DNA of 63,241 nt, filler included, from Asterionella formosa (GCA_002256025.1; 27 parts of 27 records of this genome joined end to end with filler, not necessarily neighbours in it); one strand, 5' to 3'; counted from the first letter of the whole stretch, positions 1 to 63,241 are shown. Numbers and translations are program-made. Notes: generated from the sequence alone by a model not told the origin.

Positions 1-840
1 ACTGTCCTCAACAACTCCTGGTCTTGCTGGTAAGTCTTCATAGACGTCGCAATCATCAGGAACATCTACACCCAAACTCGCAACCAATGTTGGTACCAGA
101 TGTTCATGAACATATTCATACATTTTTTCCACAGACAAGTCATTTAAATTGGCGATCCCAAATTTCTTGAATGCATTCATGGCATCAGGATTTGATTGGA
201 AGAATGGAGGGATCTTATCCTTTTTGATTGGCGACTTACAGAAAGCATCTTGTAAATTGTATGCCAGTTGCCGATGCCACCTTCCAAGAGTCCTCACATT
301 GGAGTAGGCTTCTAATCCAAGATCATTCATAACTCCAATTGAATATTGGAGGCACTGCTGCCAGGTCCATCTGGTTTCCCCAATTTCCTTCTGAACAAAC
401 TGCCTCAAAGCACAGGCCAAATATAAACTCCTCTGTCTCAGCATGAAGATTTCGAATTCGGAGCAATGCTTATCAGCATCTCCCCCTTCCACCAAAAGTT
501 TCCAATGGTTGGGATGTCTATTAATTGATTCGAACAGCTCAATTCGGGAAATAACAACTCCTTTGACATTGGCTTCATCTCCATACTTTGCTTTGGGAGC
601 AAATAGTGTCCTGGCCTCACCTGACTTCCAATAATCTATGCTCAGACGAGCCTGCTCTTGCTCTATATTATCCGAAATTGTTGATGATGATTGATGTTGA
701 TTTAAGGCTTCAATGGAGGGAGTATCAGCTTCATTTGAGTTCATCAATTTGGCTCGTTTGTTGAGTGATCCAACTTCAAGATTATCCATCACCTCTGCAG
801 TTCGAATTTGCCTTGAACCCCCAATAGTCGCTTTGTGACG
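1..840 (-). CDS. Partial ORF running off the left edge, unknown protein, possibly DNA-transposase-derived
   Basis: Manual translation: stop-free for 280 codons to the window edge (IDYWKSGEARTLF...RTLGRWHRQL...FFQSNPDAMNAFKKFGIANLNDLSVEKMYEYVHEHLVP); ATG at 789; absent from the ORF track because there is no stop. TE origin is only an impression. Confidence 0.4.
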
Positions 841-1552
841 CTATTATTAAGAAAAGAAGCGACATTACTGTTCTTCGGAAACAAAGGAGCAGGAGAACCA
901 TGGTCAGAAAAGAAGAATAGGTTGTAGCGCTGTGCCACTTGGAATGGTGATCCTATTGGGATCATAGGACATTGAAGGGTAGCACTTGTTCATGTATGTC
1001 ATCAATGTTCGCGTAGTCAATAGCATGTCACTTCCAATGTTGTATTTTTGGTTCATGTAGTGAATGAGGAGGTCGGCCGGAATCCAGTGCCCACGTAGTG
1101 ATGACTCCGCCATCACCAAAGAAAAATATCGTCCAAACAACTGAAAGTTTGATGTCATCTGTTTTGCGGTTTGGTTTACGGTCAGCGCTATGATCACGGT
1201 TCTAATACTATATCGCAAAACACAAGGCACTGAAGGGAAGCAAAGGGAACCAACCGAGCGCAATCAACATGGTGATGGTTGTAACAACAAGAGATTCATC
1301 ACGCAAAATATTTAGCTATATTTTTAGAAATAATGGTTTGTACCAGGCCTACTAGAGCTACTATATGTTCTTCGATCATGCACCCAGCCATAATGATCTA
1401 CCGGCATGCGAGTAACAGAACCCGGTGTCGGTATCAGGTACCAGGTACCCTGTATATTGGTATCCATAGTCTTCTTTGGATTGTGTACCAGGTACCCTGA
1501 ATAAAAAATGAATACCTCGGCAAGAACATAAAGAATATATATTACAAATGCC

Positions 1553-2512
1553 ATGACATCTTTTGCTCTCCCTTCGGGCAATGTAATGCCTGGTCTCGGA
1601 TTGGGAACGTTTAATGCAAACTCTGGTGAGGTTGGCGATGCCGTGCAGAGTGCCATGTCGATGGGATACCGCCATTTGGACTGTGCTGCCATTTATGGAA
1701 ATGAAAAAGAAATCGGGATCGCACTCAAACAAATATTTGACGACATTCCACGGAAAGAAGTATTCATTACCAGCAAATTATGGAATTCGATGCACCATCC
1801 AGATGACGTGGAATCCGCGCTGCAGCAAACCTTGGCGGATTTGGGATGCGACTACTTGGATCTTTACCTCATTCATTGGCCTGTCGCCATGGACAAGAAC
1901 GACAATTCATACATTTCTTTGGAAGAAATGCCACTTTCCAAGACATGGGAGGCCATGGAGAAATGCAAGGAGAAAGGACTTGTCAAGGATATTGGTGTTT
2001 CCAATTTCAGTGTTAAGAAGCTCAAGGATCTCTTAGCATCTTGCAAAATTAAGCCAGCTGTGAACCAAGTGGAGCGTCATCCGTACCTTCAACAGCCAGA
2101 GCTGTTGGACTATTGCATCGAAAATGGGATTATCTTGACTGCCTACTCTCCATTGGGAGCTCGCGATCGTCCATCTGGGATGAAGTCGGACAGTGAGATT
2201 GCAGTGCTCGACGATCCTGTGATTGCCAAAATAGCCAAGAAACATCAAGTGACACCAGCCCAAGTCCTTCTCCAATGGGCCCTGGCAAATAAAACGCCAG
2301 TGATTCCAAAGAGTGTCTCTGTGAATCGTCAGAAGGAAAACTGGGAGGCCGCTGCGAAGTTTGTATTGGATGAGCATGATTTAGCAGAAATTAAGTCGTT
2401 GGACAGGCATGCCCGATATGTTGACGGCTTATTTTGGTGTGGTGACAACAGCCCATATACCATAGAAAACTTGTGGGATGAAGTGAATTTGGGTGAAAGC
2501 ACGGATGATTGA
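1553..2512 (+). CDS. Aldo-keto reductase, copy 1 (319 aa, intronless)
   Basis: GLGLGT, catalytic tetrad D(LDCA)/Y(AIY)/K(SKLW)/H(IHWP), IGVSNF, NQVERHP, AYSPLG, IPKS motifs. Confidence 0.95.
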   Translation: MTSFALPSGNVMPGLGLGTFNANSGEVGDAVQSAMSMGYRHLDCAAIYGNEKEIGIALKQIFDDIPRKEVFITSKLWNSMHHPDDVESALQQTLADLGCDYLDLYLIHWPVAMDKNDNSYISLEEMPLSKTWEAMEKCKEKGLVKDIGVSNFSVKKLKDLLASCKIKPAVNQVERHPYLQQPELLDYCIENGIILTAYSPLGARDRPSGMKSDSEIAVLDDPVIAKIAKKHQVTPAQVLLQWALANKTPVIPKSVSVNRQKENWEAAAKFVLDEHDLAEIKSLDRHARYVDGLFWCGDNSPYTIENLWDEVNLGESTDD

Positions 2513-4065
2513 TTCATTGTTGAAGAGCGATACTAAACTCCTGGAAGTGTTGGCATTTGTGAGACATACAGGGCGACCAAATTTACTATGCCTTATCTAA
2601 GCACCATGGGAATACTTCCTTTTTGTTACTAAAGTAGCTATAATATTAGCCACGGAAAAAGAAGGCTCACCAAGAAATAATTTTTTCTTGTGACCACGTA
2701 ATTTGCTGTGGATATACACGTCCGCCCACAGCAAGCTGGTCTGTTCTTGAAAACATTTTTAGATGTCAAAGATCATCATTCTTTACAAGATTTTCTTATG
2801 ACCAATACTGGGTTGGGGTGGTTGCCATTTGCCTTTTTCATGAATTCCAAGGCAACTTGGACTTAGCGAAGAGAAATTCTTTAAAAATTGTGCTGTATTG
2901 AACCCCAATTCATACAAGAGAGAATTATGATAAAACTCTTATTCTCAATTGAAATAGGAGACTCAAAATTATTTGATTTTAAACACTCACTGAATACACC
3001 TACAAGTATTCCCAGTGGCGGATATTGCAACAGGAGCTGATGGTCGATGCATCCTACAATTATGGAATCGAACTGCCATATCCCGGAGAGAAATCATCCA
3101 AGGAAGAGTTTCCCTATGAAGTGGAAAAATCCATGTCATTATTACACACTCAATGCAACTGGAAACCTTTACCATCAATGTTCTTGGATCATATTAGGAG
3201 GCAGCCAAGACAGGAAAGGAGACTGCTTCAATAAAATATATGAAGACATAGGAAGTACAGAGACTACAACAACGACATCAAACATGCCATCCATTGTCAC
3301 TGTTTCATCAAAAGATGATCGTTTGTCTGGAAAATGCAACTCAATGGCCACAAGAATAGAATACAGATATATGTGGTGTTATGTTTGGGGCCAGTTGATG
3401 GCAATAACCCAGCCAACTGCGATCAGCTTAACACTTCTGGAAATCTTCAGAATAGCCTCAGTATTACTCTTTCGCAAAAAAACTCACGAAATACCGCAAG
3501 ATAAACAAATCACCATTCCAGACACACATAGTATAGAGTGTAAGTTCAGCATTGTATACCCGTACAGCATGTGGTACAACACTCCCAAATTCTTTGTCAA
3601 GAGAAAAAATAAAGCCATATTATTGTACACCATTTGCTTGTTAATGTATTTGCAATAAAAATAACAATCAACAACAACATGAGCAATGCTAATGACATTT
3701 GAGATGGCGACATCCTTGGCCTGAAAGGTACTTCAATAGTCTAAGCTGCAAGTAGCAAGTCTGTTGTAATGCAATTATCAAGCTGAATATAGCAGGCTTG
3801 GGTGGTGCTGGCCTTGATGTGATTTTTGGATTGCCAAAACTTTAATAGAATTGTTTTCGTCTTGTGATTGATGTAGCAATAAACTTGTATACGATATTGC
3901 TGCATCTACAGTTATGATTAATTTTACTGTCGTCAGGAAAACCAATATTCAAATATAATCACCCAAATTAAGAATTTGGATTGGCCCAATGATATGATCA
4001 TGATGAATTTGGCTGGGTACACATAAATAATATGATGCATCATATAATATATATGATTGGAGTAA

Positions 4066-4177
4066 GGGGAATGGCTTAGTTGGTTAAGCAAATTGCATTT
4101 TGATCAGAGGTTGAGTGGTTCGAATCCCGCGATTTTTGAGAAGCAATTGTTGGGTTCAACTCCCATACTCCTCACCA
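4066..4177 (+). pseudogene. tRNA-derived (SINE-head-like or pseudo-tRNA) sequence
   Basis: A-box TGGCTTAGTTGG (4072-4083), B-box GGTTCGAATCC (4117-4127), second T-arm-like TGGGTTCAACTCCCA followed by TACTCCTCACCA; no clean cloverleaf. Confidence 0.5.
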
Positions 4178-5199
4178 TCCTGCGCAGTCTTGCCTGGTGT
4201 GCAAGGAAAATTGGGTTCCCCCTACAAGTAGTGTGCCGCCTTCCTAGATATTCGGATTTTCCCCTAACACTGCGGCTAAGGTGATCACCTTTTGCGAAAG
4301 ATAGTTGTGGACTCACCTACACTAACAAAACTAGTAGGGAAGCACAGGTCTTGTTGGCAGGCCATGCTATGAAAAAACCACGTGGAACCACAAGGTCTCA
4401 GAAAAAGCGCGTTATAAGTGATCACCCTTTTTTATATGATAGTAGTGCCGACAACTGGGATAATGCATATTCGAACCTCACATTATTTTTGAAGCTAAGT
4501 AACAATATTTTTGTAGTTCTAATCATATAATTTCTCAATCTACATCCACAATCGTTATTGTTCCTAGGAATCAACTTTAATTTCTATGAATGAGCAAAGT
4601 AAAATGGCAATGCTATTGCACTATTAATATTGTTGCAATATCTACCAGAAATATTTTTACATTATATGATTAGTTAGTGCTGGTAGTAGTAGTTGCAAAA
4701 ATCGCTGATGAGCATGCTGATGTAAAATCACTGCTTTGCTTGCGTGTCATGGCAACCCTCAAATAAATTTTCTAGCACCAATCATTATCCGACAACCTTC
4801 TTTTCTCTCATTTTCCCAACCTTTTAACTACCAGTAGATAGATGCAGAAAATTAAGTGATCAAGATAAAAGGAATTTAGCTATTCATACAATCCTGTAGT
4901 AATGGATATTTGCATGCATAAGTAAGTAGCTATAAATCCTTAGATCGGTTTTCTGGTAATCTGTGAAACTTTCCTAGTTTGCCAAATCATAAAGCAAAGT
5001 AAGATGATACTTCGCCCCCAATTTGTAGCCTTCTTCTATCAATCAAAGTATTTGAGGCTCACGAGATCAATGACTAAATATGGAGTGTCGATGCGCTTAG
5101 AACCGAGGTAAATTGATCAACTTAGGCATCAGTAAATGCCTTTCGAAGTGTCCCGCAAAAAATTGCATAAAATAGAAATAAATAAAGGAGATAAGATCA

Positions 5200-5795
5200 T
5201 TGATTATGATCGTCTAAAGCTATTCGTCCTTTGCTTCATTTACCAAATGTTCTGCCCAGAGTTATATATCTAGTAGAAATGTAGCTGGTCCGAAAAGGAG
5301 AGTGACATATCTCATTTTCGACTTACTACGAAGATATGCAAAGAAGGGTAATAAATTCAACAACTGCTCTTTGAGAATTTCCATAAATTGGATCGTCCAA
5401 AGCTCCGCATCTTTTTTCTTTGTTTACCATAATGTTATTCCCAGAGTTATTCATGTATTCGAAATGAAGCCGGTACAGAAAGGAGAAGGCCATTGTGACA
5501 CATCTTATTTCTTAATTTATTTTGACGACATGAAATGAAGGGTAATAAATTCAACAACTTTTCTTTGAGAATTCCCAAAATTTGGATGGTCCAATGCTCT
5601 TCATCCTTTGCTTCGTTACCATATCATTCTTGCTAGAAGGGTTATCAAAGTAGACGAAACGTAGAAGGTCCAAAAGGGAGAAGGCCATTGATCCATATCT
5701 CATTTTTGACTTACTACAACAACATACAATGAAGGGTAATATATTCAGCAAGAACCATTCTATGAGAAATTCTTTGGGATTTTATCGTCCAATTG
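5200..5795. repeat. Degenerate tandem repeat, 194-bp period, about 3 copies
   Basis: Anchor GAAGGGTAAT(A/-)AATTCA recurs at 5343, 5537 and 5731; ATCTCATTTT..GACTTACTAC and GAAGGCCATTG also recur. Confidence 0.75.
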
Positions 5796-6121
5796 GGCAT
5801 CAGTGAATTTTTTTTTGGAGTGTTTGTACTAATGAGCAGAAAAAGAGTGAAAAATAGATATAAATAGCGAGGATAAGTTTGTTGATGACGATTGTCATGC
5901 CCAGCTTCCAATTCATTTTTTTACACCAGTTTTTTCCTGGCCTCGTCAAGGCTTGCAGTCTTGTTTGCCTGCAAAAAGTACGTAGTAAATGCCCCATACA
6001 TGGAAATTCTTGGATACGAAAGGTTTGATCGGTACTCAGTATTTATTAGCTATTGCTTTTTCCTTCGTATTATTCTTTTTCTGAAAAGTCGACCTCCATG
6101 TTGGTGCAGATGAACCACGCC

Positions 6122-7081
6122 ATGACATCTTTTGCTCTCCCTTCGGGCAATGTAATGCCTGGTCTCGGTTTAGGGACGTGGAAATCAGATCCTGGCGTGG
6201 TTGGCGATGCCGTGCAGAGTGCCGTGTCGATGGGATACCGCCATTTGGATTGTGCTGCCATTTATGGAAATGAAAAAGAAATCGGGATCGCACTCAAACA
6301 AATATTTGACGACATTCCACGGAAAGAAGTATTCATTACCAGCAAATTATGGAATACGATGCACCATCCAGATGACGTGGAATCCGCGCTGCAGCAAACC
6401 TTGGCGGATTTGGGATGCGACTACTTGGATCTTTACCTCATTCATTGGCCTGTCGCCATGGACAAGAACGACAATTCATACATTTCTTTGGAAGATATGC
6501 CACTTTCCAAGACATGGGAGGCCATGGAGAAATGCAAGGAGAAAGGTCTTGTCAAGGATATTGGTGTTTCCAATTTCAGTGTTAAGAAGCTCAAGGTTCT
6601 CTTAGCATCTTGCAAAATTAAGCCAGCTGTGAACCAAGTGGAGCGTCATCCGTACCTTCAACAGCCAGAGCTGTTGGACTATTGCATCAAAAATGGGATT
6701 ATCTTGACTGCATACTCTCCATTGGGTTCCCGCGATCGTCCATCTGGACTGAAGTCGGACAGTGAGATTGCAGTGCTCGACGATCCTGTGATTGCCAAAA
6801 TAGCCAAGAAACATCAAGTGACACCAGCCCAAGTTCTTCTCCAATGGGCCCTGGCAAGTAAAACATCAGTGATTCCAAAGAGTGTCTCTGTGAATCGTCA
6901 GAAGGAAAACTGGGAGGCCGCTGCGAAGTTTGTATTGGATGAGCATGATTTAGCAGAAATTAAGTCGTTGGACAGGCACACCCGATATGTCGATGGCTCA
7001 TTTTGGTGTGGTGACAACAGCCCGTATACCATAGAAAACTTGTGGGATGAAGTGAATATGGCTGCAAGTTCTGATAACTAG
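6122..7081 (+). CDS. Aldo-keto reductase, copy 2 (319 aa, intronless)
   Basis: Near-identical paralogue of 1553-2512; ATG at 6122 aligns with the copy-1 start; all AKR motifs intact. Confidence 0.95.
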   Translation: MTSFALPSGNVMPGLGLGTWKSDPGVVGDAVQSAVSMGYRHLDCAAIYGNEKEIGIALKQIFDDIPRKEVFITSKLWNTMHHPDDVESALQQTLADLGCDYLDLYLIHWPVAMDKNDNSYISLEDMPLSKTWEAMEKCKEKGLVKDIGVSNFSVKKLKVLLASCKIKPAVNQVERHPYLQQPELLDYCIKNGIILTAYSPLGSRDRPSGLKSDSEIAVLDDPVIAKIAKKHQVTPAQVLLQWALASKTSVIPKSVSVNRQKENWEAAAKFVLDEHDLAEIKSLDRHTRYVDGSFWCGDNSPYTIENLWDEVNMAASSDN

Positions 7082-7507
7082 CTGTAATGATGCGGGTTTT
7101 TGGGAACGCTGACTGTCATAAGGACAAGAGATATTCGGCCCAAATCTCCAGAAAGCCCTTTGCATCCACATTCATCAAATGATATCGAGAGCCCGACAAT
7201 TAAAGCCAACATTGCCATAATTTTTTGCGGAACCCTACATACCGGTAGAACATTAAGACAACATTGCCATTACCAATATAAAACAGAATAACAGAAATAA
7301 CTAGAAGAATTATTGCATCATGTGTCAAACATTGGGGAAGAAAGGTCCTTAGGCGCAAAAAGTGACATGAGGTAGTAAAATAAGAAAAACACGTCACTGA
7401 GGTGTAATGGCATTTTAATACAAAAGATAGAACGCTCTAAAATAAGCTGTCGTATTTACAGCGAACGAGTGAGATCCCAACAACATTTCGGTTGGCTCTG
7501 GACACAA

Positions 7508-9434
7508 TCAGGCACTGCTCTTTTCAGCTTTGACGCGCTTCGCTGACCGATCATTTTTCCCGGAAGTTTCCCTTTTGCTAGTAGAGGAAGATGCCTCATT
7601 TCCCTTCTGGAGCTGTTGAGCCTCTCGCTGAAGGCGCGCAATCTGCTCGTTCAGTTCTCGTCGACGAGCATCAACTTCCTCGCCCTGATCGTGCTTAGTT
7701 TCACTAATCAAATTCGCATTAGCTTTACTGTCGTGGCCTGAAGAAGCATTTCCTTGCATCATCTGTTGCTGCTGCCGGAGTAGGGCCTGCATGTCATTAG
7801 AAGCATTGCCCATTCCGAGACCCATAGATCCCATAAGCCCACCAATTCCATTCTGTTGATTTTGAAGTAACATTGCCATATCAGCATTAGATGGACCAGA
7901 TCCCTCAGCCTGTTGCTGAAGCTGCTGCTGTTGAAGTTGTTGTTGTTGGTACAGATTCATCATGAGAGTTGTTTCTTGAATCTCATTGAGAAGGTTCATG
8001 TGGTGTAGCTTGAGCATCTCGTAGTGCTGATTCGGGTTCACCGACATTCCCATGGCGCCCCCACCACCCATGCCCCCACCAAGACCAAGCCCCGAGGCAC
8101 GACGTTCCTGGTCTCCAGGACGCTTGTTAGCCAGATTATTGTAGTGATCAGCGCGCGCGGCTTCATATGCCGCGGCAGACCCTCCTCCGACGAGCGGTCG
8201 ATGAGGCGGCATGTCACTACCATGGTCAAGAACTGCACTCAAGTTCATGGAGCCATTTCTTCGATTGGCGTCAGTATCTGAAAGAAGGGACATACCAATC
8301 GAAGATGAACGGCGTTGCATGAGGTCACCGAGACTATCAGTGTTAAAACCAAGACTGTGGTTACGATTGGCCCCAGCCATGTCAGCAGCAGACAAGAGGC
8401 CCGTGATGGAATCACGACGGCTTCCCAAAAACGGATCCCTACCAGAGAGGAGGGAGTCCCGACGAAGCAATGCAGGGTCGACGCCTTGTGGCATGCCATT
8501 TCCCATTCCCAAGGACATGTTTCCGCTCGTTCCTCCTTTCGTCGCATCTGCAGACTTTCCGGGCATCCCACCGCCTTCATCTCCGTCCATTTCATCGTCT
8601 TCCCCTTCACCCTTACGGCCGAGTCTTCCGCTCACGACACGGACCTGAAGGCGTTCAAGCTCAAGCATTACCCATTCTCGACTGGGCTTGGGTCGCATTG
8701 TCGATCGCCATGCTCGAGTGAGAGCCTTAGCACGTGCACATTTCTCGTCTGCTTCCGCAGACGAAAATGTACCGAGAGCAATTGTCTTTCCCGCCCACTG
8801 TGACCGGTATCAATGAATCAGGTGTAATCGTGTGAGCAATTCATGGCATAATTAAAATGAGACGGTCAAAAACGAAACAAAAGCAATGATAAAAAGAGGC
8901 GATCCGCAGCTGGGACTGTTTACGACGTAAAATGGAAAGACCGAAAATCCTGTGACTATCAGCTGAAATATATATTTATATTGCCCACATGAATAAAACA
9001 ACCCCAAATATATCCGGAATTTTATGACACTGCGGTCAATTCTCGAAAAGTTTAGCTCAAGTCCAACGCCCTTGACATGACTATGGCGTTTTTCGGTGCG
9101 TACTTTGTCGAGCGAGGAACAGACCAGCTGGCATTGATCCGACAGAAAAATGAAAACAGAGTTTTTCACGTTGATCGATTTCTTCAAGGGACATGCTGGT
9201 ACAAAAGCTACGAAAAGTCATCGTAACAGGTTGCTACCTGGGTACCATGAGTAATGCCAAGAGTGTTTCACCTGAGGGCTGGCGATGACCGTTCTGATTG
9301 CTTCATGCCAGGGTCTTGACCACCCGGTCATGACAGTCATATGTCACCTCCCGAATGAAATCCAAGTCACTTACCTTCACATGCACAGCTTTCTTACCAG
9401 CGCCGACGTTGTTGAAAGCTGTTGGACTACTCAT
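7508..9434 (-). CDS. Putative transcription factor with N-terminal AP2-like domain and Gln-rich/coiled-coil C-terminus; exons 9434-9375 and 8797-7508 (449 aa)
   Basis: Exon 1 MSSPTAFNNVGAGKKAVHVK ends at a GTAAGT donor; a CAG acceptor at 8800-8798 resumes in phase with WAGKTIALGTFSSAEADEKCARAKALTRAWR, in frame with ORF 7508-8698; polyQ, RRxS motifs, C-terminal KRVK. Confidence 0.75.
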
Positions 9435-10359
9435 TTTTTTAAAACAAGAGATTCACAGATATTTGTATGTTTGTTGTCGGTGTCGACGGCAAAAGTCGAC
9501 AAAGAGGATTCGGCGCTCGTTCGGCTGAGAAGATTGAAATTGAGGATTTAGGAGGCTGAAACAAATGAAATGACAGACCAACCCAAGGCTCGAGCAACTG
9601 AAACGGGGGCGACGAATGCCGAGAGACGGAATCAAATGCTGTTCCCTTTGCGACAAGAGATGTGAGCACAATTGCGAAACATACGGTTTTTATCTACCGG
9701 TGGTACACCAGAACAGGTACCAGGTACCTGCCGTCAGGTGAGTTTATACGAAAATCCCCAAGCATCACGCACTGCCTTGAAAAAATAAAAGAACAATCCA
9801 TTTCGTATACCGGTATATCATCACCAACGTAAAATGTCATAAGTATCGCTCTCGTTGAATTCTACGCAATCCAGTAACTTCTCAGGTTCAAATCAACACC
9901 CGCCGCCTTTCAAAAATGTGTCAAGTCACGGCATTCAGCTGGTTCTGGCCCGGCGCGTGTAGAACCGCTTGCGTCACTACGCGGGCCATATGAAGAGTTG
10001 CCGTGGTCGACATTGGTACACCATGTACTCTACATACCCGGTAGACTAACTGTTCCTAGTCCCCTGGTACCAGGTACCAGTGTTGCATTCTGTGTTATGA
10101 TTGCCTCTACACAGAAACCCGTATCAATGTTATATTGCTTGCTTGCAGACCAATGCATTCGAGGGCGGCTCCCAATGGTACCAGGTACCAGGTACTCCAA
10201 GTACAAGTTTTTAGAACAGTAGTTCCGGTATGTGGTAGACTACTGGGGCGAAGGTTCATGAGCACGTATGTACGCATGTACTGATTATTATCGTCGGGTT
10301 TGTTGGCTAATTATGAGAACAGCAAGCAAGTCACCACGGCAGGTTCCAGATGTCAGATA

Positions 10360-11493
10360 CCTGCAAGTTGCGGTCATTTTGCTCAAGGTTGTGGCCCTGC
10401 CTTAACCCTAGTTTGGATAAAATATCGCTAGGGTTGTAAAAATGGCATGGAACAGGGAGTTTCCTACATGAATTCCCATGATTCGAGTGTCCATTTGAAT
10501 GTTTGAATTAAAATGGAATTGGCACCAGATTGATAGAGTTCCATTTTAAACAAACAAAAACGATTTTTAATTGTTAATACTGTATGTAGACATGAGTCTG
10601 CTCAATGCCAAAACACATATATAAATCAGGAGTATGTCAACATGTATGCTCATGGTTCGTGTTTATACATTATATCAAATCTACACTGCTGTATGTAGGT
10701 TTAATAAAAGCATTGTGTTACAAGGTACCAAAGTACCAGAGTACCAGTGTGCCAATAGTACATAATCTTGGTTCATGATGATGGAAGGCAGGATGAAACT
10801 AGTACTGGTGTTCCGGTATTCTACTGATTTTGCCTGCTGGTATGGCATGTCTAATAAGTGTGGCTGGCGTGACTTTACAAGACCGGAGTACTTCAGCCAA
10901 TCTGGAGCAGGTGAGTCAGAATATGTGTGGTGACATGGCAACATACCCTGGAATATATGAGAACGATTTGCACATACAAATTCCGATTCCAAAAATTTGG
11001 CGACTGTTGAAAAAGCCGATTGAGTTGACTTTTTGGAGGAGGATTGCTCTACATCTGTGGGGTTTCATCAAGATTACAGTAGATAGCCATGTACCCTATA
11101 ATGTCAGGAGTTAACTTCTGGAGAGAAACTGCAGTTATATATTGTAGATTTTTAGAAAAGCTTCGTAGCCCCTTTTTTGACTATTTTTGCGATAGTTATG
11201 AATCTACGATACATAACTGCAGTTTCTTTCCAGAAATGAGGTCCTTACCATATTTGAAGATGGAACATGCCCCAAAGTCGACCCATGACTGCTTCTAAGC
11301 ATATGCAAATTGGTCGTATTGGTGAAAGCTAATTTTACCTTCAACTATTTTATATACTGGTGCGTAATGTCTGGATTAAGGTACATCATCAAATTATTTT
11401 GGAAAAAACGGACCTCGCAATGTGTAACTGCGGGGCCGCAACAATTCAATTTAATCTGGGATAAAGATAGCTAAAATCACCACAACTTGCTGT
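10360..11493. mobile_element. Non-autonomous TIR element (MITE/foldback-like) with TA flanks
   Basis: TA|CCTGCAAGTTGCGGTCATTTTGCT ... AGCTAAAATCACCACAACTTGCTGT|TA degenerate TIRs; same TIR at 48059-48149 and 56632-56655; internal 35-bp inverted repeat. Confidence 0.6.
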
Positions 11494-11749
11494 TACCCTG
11501 ATACGACGGATATTTACCGCTCTTGAAACTAAAAATACCGGTAAGCGATTGTCAGCCACCAGCCTGCTTGGCTGCTTACCGGTATTAGTTACGCGCGCAT
11601 CATCAGAGCAACAAATAAATGTTCCATTTTCCGTCGCCGGCAATCATCTGCTGTAATCTACAGGTAATGAAATCAAATCACTTTGCAATAGGGGATTGCT
11701 GATACAAAACAACAGATTCTCGTTCCCATTACCCAGCCAATCAAACAAA

Positions 11750-12139
11750 ATGTCCTCAAAGTTAGTTAAACGGATGCTTCAACAGCAAATGATGGATCCA
11801 CCGTCGACCAAGAAATCAAAGAAGCACCAAGGACAAGTACCCACCGTGGTCGTTGATGCTGACAGGAAGCGGACACTTTTCCTTGAAATGACCATGTTGG
11901 GTTTGGACCGGACCATGAAGCTTTCAACGACACAGAACAATACGGCATCAATGAAGCCACGGACGAAGCTTCCAATAATAGGCAACTCAAGAGCCAGTTC
12001 GTCTGGCATGATGCAAAGCCGCCAACCTACCTTTCGAAAAAAGCAGCATGCGCTGGAAAACAAGAAACGAATGATAGCAGAGATCGCCAAGAAATTAAAA
12101 CAGCAAGGAAAGAAGCCACTAAAGAAGGTGAAGAAATGA
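11750..12139 (+). CDS. Small Lys-rich basic protein (129 aa), probably nucleolar/RNA-binding; N-terminus reminiscent of AROS/RPS19BP1-type proteins
   Basis: ATG in AAAATG context; MSSKLVKRMLQQ start; very basic C-terminus; family assignment weak. Confidence 0.6.
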   Translation: MSSKLVKRMLQQQMMDPPSTKKSKKHQGQVPTVVVDADRKRTLFLEMTMLGLDRTMKLSTTQNNTASMKPRTKLPIIGNSRASSSGMMQSRQPTFRKKQHALENKKRMIAEIAKKLKQQGKKPLKKVKK

Positions 12140-12944
12140 AATGAAATGAGAATGCGACACTGAAGCAATATTTCCTGTTGTGTGTCGATAACGGGGTGTT
12201 TCGTAAAATTTGGAATTTCTCGCACATTAAAGCAGCAACAGCAACATAGTGGAAGCACCCCTTGCGACTAAATAGCGGCGCTTTTTTACAGGCAAAGACA
12301 ATTTTTTCACATTTTAAGAACTCTTACTTGCAACCTATGCTCCCAAGACAGGCTGAGTCACAACCTATCGACGGCGACAGTTTCCATTGAATAGTAAATG
12401 AATAATCTTGGTTGCACTCGTAAAAGGCATTTGTTCACATCATCATCCTCGATATAATCATTAGCGATATACATTAGTTCATGCTCCAGGTAGATTGACA
12501 CGGCTCATCGTATAGTACCAACAAACCTCCTTTAAAACTCCAGTCTAGTGTTGAAAGGGACCAATCCCTAGCCAACTTCAGATTATGGATCAATATTGCA
12601 TGGGAAACGAATGCATCATATCATGTTTTTGAATTCAACTTGACGACATTGGATGGCTTGGACTCATTCATTGCCAAAATCACGACCACTGTAGTTTTGT
12701 TTTAAGGAGCAAGAATGCTAGAATCTCATCAGAATCTCATGTATGCCAAGTCACCATTCAATCGACTCGTAAAATCAAGCAAGCAATGGATAAGAACAAT
12801 GATTTTTCTTGGCTCATGTTAAAATCACTGTAAGATGCACGTCTGGAGCATTAGTTGCTCACGAGGTCCTACGCAGTCGGGTGGTTCAAATTCAAAACTA
12901 TGGATTTCTATAAGCTTGGGGTAAAAATTAGTAGATAAAGGAGC

Positions 12945-13532
12945 TTAGTTAGGAATGAGGGAGACTCCGAGCTTCTCGTGAACCATGAGTGCAAGGATTC
13001 CCATTTGCGCAGCACGGCCTTGGTTGAGCTCAATGGCACGCTTGGATAGTTGGGTCTCCTCATCGAATGTGTCCCAGCCAAAGTCAATGGCGTCATTACG
13101 GAAATCACCAACGAATTCTCCTCCAGTAATGTCCTTCATGACGGCAAGCTCGAGGAAGCCGATGAAGGCAACAATTTGGGCGATTCCGGCGCTGGAGATC
13201 GCATCCAATGCTCCAAAGCCGTTAGGGATGGAGGCAAAGGTAGTGCCGGAGTAGTCAATGTTACCTGGGAGACGGATGCCGTTCTCGGCAACGAGGTATC
13301 CGACGACGGCAAGCATGGAGATACGTCCGTGCTTGATCTCGACGTATCGTAGACGGTCGAACTTGGCTTGGTCACCATCAGCAACGAGGCCAAGAGGATC
13401 CCAGAATCCAAGAGGAGCCTGGGCACCGAGCTCACCCTCGAAGGTGATGGGCTTGACAACCTTGGCACCCTTCTTGGGGGCGGCCAAGGCAGCGACGGAG
13501 GCGAGGAGGGAAGCGATGATTACGGACTTCAT
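12945..13532 (-). CDS. Lhcf: Fucoxanthin-chlorophyll a/c binding protein (Lhcf/FCP), plastid-targeted
   Basis: GAQAPLGFWDPLGL, FDRLRYVEIKHGRISMLA, KRAIELNQGRAAQMG motifs; signal peptide; strong C-ending codon bias. Confidence 0.97.
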   Translation of the reverse strand: MKSVIIASLLASVAALAAPKKGAKVVKPITFEGELGAQAPLGFWDPLGLVADGDQAKFDRLRYVEIKHGRISMLAVVGYLVAENGIRLPGNIDYSGTTFASIPNGFGALDAISSAGIAQIVAFIGFLELAVMKDITGGEFVGDFRNDAIDFGWDTFDEETQLSKRAIELNQGRAAQMGILALMVHEKLGVSLIPN

Positions 13533-15349
13533 TGTTTTGTGTTGGGTGAACTTGGTGATAAAGATATGAGACAGCTTCTGGCATTTGGCGGAATCTCCTT
13601 CTTTCGTCTACTACCGGAACATAGCGGTAGTAAGAGTCATACATCGTTACATACACACCATACAGGTAAAAGATTCGATGTGGAAAAGATCCTTCTGTGG
13701 ACAAGAATGCAGTAACAGCAGTATCTCCTCAACGTGATTTCCACCATGCGCATCTTGGGTACCATGCTCTCGTAGACAAAGGGAAGAAAACCAGCTGATC
13801 AAACCTGGTTGTTACGAAAACGACGTAACGGTATCCCATCGACTGAAATCTAGATTACCGCCAAGCTCAACATGATTACCGGCACTCTACGTACCGTTTA
13901 CTACATATGGTTCTATTATGGACAAGGCAGAGCGAAGGGAGCGAATCTTAAATAACGACCTGTTGGTACCAGGCACAGTACAGTATGCACCAGGAACCGT
14001 CTGGATGTTTTCTCCGTATGAAGGGTGCACCGGAGAACCGGTACACTGCCAGTGTTGTTATTACCGATACTTGTCCCGGGTTCACTCTATTCATATTACA
14101 GGGTTGAATGGCTGGCTGGCTGGCTGCGTCAAGCCAATTGACAAAAGAGATTTTTTCTTGTTACTTGGTCGGTCACTGGCAGTATGCAAGTCCTTATATC
14201 ATCCGAGGGACGACGACGAAAGACTTGTTGTGACTCAAAATACCGGTACTTACTAAGTTTAATCATGCATTGTTAAATGATGTACCAGCAGTCACGCAAA
14301 AGCATTCTTCTCCTTGTGAAGGGCAAGATTGTATGTACTGCTCGTGTGTAGTTGAAAACTTTGAGGTGAACATGTGTCCTCCTCAATTTTGCCGGGGGTC
14401 CATCCAGGAAACGTTACGCATGCATGGGGGAGAGGCGTAGGAGAGTGGCGGCGACGAATGAAGTGGTACAAAATTATGTATCGGAAGCAAAGGTTGGAAG
14501 GGTGGTCCATTAGGTTGTTTCGTAGAGCCGTGAGGCCGGTATTTATATGAAGATCTGATTTGTATGGTGATAGGAACCAATTCTTGGTGTTCATCAGACA
14601 ATGTCAAGTCCAATTTTTAGAGCCAGCGCCACACTAGATATTGTTCATGTTTGCTTCTGTTGATTTGTGCTTTTTTTATCTCGCGGCCAAAGACCAAATG
14701 TTGAGAATGGAAGGATAATTGTCGTGCCAAAAGATGAACAAAATACAAAACACTCTCGTTTCGACTGTTGGTATAAATGATTGCTGCGCTATGCCTTGGA
14801 AATGAACCCCGACTGCGTGACGAATGATTCTCGACTGACAGTATGGAAGAATTTTTAGCTTGTGCTACCAAGATGTTTGAGTTGGGGCAATTATTGAGCA
14901 TTACTTTGAAAAATCGAGTAAATTACGTGGTTTAAAAAACGAACGACCAGCAGCTGCAGCCAAGGCGTGCAAAAGCACCGACTTTCTCAGAGAGTACTTA
15001 AAGGGGCTTGAATCGCAATTGTATGATCTTGTCCAAGGATATGATTACGATTTAATTCCAAAAAACGAATAAGAGGACAAGGCAAAGGTTCTTTTTCTAT
15101 GCGGTATTGCAAATCTCATTACTATCGATCTGGGTTTAAAGTGCAATTCTTACAGCTCCTTTTGTCATTCAGGGATTAGATTTACGTGTTGCTACATATT
15201 TAGAGACAGGTTAAGACAAAGCCACAACAGGACAAATTTTAGTTTGGTTGGAGGAATTCAAGAAGTTTCTCGATGCGAGAGGAATGGAAATACCCGAAGA
15301 CCGTTTAGAAGGAGACCGGAGAGCTGTCTTGATCGTTTACGTTGCTCCC

Positions 15350-16522
15350 CTAGCCTTTTTTGGATTTGCGGAAGTACCTTCTTCCTTTGCCCTTTTTCGC
15401 TTTAGATGATTTCTTTTTGCCTTTACTCTTGCCAGATTTGACAGGAATGTAATCATTATAATACGGTAACTCACCAGATTTGGATTCAGGAGAATAATTA
15501 TCATAATACGGCTCCATTCCTGATTTGGGTTTCGGAACGTAATCATCATAATTTGATCCCGAACCAGATCCTTTGTAGGAAACTGGTGCAGGAACAGGAT
15601 CGTGGTAGGAAACTGGTGCAGGAACAGGATCGTGGTAGGAAACTGGTGCAGAAACAGGATCGTGGTAGGAAACTGGTGCAGCAACAGGATCGTAGTAAGA
15701 AACTGGTGCAAGAGCTGGAGCAATGATTGTCGGATGTAGAGGACTAGGTATTGGTATGAAGATAATTGGTGCTACAGTTACCGGAGCCCTAGCGTCTGGA
15801 GATAGAGTAGCGACTTGAGGACTGTCTGCTGGAGGGATCAAGACGTAGGGTGCAGTAGTTACCGGAGCCGTGGTATCTGGAGGAAGTGGGAGAATTAAAG
15901 GGATTTCTGTAGGAGGGATCGAGACAATTGGTGCAGTAGTTACTGGAGCCACAGAATCTGGAGGTGGTGTTAGGATTAAAGGAATGCGTGTAGGAGGGAT
16001 CAAGACAATTGGTGCAGTAGTAACCGGCGCGGTGGTGCCAAGAGATAAAATATCGGGTAGAGGAATGCCTTGTGGAGGGAGCAAGAATGTTGGTGACAAG
16101 GATGGTACAGGTGGTGCCGTACCTCCAGATTCAGTGTTGCGAACTGGTGCATTAGTGACTGGGGTGGGAGCTGCAGTTGCAGGGTCAGGCACCGAAGGGT
16201 AGGGGGCCACCGTACCAGGCATACAACCACATTCCGCGGTAAATTGTACTAAAAGCGAACAAGCTGAAGGGTCAATATAGCCAAGTAAGCCCGCAGCTTG
16301 TAGAATCGAACACGATGTTTCAAATTTTTCAGGAGCAGCAACAACGCCGTTTGGAATGGTAATGACCATTCCTTCACCGCAAGCTTGACATACAGGATAG
16401 CCAGGGTTGGGAGGAGCCGTTATCAATGAACGATGGCTCGATCTGCCAGCACCATCAGGAGATGCTATCGCTGACTTGCAGATAGCGGCAAGGAGAAAAG
16501 GAGTTGCAAAACTCTTCTTCAT
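15350..16522 (-). CDS. Secreted Cys-domain plus Pro/Thr-rich repeat protein with Tyr-rich and Lys-rich tail (cell-wall/biosilica/adhesive candidate)
   Basis: Signal peptide, RSL motif, CxxC...C...C...CGC domain, 27-aa APVTTAP repeats, 10-aa APVSYHDPV(P/S/A) repeats, KSGKSKGKKKSSKAKKGKG tail. Confidence 0.85.
   Translation of the reverse strand: MKKSFATPFLLAAICKSAIASPDGAGRSSHRSLITAPPNPGYPVCQACGEGMVITIPNGVVAAPEKFETSCSILQAAGLLGYIDPSACSLLVQFTAECGCMPGTVAPYPSVPDPATAAPTPVTNAPVRNTESGGTAPPVPSLSPTFLLPPQGIPLPDILSLGTTAPVTTAPIVLIPPTRIPLILTPPPDSVAPVTTAPIVSIPPTEIPLILPLPPDTTAPVTTAPYVLIPPADSPQVATLSPDARAPVTVAPIIFIPIPSPLHPTIIAPALAPVSYYDPVAAPVSYHDPVSAPVSYHDPVPAPVSYHDPVPAPVSYKGSGSGSNYDDYVPKPKSGMEPYYDNYSPESKSGELPYYNDYIPVKSGKSKGKKKSSKAKKGKGRRYFRKSKKG
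15575..15710 (-). repeat. Coding 30-bp tandem repeat, about 4.5 copies
   Basis: GTAGGAAACTGGTGCAGGAACAGGATCGTG units. Confidence 0.9.
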
Positions 16523-17050
16523 GCTGTCAATGCGCTTTTTTAAAAAGTGATCCGATGAATGGAATTTAGCTTTTCTACCTACATACCGGGTATTGGTATT
16601 TGAATATACCCGGTATACCAGTAGTCAAATGATCTGCACACTTCGCTCACCTAATTTATTGTTGGCTGACACGACTAACATTCAAATTCTCGTCAGAAGA
16701 CATAATAATAACCGCTTATTGCCTGTATTTCAACCCCACTGTAAAACTGTACAGTGATGTCATACCAGAAGCAAGGTCCGGTAAATGTTGATTATCTCTA
16801 CATACCATGAATGTACGTGAAAATTATGTCATAGATCCGTTATTGGAGTACCTCATTCGTACATACTCGTAATATATAAGAGGTCAGTCGGCCATGGCTG
16901 CACGATGGTAACTGAGTACCAGGTGTTAATATCTGCATATGATGCTCCATACATGCGCCGTACGAACCATACCGGCGCAGCCACCAGATTAGGTACATGC
17001 GTGAGTGCTAACAACGATGTACTTGGAACAGCAATAGAATAGTCATAATA

Positions 17051-17150
17051 NNNNNNNNNNNNNNNNNNNNNNNNNNNNNNNNNNNNNNNNNNNNTTAATT
17101 AATTAANNNNNNNNNNNNNNNNNNNNNNNNNNNNNNNNNNNNNNNNNNNN
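17051..17150. other. Artificial contig spacer N44-TTAATTAATTAA-N44 (first of about 26)
   Basis: Identical 100-nt spacer with stops in all six frames; intervening small contigs are all ~1.06 kb, implying size- or name-sorted concatenation. Confidence 0.97.
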
Positions 17151-17616
17151 AAGTATCATGCATATAGGATCAAGGGTATCATATGCTAAGTGGCACAGGA
17201 TTTTCGTATATATGATAATTTTTGGATCAAAAATATGATCAAGGTATCTTGTATCTATGATGATTTATTAATATTTTGCCGACCTTGAAGTATAATGATA
17301 ATAAGAACATTATCATCACACAATGTATATAAACTGATCAACAACATTTCCCATCAATATCATAAACCTTCTCATATTATTTTCACTTCTCGTGATCGCC
17401 CGATGTAAATTATAACTACTACGTATCCTAAAACCAGCTCAACTCTATGCTATCATGTGAATTTTTTAATTGTAAATCTATCTTAAACATGATCATAATT
17501 CTAATCACAAGCATTTTTCTAAAAAGATTGAAATGGATCATAATTTAACTATCAAATTTAGCAATGCTATCTATTATTCTACATGCCAGCAACCCAACGT
17601 TTTTCTCTCTACTCGG

Positions 17617-18213
17617 CTCAATGTATGTTGTTCCTGTCTCACCCTATTCTTCCTCTGTTCTGAATCGTGTGCGAGGCAGCAGTGCCTCACTGATGCTGCG
17701 TCTCTTTCCCTGTTGTAAGTGTCATTCTGAACTTGCCGACTATTCCGTTGTTTGATTGTTTTTATTGTCCTATGCATGCAGTTACAGTAACAATGAGAAG
17801 GAATGATTTGTTAGCTAGTCATGTTACATTGACACAAGAACGCGCAATTCCATCGTATCCTCTTGCTTCACTTACCACAAATCAATGCAACTGATGCATA
17901 AGTCTGTAATAGAAACTTGTCAGTAAATTCTTGAATAAGTAAGTTTCGGGTATCCAATGTTGTGGAATAAAACTTACCGGTTCATTTTTGTCAGCTTAAC
18001 TTTGAGAGAATATAAACGTTTTGTTAGTTTTGTTCCAACAGAAGTGAATAGGTCCAACGAGCGACAAGAGCACTTACGCAATTTGGTTTGGTTTTGTTTT
18101 ACATTGGTGCTCCCCAACAAGCGAAACGAGCTGTTGAATCAACTGAGAAAAAAGGAAATGTGCGTTTAGTTAACAATTTGTTGTTGTGCTGCCTGCCTCC
18201 CAACGATTGTCAT
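17617..18213 (+). repeat. Unclassified dispersed repeat, copy A
   Basis: High identity to 53270-53660 (reverse strand) and to 50578-50735. Confidence 0.85.
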
Positions 18214-18314
18214 NNNNNNNNNNNNNNNNNNNNNNNNNNNNNNNNNNNNNNNNNNNNTTAATTAATTAANNNNNNNNNNNNNNNNNNNNNNNNNNNNNNN
18301 NNNNNNNNNNNNNC

Positions 18315-19139
18315 ATTGGGGTCATTGTCAACATCATTCTGGCCTTTGTCTTGGGGGAACATCACGTACACTTACCCGGAAGCAATCATAGTGACCACGA
18401 CCATGACCACGACCATGAACACCATCACAAACACGACGAGAAAAACGATGATGATCATGAAGAGAACTATCATGACAGTCACGAGCATGACAGTCATGCA
18501 CACGACCACCATGAAGAAACCGCGGCACTTTCCGGGGCACACGATCACGACAACGTCGGCTATGGATCCGTGCATCCACTCCACGCGGACGAAGTTTTAC
18601 CTGCTAAGAAGCCTCGCAACATAAATCTAGAAGCGGCCTATCTCCACGTATTGGGAGATCTTGCCCAAAGCACTGCAGTCTTGGTTGCCGGCGCCATCAT
18701 TTGGTTCAAACCTGAATGGCACATGGTGGATCCTATTTGCACCCTTCTTTTTTGTGCCATGGTTTTCTATTCCACACTCGCAGTCCTGAGAACCTCTATT
18801 AGTGTTTTGTTGGAAGAAGTGCCTCCAAATATCAATTGGGAGGACATTTACGCGACGATTTCAGCAATTGATGGAGTGGAAAATGTCCATGATTTACACA
18901 TTTGGTCCATCTCACATGGTATTCCAAGTCTGAGTGTCCACTGCATGTCTACAGATACAGACAAGGCGCTGAAGAATGTTTGTTTGGCGCTCAAACAAAA
19001 AGGTATCAATCACACAACGATTCAAGTACAGCAGCTGCCTGCTGTGTCGTGTGTAACCTGCGACTCGGTGGATGCATGTGGGACTACGCGCATTTCACAG
19101 CTTTTGGACGCTTCAAAGCTACAAGGGATTATTGTGTAA
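18315..19139 (+). CDS. Cation diffusion facilitator (ZnT/SLC30-type zinc transporter), 5'-truncated by contig edge
   Basis: His-rich loop, NINLEAAYLHVLGDL, VDPICTL, LLEEVP, VHDLHIWSI, HTTIQV motifs. Confidence 0.92.
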   Translation: MGVIVNIILAFVLGEHHVHLPGSNHSDHDHDHDHEHHHKHDEKNDDDHEENYHDSHEHDSHAHDHHEETAALSGAHDHDNVGYGSVHPLHADEVLPAKKPRNINLEAAYLHVLGDLAQSTAVLVAGAIIWFKPEWHMVDPICTLLFCAMVFYSTLAVLRTSISVLLEEVPPNINWEDIYATISAIDGVENVHDLHIWSISHGIPSLSVHCMSTDTDKALKNVCLALKQKGINHTTIQVQQLPAVSCVTCDSVDACGTTRISQLLDASKLQGIIV

Positions 19140-21802
19140 TATGGTGGCCTGGAAGGCTATTTACTATCTCGCTGTTGATTGGATAAGCTGTGCGCACCAT
19201 TTGTTTTAAAGGCACATTCTTCCATTATCAAAATAATTGACTTTTCTCGACTCGAGTTCTAGGGGCTAAGAATCAAGATAAAACAGGATAGAACTGCACT
19301 AATTTAGTGTTGCAAATGAAATGTAAATACTTTTCGCTTCTACAGAACTAACAATAGTAAGTGCTATACCTTGGGANNNNNNNNNNNNNNNNNNNNNNNN
19401 NNNNNNNNNNNNNNNNNNNNTTAATTAATTAANNNNNNNNNNNNNNNNNNNNNNNNNNNNNNNNNNNNNNNNNNNNTTGACAATTATTATCAATGACCAC
19501 ATTCAACGTTTCGCTGCTGCACTCACTGATCCGCTCTAACAAGTGTAACATGCAGCAGACAATGGGCTCAAAAGAAAGTCGAAAATCCTGTGGTTGCAAG
19601 CCCAAATTGAGCAACGGCAGGCAGGATAAAGTGTTTTATTATAATTGTGAGGACAAAATCGGGCATATGTAAAGAAATCAATGAATATGTGAAGCAAGTA
19701 ATTTAACATACTAGTCTCATGAAGATAATACCAAGTCTACAGCATGCATATTATAATGCAAGATGCATTGAAGCGTTAAAGTTTAGCTTAAACCATGCAT
19801 GGTTGTTTTGAGAACCAAGTATGTATGTAGGCTAAATGACTAGAATATCAATTCAAGCATCACATACATGACTGGAGCAAAAAATTGCCACCAACATGCA
19901 TCAGATGCATTGATATCACTGTTTGTCTGACGAAATATGGATGATGCAACTACATGAATCCCTCGAGAAGACAAGGAATCCAACAACCAACCGCATCTGT
20001 TAGACAACAAATCGCTGCTGGCATCATGGCTAAACTGATTTCGCTTCAAACCGGTCATGATGGATGATGATTGGCATGGTGAAAGGTGAATTTTTAGAGT
20101 CCACTTTTCAGGCGATGAACAAAAAGGAGGTGAATGCTAGATATAATTTATGAAAATCTGTATAGTATATGAAATGGTTCCCTTAAGTAGGTAGACCCCT
20201 TGCCAATTTCGGTAATCCCAGGGCTGGAAAACCGAGGGGCAACTGGCATCTGTTGTCTTGCCAAAATGTGAACATAGGAAATATCCAAAATAAATTTTAA
20301 TGATGGGCAATATCAGACCTTTGGCAAGATTTTATCTGGAGATAGGAAATATGCAAAATTTATTTTACATGATGGGCTCGCTAGATAAAAATGCCATGTA
20401 CGCTCAAAGAGTGGGCAGTAGCTAAGCGAAAGGGATGATGATAGCTACCGGTAGTCTGTGAATTGCTGAAGGCAATACACGCCCAAGGTGGTCTCATGCC
20501 TGCGAGTGTACATGTGTTTGAGGCTGGGTGGCGCGAGTANNNNNNNNNNNNNNNNNNNNNNNNNNNNNNNNNNNNNNNNNNNNTTAATTAATTAANNNNN
20601 NNNNNNNNNNNNNNNNNNNNNNNNNNNNNNNNNNNNNNNCTACTTTTGTGAAGAGTCAGCATATGAAATGTGTAGAGTTATTATGCCAAAGAAAACTGCA
20701 TTTTGCTTGAGTTTGCCGAAAACTCATGGACAACTAAAATTGTGGAAAGATTTGTACGCACGTACCCCACAAGAAATATGCAATTACGCCTCTATATTTT
20801 AAGGAGTCAAAGGTATCAAAAAATCATCTTCAGATTTTAAAGGTCTTGCATATTGGGACAGCACCTTGAAACAATTACCTCTATGATCCATTATATAATT
20901 CATGAACTTCATCCAACTGATGTAAAGATTATATTTGATCTGGATGAGAACCCAGAAAAGGGTAATGACAAACCGCATATATACCAGGGTGATTTTCATC
21001 CACTTCATCATGACAGTAACCATGTGCTAATTTTTTATTGCTAAAGATCAGATGAGGAGGAAAACAATTATTTTGCGCATTATCTTTTTGCTATAAATGA
21101 TGGATTATGTCAAGTCCGTGATCCAGGAGAAGATGCAAGTTTGGATGAGCGAACGTTATGATCAAGTATTTCACCTTGCCCGTAAGTACTGCATCATCCC
21201 TGGATGCTGCAGACAATTAAAATTGTTTCGCACCGATACAGGATATCTTCCACAAGAATACCATACACCTGAAGAAATTGGTTTATCGGAATCTTTCTAT
21301 ACTGGCAATTCCCGCTCCAGCTATCGTCTTGCCATTCGGGTACTTCTAAGTTATTTTTAGGCTCTAGGTAATTTCTTAAGTAGTTTTTATTGAGGGGCAA
21401 TATGGGGCACATCGAATTTTTCGGCAATAAAATTGCCGATTTTAGCATGACAACCAAAATAACGGTAATATGCATAGAGATGGTACAACAAGCGTAAAAC
21501 ACACGAGAATGATTGTAACATGCAACATCAATGAAAATTGAACATGATGTTTGGAGCAACCAAAGTATGAAATGCGATGTAATAAGTAGCATCAAATGAG
21601 AAATAGAAAAAATTGTTTTGGGTTAGAAATGAAATAAAAAATAAGAGTTCCAATGGAGACGTATGCATTGTGAATCATTGTAGTACTTACACAGGCAACA
21701 TTNNNNNNNNNNNNNNNNNNNNNNNNNNNNNNNNNNNNNNNNNNNNTTAATTAATTAANNNNNNNNNNNNNNNNNNNNNNNNNNNNNNNNNNNNNNNNNN
21801 NN

Positions 21803-22869
21803 GTGACAATTCAAGAAACCGTTGATTCAATTTCTGCTTCTTGTTTTGTTCCTGGATTCCATGCCGGTGTTTGATTTCCAGCATATGCTCAAAAAGCGGT
21901 GGTCCTAGACAAGTGTTTCCAACAGCAAAGTGCAGTCCTGTGGTCATTCATTTGTTTGTGTCGATTGCTGCTTGTGCTGTTTGCTTTCTTTGCCTTGCAT
22001 GTTCTGCTGCATCATTACCATTTCGCACATCTTCTCTGTTTATGTATTCAACAATTTGATTTGTAAGAGTTCCTGAAAGTCCTTCTTGCAGGTTGAGCTG
22101 GTCAGGTGTAATAGAGGTTCTGTTGCTGTGTGAGATTCAATTCAATGGGAAAACACCAAATTTCGTCAGCTGTATTTCAGGATTCAACAAGCAATTATAG
22201 TTCAAAGGTCCCCAGCCTCGCTCTGCTACCGCTTTTTTGTTTGTGCATAATCTCGCAAATCTTTTTTCCCAAGAAGTGAATTTGCAAGTTGCAGTCGCTC
22301 CCTCTCGGCATGTGATGGGCGGACGCATTTTACCCAACTGATCAATGAGCTCCACAATGTAAGGTTCCACTTCAAGCATAGGTGAGATGCGAGCTGTATT
22401 TGTTCCTTGATTGTTTTTTCTTTTTGCACGTGTTCTAACTGTTTCGAAATTAATATTGACAGCAGGAGGAATACCAAGCGCCTCCTTTTCTCTCAATATT
22501 ATACAGGCAAGTGTATTTCTCTTCACTCGTGATTCTCCTCCTCCTTTTTCTTTTCCCTCTTCTCTCACCCTCATGTATTCTGCTGCCGAATTGGAAATAC
22601 ATTCTTTCACTTTTTCTGCCATGATGGAGCTGGCTACTGCGGTTGTTCCCTTTGGACGACCAGCCACCATAGGGCAGGGTTCTAGTGGCAGAAATGGTGC
22701 TGCTGCTTTCAGTTGATGCAGTAGTAGTGCTGGCAGGAGGCAAACTAGAACTTGTAGACATAATCATAGTATTAATGGAAGAATGATAATGAATTTTTCT
22801 GCTATAGCTGTAATTTTCTACACCTTCCATTGTCAGCATAGATATTTCGCTTTCTTGTGATTCTTCATG
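21803..22869 (-). mobile_element. Degraded pogo/Tc1-mariner-like transposase remnant with internal deletion
   Basis: GRPKGTT, ISPMLEVEPYIVELIDQLGKMR and AERGWGPLNYNCLL segments, homologous to 22970-24032. Confidence 0.7.
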
Positions 22870-22969
22870 NNNNNNNNNNNNNNNNNNNNNNNNNNNNNNN
22901 NNNNNNNNNNNNNTTAATTAATTAANNNNNNNNNNNNNNNNNNNNNNNNNNNNNNNNNNNNNNNNNNNN

Positions 22970-24032
22970 TTGTCGAGGAGGAAGAAGATGACAACAATGA
23001 AGGTGTGAGTGAGCATTATGATAGTCAGTTTACAATGGGCACTTTGGCATATGAAACTGGAAACAATGGTGTGCTTACCTGGGGAAGTTTGGAGGCAAAT
23101 AAAAACACAACGAAAACAAACAAGGAGGACATGAGTAGTACAACTATACAACTGTTGGTGGACGGCCCAAAGGTGCCACCATTGCTGCCACCATTAGCAA
23201 CAAACCCCAGATGCAAAAAGCATTGAGTGAAGCAACAGATGAGTACATGAATAAAATGCTAGACAGCAAAAATAACAACAAACGTACCTCCAAAGGAACA
23301 ATTTCTTTGATCATTGATGCTGCCAAGGAAAGGAATGGAATACCTGCTAATGTGAAGGTTAGTTTTGAAACAGTCAGAAGCAGAGCAGCAATCAAAATAA
23401 AGAAGAGCGGTGAGGTTCAGAATGGTCAGCATCATATTAGCAAACATGGACATCAATCACCAATGAACGAGATTGAACCTTACCTTGTTGGACTCATTCA
23501 ACAACTTGCAAAAATGAGGTTCCCAATCTCTGTTTCTGAAGGATTGATGCTTGCCAACTCTTTGATTGCTGGTACTGAAACTATGGCAAAGGTGAACAAT
23601 TGGAGAGAAACAAGTTGCATTCCATTCCAAATCAACAAAAGGCCTGAACTTGGGAAATCCTATTGGAAAGGATTTATGAAAAGAAATGCACAGTTAGTTA
23701 CAGCAAAGAAGGGAGTAAAGTTTGAGAGCAAACGTGCAGATTGGTGTACGTACCAGTCCTTCTTGTCAATGTATAAAGACGTCTATAAAAAAATGGTGGC
23801 TGGAGGAGTTGCAAGACGAAACCCAAGCAAGCTAATCAGACCTGACCGTCTCCTCTTAGTGGACGAAGTTGGTTCCAATACATCCCAAACAAAAGATGGC
23901 AACGATGGTGGCGAAAAATTTCTTTGCATTGCAGGTGGCCGTCCTCAAATCCGGGCCTCGACCAAAGATGCACACTTTACTGTCCTAGGATTCACTGCAG
24001 CCAATGGTCAACCAATCATGTGCGCAATTATT
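22970..24032 (+). mobile_element. pogo-like DDE transposase fragment
   Basis: CENP-B-like HTH region (SPMNEIEPYLV...YWKGFMKRN), first catalytic Asp LLVDEVG, HFTVLGFTAANGQPIMCAII; truncated by gap. Confidence 0.8.
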
Positions 24033-24809
24033 NNNNNNNNNNNNNNNNNNNNNNNNNNNNNNNNNNNNNNNNNNNNTTAATTAATTAANNNNNNNNNNNN
24101 NNNNNNNNNNNNNNNNNNNNNNNNNNNNNNNNCATTTTGACGGGATCAAGGAAAGTGTGAGAAGTCTTGTTCGGGATTACATGAGTAATCAGGCAAGAAC
24201 AAGACTAGATAGACTATTAACAGAAAGCTCACAATATTACAAAGTGTAAAGTGAAAATACGTTTTCAGCTTAGAGATCTTAAAAGTAAGATCTGTGATAT
24301 TTCAACTAGACAATTTAACACCGGTATACTAGCTGCAAGATGCGTTAATTTTGCTATACCTTGTTCCATGTATGACTTCGGACACTCACATAAACATGTC
24401 CCGATAAATTGCAAGGATCTGCCTCCATGCAACGAACGAACGAGTCCTTTCACTCTGATACGAGCGAGAGACGAATGTATGTTGCAAAGGCAATCGAACC
24501 GTAATGAAATACCTGTATGTGTAACATTAAACAAAGTGGCGACGACAACAGAATTCGCCTTTTGAAACAATTTTTTATGATTTTGTTCTTTCCAAGCCAT
24601 CGCTGATACGAAGAGACCTTCCTCTCAGTTGGAACAAAATCCTGATCGTCTCGATACCTGCACAAAGCACAGGATCTCTTTGTTGTTTGCATTCAGGGTG
24701 GACTGTATTTGTCAAATAAGCTACTTGTAGGCAAAATCCATTCCGACTCTCGAAGTAAATTCTGGAGTAACTAGTACTATTTATTTTAGAAATCATATGG
24801 TAATCCAGC

Positions 24810-25841
24810 TTAAGCGGTCAATCCAAGGCGCTTGCGCATGGTGACTTGCTCATCCGCGGTGAGGGAGTAGTAACCAGATGCCTTAAGGGCACTTGTTCCA
24901 GCGGTGGAGAAGCCATATTGAATGTAACTTCTGACCTTGAGGATGCTTGCAGTCTTCACGTTCATGTAAAGCTTGCGGGAAAGAGGCTTGTAAAGGCCTT
25001 TTGGAATGGAGGCGGAGCCAGGAAGGTAGTAGGCACCAGTGGTAGGGTTCTTGATCTTGATGGCACCAGAAGCGCCCGAGATTCTTTCATATACAGCAAA
25101 TCCACAGTATCCGATGGATCCAGCGACGCTCTTGACTTTAGGAAGAATGTTGGCTTCGACAACCAAAGGGGTGTAAGCGGATTTGGTGAAACCCTCACCT
25201 GCTTTGTTATCTGTGAGGATTGTCTCGAGGAAGTAAGAGTAAGTTCCGGCAGCGGAGTCAGGACCAACAAGTTTGATCCCAATGCTTGGGCATGAACTGA
25301 AGAGACGGCTCCAAACCTTGGTGGATCCAGTGCCCTTGAGTTCAGAGGAAGAAAATCCAGTGGAGATCAACTTGTCATCAGTGTAGTTGCTAAAAATCCA
25401 ACGAAGTTGTCCAACCGTCAATCCACCGGAAAGACAGCTGGTCAATGCAGGGTGGGCAACAACGACAAGGGCGTCGTTGGCGACAGAAAGCTGCTTTCCA
25501 GTAAGGGAACTGGTAGCACATGTATATTGAAAGGTGGAAGAGCTAAGGGTGGATTCCGAGGACTTCCACTCACGGGACAAGGCACCAATGTCGATTCCGG
25601 CGGTGGAGTTGCACACAAGCATGGCACCGGCCCCGGAGCCTCCTCCTTCAACAGTCACGCTTGCCTTTGTGCACTTTGCCTTGAACCCAGATGCCCAGGC
25701 GATGGCAAGAGGTTGGACAGTGGTGGACCCAGCAACCTTGATAACAGAGGCAGTAGTGGTGGAAAAGCAAGTGACAGTGTCAAGTGCTGTCACAGCAGGC
25801 AAAGCCACAAAGAGGGCAGCGATCAAGGAGCGAGCAAACAT
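24810..25841 (-). CDS. Secreted PstS-like phosphate-binding protein (343 aa)
   Basis: Signal peptide; AGSTTVQP, EGGGSGAG, DIGALSR, VANDAL, GTYSYF, GSIGY, YKPLSRKLYMNV motifs. Confidence 0.88.
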   Translation of the reverse strand: MFARSLIAALFVALPAVTALDTVTCFSTTTASVIKVAGSTTVQPLAIAWASGFKAKCTKASVTVEGGGSGAGAMLVCNSTAGIDIGALSREWKSSESTLSSSTFQYTCATSSLTGKQLSVANDALVVVAHPALTSCLSGGLTVGQLRWIFSNYTDDKLISTGFSSSELKGTGSTKVWSRLFSSCPSIGIKLVGPDSAAGTYSYFLETILTDNKAGEGFTKSAYTPLVVEANILPKVKSVAGSIGYCGFAVYERISGASGAIKIKNPTTGAYYLPGSASIPKGLYKPLSRKLYMNVKTASILKVRSYIQYGFSTAGTSALKASGYYSLTADEQVTMRKRLGLTA

Positions 25842-28049
25842 GATGTTTCGGATCTGAAATTGTGTAAATTATGAGTAAGGATTTAGATTGTTCATGCAAT
25901 CAATCGTATTTTATTGGAGGATGTATCTTTGCCACGGATTCCCCAAAGATGTCAAAAGATTCGTAATTACTAATGTGTGGACCGAGGCCATCCAAACTAG
26001 TATTACCTGTTCATGTATTGGCACGTCAATTGCTCCGGATTTGCATCATATTCACCAGCTGGCCGAATTGACATAGGAATGAATCAAGAAGATTCATTTT
26101 TCGGCCTTGGCAGGTGTACATTGTACTGTTCTCCTCCTTGGTTGGTTTAGCTTGCAATTTCGTTGGTTGCAGAAGGAAGGCAATTCCATGTAATATTCTT
26201 ATTGTGCTTGGGTGTTTATGTAGACTACCGGTACTGGTGCCAGGGTATAGAGTTCTACCATTGTATATCGGTATTAGACGAATCATGGACGAATCTTCAA
26301 TTTATCAGCTTCCAGATGTGAATCTTCAGCGAATCTTTAGCCTGCGATTAAAGAACTTTGTGGCCGGTAGGAGGAAGATTCACATCCAGATAGATGTGTT
26401 GAGATATCAGTTAACGGTATAAACCAGGTACTGGTACTCGGAGTAGCTGGAAGGTCCGGAAAAGACGTTATTTGTAATTATTAAAAGATTAAACTAAAAA
26501 TCTCTATTACCGGACCTTCCAGGGTACCAGGTACCAGATGTCCTAAAAATGCAACAAGAAAACTCCCAGTAGCTGGTACTGGTACCTGGTACCCGTGCCT
26601 GGTACTCGAAGTACCCGGTACCAGGTACCAGGTGCTCGTACCAGGTAGTCACCGGAATGTGAAGCAAAGCAAAATTTATGGATGGAGATGTATTCGGAAT
26701 TAGCTCATGTACATAAAGTAAACGTAAAAGGATGACGAGGCAGACTATAAAACGTTTTCACGCATGATTTATGTCATATACAAACACATGAAGGACTTCT
26801 TGTCGTTACGGATACATAGGATTTTTGATCAGGATGTGGCCTCCGGGAATGTCATGTAGCCTTTTTCTGTTTACAAAAGCTATTATTTGAGTTTCTCAAC
26901 TTTTTCTGATAGCACTCGACTAATTTAGCAAGCTTTCTTGTCCCCTGCTTTTAACCCTGAGCGAACCTCCGACTCAGCAAAGTACGTCCTATTATATGAA
27001 AAAATTGCAATATTTTTACAATAGGATTATACTAGAAGATTACAATAATATTATATAGCAGAGAAATATTACAACATACCTCAGGTAAGCAAAGCCATTC
27101 AATAGTGAACAGGCACAGTATGGTGGAAATAGTGTATGACCGATACATATGTATGTTGAACAACCTATGGATTTATAATGGACAGCCAACAGCCAACAGC
27201 TACCTGGTACCAGCCAGCAGTAAAACCAACAGGGTATGAAATAAATTATATAGCACACATTAGTAGAATAAAGCACCTAGCACACGTTTTTCTCTGTGTC
27301 CGGCAATGATTGGGTTTGTCGTGATTTGCAATGCAGATGTTAATATCGTGATCCATTTATCCTTATACTTAAAAGAAATTACAATATCACCATTGAATGA
27401 CTTTATCAGAGGTATGCTGCAATATACCTCTGCTACGTTTCATTGACCAGAGTTTGTCCTTCTAGAAAATGGGAATTTCGGTTGATTGTTGGATTTCAGC
27501 CGCCCAAGACAAATGCATGGGAAATTCCACCTCCGACTCAATGCCCCTCTCTTCCCCCATGATGCACAGGAAACCCTTGTCCCACCCTTCCCAATATCGA
27601 CCTAATTCCTGATAATTTTGCTGCCTTGTGAATCCTTGAAATTGACCATGTCACATGTTGGAGAGATTTTTTTAGGCAAGAAAATCCCGGTATAAATTAC
27701 CCACTACATATTGAATCAAATGAATCAATAAGAATATGGTACCAGAGAAAATCTCAGAATTCGAAAACAATCTACACCAACAGCAAAACCCATAATTCAA
27801 TTAAATCTCTTAAGAACAATTACAATCGATTACAGATACATCGTTGTTCATATCTGCAGCCTATTTGGTCCCTGACGTGTCCTTACAGGAAACAAGAAAG
27901 CAGAGAGTGCTTCGGGACGCAATTTCAACAGTTTTAGTAGAATTAGCCGGCCAGGAAGAGCCGTGATATCACAATCAACAACAGGTGGACCGTTGAGAGT
28001 CCGGAGACAAGATCTGAGGGTACCAGACCATCCAAAGTCTGAAGAAGTC

Positions 28050-31000
28050 GCACAAGGCGCATCATGAGTAGCAAAGGAAAGTTTACCAAGAAGGCTCAAG
28101 CCAAGGGCTAGTTTCAAGCCAAGGGAGGGAGCAATATTGCTTCTAACTCCATCAAGAGGTCAGTTAGTGACTATAACTACTACCTTGGATCATCGAAGCA
28201 GGCATCTGATTATGAGACTACTACTGAGTACCTCATCAATCATATCAAGAAAGTGTTCGACTATGGCAACAACATAGGAACCGCGCTCGAGTTATTAGAA
28301 CCAATGAGCACATTGGCATGGAAGCCAAGAATGCAAGTGAGCATTGCAACAACAGAAGAAGATCGCACTGCAGAGAATCGACAATATGAGATTGAGTTCA
28401 AGGCTGACTATGACACCTACAGTAAAAGATTAAAGGCCTACGAAAATAATAATACCAAGGCATATGAATTGCTCTGGGAGAGATGCAACAAAGCCATGAA
28501 GAACAAGATCGAAGCAAGATCTGATTACAGTAAGAAAATCGATATTCTATGTCAATCATTTTAGATGCGATGAGAACGCTTTTATTCACGAAGCAAAAAG
28601 AAGGAGAAAGTCTACAAGACTACACCAAGAGATTTCGTGTGGCACGAGATGTGCTCAAGTCACACATGGGAGGACCCATTATCCTTACCAAGTTCATTGA
28701 AGCCATGGAAGGATACAATGAGAACGACATCAAGCAACGAGATAAATTTCGTGAACAAGCTTTCAGTCAATTTATGGCATATTTATATCTTGATAATGCC
28801 GATAAAGCCAAATATGGATCAATTATGACCGGGCTGAACACTCAACAATCACTCAGCAATGATCAATACCCAAAGACCATCACCGAATCAAATAATGTTC
28901 TCAGCAACCATCGGTTTGACCTAACAAATAAATCTAACTACAAGAAACCAGATGATAATTATAAAGAGAGAGAACAAAAGGATGCAGGGAAGGAAGAGGA
29001 AGATGTGAACTTATTGTTGGCATAGTTAGAAGGAAAATGTTACTGCTGCGGAAAAGAAGGTCACAAATCTCCTTCATGCCGAGACAAGAATAAACCCAGA
29101 GAGGAATGGGCAATTAACAAGGCCCAAAGCCATGCACAGGCACAGGCTAATACATCGGACACGAGTACAGTTACCTTTGTAAATTCCTACAACCCACCAT
29201 CGTCATCACAAGTTTCACAACAAGCAAATGTCAATCAATTTGGATGGGCGGGAGCTCATATGAAACTAAAATTTTACCAATATCTGAGATGCGTGACTGG
29301 ATACTATTGGAAAATCAATCAAGTGTCACAGTCGTTTGCAATCCAAAAATGGTTGAAAACATTCGAATGTCATCCAACGGAAGCATGCACCTGGCCACAA
29401 ATGGTGTATCCATGGTCACTAATATGAAGGCTGATCTTCCACAATGGGGAGAAGTATGGTTTAATGAGAAGGCAATCACAAACATCTTCAGTTATGCTGA
29501 AATGGCAGATAGGTACAGAATTACCTATGGCTCTGAGAAAGAAGATGCATTCATTGTTCATTTGCCTTACAAGCCAGGTCAATTCAAAAGAATTGGGATT
29601 AACTTATATGTTTTCAAGCCAACTACAAGAATTAGAGCGGAGAATGCTCAAATGTTAAATACACTTGAAGAAAACAAAACATTTTACATTCAAAGTCAAT
29701 TTCAGAGAGCTAAGCGAGCTTGTGATCTATTTCATGCCTTGGGTACACCATCAATTATTGATTTTAAGGCAATAATTCGTATGAATACGATCAACAATAA
29801 TCCAGTGACTACCAATGATATCAAAATTGCAAAGAAAATTTTTGGACCTGACATCGGAACACTTAAAGGCAAGACAACTCGTTGCAAGAGCTGCCAGTCG
29901 TGAATGACTACATCAAGATTCCTAAGGAGCTTATCCAAGCTCAACGCGAAGTGATTCTTTGCATGGATGGAATGAAAGTGAATGGACAATCATTTCTCGA
30001 AACATTATGTATAGGACAGCGCAATGGTTCAAGAATCAGACAGCTAAAGTCTATCGAGATGCTTTGATTCAAGTATTCCGTGTTTATAATACCGGAGGAT
30101 TTAAAATTACAACAATCCACTTTGACAACAAGTTTCGACCTTTGATAGAACAAATTTCCAATGAATTTCAAGTCAATATGAACAACGCAAACCCCCAAAA
30201 CATTTGGCACTTATGTCCAAGCACATGAAGAACCTGTGTTTTCAAACACTAATGCACCATGCAGCCTACATTGCATTTATCTACGCTACAATGACAACGT
30301 GCAAGGAGGTCATGAATTATGACACCTACCAACAAGTTCATTGATCTCTAGACGAACAGTTACTCCTCTACCACTTACCCCAGCAATCATGAATCAAGTA
30401 CACGCCCTTGCTGTACAGGAAAATATGCCAGATGGTCTCAAGATATCAAATAGAACGGGACAACTATTTTATGATAGTGCTCAGGATGACTCAGAACCAA
30501 ATGTTAGAACTACAAGGTCTGGAAGAGTCTCAAGACCACCATCAAAACTAACTATGGTCCAAAATCATTTGCAAACCCAAGCACACTGTCAAGAAGAATA
30601 CACGACTGATAATGCGAAAGTGATCGCGCAAAGACAATGTGTTATATGAATGAGATGTGTATCGATAAGGAAGCATCTCACTTTGTTCAGTCATACAGCT
30701 TAAGAGTGCTTGGATTGACTTCTAATATTGCCTCTTCATTTTCAGTTTCATTTGCTGGCTCTTCATCCTCATCTTGGATTTCATCTGCATTCATTTCAAT
30801 ATTATTCTAATTGTTGTCCTCAGGTTCAGGGTCATCCTCTTGGATATTGTTGTTTATTTCGAGCTGTTATGCTTCATATATTTCATCCGGAGTCAATTCA
30901 TCATAGTCTTCTTCTCCGAGAATTTCATCATTGCTTTCTTCATCACTAGCGTGTTGATCTTCATAATCTTCATCTTGTGCATCTTCAAATGCTTCATTAT

Positions 31001-31470
31001 CATAATCCACTCCTGCAATCCAAGCACTATCATAAAATAGTTGTCCCGTTCTATTTGATATCTTGAGACCATCACAGCAAGGGTGTGTACTTGATTCATG
31101 ATTGCTGGGGTAAGTGGTAGAGGAGTAACTGTTCGTCTAGAGATCAATGAACTTTTTAATATGTGTAATAATTCATGACCTCCTTGCACGTTGTCATTGT
31201 AGCGTAGATAAATGCAATGTAGGCTGCGTGGTGCATTAGTGTTTGAAAACACAGGTTCTTCATGTGCTTGGACATAAGTGCCATATGTATGCTGGCAATG
31301 TCGAGCATAGTCCAGGTTTTGTTGATGTAAAATCATACGAGGACTGTAATATGGGGATATCCCGTTCTTTGCCGGAAATAAATTCAGTTTCTTTGCAGAT
31401 TCTATCACTAGAATCCTATCATCAGTCGTGGCAAATGTTTGAAAGGTAATCGATGATAAGCTGCGCGCAT
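28050..31470 (+). mobile_element. Degraded, rearranged Ty1/copia (CoDi-like) retrotransposon: gag, zinc knuckle, protease, integrase pieces; last ~750 bp inverted
   Basis: QKEGESLQDYTKRF, CYCCGKEGHKSPSC (29038), WILLENQSSV protease, KIFGPDIGTLKGKTTR, GTYVQAHEEP; multiple stops and frameshifts. Confidence 0.88.
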
Positions 31471-32429
31471 GCGAGCTTACTTGTCCAACTTATTCGTATT
31501 GCTAGCTTTGGTGATAACTTGATTTGTCTTAAGTTTTAAGACTCCAAACTAAAGTTGAAAACAGATTTCAAATCTTACTTGTTATGAGTTAAAACCAAAA
31601 CTCCAAGGATTACTTTTTCTCAGATTTTTGTCCATTGCAAAAACTGTTCATTCCCTAACACAATTTGTTTCCCCACCATGATTACTCAAATGTTTTGACT
31701 GGTAGCTCACACTTTAAAATAAGTGAATAGACATCTCATGTCAAACTCAAGATTCATTCCATTGAATAATTATGCGCCATCGTTCATTCAAATATAATCA
31801 TATTGTCATTTGATCGAATTGATGGAATCACATAAAGTAGAGTCCACGATTCGATATTTTGTCAAGATAATACTTTCCCAGAAATAGCACCGTAAGGCAT
31901 TTTCCACTTTTGTCAGCCTTCTTACTCCTAGCTTCTGGCTTTCGCTTCCTAAGCACATTGTTGAGCGAAATCTGAATGCTGACCACAAGCTCTTCAGGAG
32001 TCAACTTCTTTCGAGGAAAGGCTTTGCCTTGTCGAGGTGCTTTCTAGGTCATGATGATTGGTATTGTGATGGGTAATAGTTAATTGTTGTGTTTGCATAA
32101 ATTTTGGATTAATAATTCGGGCGTGCCAGTAGGAATTCCTAATAAACGTTTTCCATCAGTGAATTCATGTCTTTATTAAGACACACAAGAGGAAAGCGCA
32201 ATGACATCGTCGCCATATTAATAAATTTTTGGGCATACTAAACTAGTTTTCTAGGCCGAGGAATATTCTCATCCCTATGAATGTATATAAAAAGTGATGC
32301 TTGCTCAATAGCAGAGTAAATGTGAAAATATCCAATTTTCGAAATTTCGGGTCGACAACAACCTTTGGGCGATAATACCTGATGAAAATGCACACATTGC
32401 AACAAGATAAGTAAGTAAGTATTTTCTCG

Positions 32430-33270
32430 CTTTAATGGATGAAATCAACTTTGGTTCAATTTGTCAGGCAATGGATGATGGCATCTTGGAAAACTCTAAG
32501 AAGATCCAACTTTCTGATTACCCTGGCTAAAATTTCCGCCTCATGGTCCATGATATTCAAGCTTCATTAAACCTAGTACTAAAGTATGGACAGTGTCTTC
32601 CTATGACTGCCTCTAGCATTGTTGCTACCAACCTCCTACTCTATCAAGTTGAGGAATTTTGTGCTGTATTCTATAAAATCTTTGTCAAGATTGATACTGA
32701 ATAACGGGGTCTCATGGGTAAAGATAATGCTGCAATTGTCGAATTCCAGGATATATCAAGTGGAGTTAAGACACTTCTTGATAAGGCACCACTTACACAG
32801 GACAAATTTCTCATGGGCAATGGACAATGGCTAGCCACCTTCCCAAACTGCCTGTTCCCAAGAAACAGTCAGATTCCCTAACAGATGCATTCCAGGCCAC
32901 AGTTTTTCCTGCTGCTTTTCAAGCATTTGCTGATGAACTTAAAGTCCTTCGCAAAGATTTTGTGACCAAGCCTAGTGGGGCTTCTGGCCAGGACCTCTCT
33001 AAAACTACTTGTTACAAGTGTGGCAAACTTGGTCATCTTCGTCCCAACTGCCCTTACAAGACAACCAATTAACCCGAGAACTCTTGGCAAAATGTTCCTC
33101 CTACTGATGGAAAGTTTTCTATGACCAAAGATGGTCGCCAGTGGCATTGGTGCAACAAATGCTGTGGAGGAGAGCGAAGGGCGTTGGTCTATTACTCATG
33201 ACACTGAGATGCACTCACAAAGGGAGTCCCAAAATTGTTACCTTTATTGCTGCTGCAAACCTAGCTTGAG
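32430..33270 (+). mobile_element. Degraded retrotransposon gag remnant
   Basis: CYKCGKLGHLRPNC zinc knuckle followed by KDGRQWHWCNKC motif; frameshifts and stops. Confidence 0.65.
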
Positions 33271-34650
33271 TTAATGAGGAATGATCCCCAGCAGAAGATG
33301 GTGTTTTGACGTACAATCCTGTTGGTTTTGTTGCTTCTTGCTATGACCATGAATTTGATTGGTCTTCAATTGCTACTATTCCTGGTGTGACAGCCCTAAT
33401 ATGGTGCACAATCATTTTTTGTCTCTAAATACAAAACTGCTTCTGTCCTACCTTTCCTAAGTCAACCTCCTGACTTAACTCATTCTGATCTTCCCCTTGA
33501 GAATGATGAATATTTTCAGTTTGGCATTTTTGGCATTGGTATCCATTCCATTATTCTATTGTTTTATTCATTTTGATGTTATAAACAGAATAAAAATCAG
33601 AAGGAACTACTCGTCGTTAGCTATGTTTTGTTTAAACCTCAACATTGCAGTTCCATTTATAATGCCCCACTTACCAGCAATCGATGAACTTTTGCATAAT
33701 TCTGTAAAATAATGTGTCTGTCGAATATTGCACAAGTACACATCAATAAACCATTCCACCAATGTCATTTATAGCTTAAAACAAAACTGTTTGATTAAAA
33801 TTATCTTGAAAGAATAAAAAACATGCATGTGTAAGTGATGTTCTAACAGTTGTTGTTCATTGATCCAACAAGAAGGGCAATTACCAATTTTGTTTTGTCG
33901 CCATTGTTTGTGTCCCACCGAATGCAAAATGTGCTGTTTAATTGCTAGGGAAGCAATAAATCATCATTTAGTATTTGTGAACCCAACAATCGATCACCTT
34001 GGCATGTGCTCTTGACATACCATACTAGGTAGACTCCTCAGTTCACTTTTCCTTTTTCAATCCTTCTAAGCCACAAGGTTTATCATTATTGTGTGCGTTG
34101 TAGCGTTCTTGTTCTTTCAGTTTTCTTGTCACACGGCAGAGATGATCTTTCATTTCAGGATCATGTGCTACCAGTAGGCATAACAAGGAAACTCTAAACA
34201 TGATTTCAAATGTTTAGGCTATGTGGTATTATGTTACTGTACTTCTCTAAAATATCATGAAACTTTTTCTGTAATTTATTTCACTTACTATCAAATAATT
34301 ATGTGATCACACCAATAATTAGGCGTGTTTGCAACAATATATGTTGAGCAAATAGCTATTGCAACAGTATAAGTGTGTAAATAACTTTCTTTGTTGGAAC
34401 AAGAACCATAATTATACAAATTGGCATTCTCCTGAATTTATTTCATGTGTGCTGATTACTATTGAATTTAAATATTCAAACAGGCACTCAGATCATGGGA
34501 ATTCACAGAAACAAATTCCTTGTTCCATGCTGATTTTACAACCCTAGTAATGTTTTACTCCAAACTAGGGTTAAGCCAGGGCTGCAACCTCACAGTGGCA
34601 AGGAAGGACAATATAACGAGTCAAGAGAAATACAGCAATGCTACAAGCTA

Positions 34651-35637
34651 TTACTGTATTTCAAAGTCTGCAGATATTTGTTTGTACTGGTTCCGAATCA
34701 CAGCCGCAGACTGTCCAGTTGTATACCATTGCACTAAAGCATCAGGAGCTCGTAAAATGCCCACAGTCTTACAGTGATGATAGACATGCCCAAAGACAAT
34801 GCCTAAAAAATCCAATACTGGAACTTCTCCCTCCAATAGAAATGTTTGAGCTAAAAAGAACCATGGCAACAGTTCTGCACGGGTATTAAACAGCTCAAAC
34901 ATATTGACTTCCAACCCTTCATGGTATCGACTCCACACGTATACAAGGAAGGTGCTCAAGTTATGTCCCAAGAACTTGGGACTCAAATGGAAAAATCCAT
35001 ATCCCACCACCATACTTGCCATCCCAAAGACGATCATAATCCAAAAATCATAAGGAGCATCATGGTTCAATCGTTCCAAGGTACTCATGTAAGTCCATAG
35101 AAAGTGCGCTGTCATGATGTATGCCAAACCGAATTTTCCTACATTCAAGAACGCAGTCAGTGGTCGCCATATCTGTAGTCGAGTCAAAGTTTTGGTCCAA
35201 TCCAGTTGCAATACAGCAGGAAAGTCATGTTTTGGATTAGTGACGTAACCAAACATGGTGGCAGCAAAGGAGGCCGATAAGTATAGTTTTGTCAAGGGAG
35301 GTGTCTTATGCCATGCATCCACCATGCGTCCAAAGGTATGTACTTCTTGAAAATCATCTTCTGTCATTTCGAAACCAGAATCGTCTAATAGGGCAAAGCT
35401 ATCGTCGTTGTCGTCATCTGAGTCTATGTCTTCGTCGTCACTACTACTTCCTCCTCTGAAAGTCAGCAGTGTTGTTGTTGTTGGTGGTGGTGGTGATCTT
35501 GTCCGAAGAGGTAAAAAGGAAGCGTGCCTGGAATGAGGAGATACTGCTAATGTAGTACATGACAAATACATTAGAAGTACAGTCAGAGCCCGCGGTATCG
35601 ATGAAAGGATAATGGCCATGGCTGACAATACATCCAA
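34651..35637 (-). CDS. sDer1: Derlin (Der1) with bipartite presequence, probable symbiont-derived SELMA Derlin
   Basis: TPPLTKLY, LQIWRPLTAF, VYVWSR, LPWF, GIVFGHVY Derlin motifs; N-terminal signal peptide plus transit-like region with RGG and acidic stretch. Confidence 0.9.
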   Translation of the reverse strand: MDVLSAMAIILSSIPRALTVLLMYLSCTTLAVSPHSRHASFLPLRTRSPPPPTTTTLLTFRGGSSSDDEDIDSDDDNDDSFALLDDSGFEMTEDDFQEVHTFGRMVDAWHKTPPLTKLYLSASFAATMFGYVTNPKHDFPAVLQLDWTKTLTRLQIWRPLTAFLNVGKFGLAYIMTAHFLWTYMSTLERLNHDAPYDFWIMIVFGMASMVVGYGFFHLSPKFLGHNLSTFLVYVWSRYHEGLEVNMFELFNTRAELLPWFFLAQTFLLEGEVPVLDFLGIVFGHVYHHCKTVGILRAPDALVQWYTTGQSAAVIRNQYKQISADFEIQ

Positions 35638-35789
35638 GTGTCCGTGGATAAATAATGTGGATATGCATGTTCGAGCATCATTACAATCGTTTCCAACAAT
35701 GTATTTTTACTCTTCTTATATCATCATCATATCGCTCATGTTGTCACCATCAGCAGCCATTCCGTATGATACATATCATCCCAGGGACA

Positions 35790-36400
35790 CTACCAGGGTA
35801 GTGACAGGTGGAACATTACAGATACTGTACCGGTAGCTACATAGTATGTACTATGTACTGTACCTGGTAGCCTGGTACCTGGTACTCTACCTGGTACTGG
35901 TACCGTAATAAATACGTAAGTATGTAACTGGTACTCCTTCTATGGAGGCACGAACATACGATGATATGAGCGAGTCGCTCTGCCTCCGTTCGCTCATCGC
36001 TCGCTCACCTGGATTTAGGCGGATGCCAGCACGCATCAGTCGTAACTGGCATATACTAGGTACAGTACAGGGTACCAGAGTACTCCGTACCCTGGTACCT
36101 GGTACCTGGAAACAGTACCATTGGCCACTACGCATCAGGTAGCTGGTACATACCTGGTACAGCATGTGCGGCGGTAGTAGAAGGGGAATGCAGCTAGGAC
36201 ATGGGGACAGAGGGATCATCATCTGCGCCAATCATCCCAAACTCCTCCTGAGGTGCATACAACCGTTCCTGGTACCTGGTACCGTACCGGTAAACAAAAC
36301 TGGTACTGGTACCAGATACTCTTTGGCCCGGGTATACCTGTACCGGTAATCAATCTACCGGTAAACCAAATATTAACATGGCGGTATACCGGTAGGCATT
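35790..36400. repeat. Densest cluster of the GGTACC(A/T) / TACCGGTA iterated palindromic motif, in a divergent promoter region
   Basis: CCTGGTACCTGGTAC (35871), CCCTGGTACCTGGTACCTGG (36090), CCTGGTACCTGGTACCGTACCGGT (36268). Confidence 0.8.
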
Positions 36401-36735
36401 TTACTTACTATGCAAAAAGTGATTCCGATAAATCGTACGTTCGAGCAATTATACGGGTATGTCTTGATGGCCTGACATTTTTAATAAATACAAATGTTCT
36501 TCAGATTTTAATCTACCGGTATATATATGGCTTTTCGCTCACGTTCAAAATAAGGAAATACTGTAAAATACATATTAGATTTATTTTTTAACATAATTCT
36601 TTTTAGTCTCGTTGCTTTTACTTTCCATCAATTCATCGTCCTTCCAGTCAAGAACACTATTCCATCGGACGCATATTTACAACAGAGTAATTCTTGACTT
36701 CACAAAGATACATCAGGCAGAAGTCCCAAACAACG

Positions 36736-36951
36736 ATGAAGGCTATTGTAACTTGCCTCATCATGGCAGGTTTCTGCACCATCACCGCCTTTGTGCCACG
36801 AGAGATTCGCCACCCTACCATGAGGATGGCCAATGTTGCTGCTGTTGCTGCTGCTTCCACAAGGGACATTGAGAATGATCCAGATGCTGCCTATGTTGCT
36901 GAATTTTTATCCACCATGGGTGCAATGGACGAAGAGAATGAGTACTACAGC

Positions 36952-36983
<32 letters not shown>

Positions 36984-37947
36984 CGAAAATGTGGACGAAA
37001 AGGGCGAGGAAAAAGTCAACAAACCATTCCCTTCCAACAAGAAAACATCATCATCCAATAAACAACAATGGGATGAGAAAAGTCCATTGGCCAAATCTCG
37101 TCTCAAGAAAGAGGCTGTGGACAAGAAACTTGCCAATAATAAAATTGAATCCAAGGCTGACAAGAAACGGCGTAAGTAGTAGTTACTGGACGTTTTTTTC
37201 CTAAAAAGCAACTGTGAATGTTGGTTGGTGCTGCACCATTTTTCACTAACTCTCACAAAACCTTTAGGCCTCATGTTTTTTGTCAAGGACGCTCAACGTG
37301 AACGTAAAAAGGCATCGCGAATTCAACGGGCGATACCATTTGCCAACCGTACTAGCCTATCTGCCTTGACAGAGGGGATGGAATATTCTGGAACTGTCAT
37401 TTCCTTGACTCCCTTTGGTGCCTATGTCGATGTTGGAACGACCGTAGATGGGCTGTTGCATATATCTCAAATGAGTCGTGAAACCTTTGTGCAACATCCC
37501 AAAGATATCCTAGCACCTGGTGATGCCATTGTTGTTACTGTTGCTAGTATCAATCCAGAAAAGAAGAAATTGCATTTGTCCATGTTGTCCAAGAGTGATT
37601 TAGATATAGAACGCGCAATGAGTGCAATGCCAGCCAATAATGACAATGAAATTGAAGAAGATGATCGAATTCTCTTATCTGACCTTGGTGTTGATGATGA
37701 ACTTTGGGGTCAAATTATTCGAGTAACTAACTTTGGTGCCTATGTGAATGTTGGTGCAGTTGTACAGGGATTTTTGCATTTTATGGACCATCCACTATTT
37801 GGTGATGGTGCTCATCCATCAAGCTTTATGACTGTGGGGGACAAAATTCGAGTTTGGGTAGCCGATGTGGATAGTGAACAACAACGAGTCAAATTGACAG
37901 CTAATCGGCCCAATCATTTGCCAGGACCAAAGAGAGATTTGTTTTGA
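36736..37947 (+). CDS. Plastid-targeted tandem S1 RNA-binding domain protein; exons 36736-37171 and 37268-37947 (371 aa)
   Basis: Signal peptide ending ITA-FVP; GTAAGT donor at 37172, CACTAAC branch point, TTTAG acceptor at 37267 in matching phase; two S1 motifs FGAYVDVG..DGLLHISQM and FGAYVNVG..QGFLHF. Confidence 0.88.
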
Positions 37948-38415
37948 GCAAAACAGGGAATGATAGTGATAGACCAACAATATGAGACTACTATGTATGG
38001 TTTTCGTCTATTGAGCGGAGAGGATTTTGATAACATGCCCCGATGATGTGGAGCTTCTTATGAAAGGCAATGACTGTTGAATGTTTACCAAATAATGAGA
38101 AGTAATAAAATTATAATATTTGAAAAAACCGTCACGAGGTATGGACGGTACGTACTATAGAGCACGACGAGCATGTCACAATGGTCGTACCGGCGTACTA
38201 TTTTACTATGATATATATACAGCTAAATAATTATTCAAAAATATTTTAGGAATGATTTTTTTTTACCGTGTACTAGTAGTAATATGTAATATTAAACATA
38301 AAATCATCATCGCTCAAGAATATTTTGGGATCAGGCATCCTTCGAACTTGCTTGTCCTTTGGCTGTGACTATACATGTACTCTGTTGTCCATCCTTGTTG
38401 ATCCTTGGTGGCAGG

Positions 38416-40314
38416 ATGACGATGATACTGGCATTGATGTTGATATTAATCCTGATCCTGATGATGGCTTCGAATGTCCAGGCTGCCAAACTTAAAATTC
38501 TTCCAAAATTCTCACAAGACAGCAATAATGACAGTGACAATACGAACAGGAATCATCATGACTTCTTTCATCGACAGCAACATCATCAGCAGACGCTTCA
38601 GCAACAGGCTCAGAAACAACAGCACTCATCAATGCATGCTCCTGCAGGAAAGAATGGCACTACTACTCCCACGACCACAATGGAGCAAATCAAACAACAC
38701 TTTCGCAAGGATTTTTATCAAAAAATGAAAACACACTTTAGTCAGACTAGAATGGCATTTAGACCTCCAAAAGACGTTTGGGATGGACTTTGGAAAAGTA
38801 TGGAATCCATGTATGGTGGGTGCTATCAGGGAATGGCGGAAGTATGGACCACCTTTCAACACGGATGGGGAACAGAATCGGTTGGGATATCGGAATTCTT
38901 GACAGCTTCTCTACTGACTGGTCCTGTCAAGGGGGCCATGATTGCGATGGGTGGGGTCATTGCAGGCATGTACCAATTGGGATTGGGGATCAAGAATACA
39001 CCACAAGCATGGGCAGCATCGAGAGAGGGGAAGTTGTGGGATCATGACAAACATGAGTGGCTCGACTATAGTTTGGATCAAGACTATGAACAACTGAAGC
39101 GCATACGAAGAAACATGGAAATGATGCAAATGGGACATGATGGTTCGTATCATGACACCAGAACAAGCAGACAAGTACGACAACGCTCACGACGAAAGGT
39201 TCACGACAAGACATATTACAATATCCTCAAGGTATCCACGGATGCATCACCTGCAGAGATTAAACGAGCCTTTTATAGAGAAGCACTTCAAACTCATCCA
39301 GACAAGAATCCGGATTCCACATCAAGTACCAAATTTCAAGAAATATCATCGGCATATCAGATTTTAACCAACGAAAAGACGAGAGATGCATATGATCAAC
39401 AAGGCATGTGCTTTGTCAAGAAGAATGAAGCTCAGTTACTCAAGGTGGATGCATATAAGTTCTTTGCTGTCATGTTTGGGTCCACCCTCGTCGAACCCTA
39501 TGTTGGGGAGCTCAAAATTGCCTCACAAGTTGAGAAATTTCTCACCGTGAAGAAAGACGATGCTGATAGGAAGGAACCAATGGGACAAGTAGCAGATTCA
39601 TTCAAGCAACGAATGAGGGTATTAGAGATAGCATTGAATCTACGGAACAGAATAAATGATTATGTCAACTACATACAGCCAGAAGAAGCATTCCGAGCTT
39701 CAATAAAATTGGAGGCATTCGCCATTGCCAAAGGGGATTTCGGAGAAACCTTTCTAAAGGCCATTGGGAGCTCATTGAAACTAGGAGCAGAAAAATATCT
39801 TGGGAATCAGAAATTTGATGGCATATCTGCATCCGTGGAATCTCGCCGTCTAGGGTTGGTCGAACGGTGCAAGGTATCGTTTGTCGCAATCAGTCTCCTC
39901 TGGGAAAATCTCGCCGTTCTTTCCAATGCTGGAGGACCAGAAAAGCAACAGTGCTCAGACTCATCCAAAAATGGCCCTGAGACCTTGAAGTGGATGAAGA
40001 AGCTAGAGCAGTCAATACCGAAAGCACTCAAGCTTGTGAATCAAATGAATAGCATTGATATTCAAGAAACTGTTATGCAGGCTGTCGAAAAAGTAACTCA
40101 TGACCACGCTCCGGAGAGTACAAGACGTCGACGTGCTGAAGCGTTGAGGATCATTGGAAGCGAGTTTATTACGGTTGGTAAGGAGTCAGGGAGAAGTGAT
40201 CCCTGGGACGACATCCAGGATATCAAGAATCGAGCAGGAAGGGCATTGTTTGAAGCTGCTACAAAGGATGACGTCTTTGGCGAGGACGAATCCTTTGATG
40301 CAACGTTCATGTAA
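38416..40314 (+). CDS. DnaJ protein with HPD J-domain and C-terminal DnaJ-X-like region, N-terminal signal/anchor
   Basis: YYNILKV...EIKRAFYREALQTHPDKNP...FQEISSAYQIL; FFAVMFGS..VEPYVGEL and RRRRAEALRIIG motifs; hydrophobic N-terminus. Confidence 0.88.
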   Translation: MTMILALMLILILILMMASNVQAAKLKILPKFSQDSNNDSDNTNRNHHDFFHRQQHHQQTLQQQAQKQQHSSMHAPAGKNGTTTPTTTMEQIKQHFRKDFYQKMKTHFSQTRMAFRPPKDVWDGLWKSMESMYGGCYQGMAEVWTTFQHGWGTESVGISEFLTASLLTGPVKGAMIAMGGVIAGMYQLGLGIKNTPQAWAASREGKLWDHDKHEWLDYSLDQDYEQLKRIRRNMEMMQMGHDGSYHDTRTSRQVRQRSRRKVHDKTYYNILKVSTDASPAEIKRAFYREALQTHPDKNPDSTSSTKFQEISSAYQILTNEKTRDAYDQQGMCFVKKNEAQLLKVDAYKFFAVMFGSTLVEPYVGELKIASQVEKFLTVKKDDADRKEPMGQVADSFKQRMRVLEIALNLRNRINDYVNYIQPEEAFRASIKLEAFAIAKGDFGETFLKAIGSSLKLGAEKYLGNQKFDGISASVESRRLGLVERCKVSFVAISLLWENLAVLSNAGGPEKQQCSDSSKNGPETLKWMKKLEQSIPKALKLVNQMNSIDIQETVMQAVEKVTHDHAPESTRRRRAEALRIIGSEFITVGKESGRSDPWDDIQDIKNRAGRALFEAATKDDVFGEDESFDATFM

Positions 40315-40565
40315 CGTGTATAATATGAAATGTGGAAATTTTGGGGTTCTGTGCGGCCACTTCATACATATGCCTGTGCTGCTGTGTATTTATTACTTAC
40401 TATTATTAGATTAATAAATCATTCAACAGGAAAGGGAAGAAATGGACACAATTATAGATTACTATCAGTCAAGTTATATCCAGCAAACAATGCATCAAAA
40501 TCACAACATTATGATACAAGAAAGAAATAACGACTTGCATCCTAGACCATAACACATCAACAAAG

Positions 40566-41063
40566 TCAGAGGGACAAGCTGATGGCAGGTATGTAACAAG
40601 TCCATTTCCAATCCATCCCAAGATACCTGGCAATGTTCCGACCCCCCAATGGGAGTGCCATAAGTTCTGCCACCACTGGTTCCATTAAGCTTGCCATAGC
40701 AATGACAAGATTATCAAAGTCGTGCATGGCACAGATGTATCCCATACTCCCAAACAAATAATTACATACAATCACCATGACAATTTCCAAGCCCAATTGG
40801 TGGGGAGCTACATACATCAAACCAAATATTCAAGTGATTATTTCTCAAGACAGACTCCTTTCCCTCTTCGTCAGTAGTATAAATAGCAAGACAAAGCACA
40901 AACTGAGACTCAAGATGCAAAACGTGAATGCATAGAGTGACATAAATGGTCAAACCACATAGTGAGGAATTGTTGCACCTGTATTCCCCACAAGAAGAAG
41001 CAAAGTTGCTTCACTTTGATTGCTGTTGGTGCTGTCAACAACACTACCCCCATGATGATGATG

Positions 41064-41096
<33 letters not shown>

Positions 41097-41175
41097 GGTG
41101 GAGGTGGTGGGGTGGTGGTCCACATGATTCCAGCAATCATAATGATATGAGGAATGATGATACCAAGACACAAAG
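40566..41175 (-). pseudogene. Degraded DMT/EamA-like transporter fragment with (AAC)n microsatellite
   Basis: GSMGYICAMHDFDNLVIAMASLMEPVVAE resembles EamA C-terminal helices; broken frames. Confidence 0.5.
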
Positions 41176-42068
41176 NNNNNNNNNNNNNNNNNNNNNNNNN
41201 NNNNNNNNNNNNNNNNNNNTTAATTAATTAANNNNNNNNNNNNNNNNNNNNNNNNNNNNNNNNNNNNNNNNNNNNGAGGAAGGGAAGCCCTCCCTGGCTG
41301 CTCTCCTTTGACCAGAAGAAGATGAAGACATGGCCGAAATCTAAAAGCGATGACGATCGATTTATTGAGGAGGTTGATTGATATGTAACGATATGCATAT
41401 GTATATGCATACCTATTTTGGCAAGAGCAAGCCATTTTGAGTATGAGCAAGCAAGTCTTGAAATATTCCGGGAAATTCTATATAGTCGTCTCATTCATGT
41501 CTAAACATCTTTTTATATAATGCACTGTTATTTATAACTGTAAAAAATTTGGTCAACACAAACACAAATTTTGGGGTTATGGGTACAACGATTTGTGTTA
41601 TAATACACATGATATAATAATTTTTTATTATCAGAGCTCGCCCAGTATGCTCCACATGTGTTGCATTAGTCAATATTGTCAGTTTTTATGATATTTGATT
41701 CCACCAATTTCTACTGTGTCAGTGCCCGGTAATGAACTGCTTTTTGGGTACGCCAAGTACACCCACATTCAACCTTTGCCATACAGTCAAACATTTGTAA
41801 TTGCCGGGTGGTTTAAGCCTGTATTTGCTATACTACTAGGTAAACCTTCTTCTTCAAGTTTCATCGAAATTTTGGTTGAGCCACCCTGTCGGCAAATGCC
41901 TATAGAATTTTATTTCAATCCTTGCATATTTAAGCATAAACTTATTTTAGACAAATACCAACCAATCATTGACAATGAAACCATCAATGATGTTTGTAGT
42001 TTCGACATTATGAGATGCATGACATGCAGTCAGTATTATGTGATACTAGAATATAATTGATGTATATC

Positions 42069-42103
<35 letters not shown>

Positions 42104-42980
42104 CTACCTTTATGTAGGATGATGATGAATGTGTATCATAGTAGATTTTTCTTTTTTGGCAAGAGCAAACTATTTCTTGTATGAGAGGCGAGTCTTGAAA
42201 AAATCCTGGAAATTATATGTTGTCATTCATGAATATCCATATTTTTATATATGAGCTAACACAAATAGAATTTTATTTTTAAACGTTCTAACAAATCAAC
42301 CACAAAACAAGAACACCAACTAAAGAGAAAATCGCCACGTTCCNNNNNNNNNNNNNNNNNNNNNNNNNNNNNNNNNNNNNNNNNNNNTTAATTAATTAAN
42401 NNNNNNNNNNNNNNNNNNNNNNNNNNNNNNNNNNNNNNNNNNNCATGACATGGAAAATTCCTTGTGTGAATCGAGCATAGAATTCGCTGATTATTTTTAA
42501 GTCATGCGAAATTCTAGTCATGCGTTCTTCTGCGAAGTTCACCCACCGGGTACTTCTGAGAAGGTCGTATCCTTTTCTGAAACTCGCGTACTTCTTGAAA
42601 AGTACGCGCTACTATTCAAAGCGAATTTGAACGAATTTGAGCTCTGATAAGGCATTAAACATCCAGGGGGAATATGAACATTTGTTCCAATACACGGCAA
42701 GAAAGTATATCAATGGTAGTCTCACACAGAAAGAGTTCGAACGAAAATTCCTTTACAGACAGCAAAATGAGAAAGCCAAGATAGATATACGTTTTTCTGT
42801 GGTCTTTTGCGAACTTTTGCGAAACTCATGTTCTCTTGCGTACTTTTGCTCCTCTATGCCAACTTCGCGTTCTTTTGCCTTTGAGCGATTCAGAAAACGT
42901 GATACGAGGTCGATTTTAGATGAAACACAGATTTTGTACATGACTTCTCGTACTTCGGAATAACCGTCAACTGGTATATG

Positions 42981-43452
42981 ATAACTTGTTGTCGGACGAC
43001 TTATTTATGTGTCTCATTGAAATTGATATGTCCATACTTGTAACACTCTACATATATGAAAGGATAATTATGTACTACACCTTGCATATAGGTATTAGTA
43101 TCCGAATACACCTAATACAGTATGTCATACAATTGCTATACTGCTGCTATTTGCTTCAAAATTCTGCATGCAATAATTCATATTTGTTTGCTCGTCAACT
43201 CCCCGGAATACCTACATAAATGTATATTACCGGTTTATTATAACTTATTGTCAGACGACTTATTTATGTGTCTCATTGAAATTGATATGTCCATACTTGT
43301 AACACTCTACATATATGAAAGGATAATTATGTACTACACCTTGCATATAGGTATTAGTATCCGCATACACCTAATACAGTATGTCATACAATTGCTATAC
43401 TGCTGCTATTTGCTTCAAAATTCTGCATGCAATAATTCATATTTGTTTGCTC
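42981..43452. repeat. Tandem duplication, 259-bp period, about 1.8 copies
   Basis: ATAACTT(G/A)TTGTC(G/A)GACGACTTATTTATG at 42981 and 43240; near-identical to 43452. Confidence 0.9.
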
Positions 43453-43955
43453 AGCAGGTGCATACAATATTTCTGTTAAGTTCACAGGCGAGGGACGACC
43501 GACAGNNNNNNNNNNNNNNNNNNNNNNNNNNNNNNNNNNNNNNNNNNNNTTAATTAATTAANNNNNNNNNNNNNNNNNNNNNNNNNNNNNNNNNNNNNNN
43601 NNNNNGCATGCTGATTCTCCTTCCTCAGCAAGCCACCCTACCCTTGCTTCACACAGGAAGTGCAAGCATGAACACATGAGAATGGTTTTACAACAAGAAA
43701 CATAGCAGTTCTTTAGATGCGCAAGAACTAGGATCAAAATTTTGTTTTGAGAGTGCTGAAGAGTTAGCTGCATTCCAAATCAAGATGCACTAAATGCTTG
43801 TTTCTTGTTTGTTTACAGCAGGGATTTTCTGTAAAGCCAAATGGTGTATAATAGGAGGAAAGATTTCCCCCATTTTGTTTCATAAATTCTCTATCTTTCT
43901 ATAGAAGTGGCATGTTCGAGTGAAACGACATTTAGCGCCTCATCAGAAAACGCTA

Positions 43956-44567
43956 TTACCAATAAAAGTCACCATAATCATACAAAAGCTCCTCTCCCTT
44001 TTCAATATTCCGAGTGGCCACAAACCACAGCCTTGGTTCAACAATTTTTTCTCCATCCCAAATCTGCCTCGTGTTTCTTGTCTCAACATTGCACTCCCTG
44101 AGCTCAGTTGACGCATGATTCATGAATCGACACCAAGTACTTTTATCCGCATCTTCTCCATCAATATACAAATCATCTCCCATATCAAAAAGGTAGTCAC
44201 CACTAATACCCTGTGATCGTATTGTCCGACTTTTGATCCACCGTCGATCATTTGCAAGGATTTTACGTTTCTTCCAATATCTTGCTTCGACATCTTTTCT
44301 AGTGAGCAGCTCTCCTTCATACTCTCCTATCCATGCACCAGATAAAATAGCTGTACCCGCAAAGGCACCTAATCCTTTGCCATTTGTTTTGTCGCTGATG
44401 CTAATTCCTGACTCGGCTGCTGAACAATATGCAAAACTTGTCAATGGAAGGATAGGTCGCACATCTGCCATTGATTCTGACAAATGAAACAGGTAGCTGC
44501 ACACTACGGCACAGACGAAATGGATAGATTGAAAAGAAGCGTTTCGCGACATCGATTGGAGCATCAT
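43956..44567 (-). CDS. SET-domain lysine methyltransferase (203 aa) with hydrophobic N-terminus
   Basis: GKGLGAFA, IGEYEGE, RFMNHAS..CNV, IEKGEELLYDYG motifs. Confidence 0.9.
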   Translation of the reverse strand: MMLQSMSRNASFQSIHFVCAVVCSYLFHLSESMADVRPILPLTSFAYCSAAESGISISDKTNGKGLGAFAGTAILSGAWIGEYEGELLTRKDVEARYWKKRKILANDRRWIKSRTIRSQGISGDYLFDMGDDLYIDGEDADKSTWCRFMNHASTELRECNVETRNTRQIWDGEKIVEPRLWFVATRNIEKGEELLYDYGDFYW

Positions 44568-44767
44568 ATTATTGTGGGGAGTGAATGGTGTGGTTTGTTG
44601 ATGGATAAGAATAATTATAAATCATCGCACATCACGGATATACCGTTACCGGTAACTGTAGCTAATANNNNNNNNNNNNNNNNNNNNNNNNNNNNNNNNN
44701 NNNNNNNNNNNTTAATTAATTAANNNNNNNNNNNNNNNNNNNNNNNNNNNNNNNNNNNNNNNNNNNN

Positions 44768-44955
44768 TCCATATCTGAAAGACGGGTCCAATCGTCGCCA
44801 GCAGACCAAGAACGCGTTGATACGGACAGTTTCAACGTAAGGCGCTTGAAATTCATTGCTTTTTGTGCGATAGAAAACCCCTCGACACACATCAATTGAG
44901 CCGATAGAATCACGAGCGCTGCGTAAGTCGTATTCATTTGCCTTGTTTTGCTCAT
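44768..44955 (-). CDS. 5' end of a probable plastid-targeted protein, truncated by gap
   Basis: Signal peptide ending VEG-FS, Ser/Thr/Lys/Arg-rich transit-like segment, open into the gap. Confidence 0.45.
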
Positions 44956-46106
44956 GGCGACGAATTTTAAACAACGCAAAAAAAAGATTTTTATTGTTTT
45001 GCAGAGCAGAATTTGTAATGTCTGATGTGAACAACGATATTCGAGTGAACATGTTAAAAAGAACAACCTCATCTGAACTCAGTTGGATTCTACATACATC
45101 ATTCTCGTACAACGGTATGCCAAAAAGATATTAGCTAATTAGCACGACAGGCAGAGTTGATGGCCTGATGGCTGGAGGGTTCCCAAACTGATTTCAAGTG
45201 CGAACTCTGAAAATACCACCAGTGGCGATGATGAGTTGCACAACCATTTTACCGGACACTGAGGTCGGTGTGTTCCGTTTGTACCAGCCATCTACATACG
45301 ACAAATTCTACACACGAGTATATGGAGAAACGGAATCCAGAATCAGCTTGGATGTAATGCTTGATGTCGAAATCGAGCATCACATCATCAGCATATCACT
45401 CACACCGAGAGCGATAAGCTGGTATTGGACCTGGTACCTGGTACCACGATGATACATGTCTCACCAGTGTACATACGGCATGTACTAGTAGGTATATTTT
45501 GTGAGGGAGTATAAGGTAATGTACTGGAACTGTGTTTGGATTAAAAATGGAACAGCAATAATTCATTTGGACATTGTAACTGCATAAAATCATACGCTAT
45601 TCCTCTTAACTATTACCAGTGCTCTAGAATCCCATGGATAAATGCTTTTCCTCCTTGCAAAGGAGTAACATCAGCAATGTCAACAGTCTCCACTGAAGGA
45701 TGGTGGCATATATAATGCTGATTGTTACCATAATTTACAACCATTTTGTCTACTACTGCAGAGTATACTCTTGCCATCCAAGGATCGAGAAGCTCATCAT
45801 CACTGCTCATCCTCAAAACCTGTTAAAAANNNNNNNNNNNNNNNNNNNNNNNNNNNNNNNNNNNNNNNNNNNNTTAATTAATTAANNNNNNNNNNNNNNN
45901 NNNNNNNNNNNNNNNNNNNNNNNNNNNNNATTTCACTTGCTACCTTATCCATTGAATATAAAATTTGCAACCTCTAACTTTTCATGTACTAGTGACATAC
46001 AGGTGGCACATATTTCGATCCTGTCGAACTGTAGTACCGGTATGTGGACTGGGTCAGCGTCACGATGACACAGAAGTCTCAAGTGCCGCCCCCAATTTCC
46101 TCACAT

Positions 46107-46625
46107 TTACACTCCCTTTTCCTTCTGCTCCTCCTCGGCACTATCAACACTGCTTCCAATCCATTTGGCCACAATAGGTGTCAACAATACTGTTGGCGGA
46201 AATCGAATGGGAGATGCTGCCTTGTGTGCCGCATAAGCAATGGCAAAGGTTCCAGCGGTTTCCCCTGCAGACGACACGTTGTCAATTCCCACATTTCCCA
46301 ATAAGGCACTGACATCAATCCCAGAGTCTACCAAAACATAACAAAGACCAAAACTCATCAGGGCCAGTGGGATGCTAGTTGCCAAATAGGCAATTCCATA
46401 TTTCTTCAAGAGCGACTTGGCTGAATCACCTCCGTCGTCTTTTTGGATAGATTCCAACAACCCAACTTCCAACCCATATTTCTCAGTTGTTTTCGTCGAT
46501 GGGTCTTCTTTCTGCACCATGAACGTTTTCGTGGAGTGTCGAGTGGAGTATGCTTTTGTTGTTTGCCAAGCAGAGACACTGGCAAACATGGCAACGATTG
46601 CGAGAAGGAAACAATAAATCTTCAT
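46107..46625 (-). CDS. Plastid-targeted DUF1279/FAM210-like membrane protein (172 aa)
   Basis: Signal peptide ending VSA-W; LLKKYGIAYLATSI, GTFAIAYAAHKAASPIRFPPTVLLTP motifs. Confidence 0.85.
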   Translation of the reverse strand: MKIYCFLLAIVAMFASVSAWQTTKAYSTRHSTKTFMVQKEDPSTKTTEKYGLEVGLLESIQKDDGGDSAKSLLKKYGIAYLATSIPLALMSFGLCYVLVDSGIDVSALLGNVGIDNVSSAGETAGTFAIAYAAHKAASPIRFPPTVLLTPIVAKWIGSSVDSAEEEQKEKGV

Positions 46626-47091
46626 AATGGCCAGTACCAGTATAAGGATTGAGGCGCTGCACTGTCTTTGCTTTCTCGACGTCGAGAGTTCTATATATAT
46701 GGATAGTAAAATCAGACCTGTAGCAATGAGTGAGAATGTCAAGTTGGACGACACTTCAAACAGGTGCTTGTGAGGCCAACAACCACTGTGAACTCGTTAT
46801 GAATTTCAGGTATGATGTGTGATAGTGATGTTGGTGTCAGTGCCATCGATATTCTCAACTCCGTGTTTCGGACTGTTACACATTCATATGCTCTATTCGT
46901 ACTCGTATTAGTCTATGTACCGGTATGCCTTTTTTAACGATGATGACATGATGGTATCTTTTCTTCTTTCTCATCAATCGTCTGATCTGGCNNNNNNNNN
47001 NNNNNNNNNNNNNNNNNNNNNNNNNNNNNNNNNNNTTAATTAATTAANNNNNNNNNNNNNNNNNNNNNNNNNNNNNNNNNNNNNNNNNNNN

Positions 47092-48006
47092 TGATCGTAA
47101 TTTTCCTTTCCATATTTTTTACTAATGTTTCTGATTGTCAATTAAGAAACTTTCAAAGAATTTCGCTCTATGTCATTGAATGCGGTTCTACATGTTCACA
47201 CTGAACATCATATTTTTTTCTTTATTACCCTACACAGAAACTCAGCGTGTTCTCCGGTGGAGGATTTATATTGAAGAATATCTTCTCACTTTTCACAATA
47301 TGAAGGGTACTGATAATGTGAAATATTACAGATTCTATCTCTCGCCTCCCGAGGCTTGAGTCTTTGGTGGGGGATGATATTGGACCGAAATTTTCGGCAT
47401 CAACATCCATATCTACTTTCTCAATTGAAGTAGATGATGATTCTTTGTTTACCTGTTCCCTCAATCATCCAATTTTGGCAGACAATATTCAATATCCTCT
47501 GGAATATTACTCAATACATGATAGACCATTGCTGGATATACAATTGATTCTCAATCAAACAACTCATCTCATTCCCAATCAACAAACCAAACACATCTGT
47601 TAAATTTTCCCTCTATCAATTTTCATCATATACATTTAATGTATTTTGTGAAGAATCCAGGAGATACCTGACGTATTGTTATTCCTACATCACTATCGAA
47701 TCCTATGGTACAGTTACTTTTCAACAAACTATGCATACAACGGAACGAATTAATATCCATTACATCAAACCTTTTCAAAGGTAAAAGGTTTTCCCTTGGT
47801 GTGGGAGAGTGAGCGATCTTGCGCATCAATACAGATGTATATAGGGTTAGTGTTATATCATATATGTATAAGAACTCAATAATGAGAAAACTCGACTAAC
47901 CCTCATTGTATACTTTGGTGTCGACTTGGAGAACGAGTTACACACAAGGATTAACAAATAAGCTCATATATTCAACAAATACTACTACTTCTAGTTAGAT
48001 ACTTCA
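47092..48006 (+). mobile_element. 3' end of LTR retroelement: non-coding 3' region, PPT and 197-bp LTR (47810-48006)
   Basis: GGTGTGGGAGAG purine-rich tract then TGAG...TTCA LTR; upstream region shared with 57009-57441. Confidence 0.9.
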
Positions 48007-48058
48007 CAAGGTACCCGTAGGCACCATTAGCTTAATGTATACCGGTACATCCTCCGGA

Positions 48059-48149
48059 CCTGCAAGTTGCGGTCATTTTGCTTTAACTAACATTTAATCT
48101 ATGATAAAGAAAGCTAAAATTTTAGTTTCAGCAAAATTACCGCAACTTG
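48059..48149. mobile_element. Tiny MITE of the CCTGCAAGTTG TIR family
   Basis: CAAGTTGCGGTCATTTTGCT ... AGCAAAATTACCGCAACTTG inverted ends. Confidence 0.7.
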
Positions 48150-48253
48150 GTGCNNNNNNNNNNNNNNNNNNNNNNNNNNNNNNNNNNNNNNNNNNNNTTA
48201 ATTAATTAANNNNNNNNNNNNNNNNNNNNNNNNNNNNNNNNNNNNNNNNNNNN

Positions 48254-49315
48254 GTGAATTATACAACATGCTGAAGAAAGCATTGTATAAGGGGACTGCA
48301 CATCATATAATTGATGCAAATGGGCTCCAGAGTGGTCATGATGCCTGGACTGGATTAAAGATGTGGTATGGAAAAGCTGAAGTATCAAGGACCCTTATTG
48401 ATCACTACAGGAATCAACTCAATGAGTTACGACTGTCCAATAAGGTGAAAGCAAACGAGTACATAAACACGTTCATTCTCTGCAGTCGAAAGTTGGAAGA
48501 TAAACATGAAGGCTACACTGAAGCAACAAAACGGACTAAATTCCTTGATCAAATTGAGGATGAAGACTATGATGTTTGCGTTCAGAACCTTCGTGGTGAC
48601 ACCAACAAGACTTTTGATGAGTGTGTTCAACGTATTCGGAGCAGAGAACAGGAATTGGAAAGATTCTCACGAGAGAGTTCCACCAAGGCAAGGCGTGCAA
48701 CAACTTTTACAAGTAAAGGTGGAGCCACACCTAAATCATCTAAAGACAACCAAATTCCTTTCCTCCCCACACACCTACTCAATACAATTAAATCCAATTC
48801 TATCAAGAAAGATCTATTTAAGTGGAGAAGTGTCTGGAATAATGAAGGAAGGGCAATTCGTGTTGACGAGTTGACTGGCGCCAATGGAGATGCCAAGAAA
48901 GACGACAACTCAGTCGAATCTGACGAGGGATGCCACTCCAAGAACAAGCCAAAGACAAGAAAGCGCAAGAAGAAGGCTAGAAGGACAAAGACCTCAGCTT
49001 CTGGATTATGCGATACGGCTACACCTCATGTAAAAATCAAGGACTCTGATGACAAAGACAGTGAGGATGATGGAGATGATAGTGACCAGGAAAGAAATCC
49101 TACAACAAGTACCCAAAGGAAGAAATCTAAGAAGGAGACTCCCAGGAAAAAGAAAAAGGGACGTCGCAACCCAGTACTCCGACGTGGACGCATTTCGGGG
49201 GAAGCAGCAAGGGTTGTGCTTGATGGAGGAACTGAATTTGAGGTCATTGGCGGAGTCGGATGGAGAGTTCTGGAAAAAGTGAGCAAGAGCGCAAAACTGC
49301 ATGGTTGGGGGGCCA
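48254..49315 (+). mobile_element. Ty1/copia (CoDi-like) gag-protease fragment, open frame
   Basis: SGHDAWTGLKMWYG, KRTKFLDQIEDEDY gag-like motifs, VVLDGGTEFEVIGG protease-like motif. Confidence 0.7.
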
Positions 49316-49415
49316 NNNNNNNNNNNNNNNNNNNNNNNNNNNNNNNNNNNNNNNNNNNNTTAATTAATTAANNNNNNNNNNNNNNNNNNNNNNNNNNNNN
49401 NNNNNNNNNNNNNNN

Positions 49416-50477
49416 TTCATGTCAGGGTGCACGGCAAAAGCCGCATCCACCCACGACCTCATCTTGCCCATGTCGTCGGCTCCAATGGTGTATTCCACAT
49501 CCATACTTCCATTTATGTATTCCAACACCCGTCGTAGCTTTTGCTGATCTTGTTTGGTGCTTTTTGATACCCTGGTGCATAGGAAACTGACCGCCAGTAG
49601 CAAATCCGCTCTTGCCCTGATCGAAACGTAAAGCAGTTTCGCCACTACACTATGGAAAATCTCGGCTTCGTTCTGGCTCAAAAAGGAGACTCCTCATCCA
49701 CTTCAAATAAACACTTCTGGGCTGGCGTGGCCACTTCCCGTGTGATTTCCATCCCTGACTCGCTCAATGCTTCCTTAAGATATTCCTTCATAGTAATGAC
49801 AGCTGTGCCCTTGCCTGTGTATTGTATGTGCATACCCAGGAAAATGTGCTCTGTTCCTCTGGTGACAGTCATTTTGTCAAAACGCCCCTCGATTTTTTCG
49901 ATAATTGATGTCATGACGTCCGGGTCCACATGCGAAATCTTGTTGTCGTCTACATACCACGCAATCGTGCACTGCTTCCCGTTGATTTTGCAGTTAGCAA
50001 TGCAAGAGTCGTAAGGGTTTAACACAAAACCCATCTCTTTTAGGGTGTTGTGGAATAAATCATACCATAGTAGGGCAGATTTGACGCACCCATAGATCGC
50101 TTTCACTAGCCTGACGTACAACACCTTGTTTCCTTTCTCGTTGGACACAAAATTCGTGTGCTCTGGGTTCATGTTGCATAATATATCGACTGATTCACCA
50201 GTGAATTTCATGACAACGAAATCATCCATATCTGCTTTCAAATACGCACCCGCCACATCTGCTGTGGCGACATCTCTTCCTTCATGTGCATCAATCATGA
50301 TGGACAACATGAGTGCATCGGTGGATACTGTTGGAGATGCCGTCTGCGACTTGTCATAAAGTGATCGCTGCGGTCTCCCGTCGGCTACTGTACGCCCCTT
50401 GAGGCGCCCGTCTCTCTTCTCTTTGATGAGATTGATGGCTCGGAGCGCTCCCGTCCTCTGTTCCCTGGTAAGGGAGT
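49416..50477 (-). mobile_element. Ty1/copia reverse transcriptase / RNase H fragment with one frameshift (~49680)
   Basis: LKGRTVADG, SPTVSTD, ADVAGAYL, KAIYGCVKSALLWY, YVDDNKISH, WVDAAFAVHPDM. Confidence 0.93.
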
Positions 50478-50577
50478 NNNNNNNNNNNNNNNNNNNNNNN
50501 NNNNNNNNNNNNNNNNNNNNNTTAATTAATTAANNNNNNNNNNNNNNNNNNNNNNNNNNNNNNNNNNNNNNNNNNNN

Positions 50578-51100
50578 GAGCGACAAGAGCACTTACGCAA
50601 TTTGGTTTTGTTTTGTTTTACATTGGTGCTCCCCAACAAGCGAAACGAGCTGTTGAATCAACTGAGAAAAAAGGAAATGTGCGTTTAGTTAACAATTTGT
50701 TGTTGTCCTGCCTGCCTGCCTCCCAACGATTGTCATCCAAGTACCACATTGATGGCTTCATTACCTTAAACATTCTCCATCCTTCGAAGGCCCAATGTAT
50801 CGAAGTCACAATGTTTTTCGTAATGTATTGCGAAAACTTTCTTTTCTTGTCATGTGCTTTACTACGACGTATCTTTTCATGAAGCAGCAGGCATTGTTTG
50901 TTAACATGACAAAACGATTTCAAAAATATATATGCCATGTATATAGTAATAAAATTTGTATATATATATATATATGAAGCGTTGTACATTTATAAAATTC
51001 AAATGCGCTCTCGATATGGAACATCTCATATGATTGAGATGATCATACTCGCATATAAATAATTCGAAAATACTCAATGCACTATATGTCCATTGTTTTC
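50578..51100 (+). repeat. Unclassified dispersed repeat, copy B
   Basis: Reverse-complement match to 52900-53430; direct match to 18059-18213. Confidence 0.85.
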
Positions 51101-51272
51101 CACGACTACGTGTACCGTGTAAGTCATAACCGCCAGGGTTATGGTGGCAAATTGTTTAAGCCCCCTTTTTGATTGGGAGCTCTTCATGTGTACCGGTACA
51201 TCATATGACAATAACAATATATCATATATATATACAGAGTACCAGTAGCAGGTAGTAAGTGATATACTGGGG

Positions 51273-51638
51273 GTAGTCGGAGTAGTAAACTAGCAACAGA
51301 ACACCATATGTTCAGGACTGTTGCTACTGCAGTGGGACAGTAAATTATCATAGTTTTAGGATCATATGATCGTAAAACTAAAACCAAATAGAACACCATA
51401 TGTTCAGGACTATTGCAATTACAGTGGGACAGTAAATTATCATAGTTTTAGGATCAAATGATCATAAAACTAAAAACAAATAGAACACCATATGTTCATG
51501 ACTGTTGCAATTACAGTGGGACAGTAAATCATCATAGTTTTAGGATTGTATGATCGTGAAACTGAAAAGCGGTACCGGTAGTCGGAGTAATAAGCAAGCA
51601 ATAGAACACCATAGTAAATCATCATAGTTTTAGGATTG
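51273..51638. repeat. Minisatellite, 92-bp period, about 3.5 copies
   Basis: AGAACACCATATGTTCA at 51298, 51390, 51482, partial at 51603. Confidence 0.9.
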
Positions 51639-52461
51639 NNNNNNNNNNNNNNNNNNNNNNNNNNNNNNNNNNNNNNNNNNNNTTAATTAATTAANNNNNN
51701 NNNNNNNNNNNNNNNNNNNNNNNNNNNNNNNNNNNNNNTGAGCGATCCCCACCACATCTACGAAAAAAAGGCTGGCTCCCTGTGGTCCAACCTCGATTAG
51801 CGTGTGAGTACCGGCATGTGCACTGTCGACTTTAGTACAATACAGGCGGAGTGACTTCGCTACTAAATTGCGTGATATAATAATATACCCTGTAGCACGA
51901 TGCAGAATACAATTGCTTCGCAATCATCTCATCATGATTGATAAGATGATACCAGGTACCAGGTACTGTGATATCATGATAAGGTTACATCGATTCATAC
52001 ATCACCAAAGTATTACACGTAATATTGAATAAAGTACATTTCAGAACTATGATACACTAATCATAAAACTATGATGATTTTATGTAATAATTATGATATA
52101 ATTGTGATCGAAATATGATTATGTTAAAATAATACAATGATAATAAAATACGATAAAATATATACGCAAGTGTTACCAAGACATCATAGAAAAATAACAA
52201 GTAATCATAAAGTATGTTAATTAATATATGTGTTTGTCGTTTAATGTATACAGTTAAAGTCAACAGTTAGCTAATATGATAGTATTATACAGTGGATAGC
52301 AAGTGTTGGTCGATCAATCGGCGAAATCACTGGAGAAACAGATGTAATAGGAACCTCTGTGATTAGGCTAGGAGAAGCGACTGGAGATGCAGAAGAAACT
52401 GGGGGTGCATCAGGAGGAAGTGTAGCAACTGTTGGTCGGTCAATAGGCGAAATCACTGGAG

Positions 52462-52799
52462 AAAGCAATGAATTTACCAGGGAAGAGAAGCTCCTCTGTA
52501 ATAAATTTAGATCCGGTGTAGAGGAACGGAGTGCCAATGAGGAGGAAGAACAACGGGTTGATTCTCAACACAGTCGACAAGAGTTCGAAACCAATACCAA
52601 GCCAAACACTTGTGAGAACAATAATGGCGGGAAGGTAGAGAAGATTTGATCTGAATTGGTCTTCTTTCAATGTGACAGTGCAAATTCCAGTGTCGATCTA
52701 GCATTTTGGAGATGTTGAGACTGCAAACTTCGATCCAGTTTCCTTGAGCTCCGTCTTCAATGCGTCAAACTCAGCATCTGGCATCATCGGTTCACCTTT
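52462..52799 (-). pseudogene. PGRL1: PGRL1-like gene fragment with in-frame stop, fused to a Pro/Ser/Thr-rich repeat fragment
   Basis: KGEPMMPDAEFDALKTELKETGSKFAVSTSPKC*IDTGICTVTLKEDQFRSNLLYLP then two TM helices; TAG at 52700-52698. Confidence 0.7.
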
Positions 52800-52899
52800 N
52801 NNNNNNNNNNNNNNNNNNNNNNNNNNNNNNNNNNNNNNNNNNNTTAATTAATTAANNNNNNNNNNNNNNNNNNNNNNNNNNNNNNNNNNNNNNNNNNNN

Positions 52900-53660
52900 G
52901 AAAACAATGGACATATAGTGCATTGAGTATTTTCGAATTATGTATATGCGAGTATGATCATCTCAACCATATCAGATGTTCCATATCGAGAGCGCCTTTG
53001 AATTTTATAAAATGTATTACGCTATAAATATATATATAAATTTACAAATTTTATTACTATATTCATGGCCTATATATTTTTCAAATCGTTCTGTCATGTT
53101 AACAAACAATGCCTGCTACTTCATGAAAAGATACGTCGTAGTAAAGCACATGACAAGAAAAGAAAGTTTTCGCAATACATTACGAAAAACATTGTGACTT
53201 CGATACATTGGGCCTTCGAAGGATGGAGAATGTTTAAGGTAATGAAGCCATCAATGTGGTACTTGGATGACAATCGTTGGGAGGCAGGCAGGACAACAAC
53301 AAATTGTTAACTAAACGCAGCCACATTTCCTTTTTTCTCAGTTGATTCAACAGCTCGTTTCGCTTGTTGGGGAGCACCAATGTAAAACAAAACAAAACAA
53401 AACCAAATTGCGTAAGTGCTCTTGTCGCTCGTTGGACCTATTCACTTCTGTTGGAACAAAGCTGACAAAACGTTTACCTTCTCTCAAAGTTAAGATGACA
53501 AAAATGAACCGGTAAGTTTTATTCGACAACATTGGATACCTGAAACTTACTTATGCATCAGTTGCATTGCGTTGTGGTAAGTGAAGCAAGAGGATACGGT
53601 GGAATTGTGTGTCGTTGTGTCAATGTAACATGACTAGCTAACAGGAACAATATACATTGA
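52900..53660 (-). repeat. Unclassified dispersed repeat, copy C
   Basis: Spans and links copies A and B; lacks ~175 bp present in copy A. Confidence 0.85.
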
Positions 53661-54060
53661 GAAAACTCACACTGATCTTCCTCTTCATTCAATTGACATT
53701 GCAGCAAACCCTTTCAATTCAGGAGCATTCGGATGAAATCCAGGATGGAGTATTGATGCTTTCTGATTTTGTGTTAATGTCATATGATAACAGGGCTCCG
53801 TAAATCATGAGTTGTTAGTGTGCCTTGGCGTGATGTTTGTCATGCTGCCAGCTGATGCTGCATTTCTACTGAATTATTGAACGACTATGCGAATCTTTAT
53901 GTGCCAGTTGTTCAATAATTCAGTAGAAATACAGCAGCAGCAATACAGCAGCAGCTGGCANNNNNNNNNNNNNNNNNNNNNNNNNNNNNNNNNNNNNNNN
54001 NNNNTTAATTAATTAANNNNNNNNNNNNNNNNNNNNNNNNNNNNNNNNNNNNNNNNNNNN

Positions 54061-55121
54061 ACCAAGCAGGACTGGCTTTGATAGTTCGGTGTCGGATTGG
54101 GGCATTTGTAACTGTCCCCACCTTGGTGGGGTGGAAGCGAATGCCTCATAGGTATTTGAGGAAGTGTCCATTTTGTGGTATGGATGAGCCAGAAACGCTG
54201 GAACACTTAGTGTTCACGTGTGGTCGGTGGCGTGGTCTACGCACCGAGCCACACATGGCAGAATTGATCGCGAAAGTTCGGACGTTAGGGCCGAATTTCG
54301 CCCTCGGTTTTGACCAACAACGGTTGGCATGGCTCCTCGGAGGGAGTTGTGACAACCGCTGGGTACATGGATGGATGGTGGGTGAACCAACCGGAGTCAC
54401 AGCACAGCAAAACTGTGACTCTTCGGTTGAAAGCTCATCATCCGATGGGGACGGTAGCCAGATGGAACGGAACCCGGCAGGGGCCACCACCCTTGCCAGG
54501 TTCCTGATGAGCGTTGTTAGCCTTCGTGCTAACATAATCAGGTCCCGTTGGGGGTCTTACGCAAGTGAGGCATTTGACGGGGTCCCACACACCTCCACGG
54601 GCCAACGCCCCGACGGGTAGGGCAGACCGCGTACTGGTCAAGACTGGGGCTGCACACAGGTTTTTAGTGAGTGAAAGTCTCACACTACCTCGCCCAGGTG
54701 AGAGGGGCGGGGTGCCTCACCGGACACTGGGACATGATTGGATGACGGGGTGCCTCAAAAACATTCCTGAACACATGAACTGGTGGGAGGAGTTCGAATC
54801 CTCCCATGATGCCCCCCAAGCACCCCACATCGATGGGGCAGGCGGGCAAAGCGGCCGGATAGGTTTTCTCCTGGCGCCTTGGAACAGCCAAAAAAAAATG
54901 CCGAGGCCTCGGCAGTCGTGGGCTGAGTCACTGGTCGTCTCAATACCTAAGAAAGGGGACTTGGCTGATATGAACAACTATCGGGGGATCCCACCGGAAA
55001 CGTGGTTAAACTATCTCACCGAAATGTGGCAAAACTAGGTGGGTGGGATAGGATTCTTGATGCTATGGGTGGCATGCACTGGAGTTCTGTCTCCTACCCC
55101 ACTCCCACCTGAGTATTCACT
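54061..55121 (+). mobile_element. Non-LTR retrotransposon (LINE) remnant: C-terminal zinc finger plus displaced RT fragment
   Basis: CPFCGMDEPETLEHLVFTC (zf-RVT-like) and LVVSIPKKGDLADMNNYRGI; GC-rich contig. Confidence 0.8.
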
Positions 55122-55431
55122 NNNNNNNNNNNNNNNNNNNNNNNNNNNNNNNNNNNNNNNNNNNNTTAATTAATTAANNNNNNNNNNNNNNNNNNNNNNN
55201 NNNNNNNNNNNNNNNNNNNNNGTCGCAGATTTGTTGCTTTCAGCATAAACTAATAAAATAATTGTTCTCGACACCAAGAACTGCTTGTTGGTTCACGCTC
55301 CATTAATCCAAGCGAGAATCGTAACGTGAGCCAACTGTATTGAAACTTAATAAGAGGCAGCACATGCACAATTAGAAGTGTGGAACACCGAAGGAAAACT
55401 CGCACCTGCGAGCAAAGAAGGAGGTACAAGG

Positions 55432-56281
55432 TGAGCGATCTTGCGCATCAATACAGATGTATATAGGGTTAGTGTTATATCATATATGAATAAGAACTCA
55501 ATAATGAGAGAACTCGACTAACCCTCATTGTATACTTTGGTGTCGACTTGGAGAACGAGTTACACACAAGGATTAACAAATAAGCTTATATATTCAACAA
55601 ATACTACTACTTCTAGTTAGATACTTCACTTTGAATTCAAAAAGAGTCCAATTAGAATTAATATTGTTGATGTCCTCTCAAGTTCCAGTGGTCCCATTGA
55701 TGAAGGATAACAACAAACTAAACATCAAGATTCAAACTTCTTTGTGTATCCTTACAAGCCAGGTCAACATTTGGAGTCTTACAGAAAAGATATGATCAAT
55801 TGACGCTCAGGGGAAGCTTGTTTATTGATTTCAGTAAATCCTGTGATATGGCTAACACATATATCTTCAGTCCAGCAGATTCCTTGCTTGTTCACCTACT
55901 GCTACAAAAGATGGCTCACAGATATCGTCTTGTCTGACTGGATGAGCGTTGCAATACACTCAAATGCTCAGTCCCACCATAACAGTCTCAACAAGAAAGT
56001 CATAGTGATGTGGCTGGAAGATTACCTTCTTCATGATATCTCTGAGAGTCAATAACAGTGGCTTGATGCCATGATATTACTCAATAAAACATTTCAACAT
56101 GTTTATAATCGACTTCGACTTTGCTGCTTGTCTCAAGACCTTAAAGATGCTCCCAAAACTCATGATAACTCATCCAGAAGATCAAGAGGTTTCCGCCAAG
56201 GAAGATTTGAGGTTGATTGTCATTTTGCTTGATCGACAATGCGTGGCAACAAGTGTTTGAGTGGAACAATGAAAAGAACAA
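55432..56281 (+). mobile_element. 5' LTR (55432-55628) of the 197-bp-LTR family plus degraded downstream gag-like region
   Basis: LTR differs at 3 of 197 positions from 47810-48006; no PPT upstream; broken ORF follows. Confidence 0.8.
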
Positions 56282-56381
56282 NNNNNNNNNNNNNNNNNNN
56301 NNNNNNNNNNNNNNNNNNNNNNNNNTTAATTAATTAANNNNNNNNNNNNNNNNNNNNNNNNNNNNNNNNNNNNNNNNNNNN

Positions 56382-56630
56382 TCTTTGCTAAAAGTGAGAA
56401 AATTGAATGAGCAGCATTGCTGTCAACATGAGATCCCGTAATCACTAGCCTCTGCAAGGTAGTGTTGTGTTCTGCATACGAGCAGATACCCACAATTTCC
56501 TCAGAACCAAATTCAGTATGCACGAGAAGCAAGTTTTTTAGGCTGCGGTTGCGAAGCAACATTCGTCCAATAGAATCTGAACATGTTGGTCCGATACTTC
56601 CTTGTTGAAGGCAAAGCTCTGTACACGAAG
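56382..56630 (-). pseudogene. Leucine-rich repeat (RNI-like) gene fragment
   Basis: IGRMLLRNRSLKNLLL, HNTTLQRLVITG repeats; truncated by gap, no clear start. Confidence 0.5.
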
Positions 56631-56811
56631 TAGCAAAATTACCACAACTTGCAGGTACTCCGAGCACAGCAAAAGAGCAAATGCCAGGGCTACGTATTTG
56701 GTTGTACCTCTGGAAGGTCTGGTAAAACTCATTTATACTTTGAAGAAGGTGTAGCAAAATAACTCCATTACCAGGTACCTGGTACCAGACCTTCCTCAGG
56801 TTAGTACCTGG

Positions 56812-57441
56812 TGAAGTATCTAACTAGAAGTAGTAGTATTTGTTGAATATATGAGCTTATTTGTTAATCCTTGTGTGTAACTCGTTCTCCAAGTCGACAC
56901 CAAAGTATACAATGAGGGTTAGTCGAGTTCTCTCATTATTGAGTTCTGATACATATATGATATAACACTAACCCTATATACATCTGTATTGATGCGCAAG
57001 ATCGCTCACTCTCCCACACCAAGGGAAAACCTTTTACCTTTGAAAAGGTTTGATGTAATGGATATTAATTCGTTCCGTTGTATGCATAGTTTGTTGAAAA
57101 GTAACTGTACCATAGGATTCGATAGTGATGTAGGAATAACAATACGTCAAGTATCTCCTGGATTCTTTACAAAATACATGAAATGTATATGATGAAAATT
57201 GATAGAGGGAAAATTTAACAGATGTGTTTGGTTTGTTGATTGAGAATGAGATGAGTTGTTTGATTGAGAATCAATTGTATATCCAGCAATTGTCTATCAT
57301 GTATTGAGTAATATTCCAGAGGATATTGAATATTGTCTGCCAAAATTGGATGATTGAGGGAACAGGTAAACAAAGGTTCATCATCTACTTCAATTGAGAA
57401 AGTAGAAATGGATGTTGATGCTGAAGATTTCGGTCCAATAT
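56812..57441 (-). mobile_element. 3' end of the 197-bp-LTR retroelement (LTR 56812-57008, PPT, 3' non-coding region)
   Basis: Reverse complement of ~47380-48006 with a few substitutions. Confidence 0.9.
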
Positions 57442-58234
57442 NNNNNNNNNNNNNNNNNNNNNNNNNNNNNNNNNNNNNNNNNNNNTTAATTAATTAANNN
57501 NNNNNNNNNNNNNNNNNNNNNNNNNNNNNNNNNNNNNNNNNGTTGGAATTGAAAGCTGCAGAGATCTTGTGAATGATTTGAACTTGGCACTGAACGCAGC
57601 CTTTGAATCGTATGAGAAGTAGGACACCAACCTTCTTCGGCGTGCTGCATGGCTGGTGGAAGTTGTCTTGTGGTTAAATTCGTCTGAAGCCGATAACAGG
57701 GTTGTGAAAACTCTGAACGATCGGGATAGCTGGATTTCTTCTCGTTTTCCCCTTGCAGGCAGAAAAATACTTGCCAAACTACAAGTGAAGGAGTACCGGT
57801 ATTATAATTTCTTGCCCGAGAATGCAGACTACAAGGCGCTGAACTCTGCAGTAGTATGTAATGCCAAAATATGGTCACACGGTATGTAGGCACATTTTCC
57901 CTCAAAAATGGAAATCGTATCCTTCTGATGTTCCTGGTACCTGGTACCTGGTACCAGGTAGTCAAATTATTAGTCCTCAGCATTTTCACCATTAAAAAAA
58001 AATTTACTCTCACAGAATGTTATACTACGACCTGGTACCAGGTACCGATGTACGGGGACCTTAATTCAGAACACTAAAATACCAGGGGTACCTATCCTAG
58101 AGGCGCGAGTAAAGGTTGACCGAACTAGTGGCGGTGGGGTACCGGTAGACTACTCATACCAAATACCGGTATGGTACCAGGTACCGAACTCCATGATGGT
58201 GAATCTTACGAAATATAAAAAGAAAAATAATAAA

Positions 58235-58260
58235 CGAGGACAGTAGGTTCGAACTCCCGC
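58235..58260 (-). pseudogene. Degenerate tRNA 3'-half immediately downstream of tRNA-Ser
   Basis: GCGGGAGTTCGAACCTACTGTCCTCG resembles the tRNA-Ser end GCGTGAGTTCGAATCTCACCGTCGTCG and is followed by a T-rich tract. Confidence 0.5.
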
Positions 58261-58279
58261 CTGTGAAATAAAATAAATT

Positions 58280-58361
58280 CGACGACGGTGAGATTCGAAC
58301 TCACGCGCTCATAGAGCAATGGATTAGCAATCCATCGCCTTAACCACTCGGCCACGTCGTC
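58280..58361 (-). tRNA. tRNA-Ser(GCT)
   Basis: GACGACGTGGCCGAGTGGTTAAGGCGATGGATTGCTAATCCATTGCTCTATGAGCGCGTGAGTTCGAATCTCACCGTCGTCG: full cloverleaf, long variable arm, GCT anticodon, T-rich terminator. Confidence 0.97.
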
Positions 58362-58701
58362 ACCAATTTTCCAGTACATTGGAAGTTATCTTACTGTGAA
58401 CACTAATAATTTCTATACCTTGAAAAGAACTCAAAACATAATCATAAAAATTTTTTGCTACCGGTAGTAGAGTTGTTCATATTGGATAACATGTTACAAA
58501 TCGAAATCTACCTGCAGCGTTAATTTGCATTACTAAATCTAGTTCCACGTACGACTTCGTACCGGCAGTACTCATTCCAATTCCAAACTGATACATTTGT
58601 CNNNNNNNNNNNNNNNNNNNNNNNNNNNNNNNNNNNNNNNNNNNNTTAATTAATTAANNNNNNNNNNNNNNNNNNNNNNNNNNNNNNNNNNNNNNNNNNN
58701 N

Positions 58702-59761
58702 TTGTTAATCCTTGTGTGTAACTCGTTCTCCAAGTCGACACCAAAGTATACAATGAGGGTTAGTCGAGTTCTCTCATTATTGAGTTCTTATACATATATG
58801 ATATAACACTAACCCTATATACATCTGTTTTGATGCACAAAATCGCTCACTCTCCCACACCAAGGGAAAACCTTTTACCTTTGAAAAGGTTTGATGTAAT
58901 GGATATTAATTCGTTCCGTAGTATGCATAGTTTGTTGAAAAGTAACTGGACCATTGGCATATACTTGAATAAATAGAATAAGGACTTCGCCCATGGTTAT
59001 CCAAGGTAGTAGGATTATCCGATAGGATTAAAACCTCATCAACAACCTTGTAATCGCAAGAACGACGACGGAAAGTATCACGACGTAGTCATTTGTCAAT
59101 TATCACTTATCGACATTGATATCCCAATATCAATTACATATCTATAATCAAATCATGTTGTAAAACCCATGTTCCTGGTGAAAATACACAATGTACTATA
59201 AATAGTAGCTCGAGCTGCATATGATGCAGCAAACTGGTATCCACAATATTCTGAACTTGAAATTCCTTGATTGGAGGATGAGCCTTTAACATGACTTGTA
59301 CATAGACTTTTAATGTGTATGAAAGGAATACCAGTAAATTGACCTCCATTGTCATGTATACAACCTTCTGGATGGAGATATCCGTCCAACCAATCATTTT
59401 TAAATTTCATCGCAATATATTCTGATGTCTTATTATTGATATGTGAAATTTCTGGTAAATTGGTGACTGTGTTAACTCAAGTTGGAGCATGAAATTCAAT
59501 CGCTTGTGCAGTCACTGTTATCTTCCATGGACCAATGAAATCCACTGTGACTTCTGAGCATTGTAATAACAATGCATTCCTTGGTGAAAGTTCACCAAAA
59601 CCAAGCATCAGGTAATTTTGTACGTTTTGACATGTTTCATATATGCTTGCAATATGTTCCACTCTTGCTTTTAATGGAGGATAGTAAAAATGTGTAGAAA
59701 CTGTGGCATTTCATCTTGTCATACCCACATGAGCTAACATCTGATGATACCAATAAATAAT
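58702..59761 (-). mobile_element. Ty3/gypsy-like remnant: degraded integrase, PPT and partial 197-bp LTR (58702-58849)
   Basis: WYHQMLAHVG, VDFIGPW, CIHDNGGQFTG integrase motifs upstream of the same LTR on the same strand. Confidence 0.85.
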
Positions 59762-59861
59762 NNNNNNNNNNNNNNNNNNNNNNNNNNNNNNNNNNNNNNN
59801 NNNNNTTAATTAATTAANNNNNNNNNNNNNNNNNNNNNNNNNNNNNNNNNNNNNNNNNNNN

Positions 59862-60921
59862 TAAACTCTGAGGTGTCACAGACGCCTGATTATCAGCTAT
59901 CCAGACGAATTAACGCAACAAACACAACCGGCCATGGCGGACATCGTGGCGGAGGCCGCGGCGACGGTCGTGGCTTCCAGGGTCACGGTGCCGGCCGCGG
60001 TCGCGGAGGTCGCGGCGGGCGCGGAACCAATCCACAGAAAACCACTTACTACTCAACAACAGAATGGGAAAAGCTTTCATATGAGGAGCGTGATCGAGTC
60101 CGAAAGGAACGCGACAAGAAAGGAGAGCAAGGCGGGTCGAAGCGTACCATTTCCGACATGACAACAAAGCAACTTGCTTCCGCCATCATCAGTTCTATCA
60201 AGGCAGCAGCACTTAGCGACTCCGGAACATGCGATGACGACAAGTCGGAAACGCCGAAGAAGTCAAACGCCGGTAATTCTTTTGGTGGGCGTGAAAGCGC
60301 AAAACGAAGCAAAAGCGATCGACTTGAGATAGCGGCATATCGTTCTTCTCATCGGAAGCCGCTCCCGCCTCACCAATTATCTATATCTGCACTTACACAA
60401 CTAACCCAGCGCGCTGCGAAATGTGAACTTGACTCACACGCTGACACCTGTGCTCTTGGCTGTAATTTTGTACCTCTTTACTTTACAGGACGTGCCTGCG
60501 ATGTCATTCCATACAACGCAGGTGCTTACAAACCAGAACGAGACATCCCTATTGTTTGCGGAGCAACAGCATTTACTTGCCAACAAAGCGGAGAGACTTT
60601 CATTTTAATTATCAATGAGGGACTTTATTTTGGCGACAAGCTTGAACACAGCCTACTCAACCCTAACCAATTGCGATTTTCCGGGGTGGTTGTCAACGAC
60701 AATCCTTTCGATAAAGCGGCACCGCTGTTAATCTCGACAACGGAAATCGATATTCCGCTGCAGATCAGCGGAACAAACATCTTCTTGGAGACTACCACTC
60801 CCACCCAGCGTGAACTTGATACTTGTACTCACATTCATTTAACCTGCGACACCGAATGGAATCCACAGACTGTCAACCTTTCCCTCATACAATCTGTGGA
60901 GGCGGAGGACATGATCGGCGT
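59862..60921 (+). mobile_element. Ty1/copia (CoDi-like) gag C-terminus and protease, open frame
   Basis: RGG-rich segment, YYSTTEWEKLS, CELDSHADTC protease motif, HSLLNPNQLR. Confidence 0.85.
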
Positions 60922-61021
60922 NNNNNNNNNNNNNNNNNNNNNNNNNNNNNNNNNNNNNNNNNNNNTTAATTAATTAANNNNNNNNNNNNNNNNNNNNNNN
61001 NNNNNNNNNNNNNNNNNNNNN

Positions 61022-61792
61022 ATGAATTTTGAAAATGATTTCATCGGAATGCGGGATCATACTAGGGGAGCTGTTATCGTTCACGAGCTCACAAGCGATA
61101 CCTATGTCGCTCCACCGCAATCTGAAGAGCTCATGGGAAACGTGTGGTGGCGCAAATATATTCCTGTTGATTGGGAACGCGCACTGCCATCTGGATGGGA
61201 ATCCTGGAGCGTTGCACTGCCTTCGGAGATTCAACAAGTTATTGGGATCCAAGGATCTTCGACACTCCCACCAGAAGCTATTTTTGATCCGAGCACTATA
61301 CCGGGATCATGTTGGCCCATGCGAGGGTCATCGGGACATGTAACCATGAGATTGCCATACCCAGTAAAAGTTTCAGCTGTGACAGTTGATCATGCATCGC
61401 CCTTGTTGCTGAATGATACATTGGATGTCAGTAGTGCGCCAAGAAAAATCAGATTGATTGGTTATCCTCCTTGCTCAGATGATTGTAGGGGACTGGGCTT
61501 CGATCTTTCAAAAGGAACGGTTCTTGCGACTATTAACTATGACAGGGATGGTAGACACATTCAGACCTTTGATTTAAGTGGTAGTAGCGATGCCCCAGAG
61601 AGTGATTGCGCTGAATCCAAGGTAGTCCAAGGATCCTGTAGCGCTCCTCCAGATTTTGATTTGCAAGCTACCATTGTTCCGGAATCAGCGCGTGAAGTTA
61701 GTGGTATCAGATTGGAAGTTTTGAGCAATTGGGGAGTTGATGAGTATACCTGCCTGTACCGTTTCCGAGTGCATGGGCAAGCAAGTCAATAG
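61022..61792 (+). CDS. SUN (Sad1/UNC-84) domain protein, probably 5'-truncated
   Basis: PGSCWPM, VTVDH, SSAPR, VLSNWG..EYTCLYRFRVHG motifs. Confidence 0.92.
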   Translation: MNFENDFIGMRDHTRGAVIVHELTSDTYVAPPQSEELMGNVWWRKYIPVDWERALPSGWESWSVALPSEIQQVIGIQGSSTLPPEAIFDPSTIPGSCWPMRGSSGHVTMRLPYPVKVSAVTVDHASPLLLNDTLDVSSAPRKIRLIGYPPCSDDCRGLGFDLSKGTVLATINYDRDGRHIQTFDLSGSSDAPESDCAESKVVQGSCSAPPDFDLQATIVPESAREVSGIRLEVLSNWGVDEYTCLYRFRVHGQASQ

Positions 61793-62181
61793 CGACCAGG
61801 AATTGCCTAGGCAACTGGAGTGGCATCAGTTTGAATCTGATTTGGTTTCCCTTTGTTCCCAAACTTAGAGCCCATTGTTTTTCATGGTGAAGGGGTTACT
61901 GGGGTTACTACAATAGGAACGTAAGCTCAGATGATTAGTGCTCTGCACGTTCACTACATGCTACAAAGTGCTACCAGTATATTGTCTCAAAGTATTCCAG
62001 GACTACTGGACCAGGTACCAGTACTTCATCAGGTAGGTCTATATAAACTGGTATTCATAGATATTCATAGACTATCAATATNNNNNNNNNNNNNNNNNNN
62101 NNNNNNNNNNNNNNNNNNNNNNNNNTTAATTAATTAANNNNNNNNNNNNNNNNNNNNNNNNNNNNNNNNNNNNNNNNNNNN

Positions 62182-63241
62182 TTCTGGGAGCCAGTCTGGT
62201 ACCTCATGAGCAATAGAAAGTATCCGGCGAAGAGGTACCTTCGTGGACGCTTTGTGGGGATTGCCTGGACAACGGGAGACAACATGTGCTACCGCATCTG
62301 GACAGATGAGAAAGACCTCATCTCCAGAGAAATCCACCGTAGCGTGGTGCTCCCTCGGCATCCAGACGAGGAGTTTCCAAGAACCTTGGTCAAATACACA
62401 AGCGACTACTTCTTCCCAACTCCCAAATTGCCGAAGAACGGTCCAGAAGTTGTTAGTGCCAACCTCGAGGGGGGGAGGAAAAGGGTACGGGAACAGAGTA
62501 AACAACCTGACGAAGCTGACAAGAACAACGGTGGAACTCGCATAACACCGGGGCCGCGTGAGGGCAGAAGTAAACGACCGGGCAGTGGAGATCACACCAC
62601 TTATACCCCAGGTACCGGGGCGCATAAAAACGTGGACATCGCGGAAGGAACCATACCGGAGAGTACTGATGTGGGAAACCTCGGCCCGGAGGAAGCAGAA
62701 GTTCGCAAGCGATGGCTTGAAATGACAGAAGCGGAGGCAAACCGTGTCCTAGAACTATATGCACCACCTACCGAGGGGGTAGACTATGCAAATATGAAAA
62801 CTATTCTTAGTCATAAAACCACTACTAGGGACGGAGTGAAAACCACTACATTCCGAGTAAAGTACCGGTCGGGAGAAGTGATCCAGTGCGATCTCGATGA
62901 CCTGAAAATAGATGCGCCATACTCACTCGCAGTCTATCTCAGGCAGAAAAAGATCATGTCCCCTACCCTCAGGGAATGGTCTCAGAGAACGCTAGAGACC
63001 CTAGATACTTCATTGTATAGGACCAGGCTAATAGAACCAAATACTTCAATCCGGAGGCGACATGCACATGATGCTAGCGCCACAGTGGTGACCCTGACCC
63101 GATGCAACTCAGCCTTCTCCAGTCGGCGGCGGGTGAAAACCAACTCGAAGCCGGGCAGGAACAAAAGGAGACCGCATCACTCAAGTGGATGTGAAGTCAA
63201 ATATGGGGTGAAAATCCCCAGGACGGTAGGAGAAGCTATTG
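62182..63241 (+). mobile_element. Ty1/copia (CoDi-like) pol fragment between integrase and RT, with chromodomain-like segment; frame open at both ends
   Basis: Manual translation: FWEPVWY...GRFVGIAWTTGDNMCYRI...ILSHK...FRVKYRSGEVIQCDLDDLKIDAPYSLAVY...KYGVKIPRTVGEA. Confidence 0.82.

Follow-up and report, generated by a model that had tools for sequence, protein, structure and literature searches.

LTR retrotransposons and retroviruses mostly reach their targets through chromatin or tethering proteins, and the sequence preferences of their integration are weak. For Tf1, the guide is the host protein Sap1, and the element is not known to duplicate a fixed word. According to PMC5741268, this Ty3/gypsy-type element goes to promoters and intergenic DNA in the compact genome of Schizosaccharomyces pombe, while Ty3 of Saccharomyces cerevisiae is described as positioned by TFIIIB at Pol III genes (10.1101/2021.07.27.453949). 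The textbook exception is provided by the insect errantiviruses (gypsy, ZAM and Idefix subgroups, two-ORF derivatives), for which PMC5408687 reports 4-bp targets (TATA, CGCG, ATAT), AGT..AnT termini and, in many members, an env gene; the same source calls palindromic-target integration 'the exclusive property of errantiviruses'. Strict specificity for a multicopy sequence had, as stated in PMC3706591, been seen among non-LTR retrotransposons alone. In diatoms, the main text of Maumus et al. 2009 gives the PR-RT-RH-IN order for the Ty3/gypsy elements GyDi1 and GyDi2 of Thalassiosira pseudonana, describes no target preference for them, and finds the duplicated target site of the copia groups 'quite heterogeneous' (PMC2806351). 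The literature that we consulted, in which PMC2806351 was covered by its main text, holds no description of a motif-targeted LTR element or of (GGTACCW)n arrays in diatoms.

The element analysed here, from the freshwater diatom Asterionella formosa, has the Ty3/gypsy domain order and very probably integrates sequence-specifically into the motif GGTAC-CWGG-TACC, judging from the DNA that adjoins its ends. Like the errantiviruses described in PMC5408687, it belongs to the Ty3/gypsy group and has a palindromic, sequence-specific target. It differs from them by its TG..CA termini, by an inferred 5-bp duplication, by a target legible over 9 nt on each side (13 nt in all) and by the absence of env, and its host belongs to another eukaryotic supergroup. 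It would thus work like an errantivirus, but its termini and its single gag-pol frame place it outside that group. With Ty3 it has in common the domain order and an integration precise to the base, with Tf1 the Ty3/gypsy type and intergenic targets, and with GyDi1 and GyDi2, compared by description, the domain order. Repeat-targeting non-LTR retrotransposons and Dada DNA transposons likewise use a strict multicopy target as a safe landing site, but they are of another class and chemistry (an endonuclease and target-primed reverse transcription in the former, a transposase in the latter), whereas the diatom element is an integrase-bearing LTR element.

The window, that is the whole stretch of DNA analysed, consists of 27 joined contigs of A. 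formosa (two long and 25 short; 60,953 bases, about 61 kb), so that the order of the junctions and the distance between them carry no meaning. The first-pass annotation had placed four LTRs in about 24 small contigs; the four copies are indeed present, in a set of contigs composed as given above. They are 197 bp long with TG..CA ends (the fourth is partial) and share 97-98.5% identity. Three have the pol end and a polypurine tract before them and are therefore 3' LTRs; the remaining one is a 5' LTR (Table 1). The last 20 nt of the LTR were also scanned against metagenome contigs, which yielded 19 loci (L001-L019), seven of them with host junctions; scans of the genome contigs and of the viral contigs with this 20-mer gave no match in either set.

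Table 1. Features of the element and of its host junctions in the window.
Feature	Position	Strand	Basis or remark
Integrase-deleted degenerate internal region	47092..47704	+	matches the reverse complement of 57114-57441 at 98%
Last codons of pol (integrase C-terminus), stop, polypurine tract	47705..47809	+	common to three window copies
3' LTR, 197 bp, TG..CA	47810..48006	+	LTR comparison
Host half-site CAAGGTACC	48007..48015	+	first 5 nt (48007-48011), presumed target-site duplication
Host half-site GGTACAAGG	55423..55431	+	last 5 nt (55427-55431), presumed target-site duplication
5' LTR, 197 bp, TG..CA	55432..55628	+	LTR comparison
5' internal region: conserved CTTTGAATTCAAAAAGAGTC at primer-binding-site position, then degenerate leader/gag	55629..56281	+	
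Intact GGTACCTGGTACC copy	56774..56786	.	25 nt from insertion site 56811/56812
Host half-site CCAGGTACT	56803..56811	-	56807-56811, presumed target-site duplication CCAGG
3' LTR of second, independent insertion	56812..57008	-	LTR comparison; flank unrelated to 48007-48153 beyond motif
Polypurine tract, pol end, integrase-deleted internal region	57009..57441	-	sequence alignment
First 148 nt of 3' LTR, ended by contig end	58702..58849	-	LTR comparison
Polypurine tract and integrase, H2C2 zinc finger to C-terminus; stops and frameshifts	58850..59761	-	

The polypurine tract reads ...AAAGGTAAAAGG...GGTGTGGGAGAG/TG in three window copies (the slash marks the LTR boundary here and below) and is the same or slightly diverged in nine loci; at 47705..47809 it ends in GGGAGAG, abutting the LTR. 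The last 40 nt of this stretch recur before the LTR in seven loci (L001, L005, L006, L007, L009, L010 and L014), and L002 and L012 carry a diverged version. Two copies of the window, 47092-48153 and 56382-57441, have lost most of the integrase, and the deletion breaks the sequence at 47704/47705. The region upstream of this breakpoint, without any Pfam match over 47092..47704, is equivalent to the part of intact relatives that separates RNase H from the zinc finger of the integrase, and in L005-L007 the same 330 nt sit directly before the integrase sequence of contig 58702-59761. On the other side of the element, the sequence following the 5' LTR is the same in 15 of the 19 loci and contains a 12-nt perfect palindrome; no ORF with a Pfam match was found in 55629..56281. 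This conserved sequence has no TGG, and no tRNA-complementary primer binding site was found after the 5' LTR, be it by comparison with the 3' end of the window's tRNA-Ser or, by eye, by looking within the LTR for a complementary stretch. A tRNA primer binding site is not universal among Ty3/gypsy elements, and Tf1 self-primes. The complete element measures about 5.1 kb and has one gag-pol reading frame, which starts 39 nt after the LTR and is long; between the pol stop and the LTR there are 26-30 nt, leaving no room for env. By their sequence, the window's own copies are dead, their integrase being deleted or frameshifted, and long open frames are retained in related metagenome copies.

Within the window, pol is represented by a broken integrase end alone. 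The first-pass annotation had seen a gypsy-type integrase remnant at 59100-59760; the remnant is real, but it is broken and its ORF pieces gave nothing in Pfam at E<=0.01, so that the classification was taken from related loci. The contig 58702-59761 has 81-98% nucleotide identity to the metagenome copies, and 58850..59761 aligns to L001 (736-1181 and 173-637), equivalent to residues 867-1194 of an intact pol of 1194 aa encoded there (P0001, L001:201-3782, minus strand). This protein shows, in order, RVP (148-240), RVT_1 (394-551), RT_RNaseH (639-735) and Integrase_H2C2 (860-915); rve matches it weakly, at an E of 0.005 that stays below Pfam's cut-off. Its best PDB match is the Ty3 Gag-Pol (7q5b, E 1.9e-61, residues 350-1052; also 4ol8). 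The PR-RT-RNaseH-IN order and Ty3 as best solved relative support the assignment to the Ty3/gypsy type, as the annotation had it, the kinship with this group rather than with copia or BEL resting on the best PDB match. No Chromo match was obtained in P0001 (E<=0.01) or in its last 340 residues (E<=10), and no extra DNA-binding domain in its integrase is visible to Pfam.

We confirmed the three host junctions of the window as they had been read, namely GGAGGTACAAGG/TG at 55431/55432 and CA/CAAGGTACCCG at 48006/48007, together with the minus-strand junction CA/CCAGGTACTAAC at 56812/56811. Window and loci together provide five explicit 3' junctions (CAAGGTACC, CCAGGTACT, CCAGGTACT, CCAGGTACC and CCAAGTAAC), four of which are exactly CA/CMWGGTAC (observed as CA/C(C/A)AGGTAC); the fifth, L003 (CCAAGTAA), has two mismatches. 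Among the six explicit 5' junctions (GGTACAAGG, GGTACCAGG, GGTACAAGG, GTTACCTGG, TCAACTTGG and TTGCAGACG), three are exactly GTACMWGG/TG (observed as GTAC(C/A)AGG/TG), L011 has one mismatch, L004 matches by its ending TTGG alone and L019 shows no likeness. The junctions off the motif are therefore three of 11 (L003, L004 and L019). In L003 and L019 the LTR is a rearranged variant interrupted by about 1 kb of other sequence, and these loci have one host stretch in common, so they are neither clean nor independent. The 8-mer occurs at 5.7e-4 per oriented position, a background taken from the window's own 61 kb; relative to this frequency, its presence in register has a binomial P of 5e-13 on the 3' side and 3.6e-9 on the 5' side. 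Beyond 9-14 nt, the flanks are without likeness in nine of the 11 junctions. A second LTR-like repeat of the window (TGTTAGC...), used as control, had both of its junctions outside the motif. Unlike Ty3, the element has junctions with a DNA word in common and no tRNA gene: none was present in the seven loci with host junctions or beside those of the window, within flanks that are short (78-3717 nt), and the window's single tRNA (58279-58362) is on a contig without the LTR. Targeting to tRNA or Pol III genes was rejected on this account, within these flanks.

Contig tails at the LTR end were collected from four public sequencing runs of four studies (X1, X2, X3 and X7), each place being described by its consensus letters and a single figure for the overall agreement. 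The consensus of 85 tails past the last base of the LTR is CA/CCAGGTACC, and it starts with these letters in all four runs, which may resample the same insertions and of which X1 is possibly the window's source sample. By run, the consensus of the tails behind 55629 is CAGGTACCTGGTAC in X1 (39 contigs), CAGGTACCGGTACC in X7 (5), CAGGTACCAGGTCC in X2 (17) and CAGGTACCGGGAAC in X3 (24). Since the overall agreement is just 0.49-0.63 across the runs, the flanks diverge past the motif. On the 5' side, eight of the X1 contigs listed read ...GTACCT+GG/TG, and in other contigs, from X7, the same 9 nt GGTACAAGG adjoin the LTR but the sequence further upstream is another. An orientation bias of the central W was considered and discarded as inconsistent, A (in the sense of the element) standing in most 3' flanks and T in the X1 5' consensus. 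The family may be high-copy, as the annotation proposed. In each of the four runs, the word depth summed along the LTR exceeded the depth of the unique flank 10- to 1000-fold, a figure that is no copy number and was left aside.

The palindrome is abundant in the window, as had been claimed: GTACCWGGTAC occurs at 19 sites in the 60,953 bases for about 0.06 expected. GTACMWGGTAC gives 38 strand-matches (the same 19 sites) for 0.12 expected, and GGTACCWGGTACC, with at most one mismatch, 22 matches for 0.01 expected; none of 100 shuffles reached the counts of GGTACCWGGTACC or GTACMWGGTAC. All 13 motif sites of the two long contigs lie outside Pfam-supported ORFs, and three of the four clusters on these contigs are 70-700 bp upstream of the nearest ORF start. 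GGTAC-CWGG-TACC corresponds to the junction of two units in short (GGTACCW)n arrays, which are common in intergenic DNA. A second recurrent word, GCAAAATTACCGCAACTTG, has five sites and lies 60-170 nt from both window insertion sites and from one further motif array; its position beside the arrays suggests a structured host module.

The palindromic target GGTAC-CWGG-TACC was reconstructed from the 11 junctions and the four runs, its half-sites recurring at independent junctions. Two staggered cuts would bracket the central CCWGG, and the product would be ...GGTACCWGG/TG-element-CA/CCWGGTACC..., with a 5-bp duplication. The consensus half-sites overlap by 5 nt. This duplication is inferred, and reconstructed from half-sites on different contigs, because no single contig among the 19 loci and the window spans both ends of one insertion; the element of L004, for one, ends about 50 nt past its 5' LTR. 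CAAGG adjoins the LTRs at 55432 and 48006, which are on separate contigs and may be the two ends of one insertion. No empty site was seen: their joined flanks occur in no locus or window contig, and record 17 of X3 and record 25 of X7 stop at or near the junction. One X1 contig passes from LTR end to LTR start via exactly CCAGGTACAAGG (12 nt), which fits 5+2+5; it reads as two 5-bp duplications 7 bp apart, left by two insertions in neighbouring units of an array. Insertion into the palindrome, proposed by the annotation from three junctions, is thus supported by four of five 3' junctions, three exact 5' junctions of six and the tail consensus of the four runs, and the motif is enriched at the larger set of LTR ends looked at here.

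A preference of this kind could be mimicked by random insertion followed by survival in harmless motif arrays, or by chance in a motif-rich genome. The motif is abundant, and selection against genic insertions must be strong in a gene-dense genome, but survival bias cannot pin the junction to one base of the motif. As the 8-mer is nevertheless in register in so many junctions for its background frequency, and as the other LTR-like family of the same contigs lies outside the motif, we regard this explanation as barely credible. It is also very unlikely, though a little less so, that the junctions are copies of one event, the motif bases being part of a larger composite repeat, as after a single landing in a motif-bearing repeat that was later multiplied, or the true ends of the element lying beyond TG..CA. 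Such a repeat would agree with the repetition of the arrays themselves, with the co-occurrence of GCAAAATTACCGCAACTTG and with the host stretch common to L003 and L019, and its long context would be invisible to short-read contigs. Against it, internal sequence (CTTTGAATTCAAAAAG...) comes after the 5' LTR, and the pol stop with the polypurine tract comes before the 3' LTRs, so that the bases outside TG..CA do not belong to the element; apart from the stretch of L003 and L019, the flanks differ beyond the motif, the 85-tail consensus decays after it, and two LTR subfamilies about 85% alike have the same flanks. The annotation had named both of these as possible origins of the motif bases, and neither is borne out.

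How the target is recognised is less settled. We favour, at about even odds, a two-fold symmetric integrase-DNA complex that would read the palindrome itself, as reported for Drosophila errantiviruses. The targeting could also be real and yet be set by the host, through a protein that sits on the GGTACC arrays and may act at promoters or in chromatin, with an integrase of little sequence preference. TFIIIB for Ty3 and Sap1 for Tf1 are precedents of such tethering. The arrays are host features of intergenic DNA, mostly upstream of ORF starts on the long contigs, GCAAAATTACCGCAACTTG accompanies them at both window insertion sites and one further array, the integrase has no extra domain in Pfam, and Ty3, the nearest relative of solved structure, integrates by tethering. 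However, the cuts are base-fixed and centred on the symmetry axis of the palindrome, as direct reading by a symmetric complex predicts, and we know of no candidate factor binding GGTACC arrays; we consider tethering possible but rather doubtful. Direct reading is also part of a broader proposal, which we make tentatively and hold to be somewhat short of an even chance: the integrase would read 11-13 bp of palindrome and cut at fixed bases, a sequence specificity beyond that of any LTR-retrotransposon integrase described so far, with an origin independent of the Drosophila errantiviruses, and the (GGTACCW)n arrays would be harmless landing pads letting a high-copy element persist in a gene-dense genome.

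Base-for-base insertion in the middle of a palindrome is a sequence-specific targeting that is rare for Ty3/gypsy-type elements. If correct, it would add to the errantiviruses a second case, independent of them and much sharper, outside animals and fungi and on a 13-bp palindrome. The reading of target DNA by an integrase complex could then be studied in a simple system; the element would also exemplify natural safe-site targeting in an alga with a compact genome, and might be a start for site-directed integration tools in diatoms. The finding also makes the (GGTACCW)n arrays worth attention, this word being very abundant between the genes of A. formosa.

The first-pass annotation had proposed that a gypsy-like LTR element targets an iterated GTA-C(A/C)AGG-TAC palindrome with a 5-bp target site duplication. 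Its three junctions were read directly in the window exactly as it had written them, and the four LTR copies that it had counted among the small contigs were recovered, being 97-98.5% alike. The final 20 nt of the LTR were then used to search metagenome contigs, which gave 19 loci. Eight of these run from the pol end through an LTR into internal sequence, an arrangement that may reflect collapsed assembly, tandem elements or one-LTR circles; one ends at the LTR, three start within it and seven have host junctions. When the window and the loci were taken together, four of five 3' junctions read exactly CMWGGTAC and three of six 5' junctions exactly GTACMWGG, one more having a single mismatch. 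Against the frequency of the 8-mer in the window (69/121,906 oriented positions, 5.7e-4, a count that includes the junction sites), this corresponds to a binomial P of 5e-13 for the 3' junctions and 3.6e-9 for the 5' junctions. The junctions off the motif are those of L004 (5'), L019 (5') and L003 (3'). The LTR of loci L003 and L019 is a variant that contains about 1 kb of foreign sequence, and the two loci have one host stretch in common; they are therefore neither clean nor independent. Flanks other than these showed no likeness past the motif. In the variant (L003 1353-1558, L019 3718-5020) the first 87 and last 40-56 nt of the LTR are kept, separated by other repeated sequence of about 1 kb, and the common host stretch adjoins opposite LTR ends. 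At L017 79-110 (minus strand) the LTR is reduced to its last 18-21 nt, between ...ACGGTAC and CCAGGTACCAGG; this looks like a motif array broken by an element stump.

LTR copies, junctions, tail consensus sequences and recurrent intergenic word (a slash marks the boundary between host DNA and LTR)
Feature	Source	Position	Strand	Sequence or description
LTR copy	window	47810-48006	+	197-bp repeat, TG..CA ends; 3' LTR
LTR copy	window	55432-55628	+	197-bp repeat, TG..CA ends; 5' LTR
LTR copy	window	56812-57008	-	197-bp repeat, TG..CA ends; 3' LTR
LTR copy	window	58702-58849	-	3' LTR, truncated at contig end
Junction	window			GGAGGTACAAGG/TG
Junction	window			CA/CAAGGTACCCG
Junction	window			CA/CCAGGTACTAAC
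5' junction	L015			GGGGTACCAGG/TG
5' junction	L016			GTACCTGGTACAAGG/TG
5' junction	L011			CCGTTACCTGG/TG
5' junction	L004			GTCAACTTGG/TG
5' junction	L019			TTTGCAGACG/TG
3' junction	L017			CA/CCAGGTACCAGGTAG
3' junction	L019			CA/CCAGGTACTCCG
3' junction	L003			CA/CCAAGTAACATG
Tail consensus	run X1			CAGGTACCTGGTAC...; 39 contigs among the matches listed
Tail consensus	run X7			CAGGTACCGGTACC...; 5 contigs among the matches listed
Tail consensus	run X2			CAGGTACCAGGTCC...; 17 contigs among the matches listed
Tail consensus	run X3			CAGGTACCGGGAAC...; 24 contigs among the matches listed
Intergenic word	window	10364-10382		GCAAAATTACCGCAACTTG, word search
Intergenic word	window	24336-24354		GCAAAATTACCGCAACTTG, word search
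Intergenic word	window	48063-48081		GCAAAATTACCGCAACTTG, word search
Intergenic word	window	48131-48149		GCAAAATTACCGCAACTTG, word search
Intergenic word	window	56633-56651		GCAAAATTACCGCAACTTG, word search

We aligned contigs from four public sequencing runs, each belonging to a different study, on contig 55222-56281, and the tails leaving the reference at the LTR end, which start after CA and the shared C at 55629, were reduced to a consensus. Among the matches listed, all four runs gave CA/CCAGGTACC, after which a second unit decays; X1 may be the source sample of the window, and the same insertions may recur between runs. Overall agreement of the tails over 30 letters was 0.49-0.63, which is what flanks unrelated past the motif would give. 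On the 5' side, at least eight X1 contigs carried ...GTACCT+GG/TG, and at least two X7 contigs shared GGTACAAGG/TG behind different upstream sequence; 72 X1 tails at 55431 correspond to the polypurine-tract side of 3' LTRs. In at least one X1 contig an LTR end is linked to an LTR start by exactly CCAGGTACAAGG, which can be read as CCAGG + TA + CAAGG, the remnant expected if two neighbouring heptamer units had each received an insertion. A second LTR-like repeat, starting with TGTTAGCTAGTC / TGTTAGCTAGTCATG (17809-18213, 50578-51100 and 52900-53643; 92-97% alike between contigs), probably represents another element's LTR. Neither of its two visible 5' junctions, with flanks ...GGAATGATT/ and ...TATTGTTCC/, lies in the motif, indicating that the association belongs to the 197-bp LTR family and not to contig ends or repeats generally.

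When the half-sites GGTACCWGG/TG and CA/CCWGGTACC are superposed on their five common bases, they give back GGTACCWGGTACC, and the presumed duplication CCWGG falls on the palindrome axis. This 5-bp duplication is a reconstruction from half-sites of separate junctions; if the window flanks 55222-55431 and 48007-48153 stem from one event, the unoccupied site would be GGTACAAGGTACC with one CAAGG. The bases outside TG..CA are not part of the element, since internal sequence follows the 5' LTR and a polypurine tract precedes the 3' LTR. Random insertion with subsequent survival bias could also leave elements in intergenic arrays, but such a bias is unable to pin insertion to a single base. As the motif bases moreover lie outside the element, its integration into the motif is very probably sequence-specific. 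The observation of the first-pass annotation is confirmed, and its interpretation supported.

Site choice may rest on direct reading of the palindrome by an integrase complex with two-fold symmetry, as the geometry and the analogy with Drosophila errantiviruses suggest. The main rival explanation is a tether: a host protein sitting on the arrays would position the integrase, like TFIIIB for Ty3; no tRNA gene was found near any junction in the window or in the loci with host junctions. Direct reading of the palindrome by a symmetric integrase complex is described for the errantiviruses in PMC5408687. Sequence-specific integration is said there to be confined to errantiviruses and elements derived from them, whose features are 4-bp palindromes, AGT..AnT termini and in many cases env. 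Integration at a specific palindrome is a principle common to them and the diatom element, which differs by its TG..CA ends, its reconstructed 5-bp duplication, its lack of env and its far longer target; it acts like errantiviruses without being a member. In diatoms, gypsy elements named GyDi have been described, with no target preference reported in the main text (PMC2806351), and a 2025 preprint on diatom transposable elements deals with insertion times, not sites. In our full-text literature searches, neither such targeting nor the motif was found described for diatoms, the GyDi direct-repeat data lying outside the main text.

The motif proved abundant and intergenic, as first described. 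Allowing at most one mismatch, GGTACCWGGTACC has 22 matches in the window against 0.01 expected, and the core GTACCWGGTAC has 19 sites against about 0.06. Sites are clustered in 2-4 units of period 7, (GGTACCW)n, for instance at 10177-10196 and 57936-57955; the 61 kb hold 51 copies of GGTACC by itself. None of the 13 core sites on the two long contigs falls in a Pfam-supported ORF. Three of the four clusters there precede the nearest ORF start by 70-700 bp, too small a sample to call them promoter elements. Intergenic DNA (for example 9690-10260 and 57780-58190) is rich in related GTAC palindromes, TACCGGTA and ACCGGTAG among them. Another intergenic word that recurs, GCAAAATTACCGCAACTTG, has five matches at up to three mismatches against 0.05 expected. 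Two of them, as an inverted pair, span 87 nt (48063-48149), and both window insertion sites as well as the array 10178-10196 have copies at a distance of 57-170 nt. The sole tRNA in the window, tRNA-Ser(GCT) at 58279-58362 (minus strand; ARAGORN and Rfam, 66 bits), has no adjoining LTR, and GGTACC arrays (57936-58185) lie 95-340 nt past its 3' end. At 16916-17050, 125 nt from the end of a long contig, a half-motif GAGTACCAGG/TGTTAATATCTGC... is directly followed by TG; another element may begin here in a like target, or the match may be chance. No second copy of this sequence was found in the window.

Three of the LTR copies are preceded by about 105 common nt, comprising the final pol codons (...NGTVTFQQTMHTTERINIHYIKPF), a stop and a purine-rich tract ending GGGAGAG, and are therefore 3' LTRs. 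Copy 55432 has host DNA upstream and, downstream, CTTTGAATTCAAAAAGAGTC..., which stands after the LTR in 15 of the 19 related loci as well, identifying it as a 5' LTR. The gypsy-type integrase remnant noticed at first pass lies upstream of the LTR and tract in contig 58702-59761, interrupted by stop codons and frameshifts. The integrase is deleted in contigs 47092-48153 and 56382-57441, and sequence normally upstream of it directly abuts 47705. Because the window's ORF pieces gave no Pfam integrase hit at E<=0.01, the element class was read from relatives. Locus L001 has an open 1194-aa pol with the order RVP, RVT_1, RT_RNaseH, Integrase_H2C2, a weak rve match (E 0.005, below cut-off) with DDE residues seen by eye, and no chromodomain; L018 has a 1002-aa gag-PR-RT frame starting 39 nt after the LTR. 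The best solved relative of the pol is Ty3 Gag-Pol (7q5b, E 1.9e-61). As the pol stop is only 26-30 nt from the LTR, there is no env. The element is of Ty3/gypsy order, about 5.1 kb long, and has two LTR subfamilies about 85% alike. The sequence at the primer-binding-site position, CTTTGAATTCAAAAAGAGTC (55629-55648), lacks TGG; it holds a perfect 12-nt palindrome, TTTGAATTCAAA, and is more conserved between the subfamilies than the LTR itself.

Two contigs of 17 kb and 25 of about 1,060 bp, 27 in all, make up the 63,241-base window, with N/TTAATTAATTAA spacers between them. Each of the three window junctions lies on its own small contig and, the window being joined contigs and no single locus, distance and order between them are meaningless. 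A fucoxanthin-chlorophyll protein gene (12948-13607, minus strand) matches such proteins in PDB (E 4e-89), which we take to be from diatom species, so that the host is a diatom. Runs containing window sequence were mostly freshwater, river, wastewater and algal metagenomes. An aldo/keto reductase gene is present twice (1550-2499 and 6119-7068; 96% alike across 950 nt, 4.6 kb apart), with GGTACC arrays (1430-1496) just upstream of the first copy only. A tandem repeat at 51295-51570 has three copies of a 92-bp unit, 86-91% alike, and 30-nt and 81-nt tandem units (15554-16117) lie within a long ORF without Pfam hit (15353-16624, minus strand). Two further small contigs, with a copia-type gag at 48256-49314 (plus strand; Retrotran_gag_2, E 0.0013, below cut-off) and a copia-type reverse transcriptase at 49681-50475 (minus strand; RVT_2, E 6e-20), belong to a Ty1/copia element, which is not related to the gypsy family.
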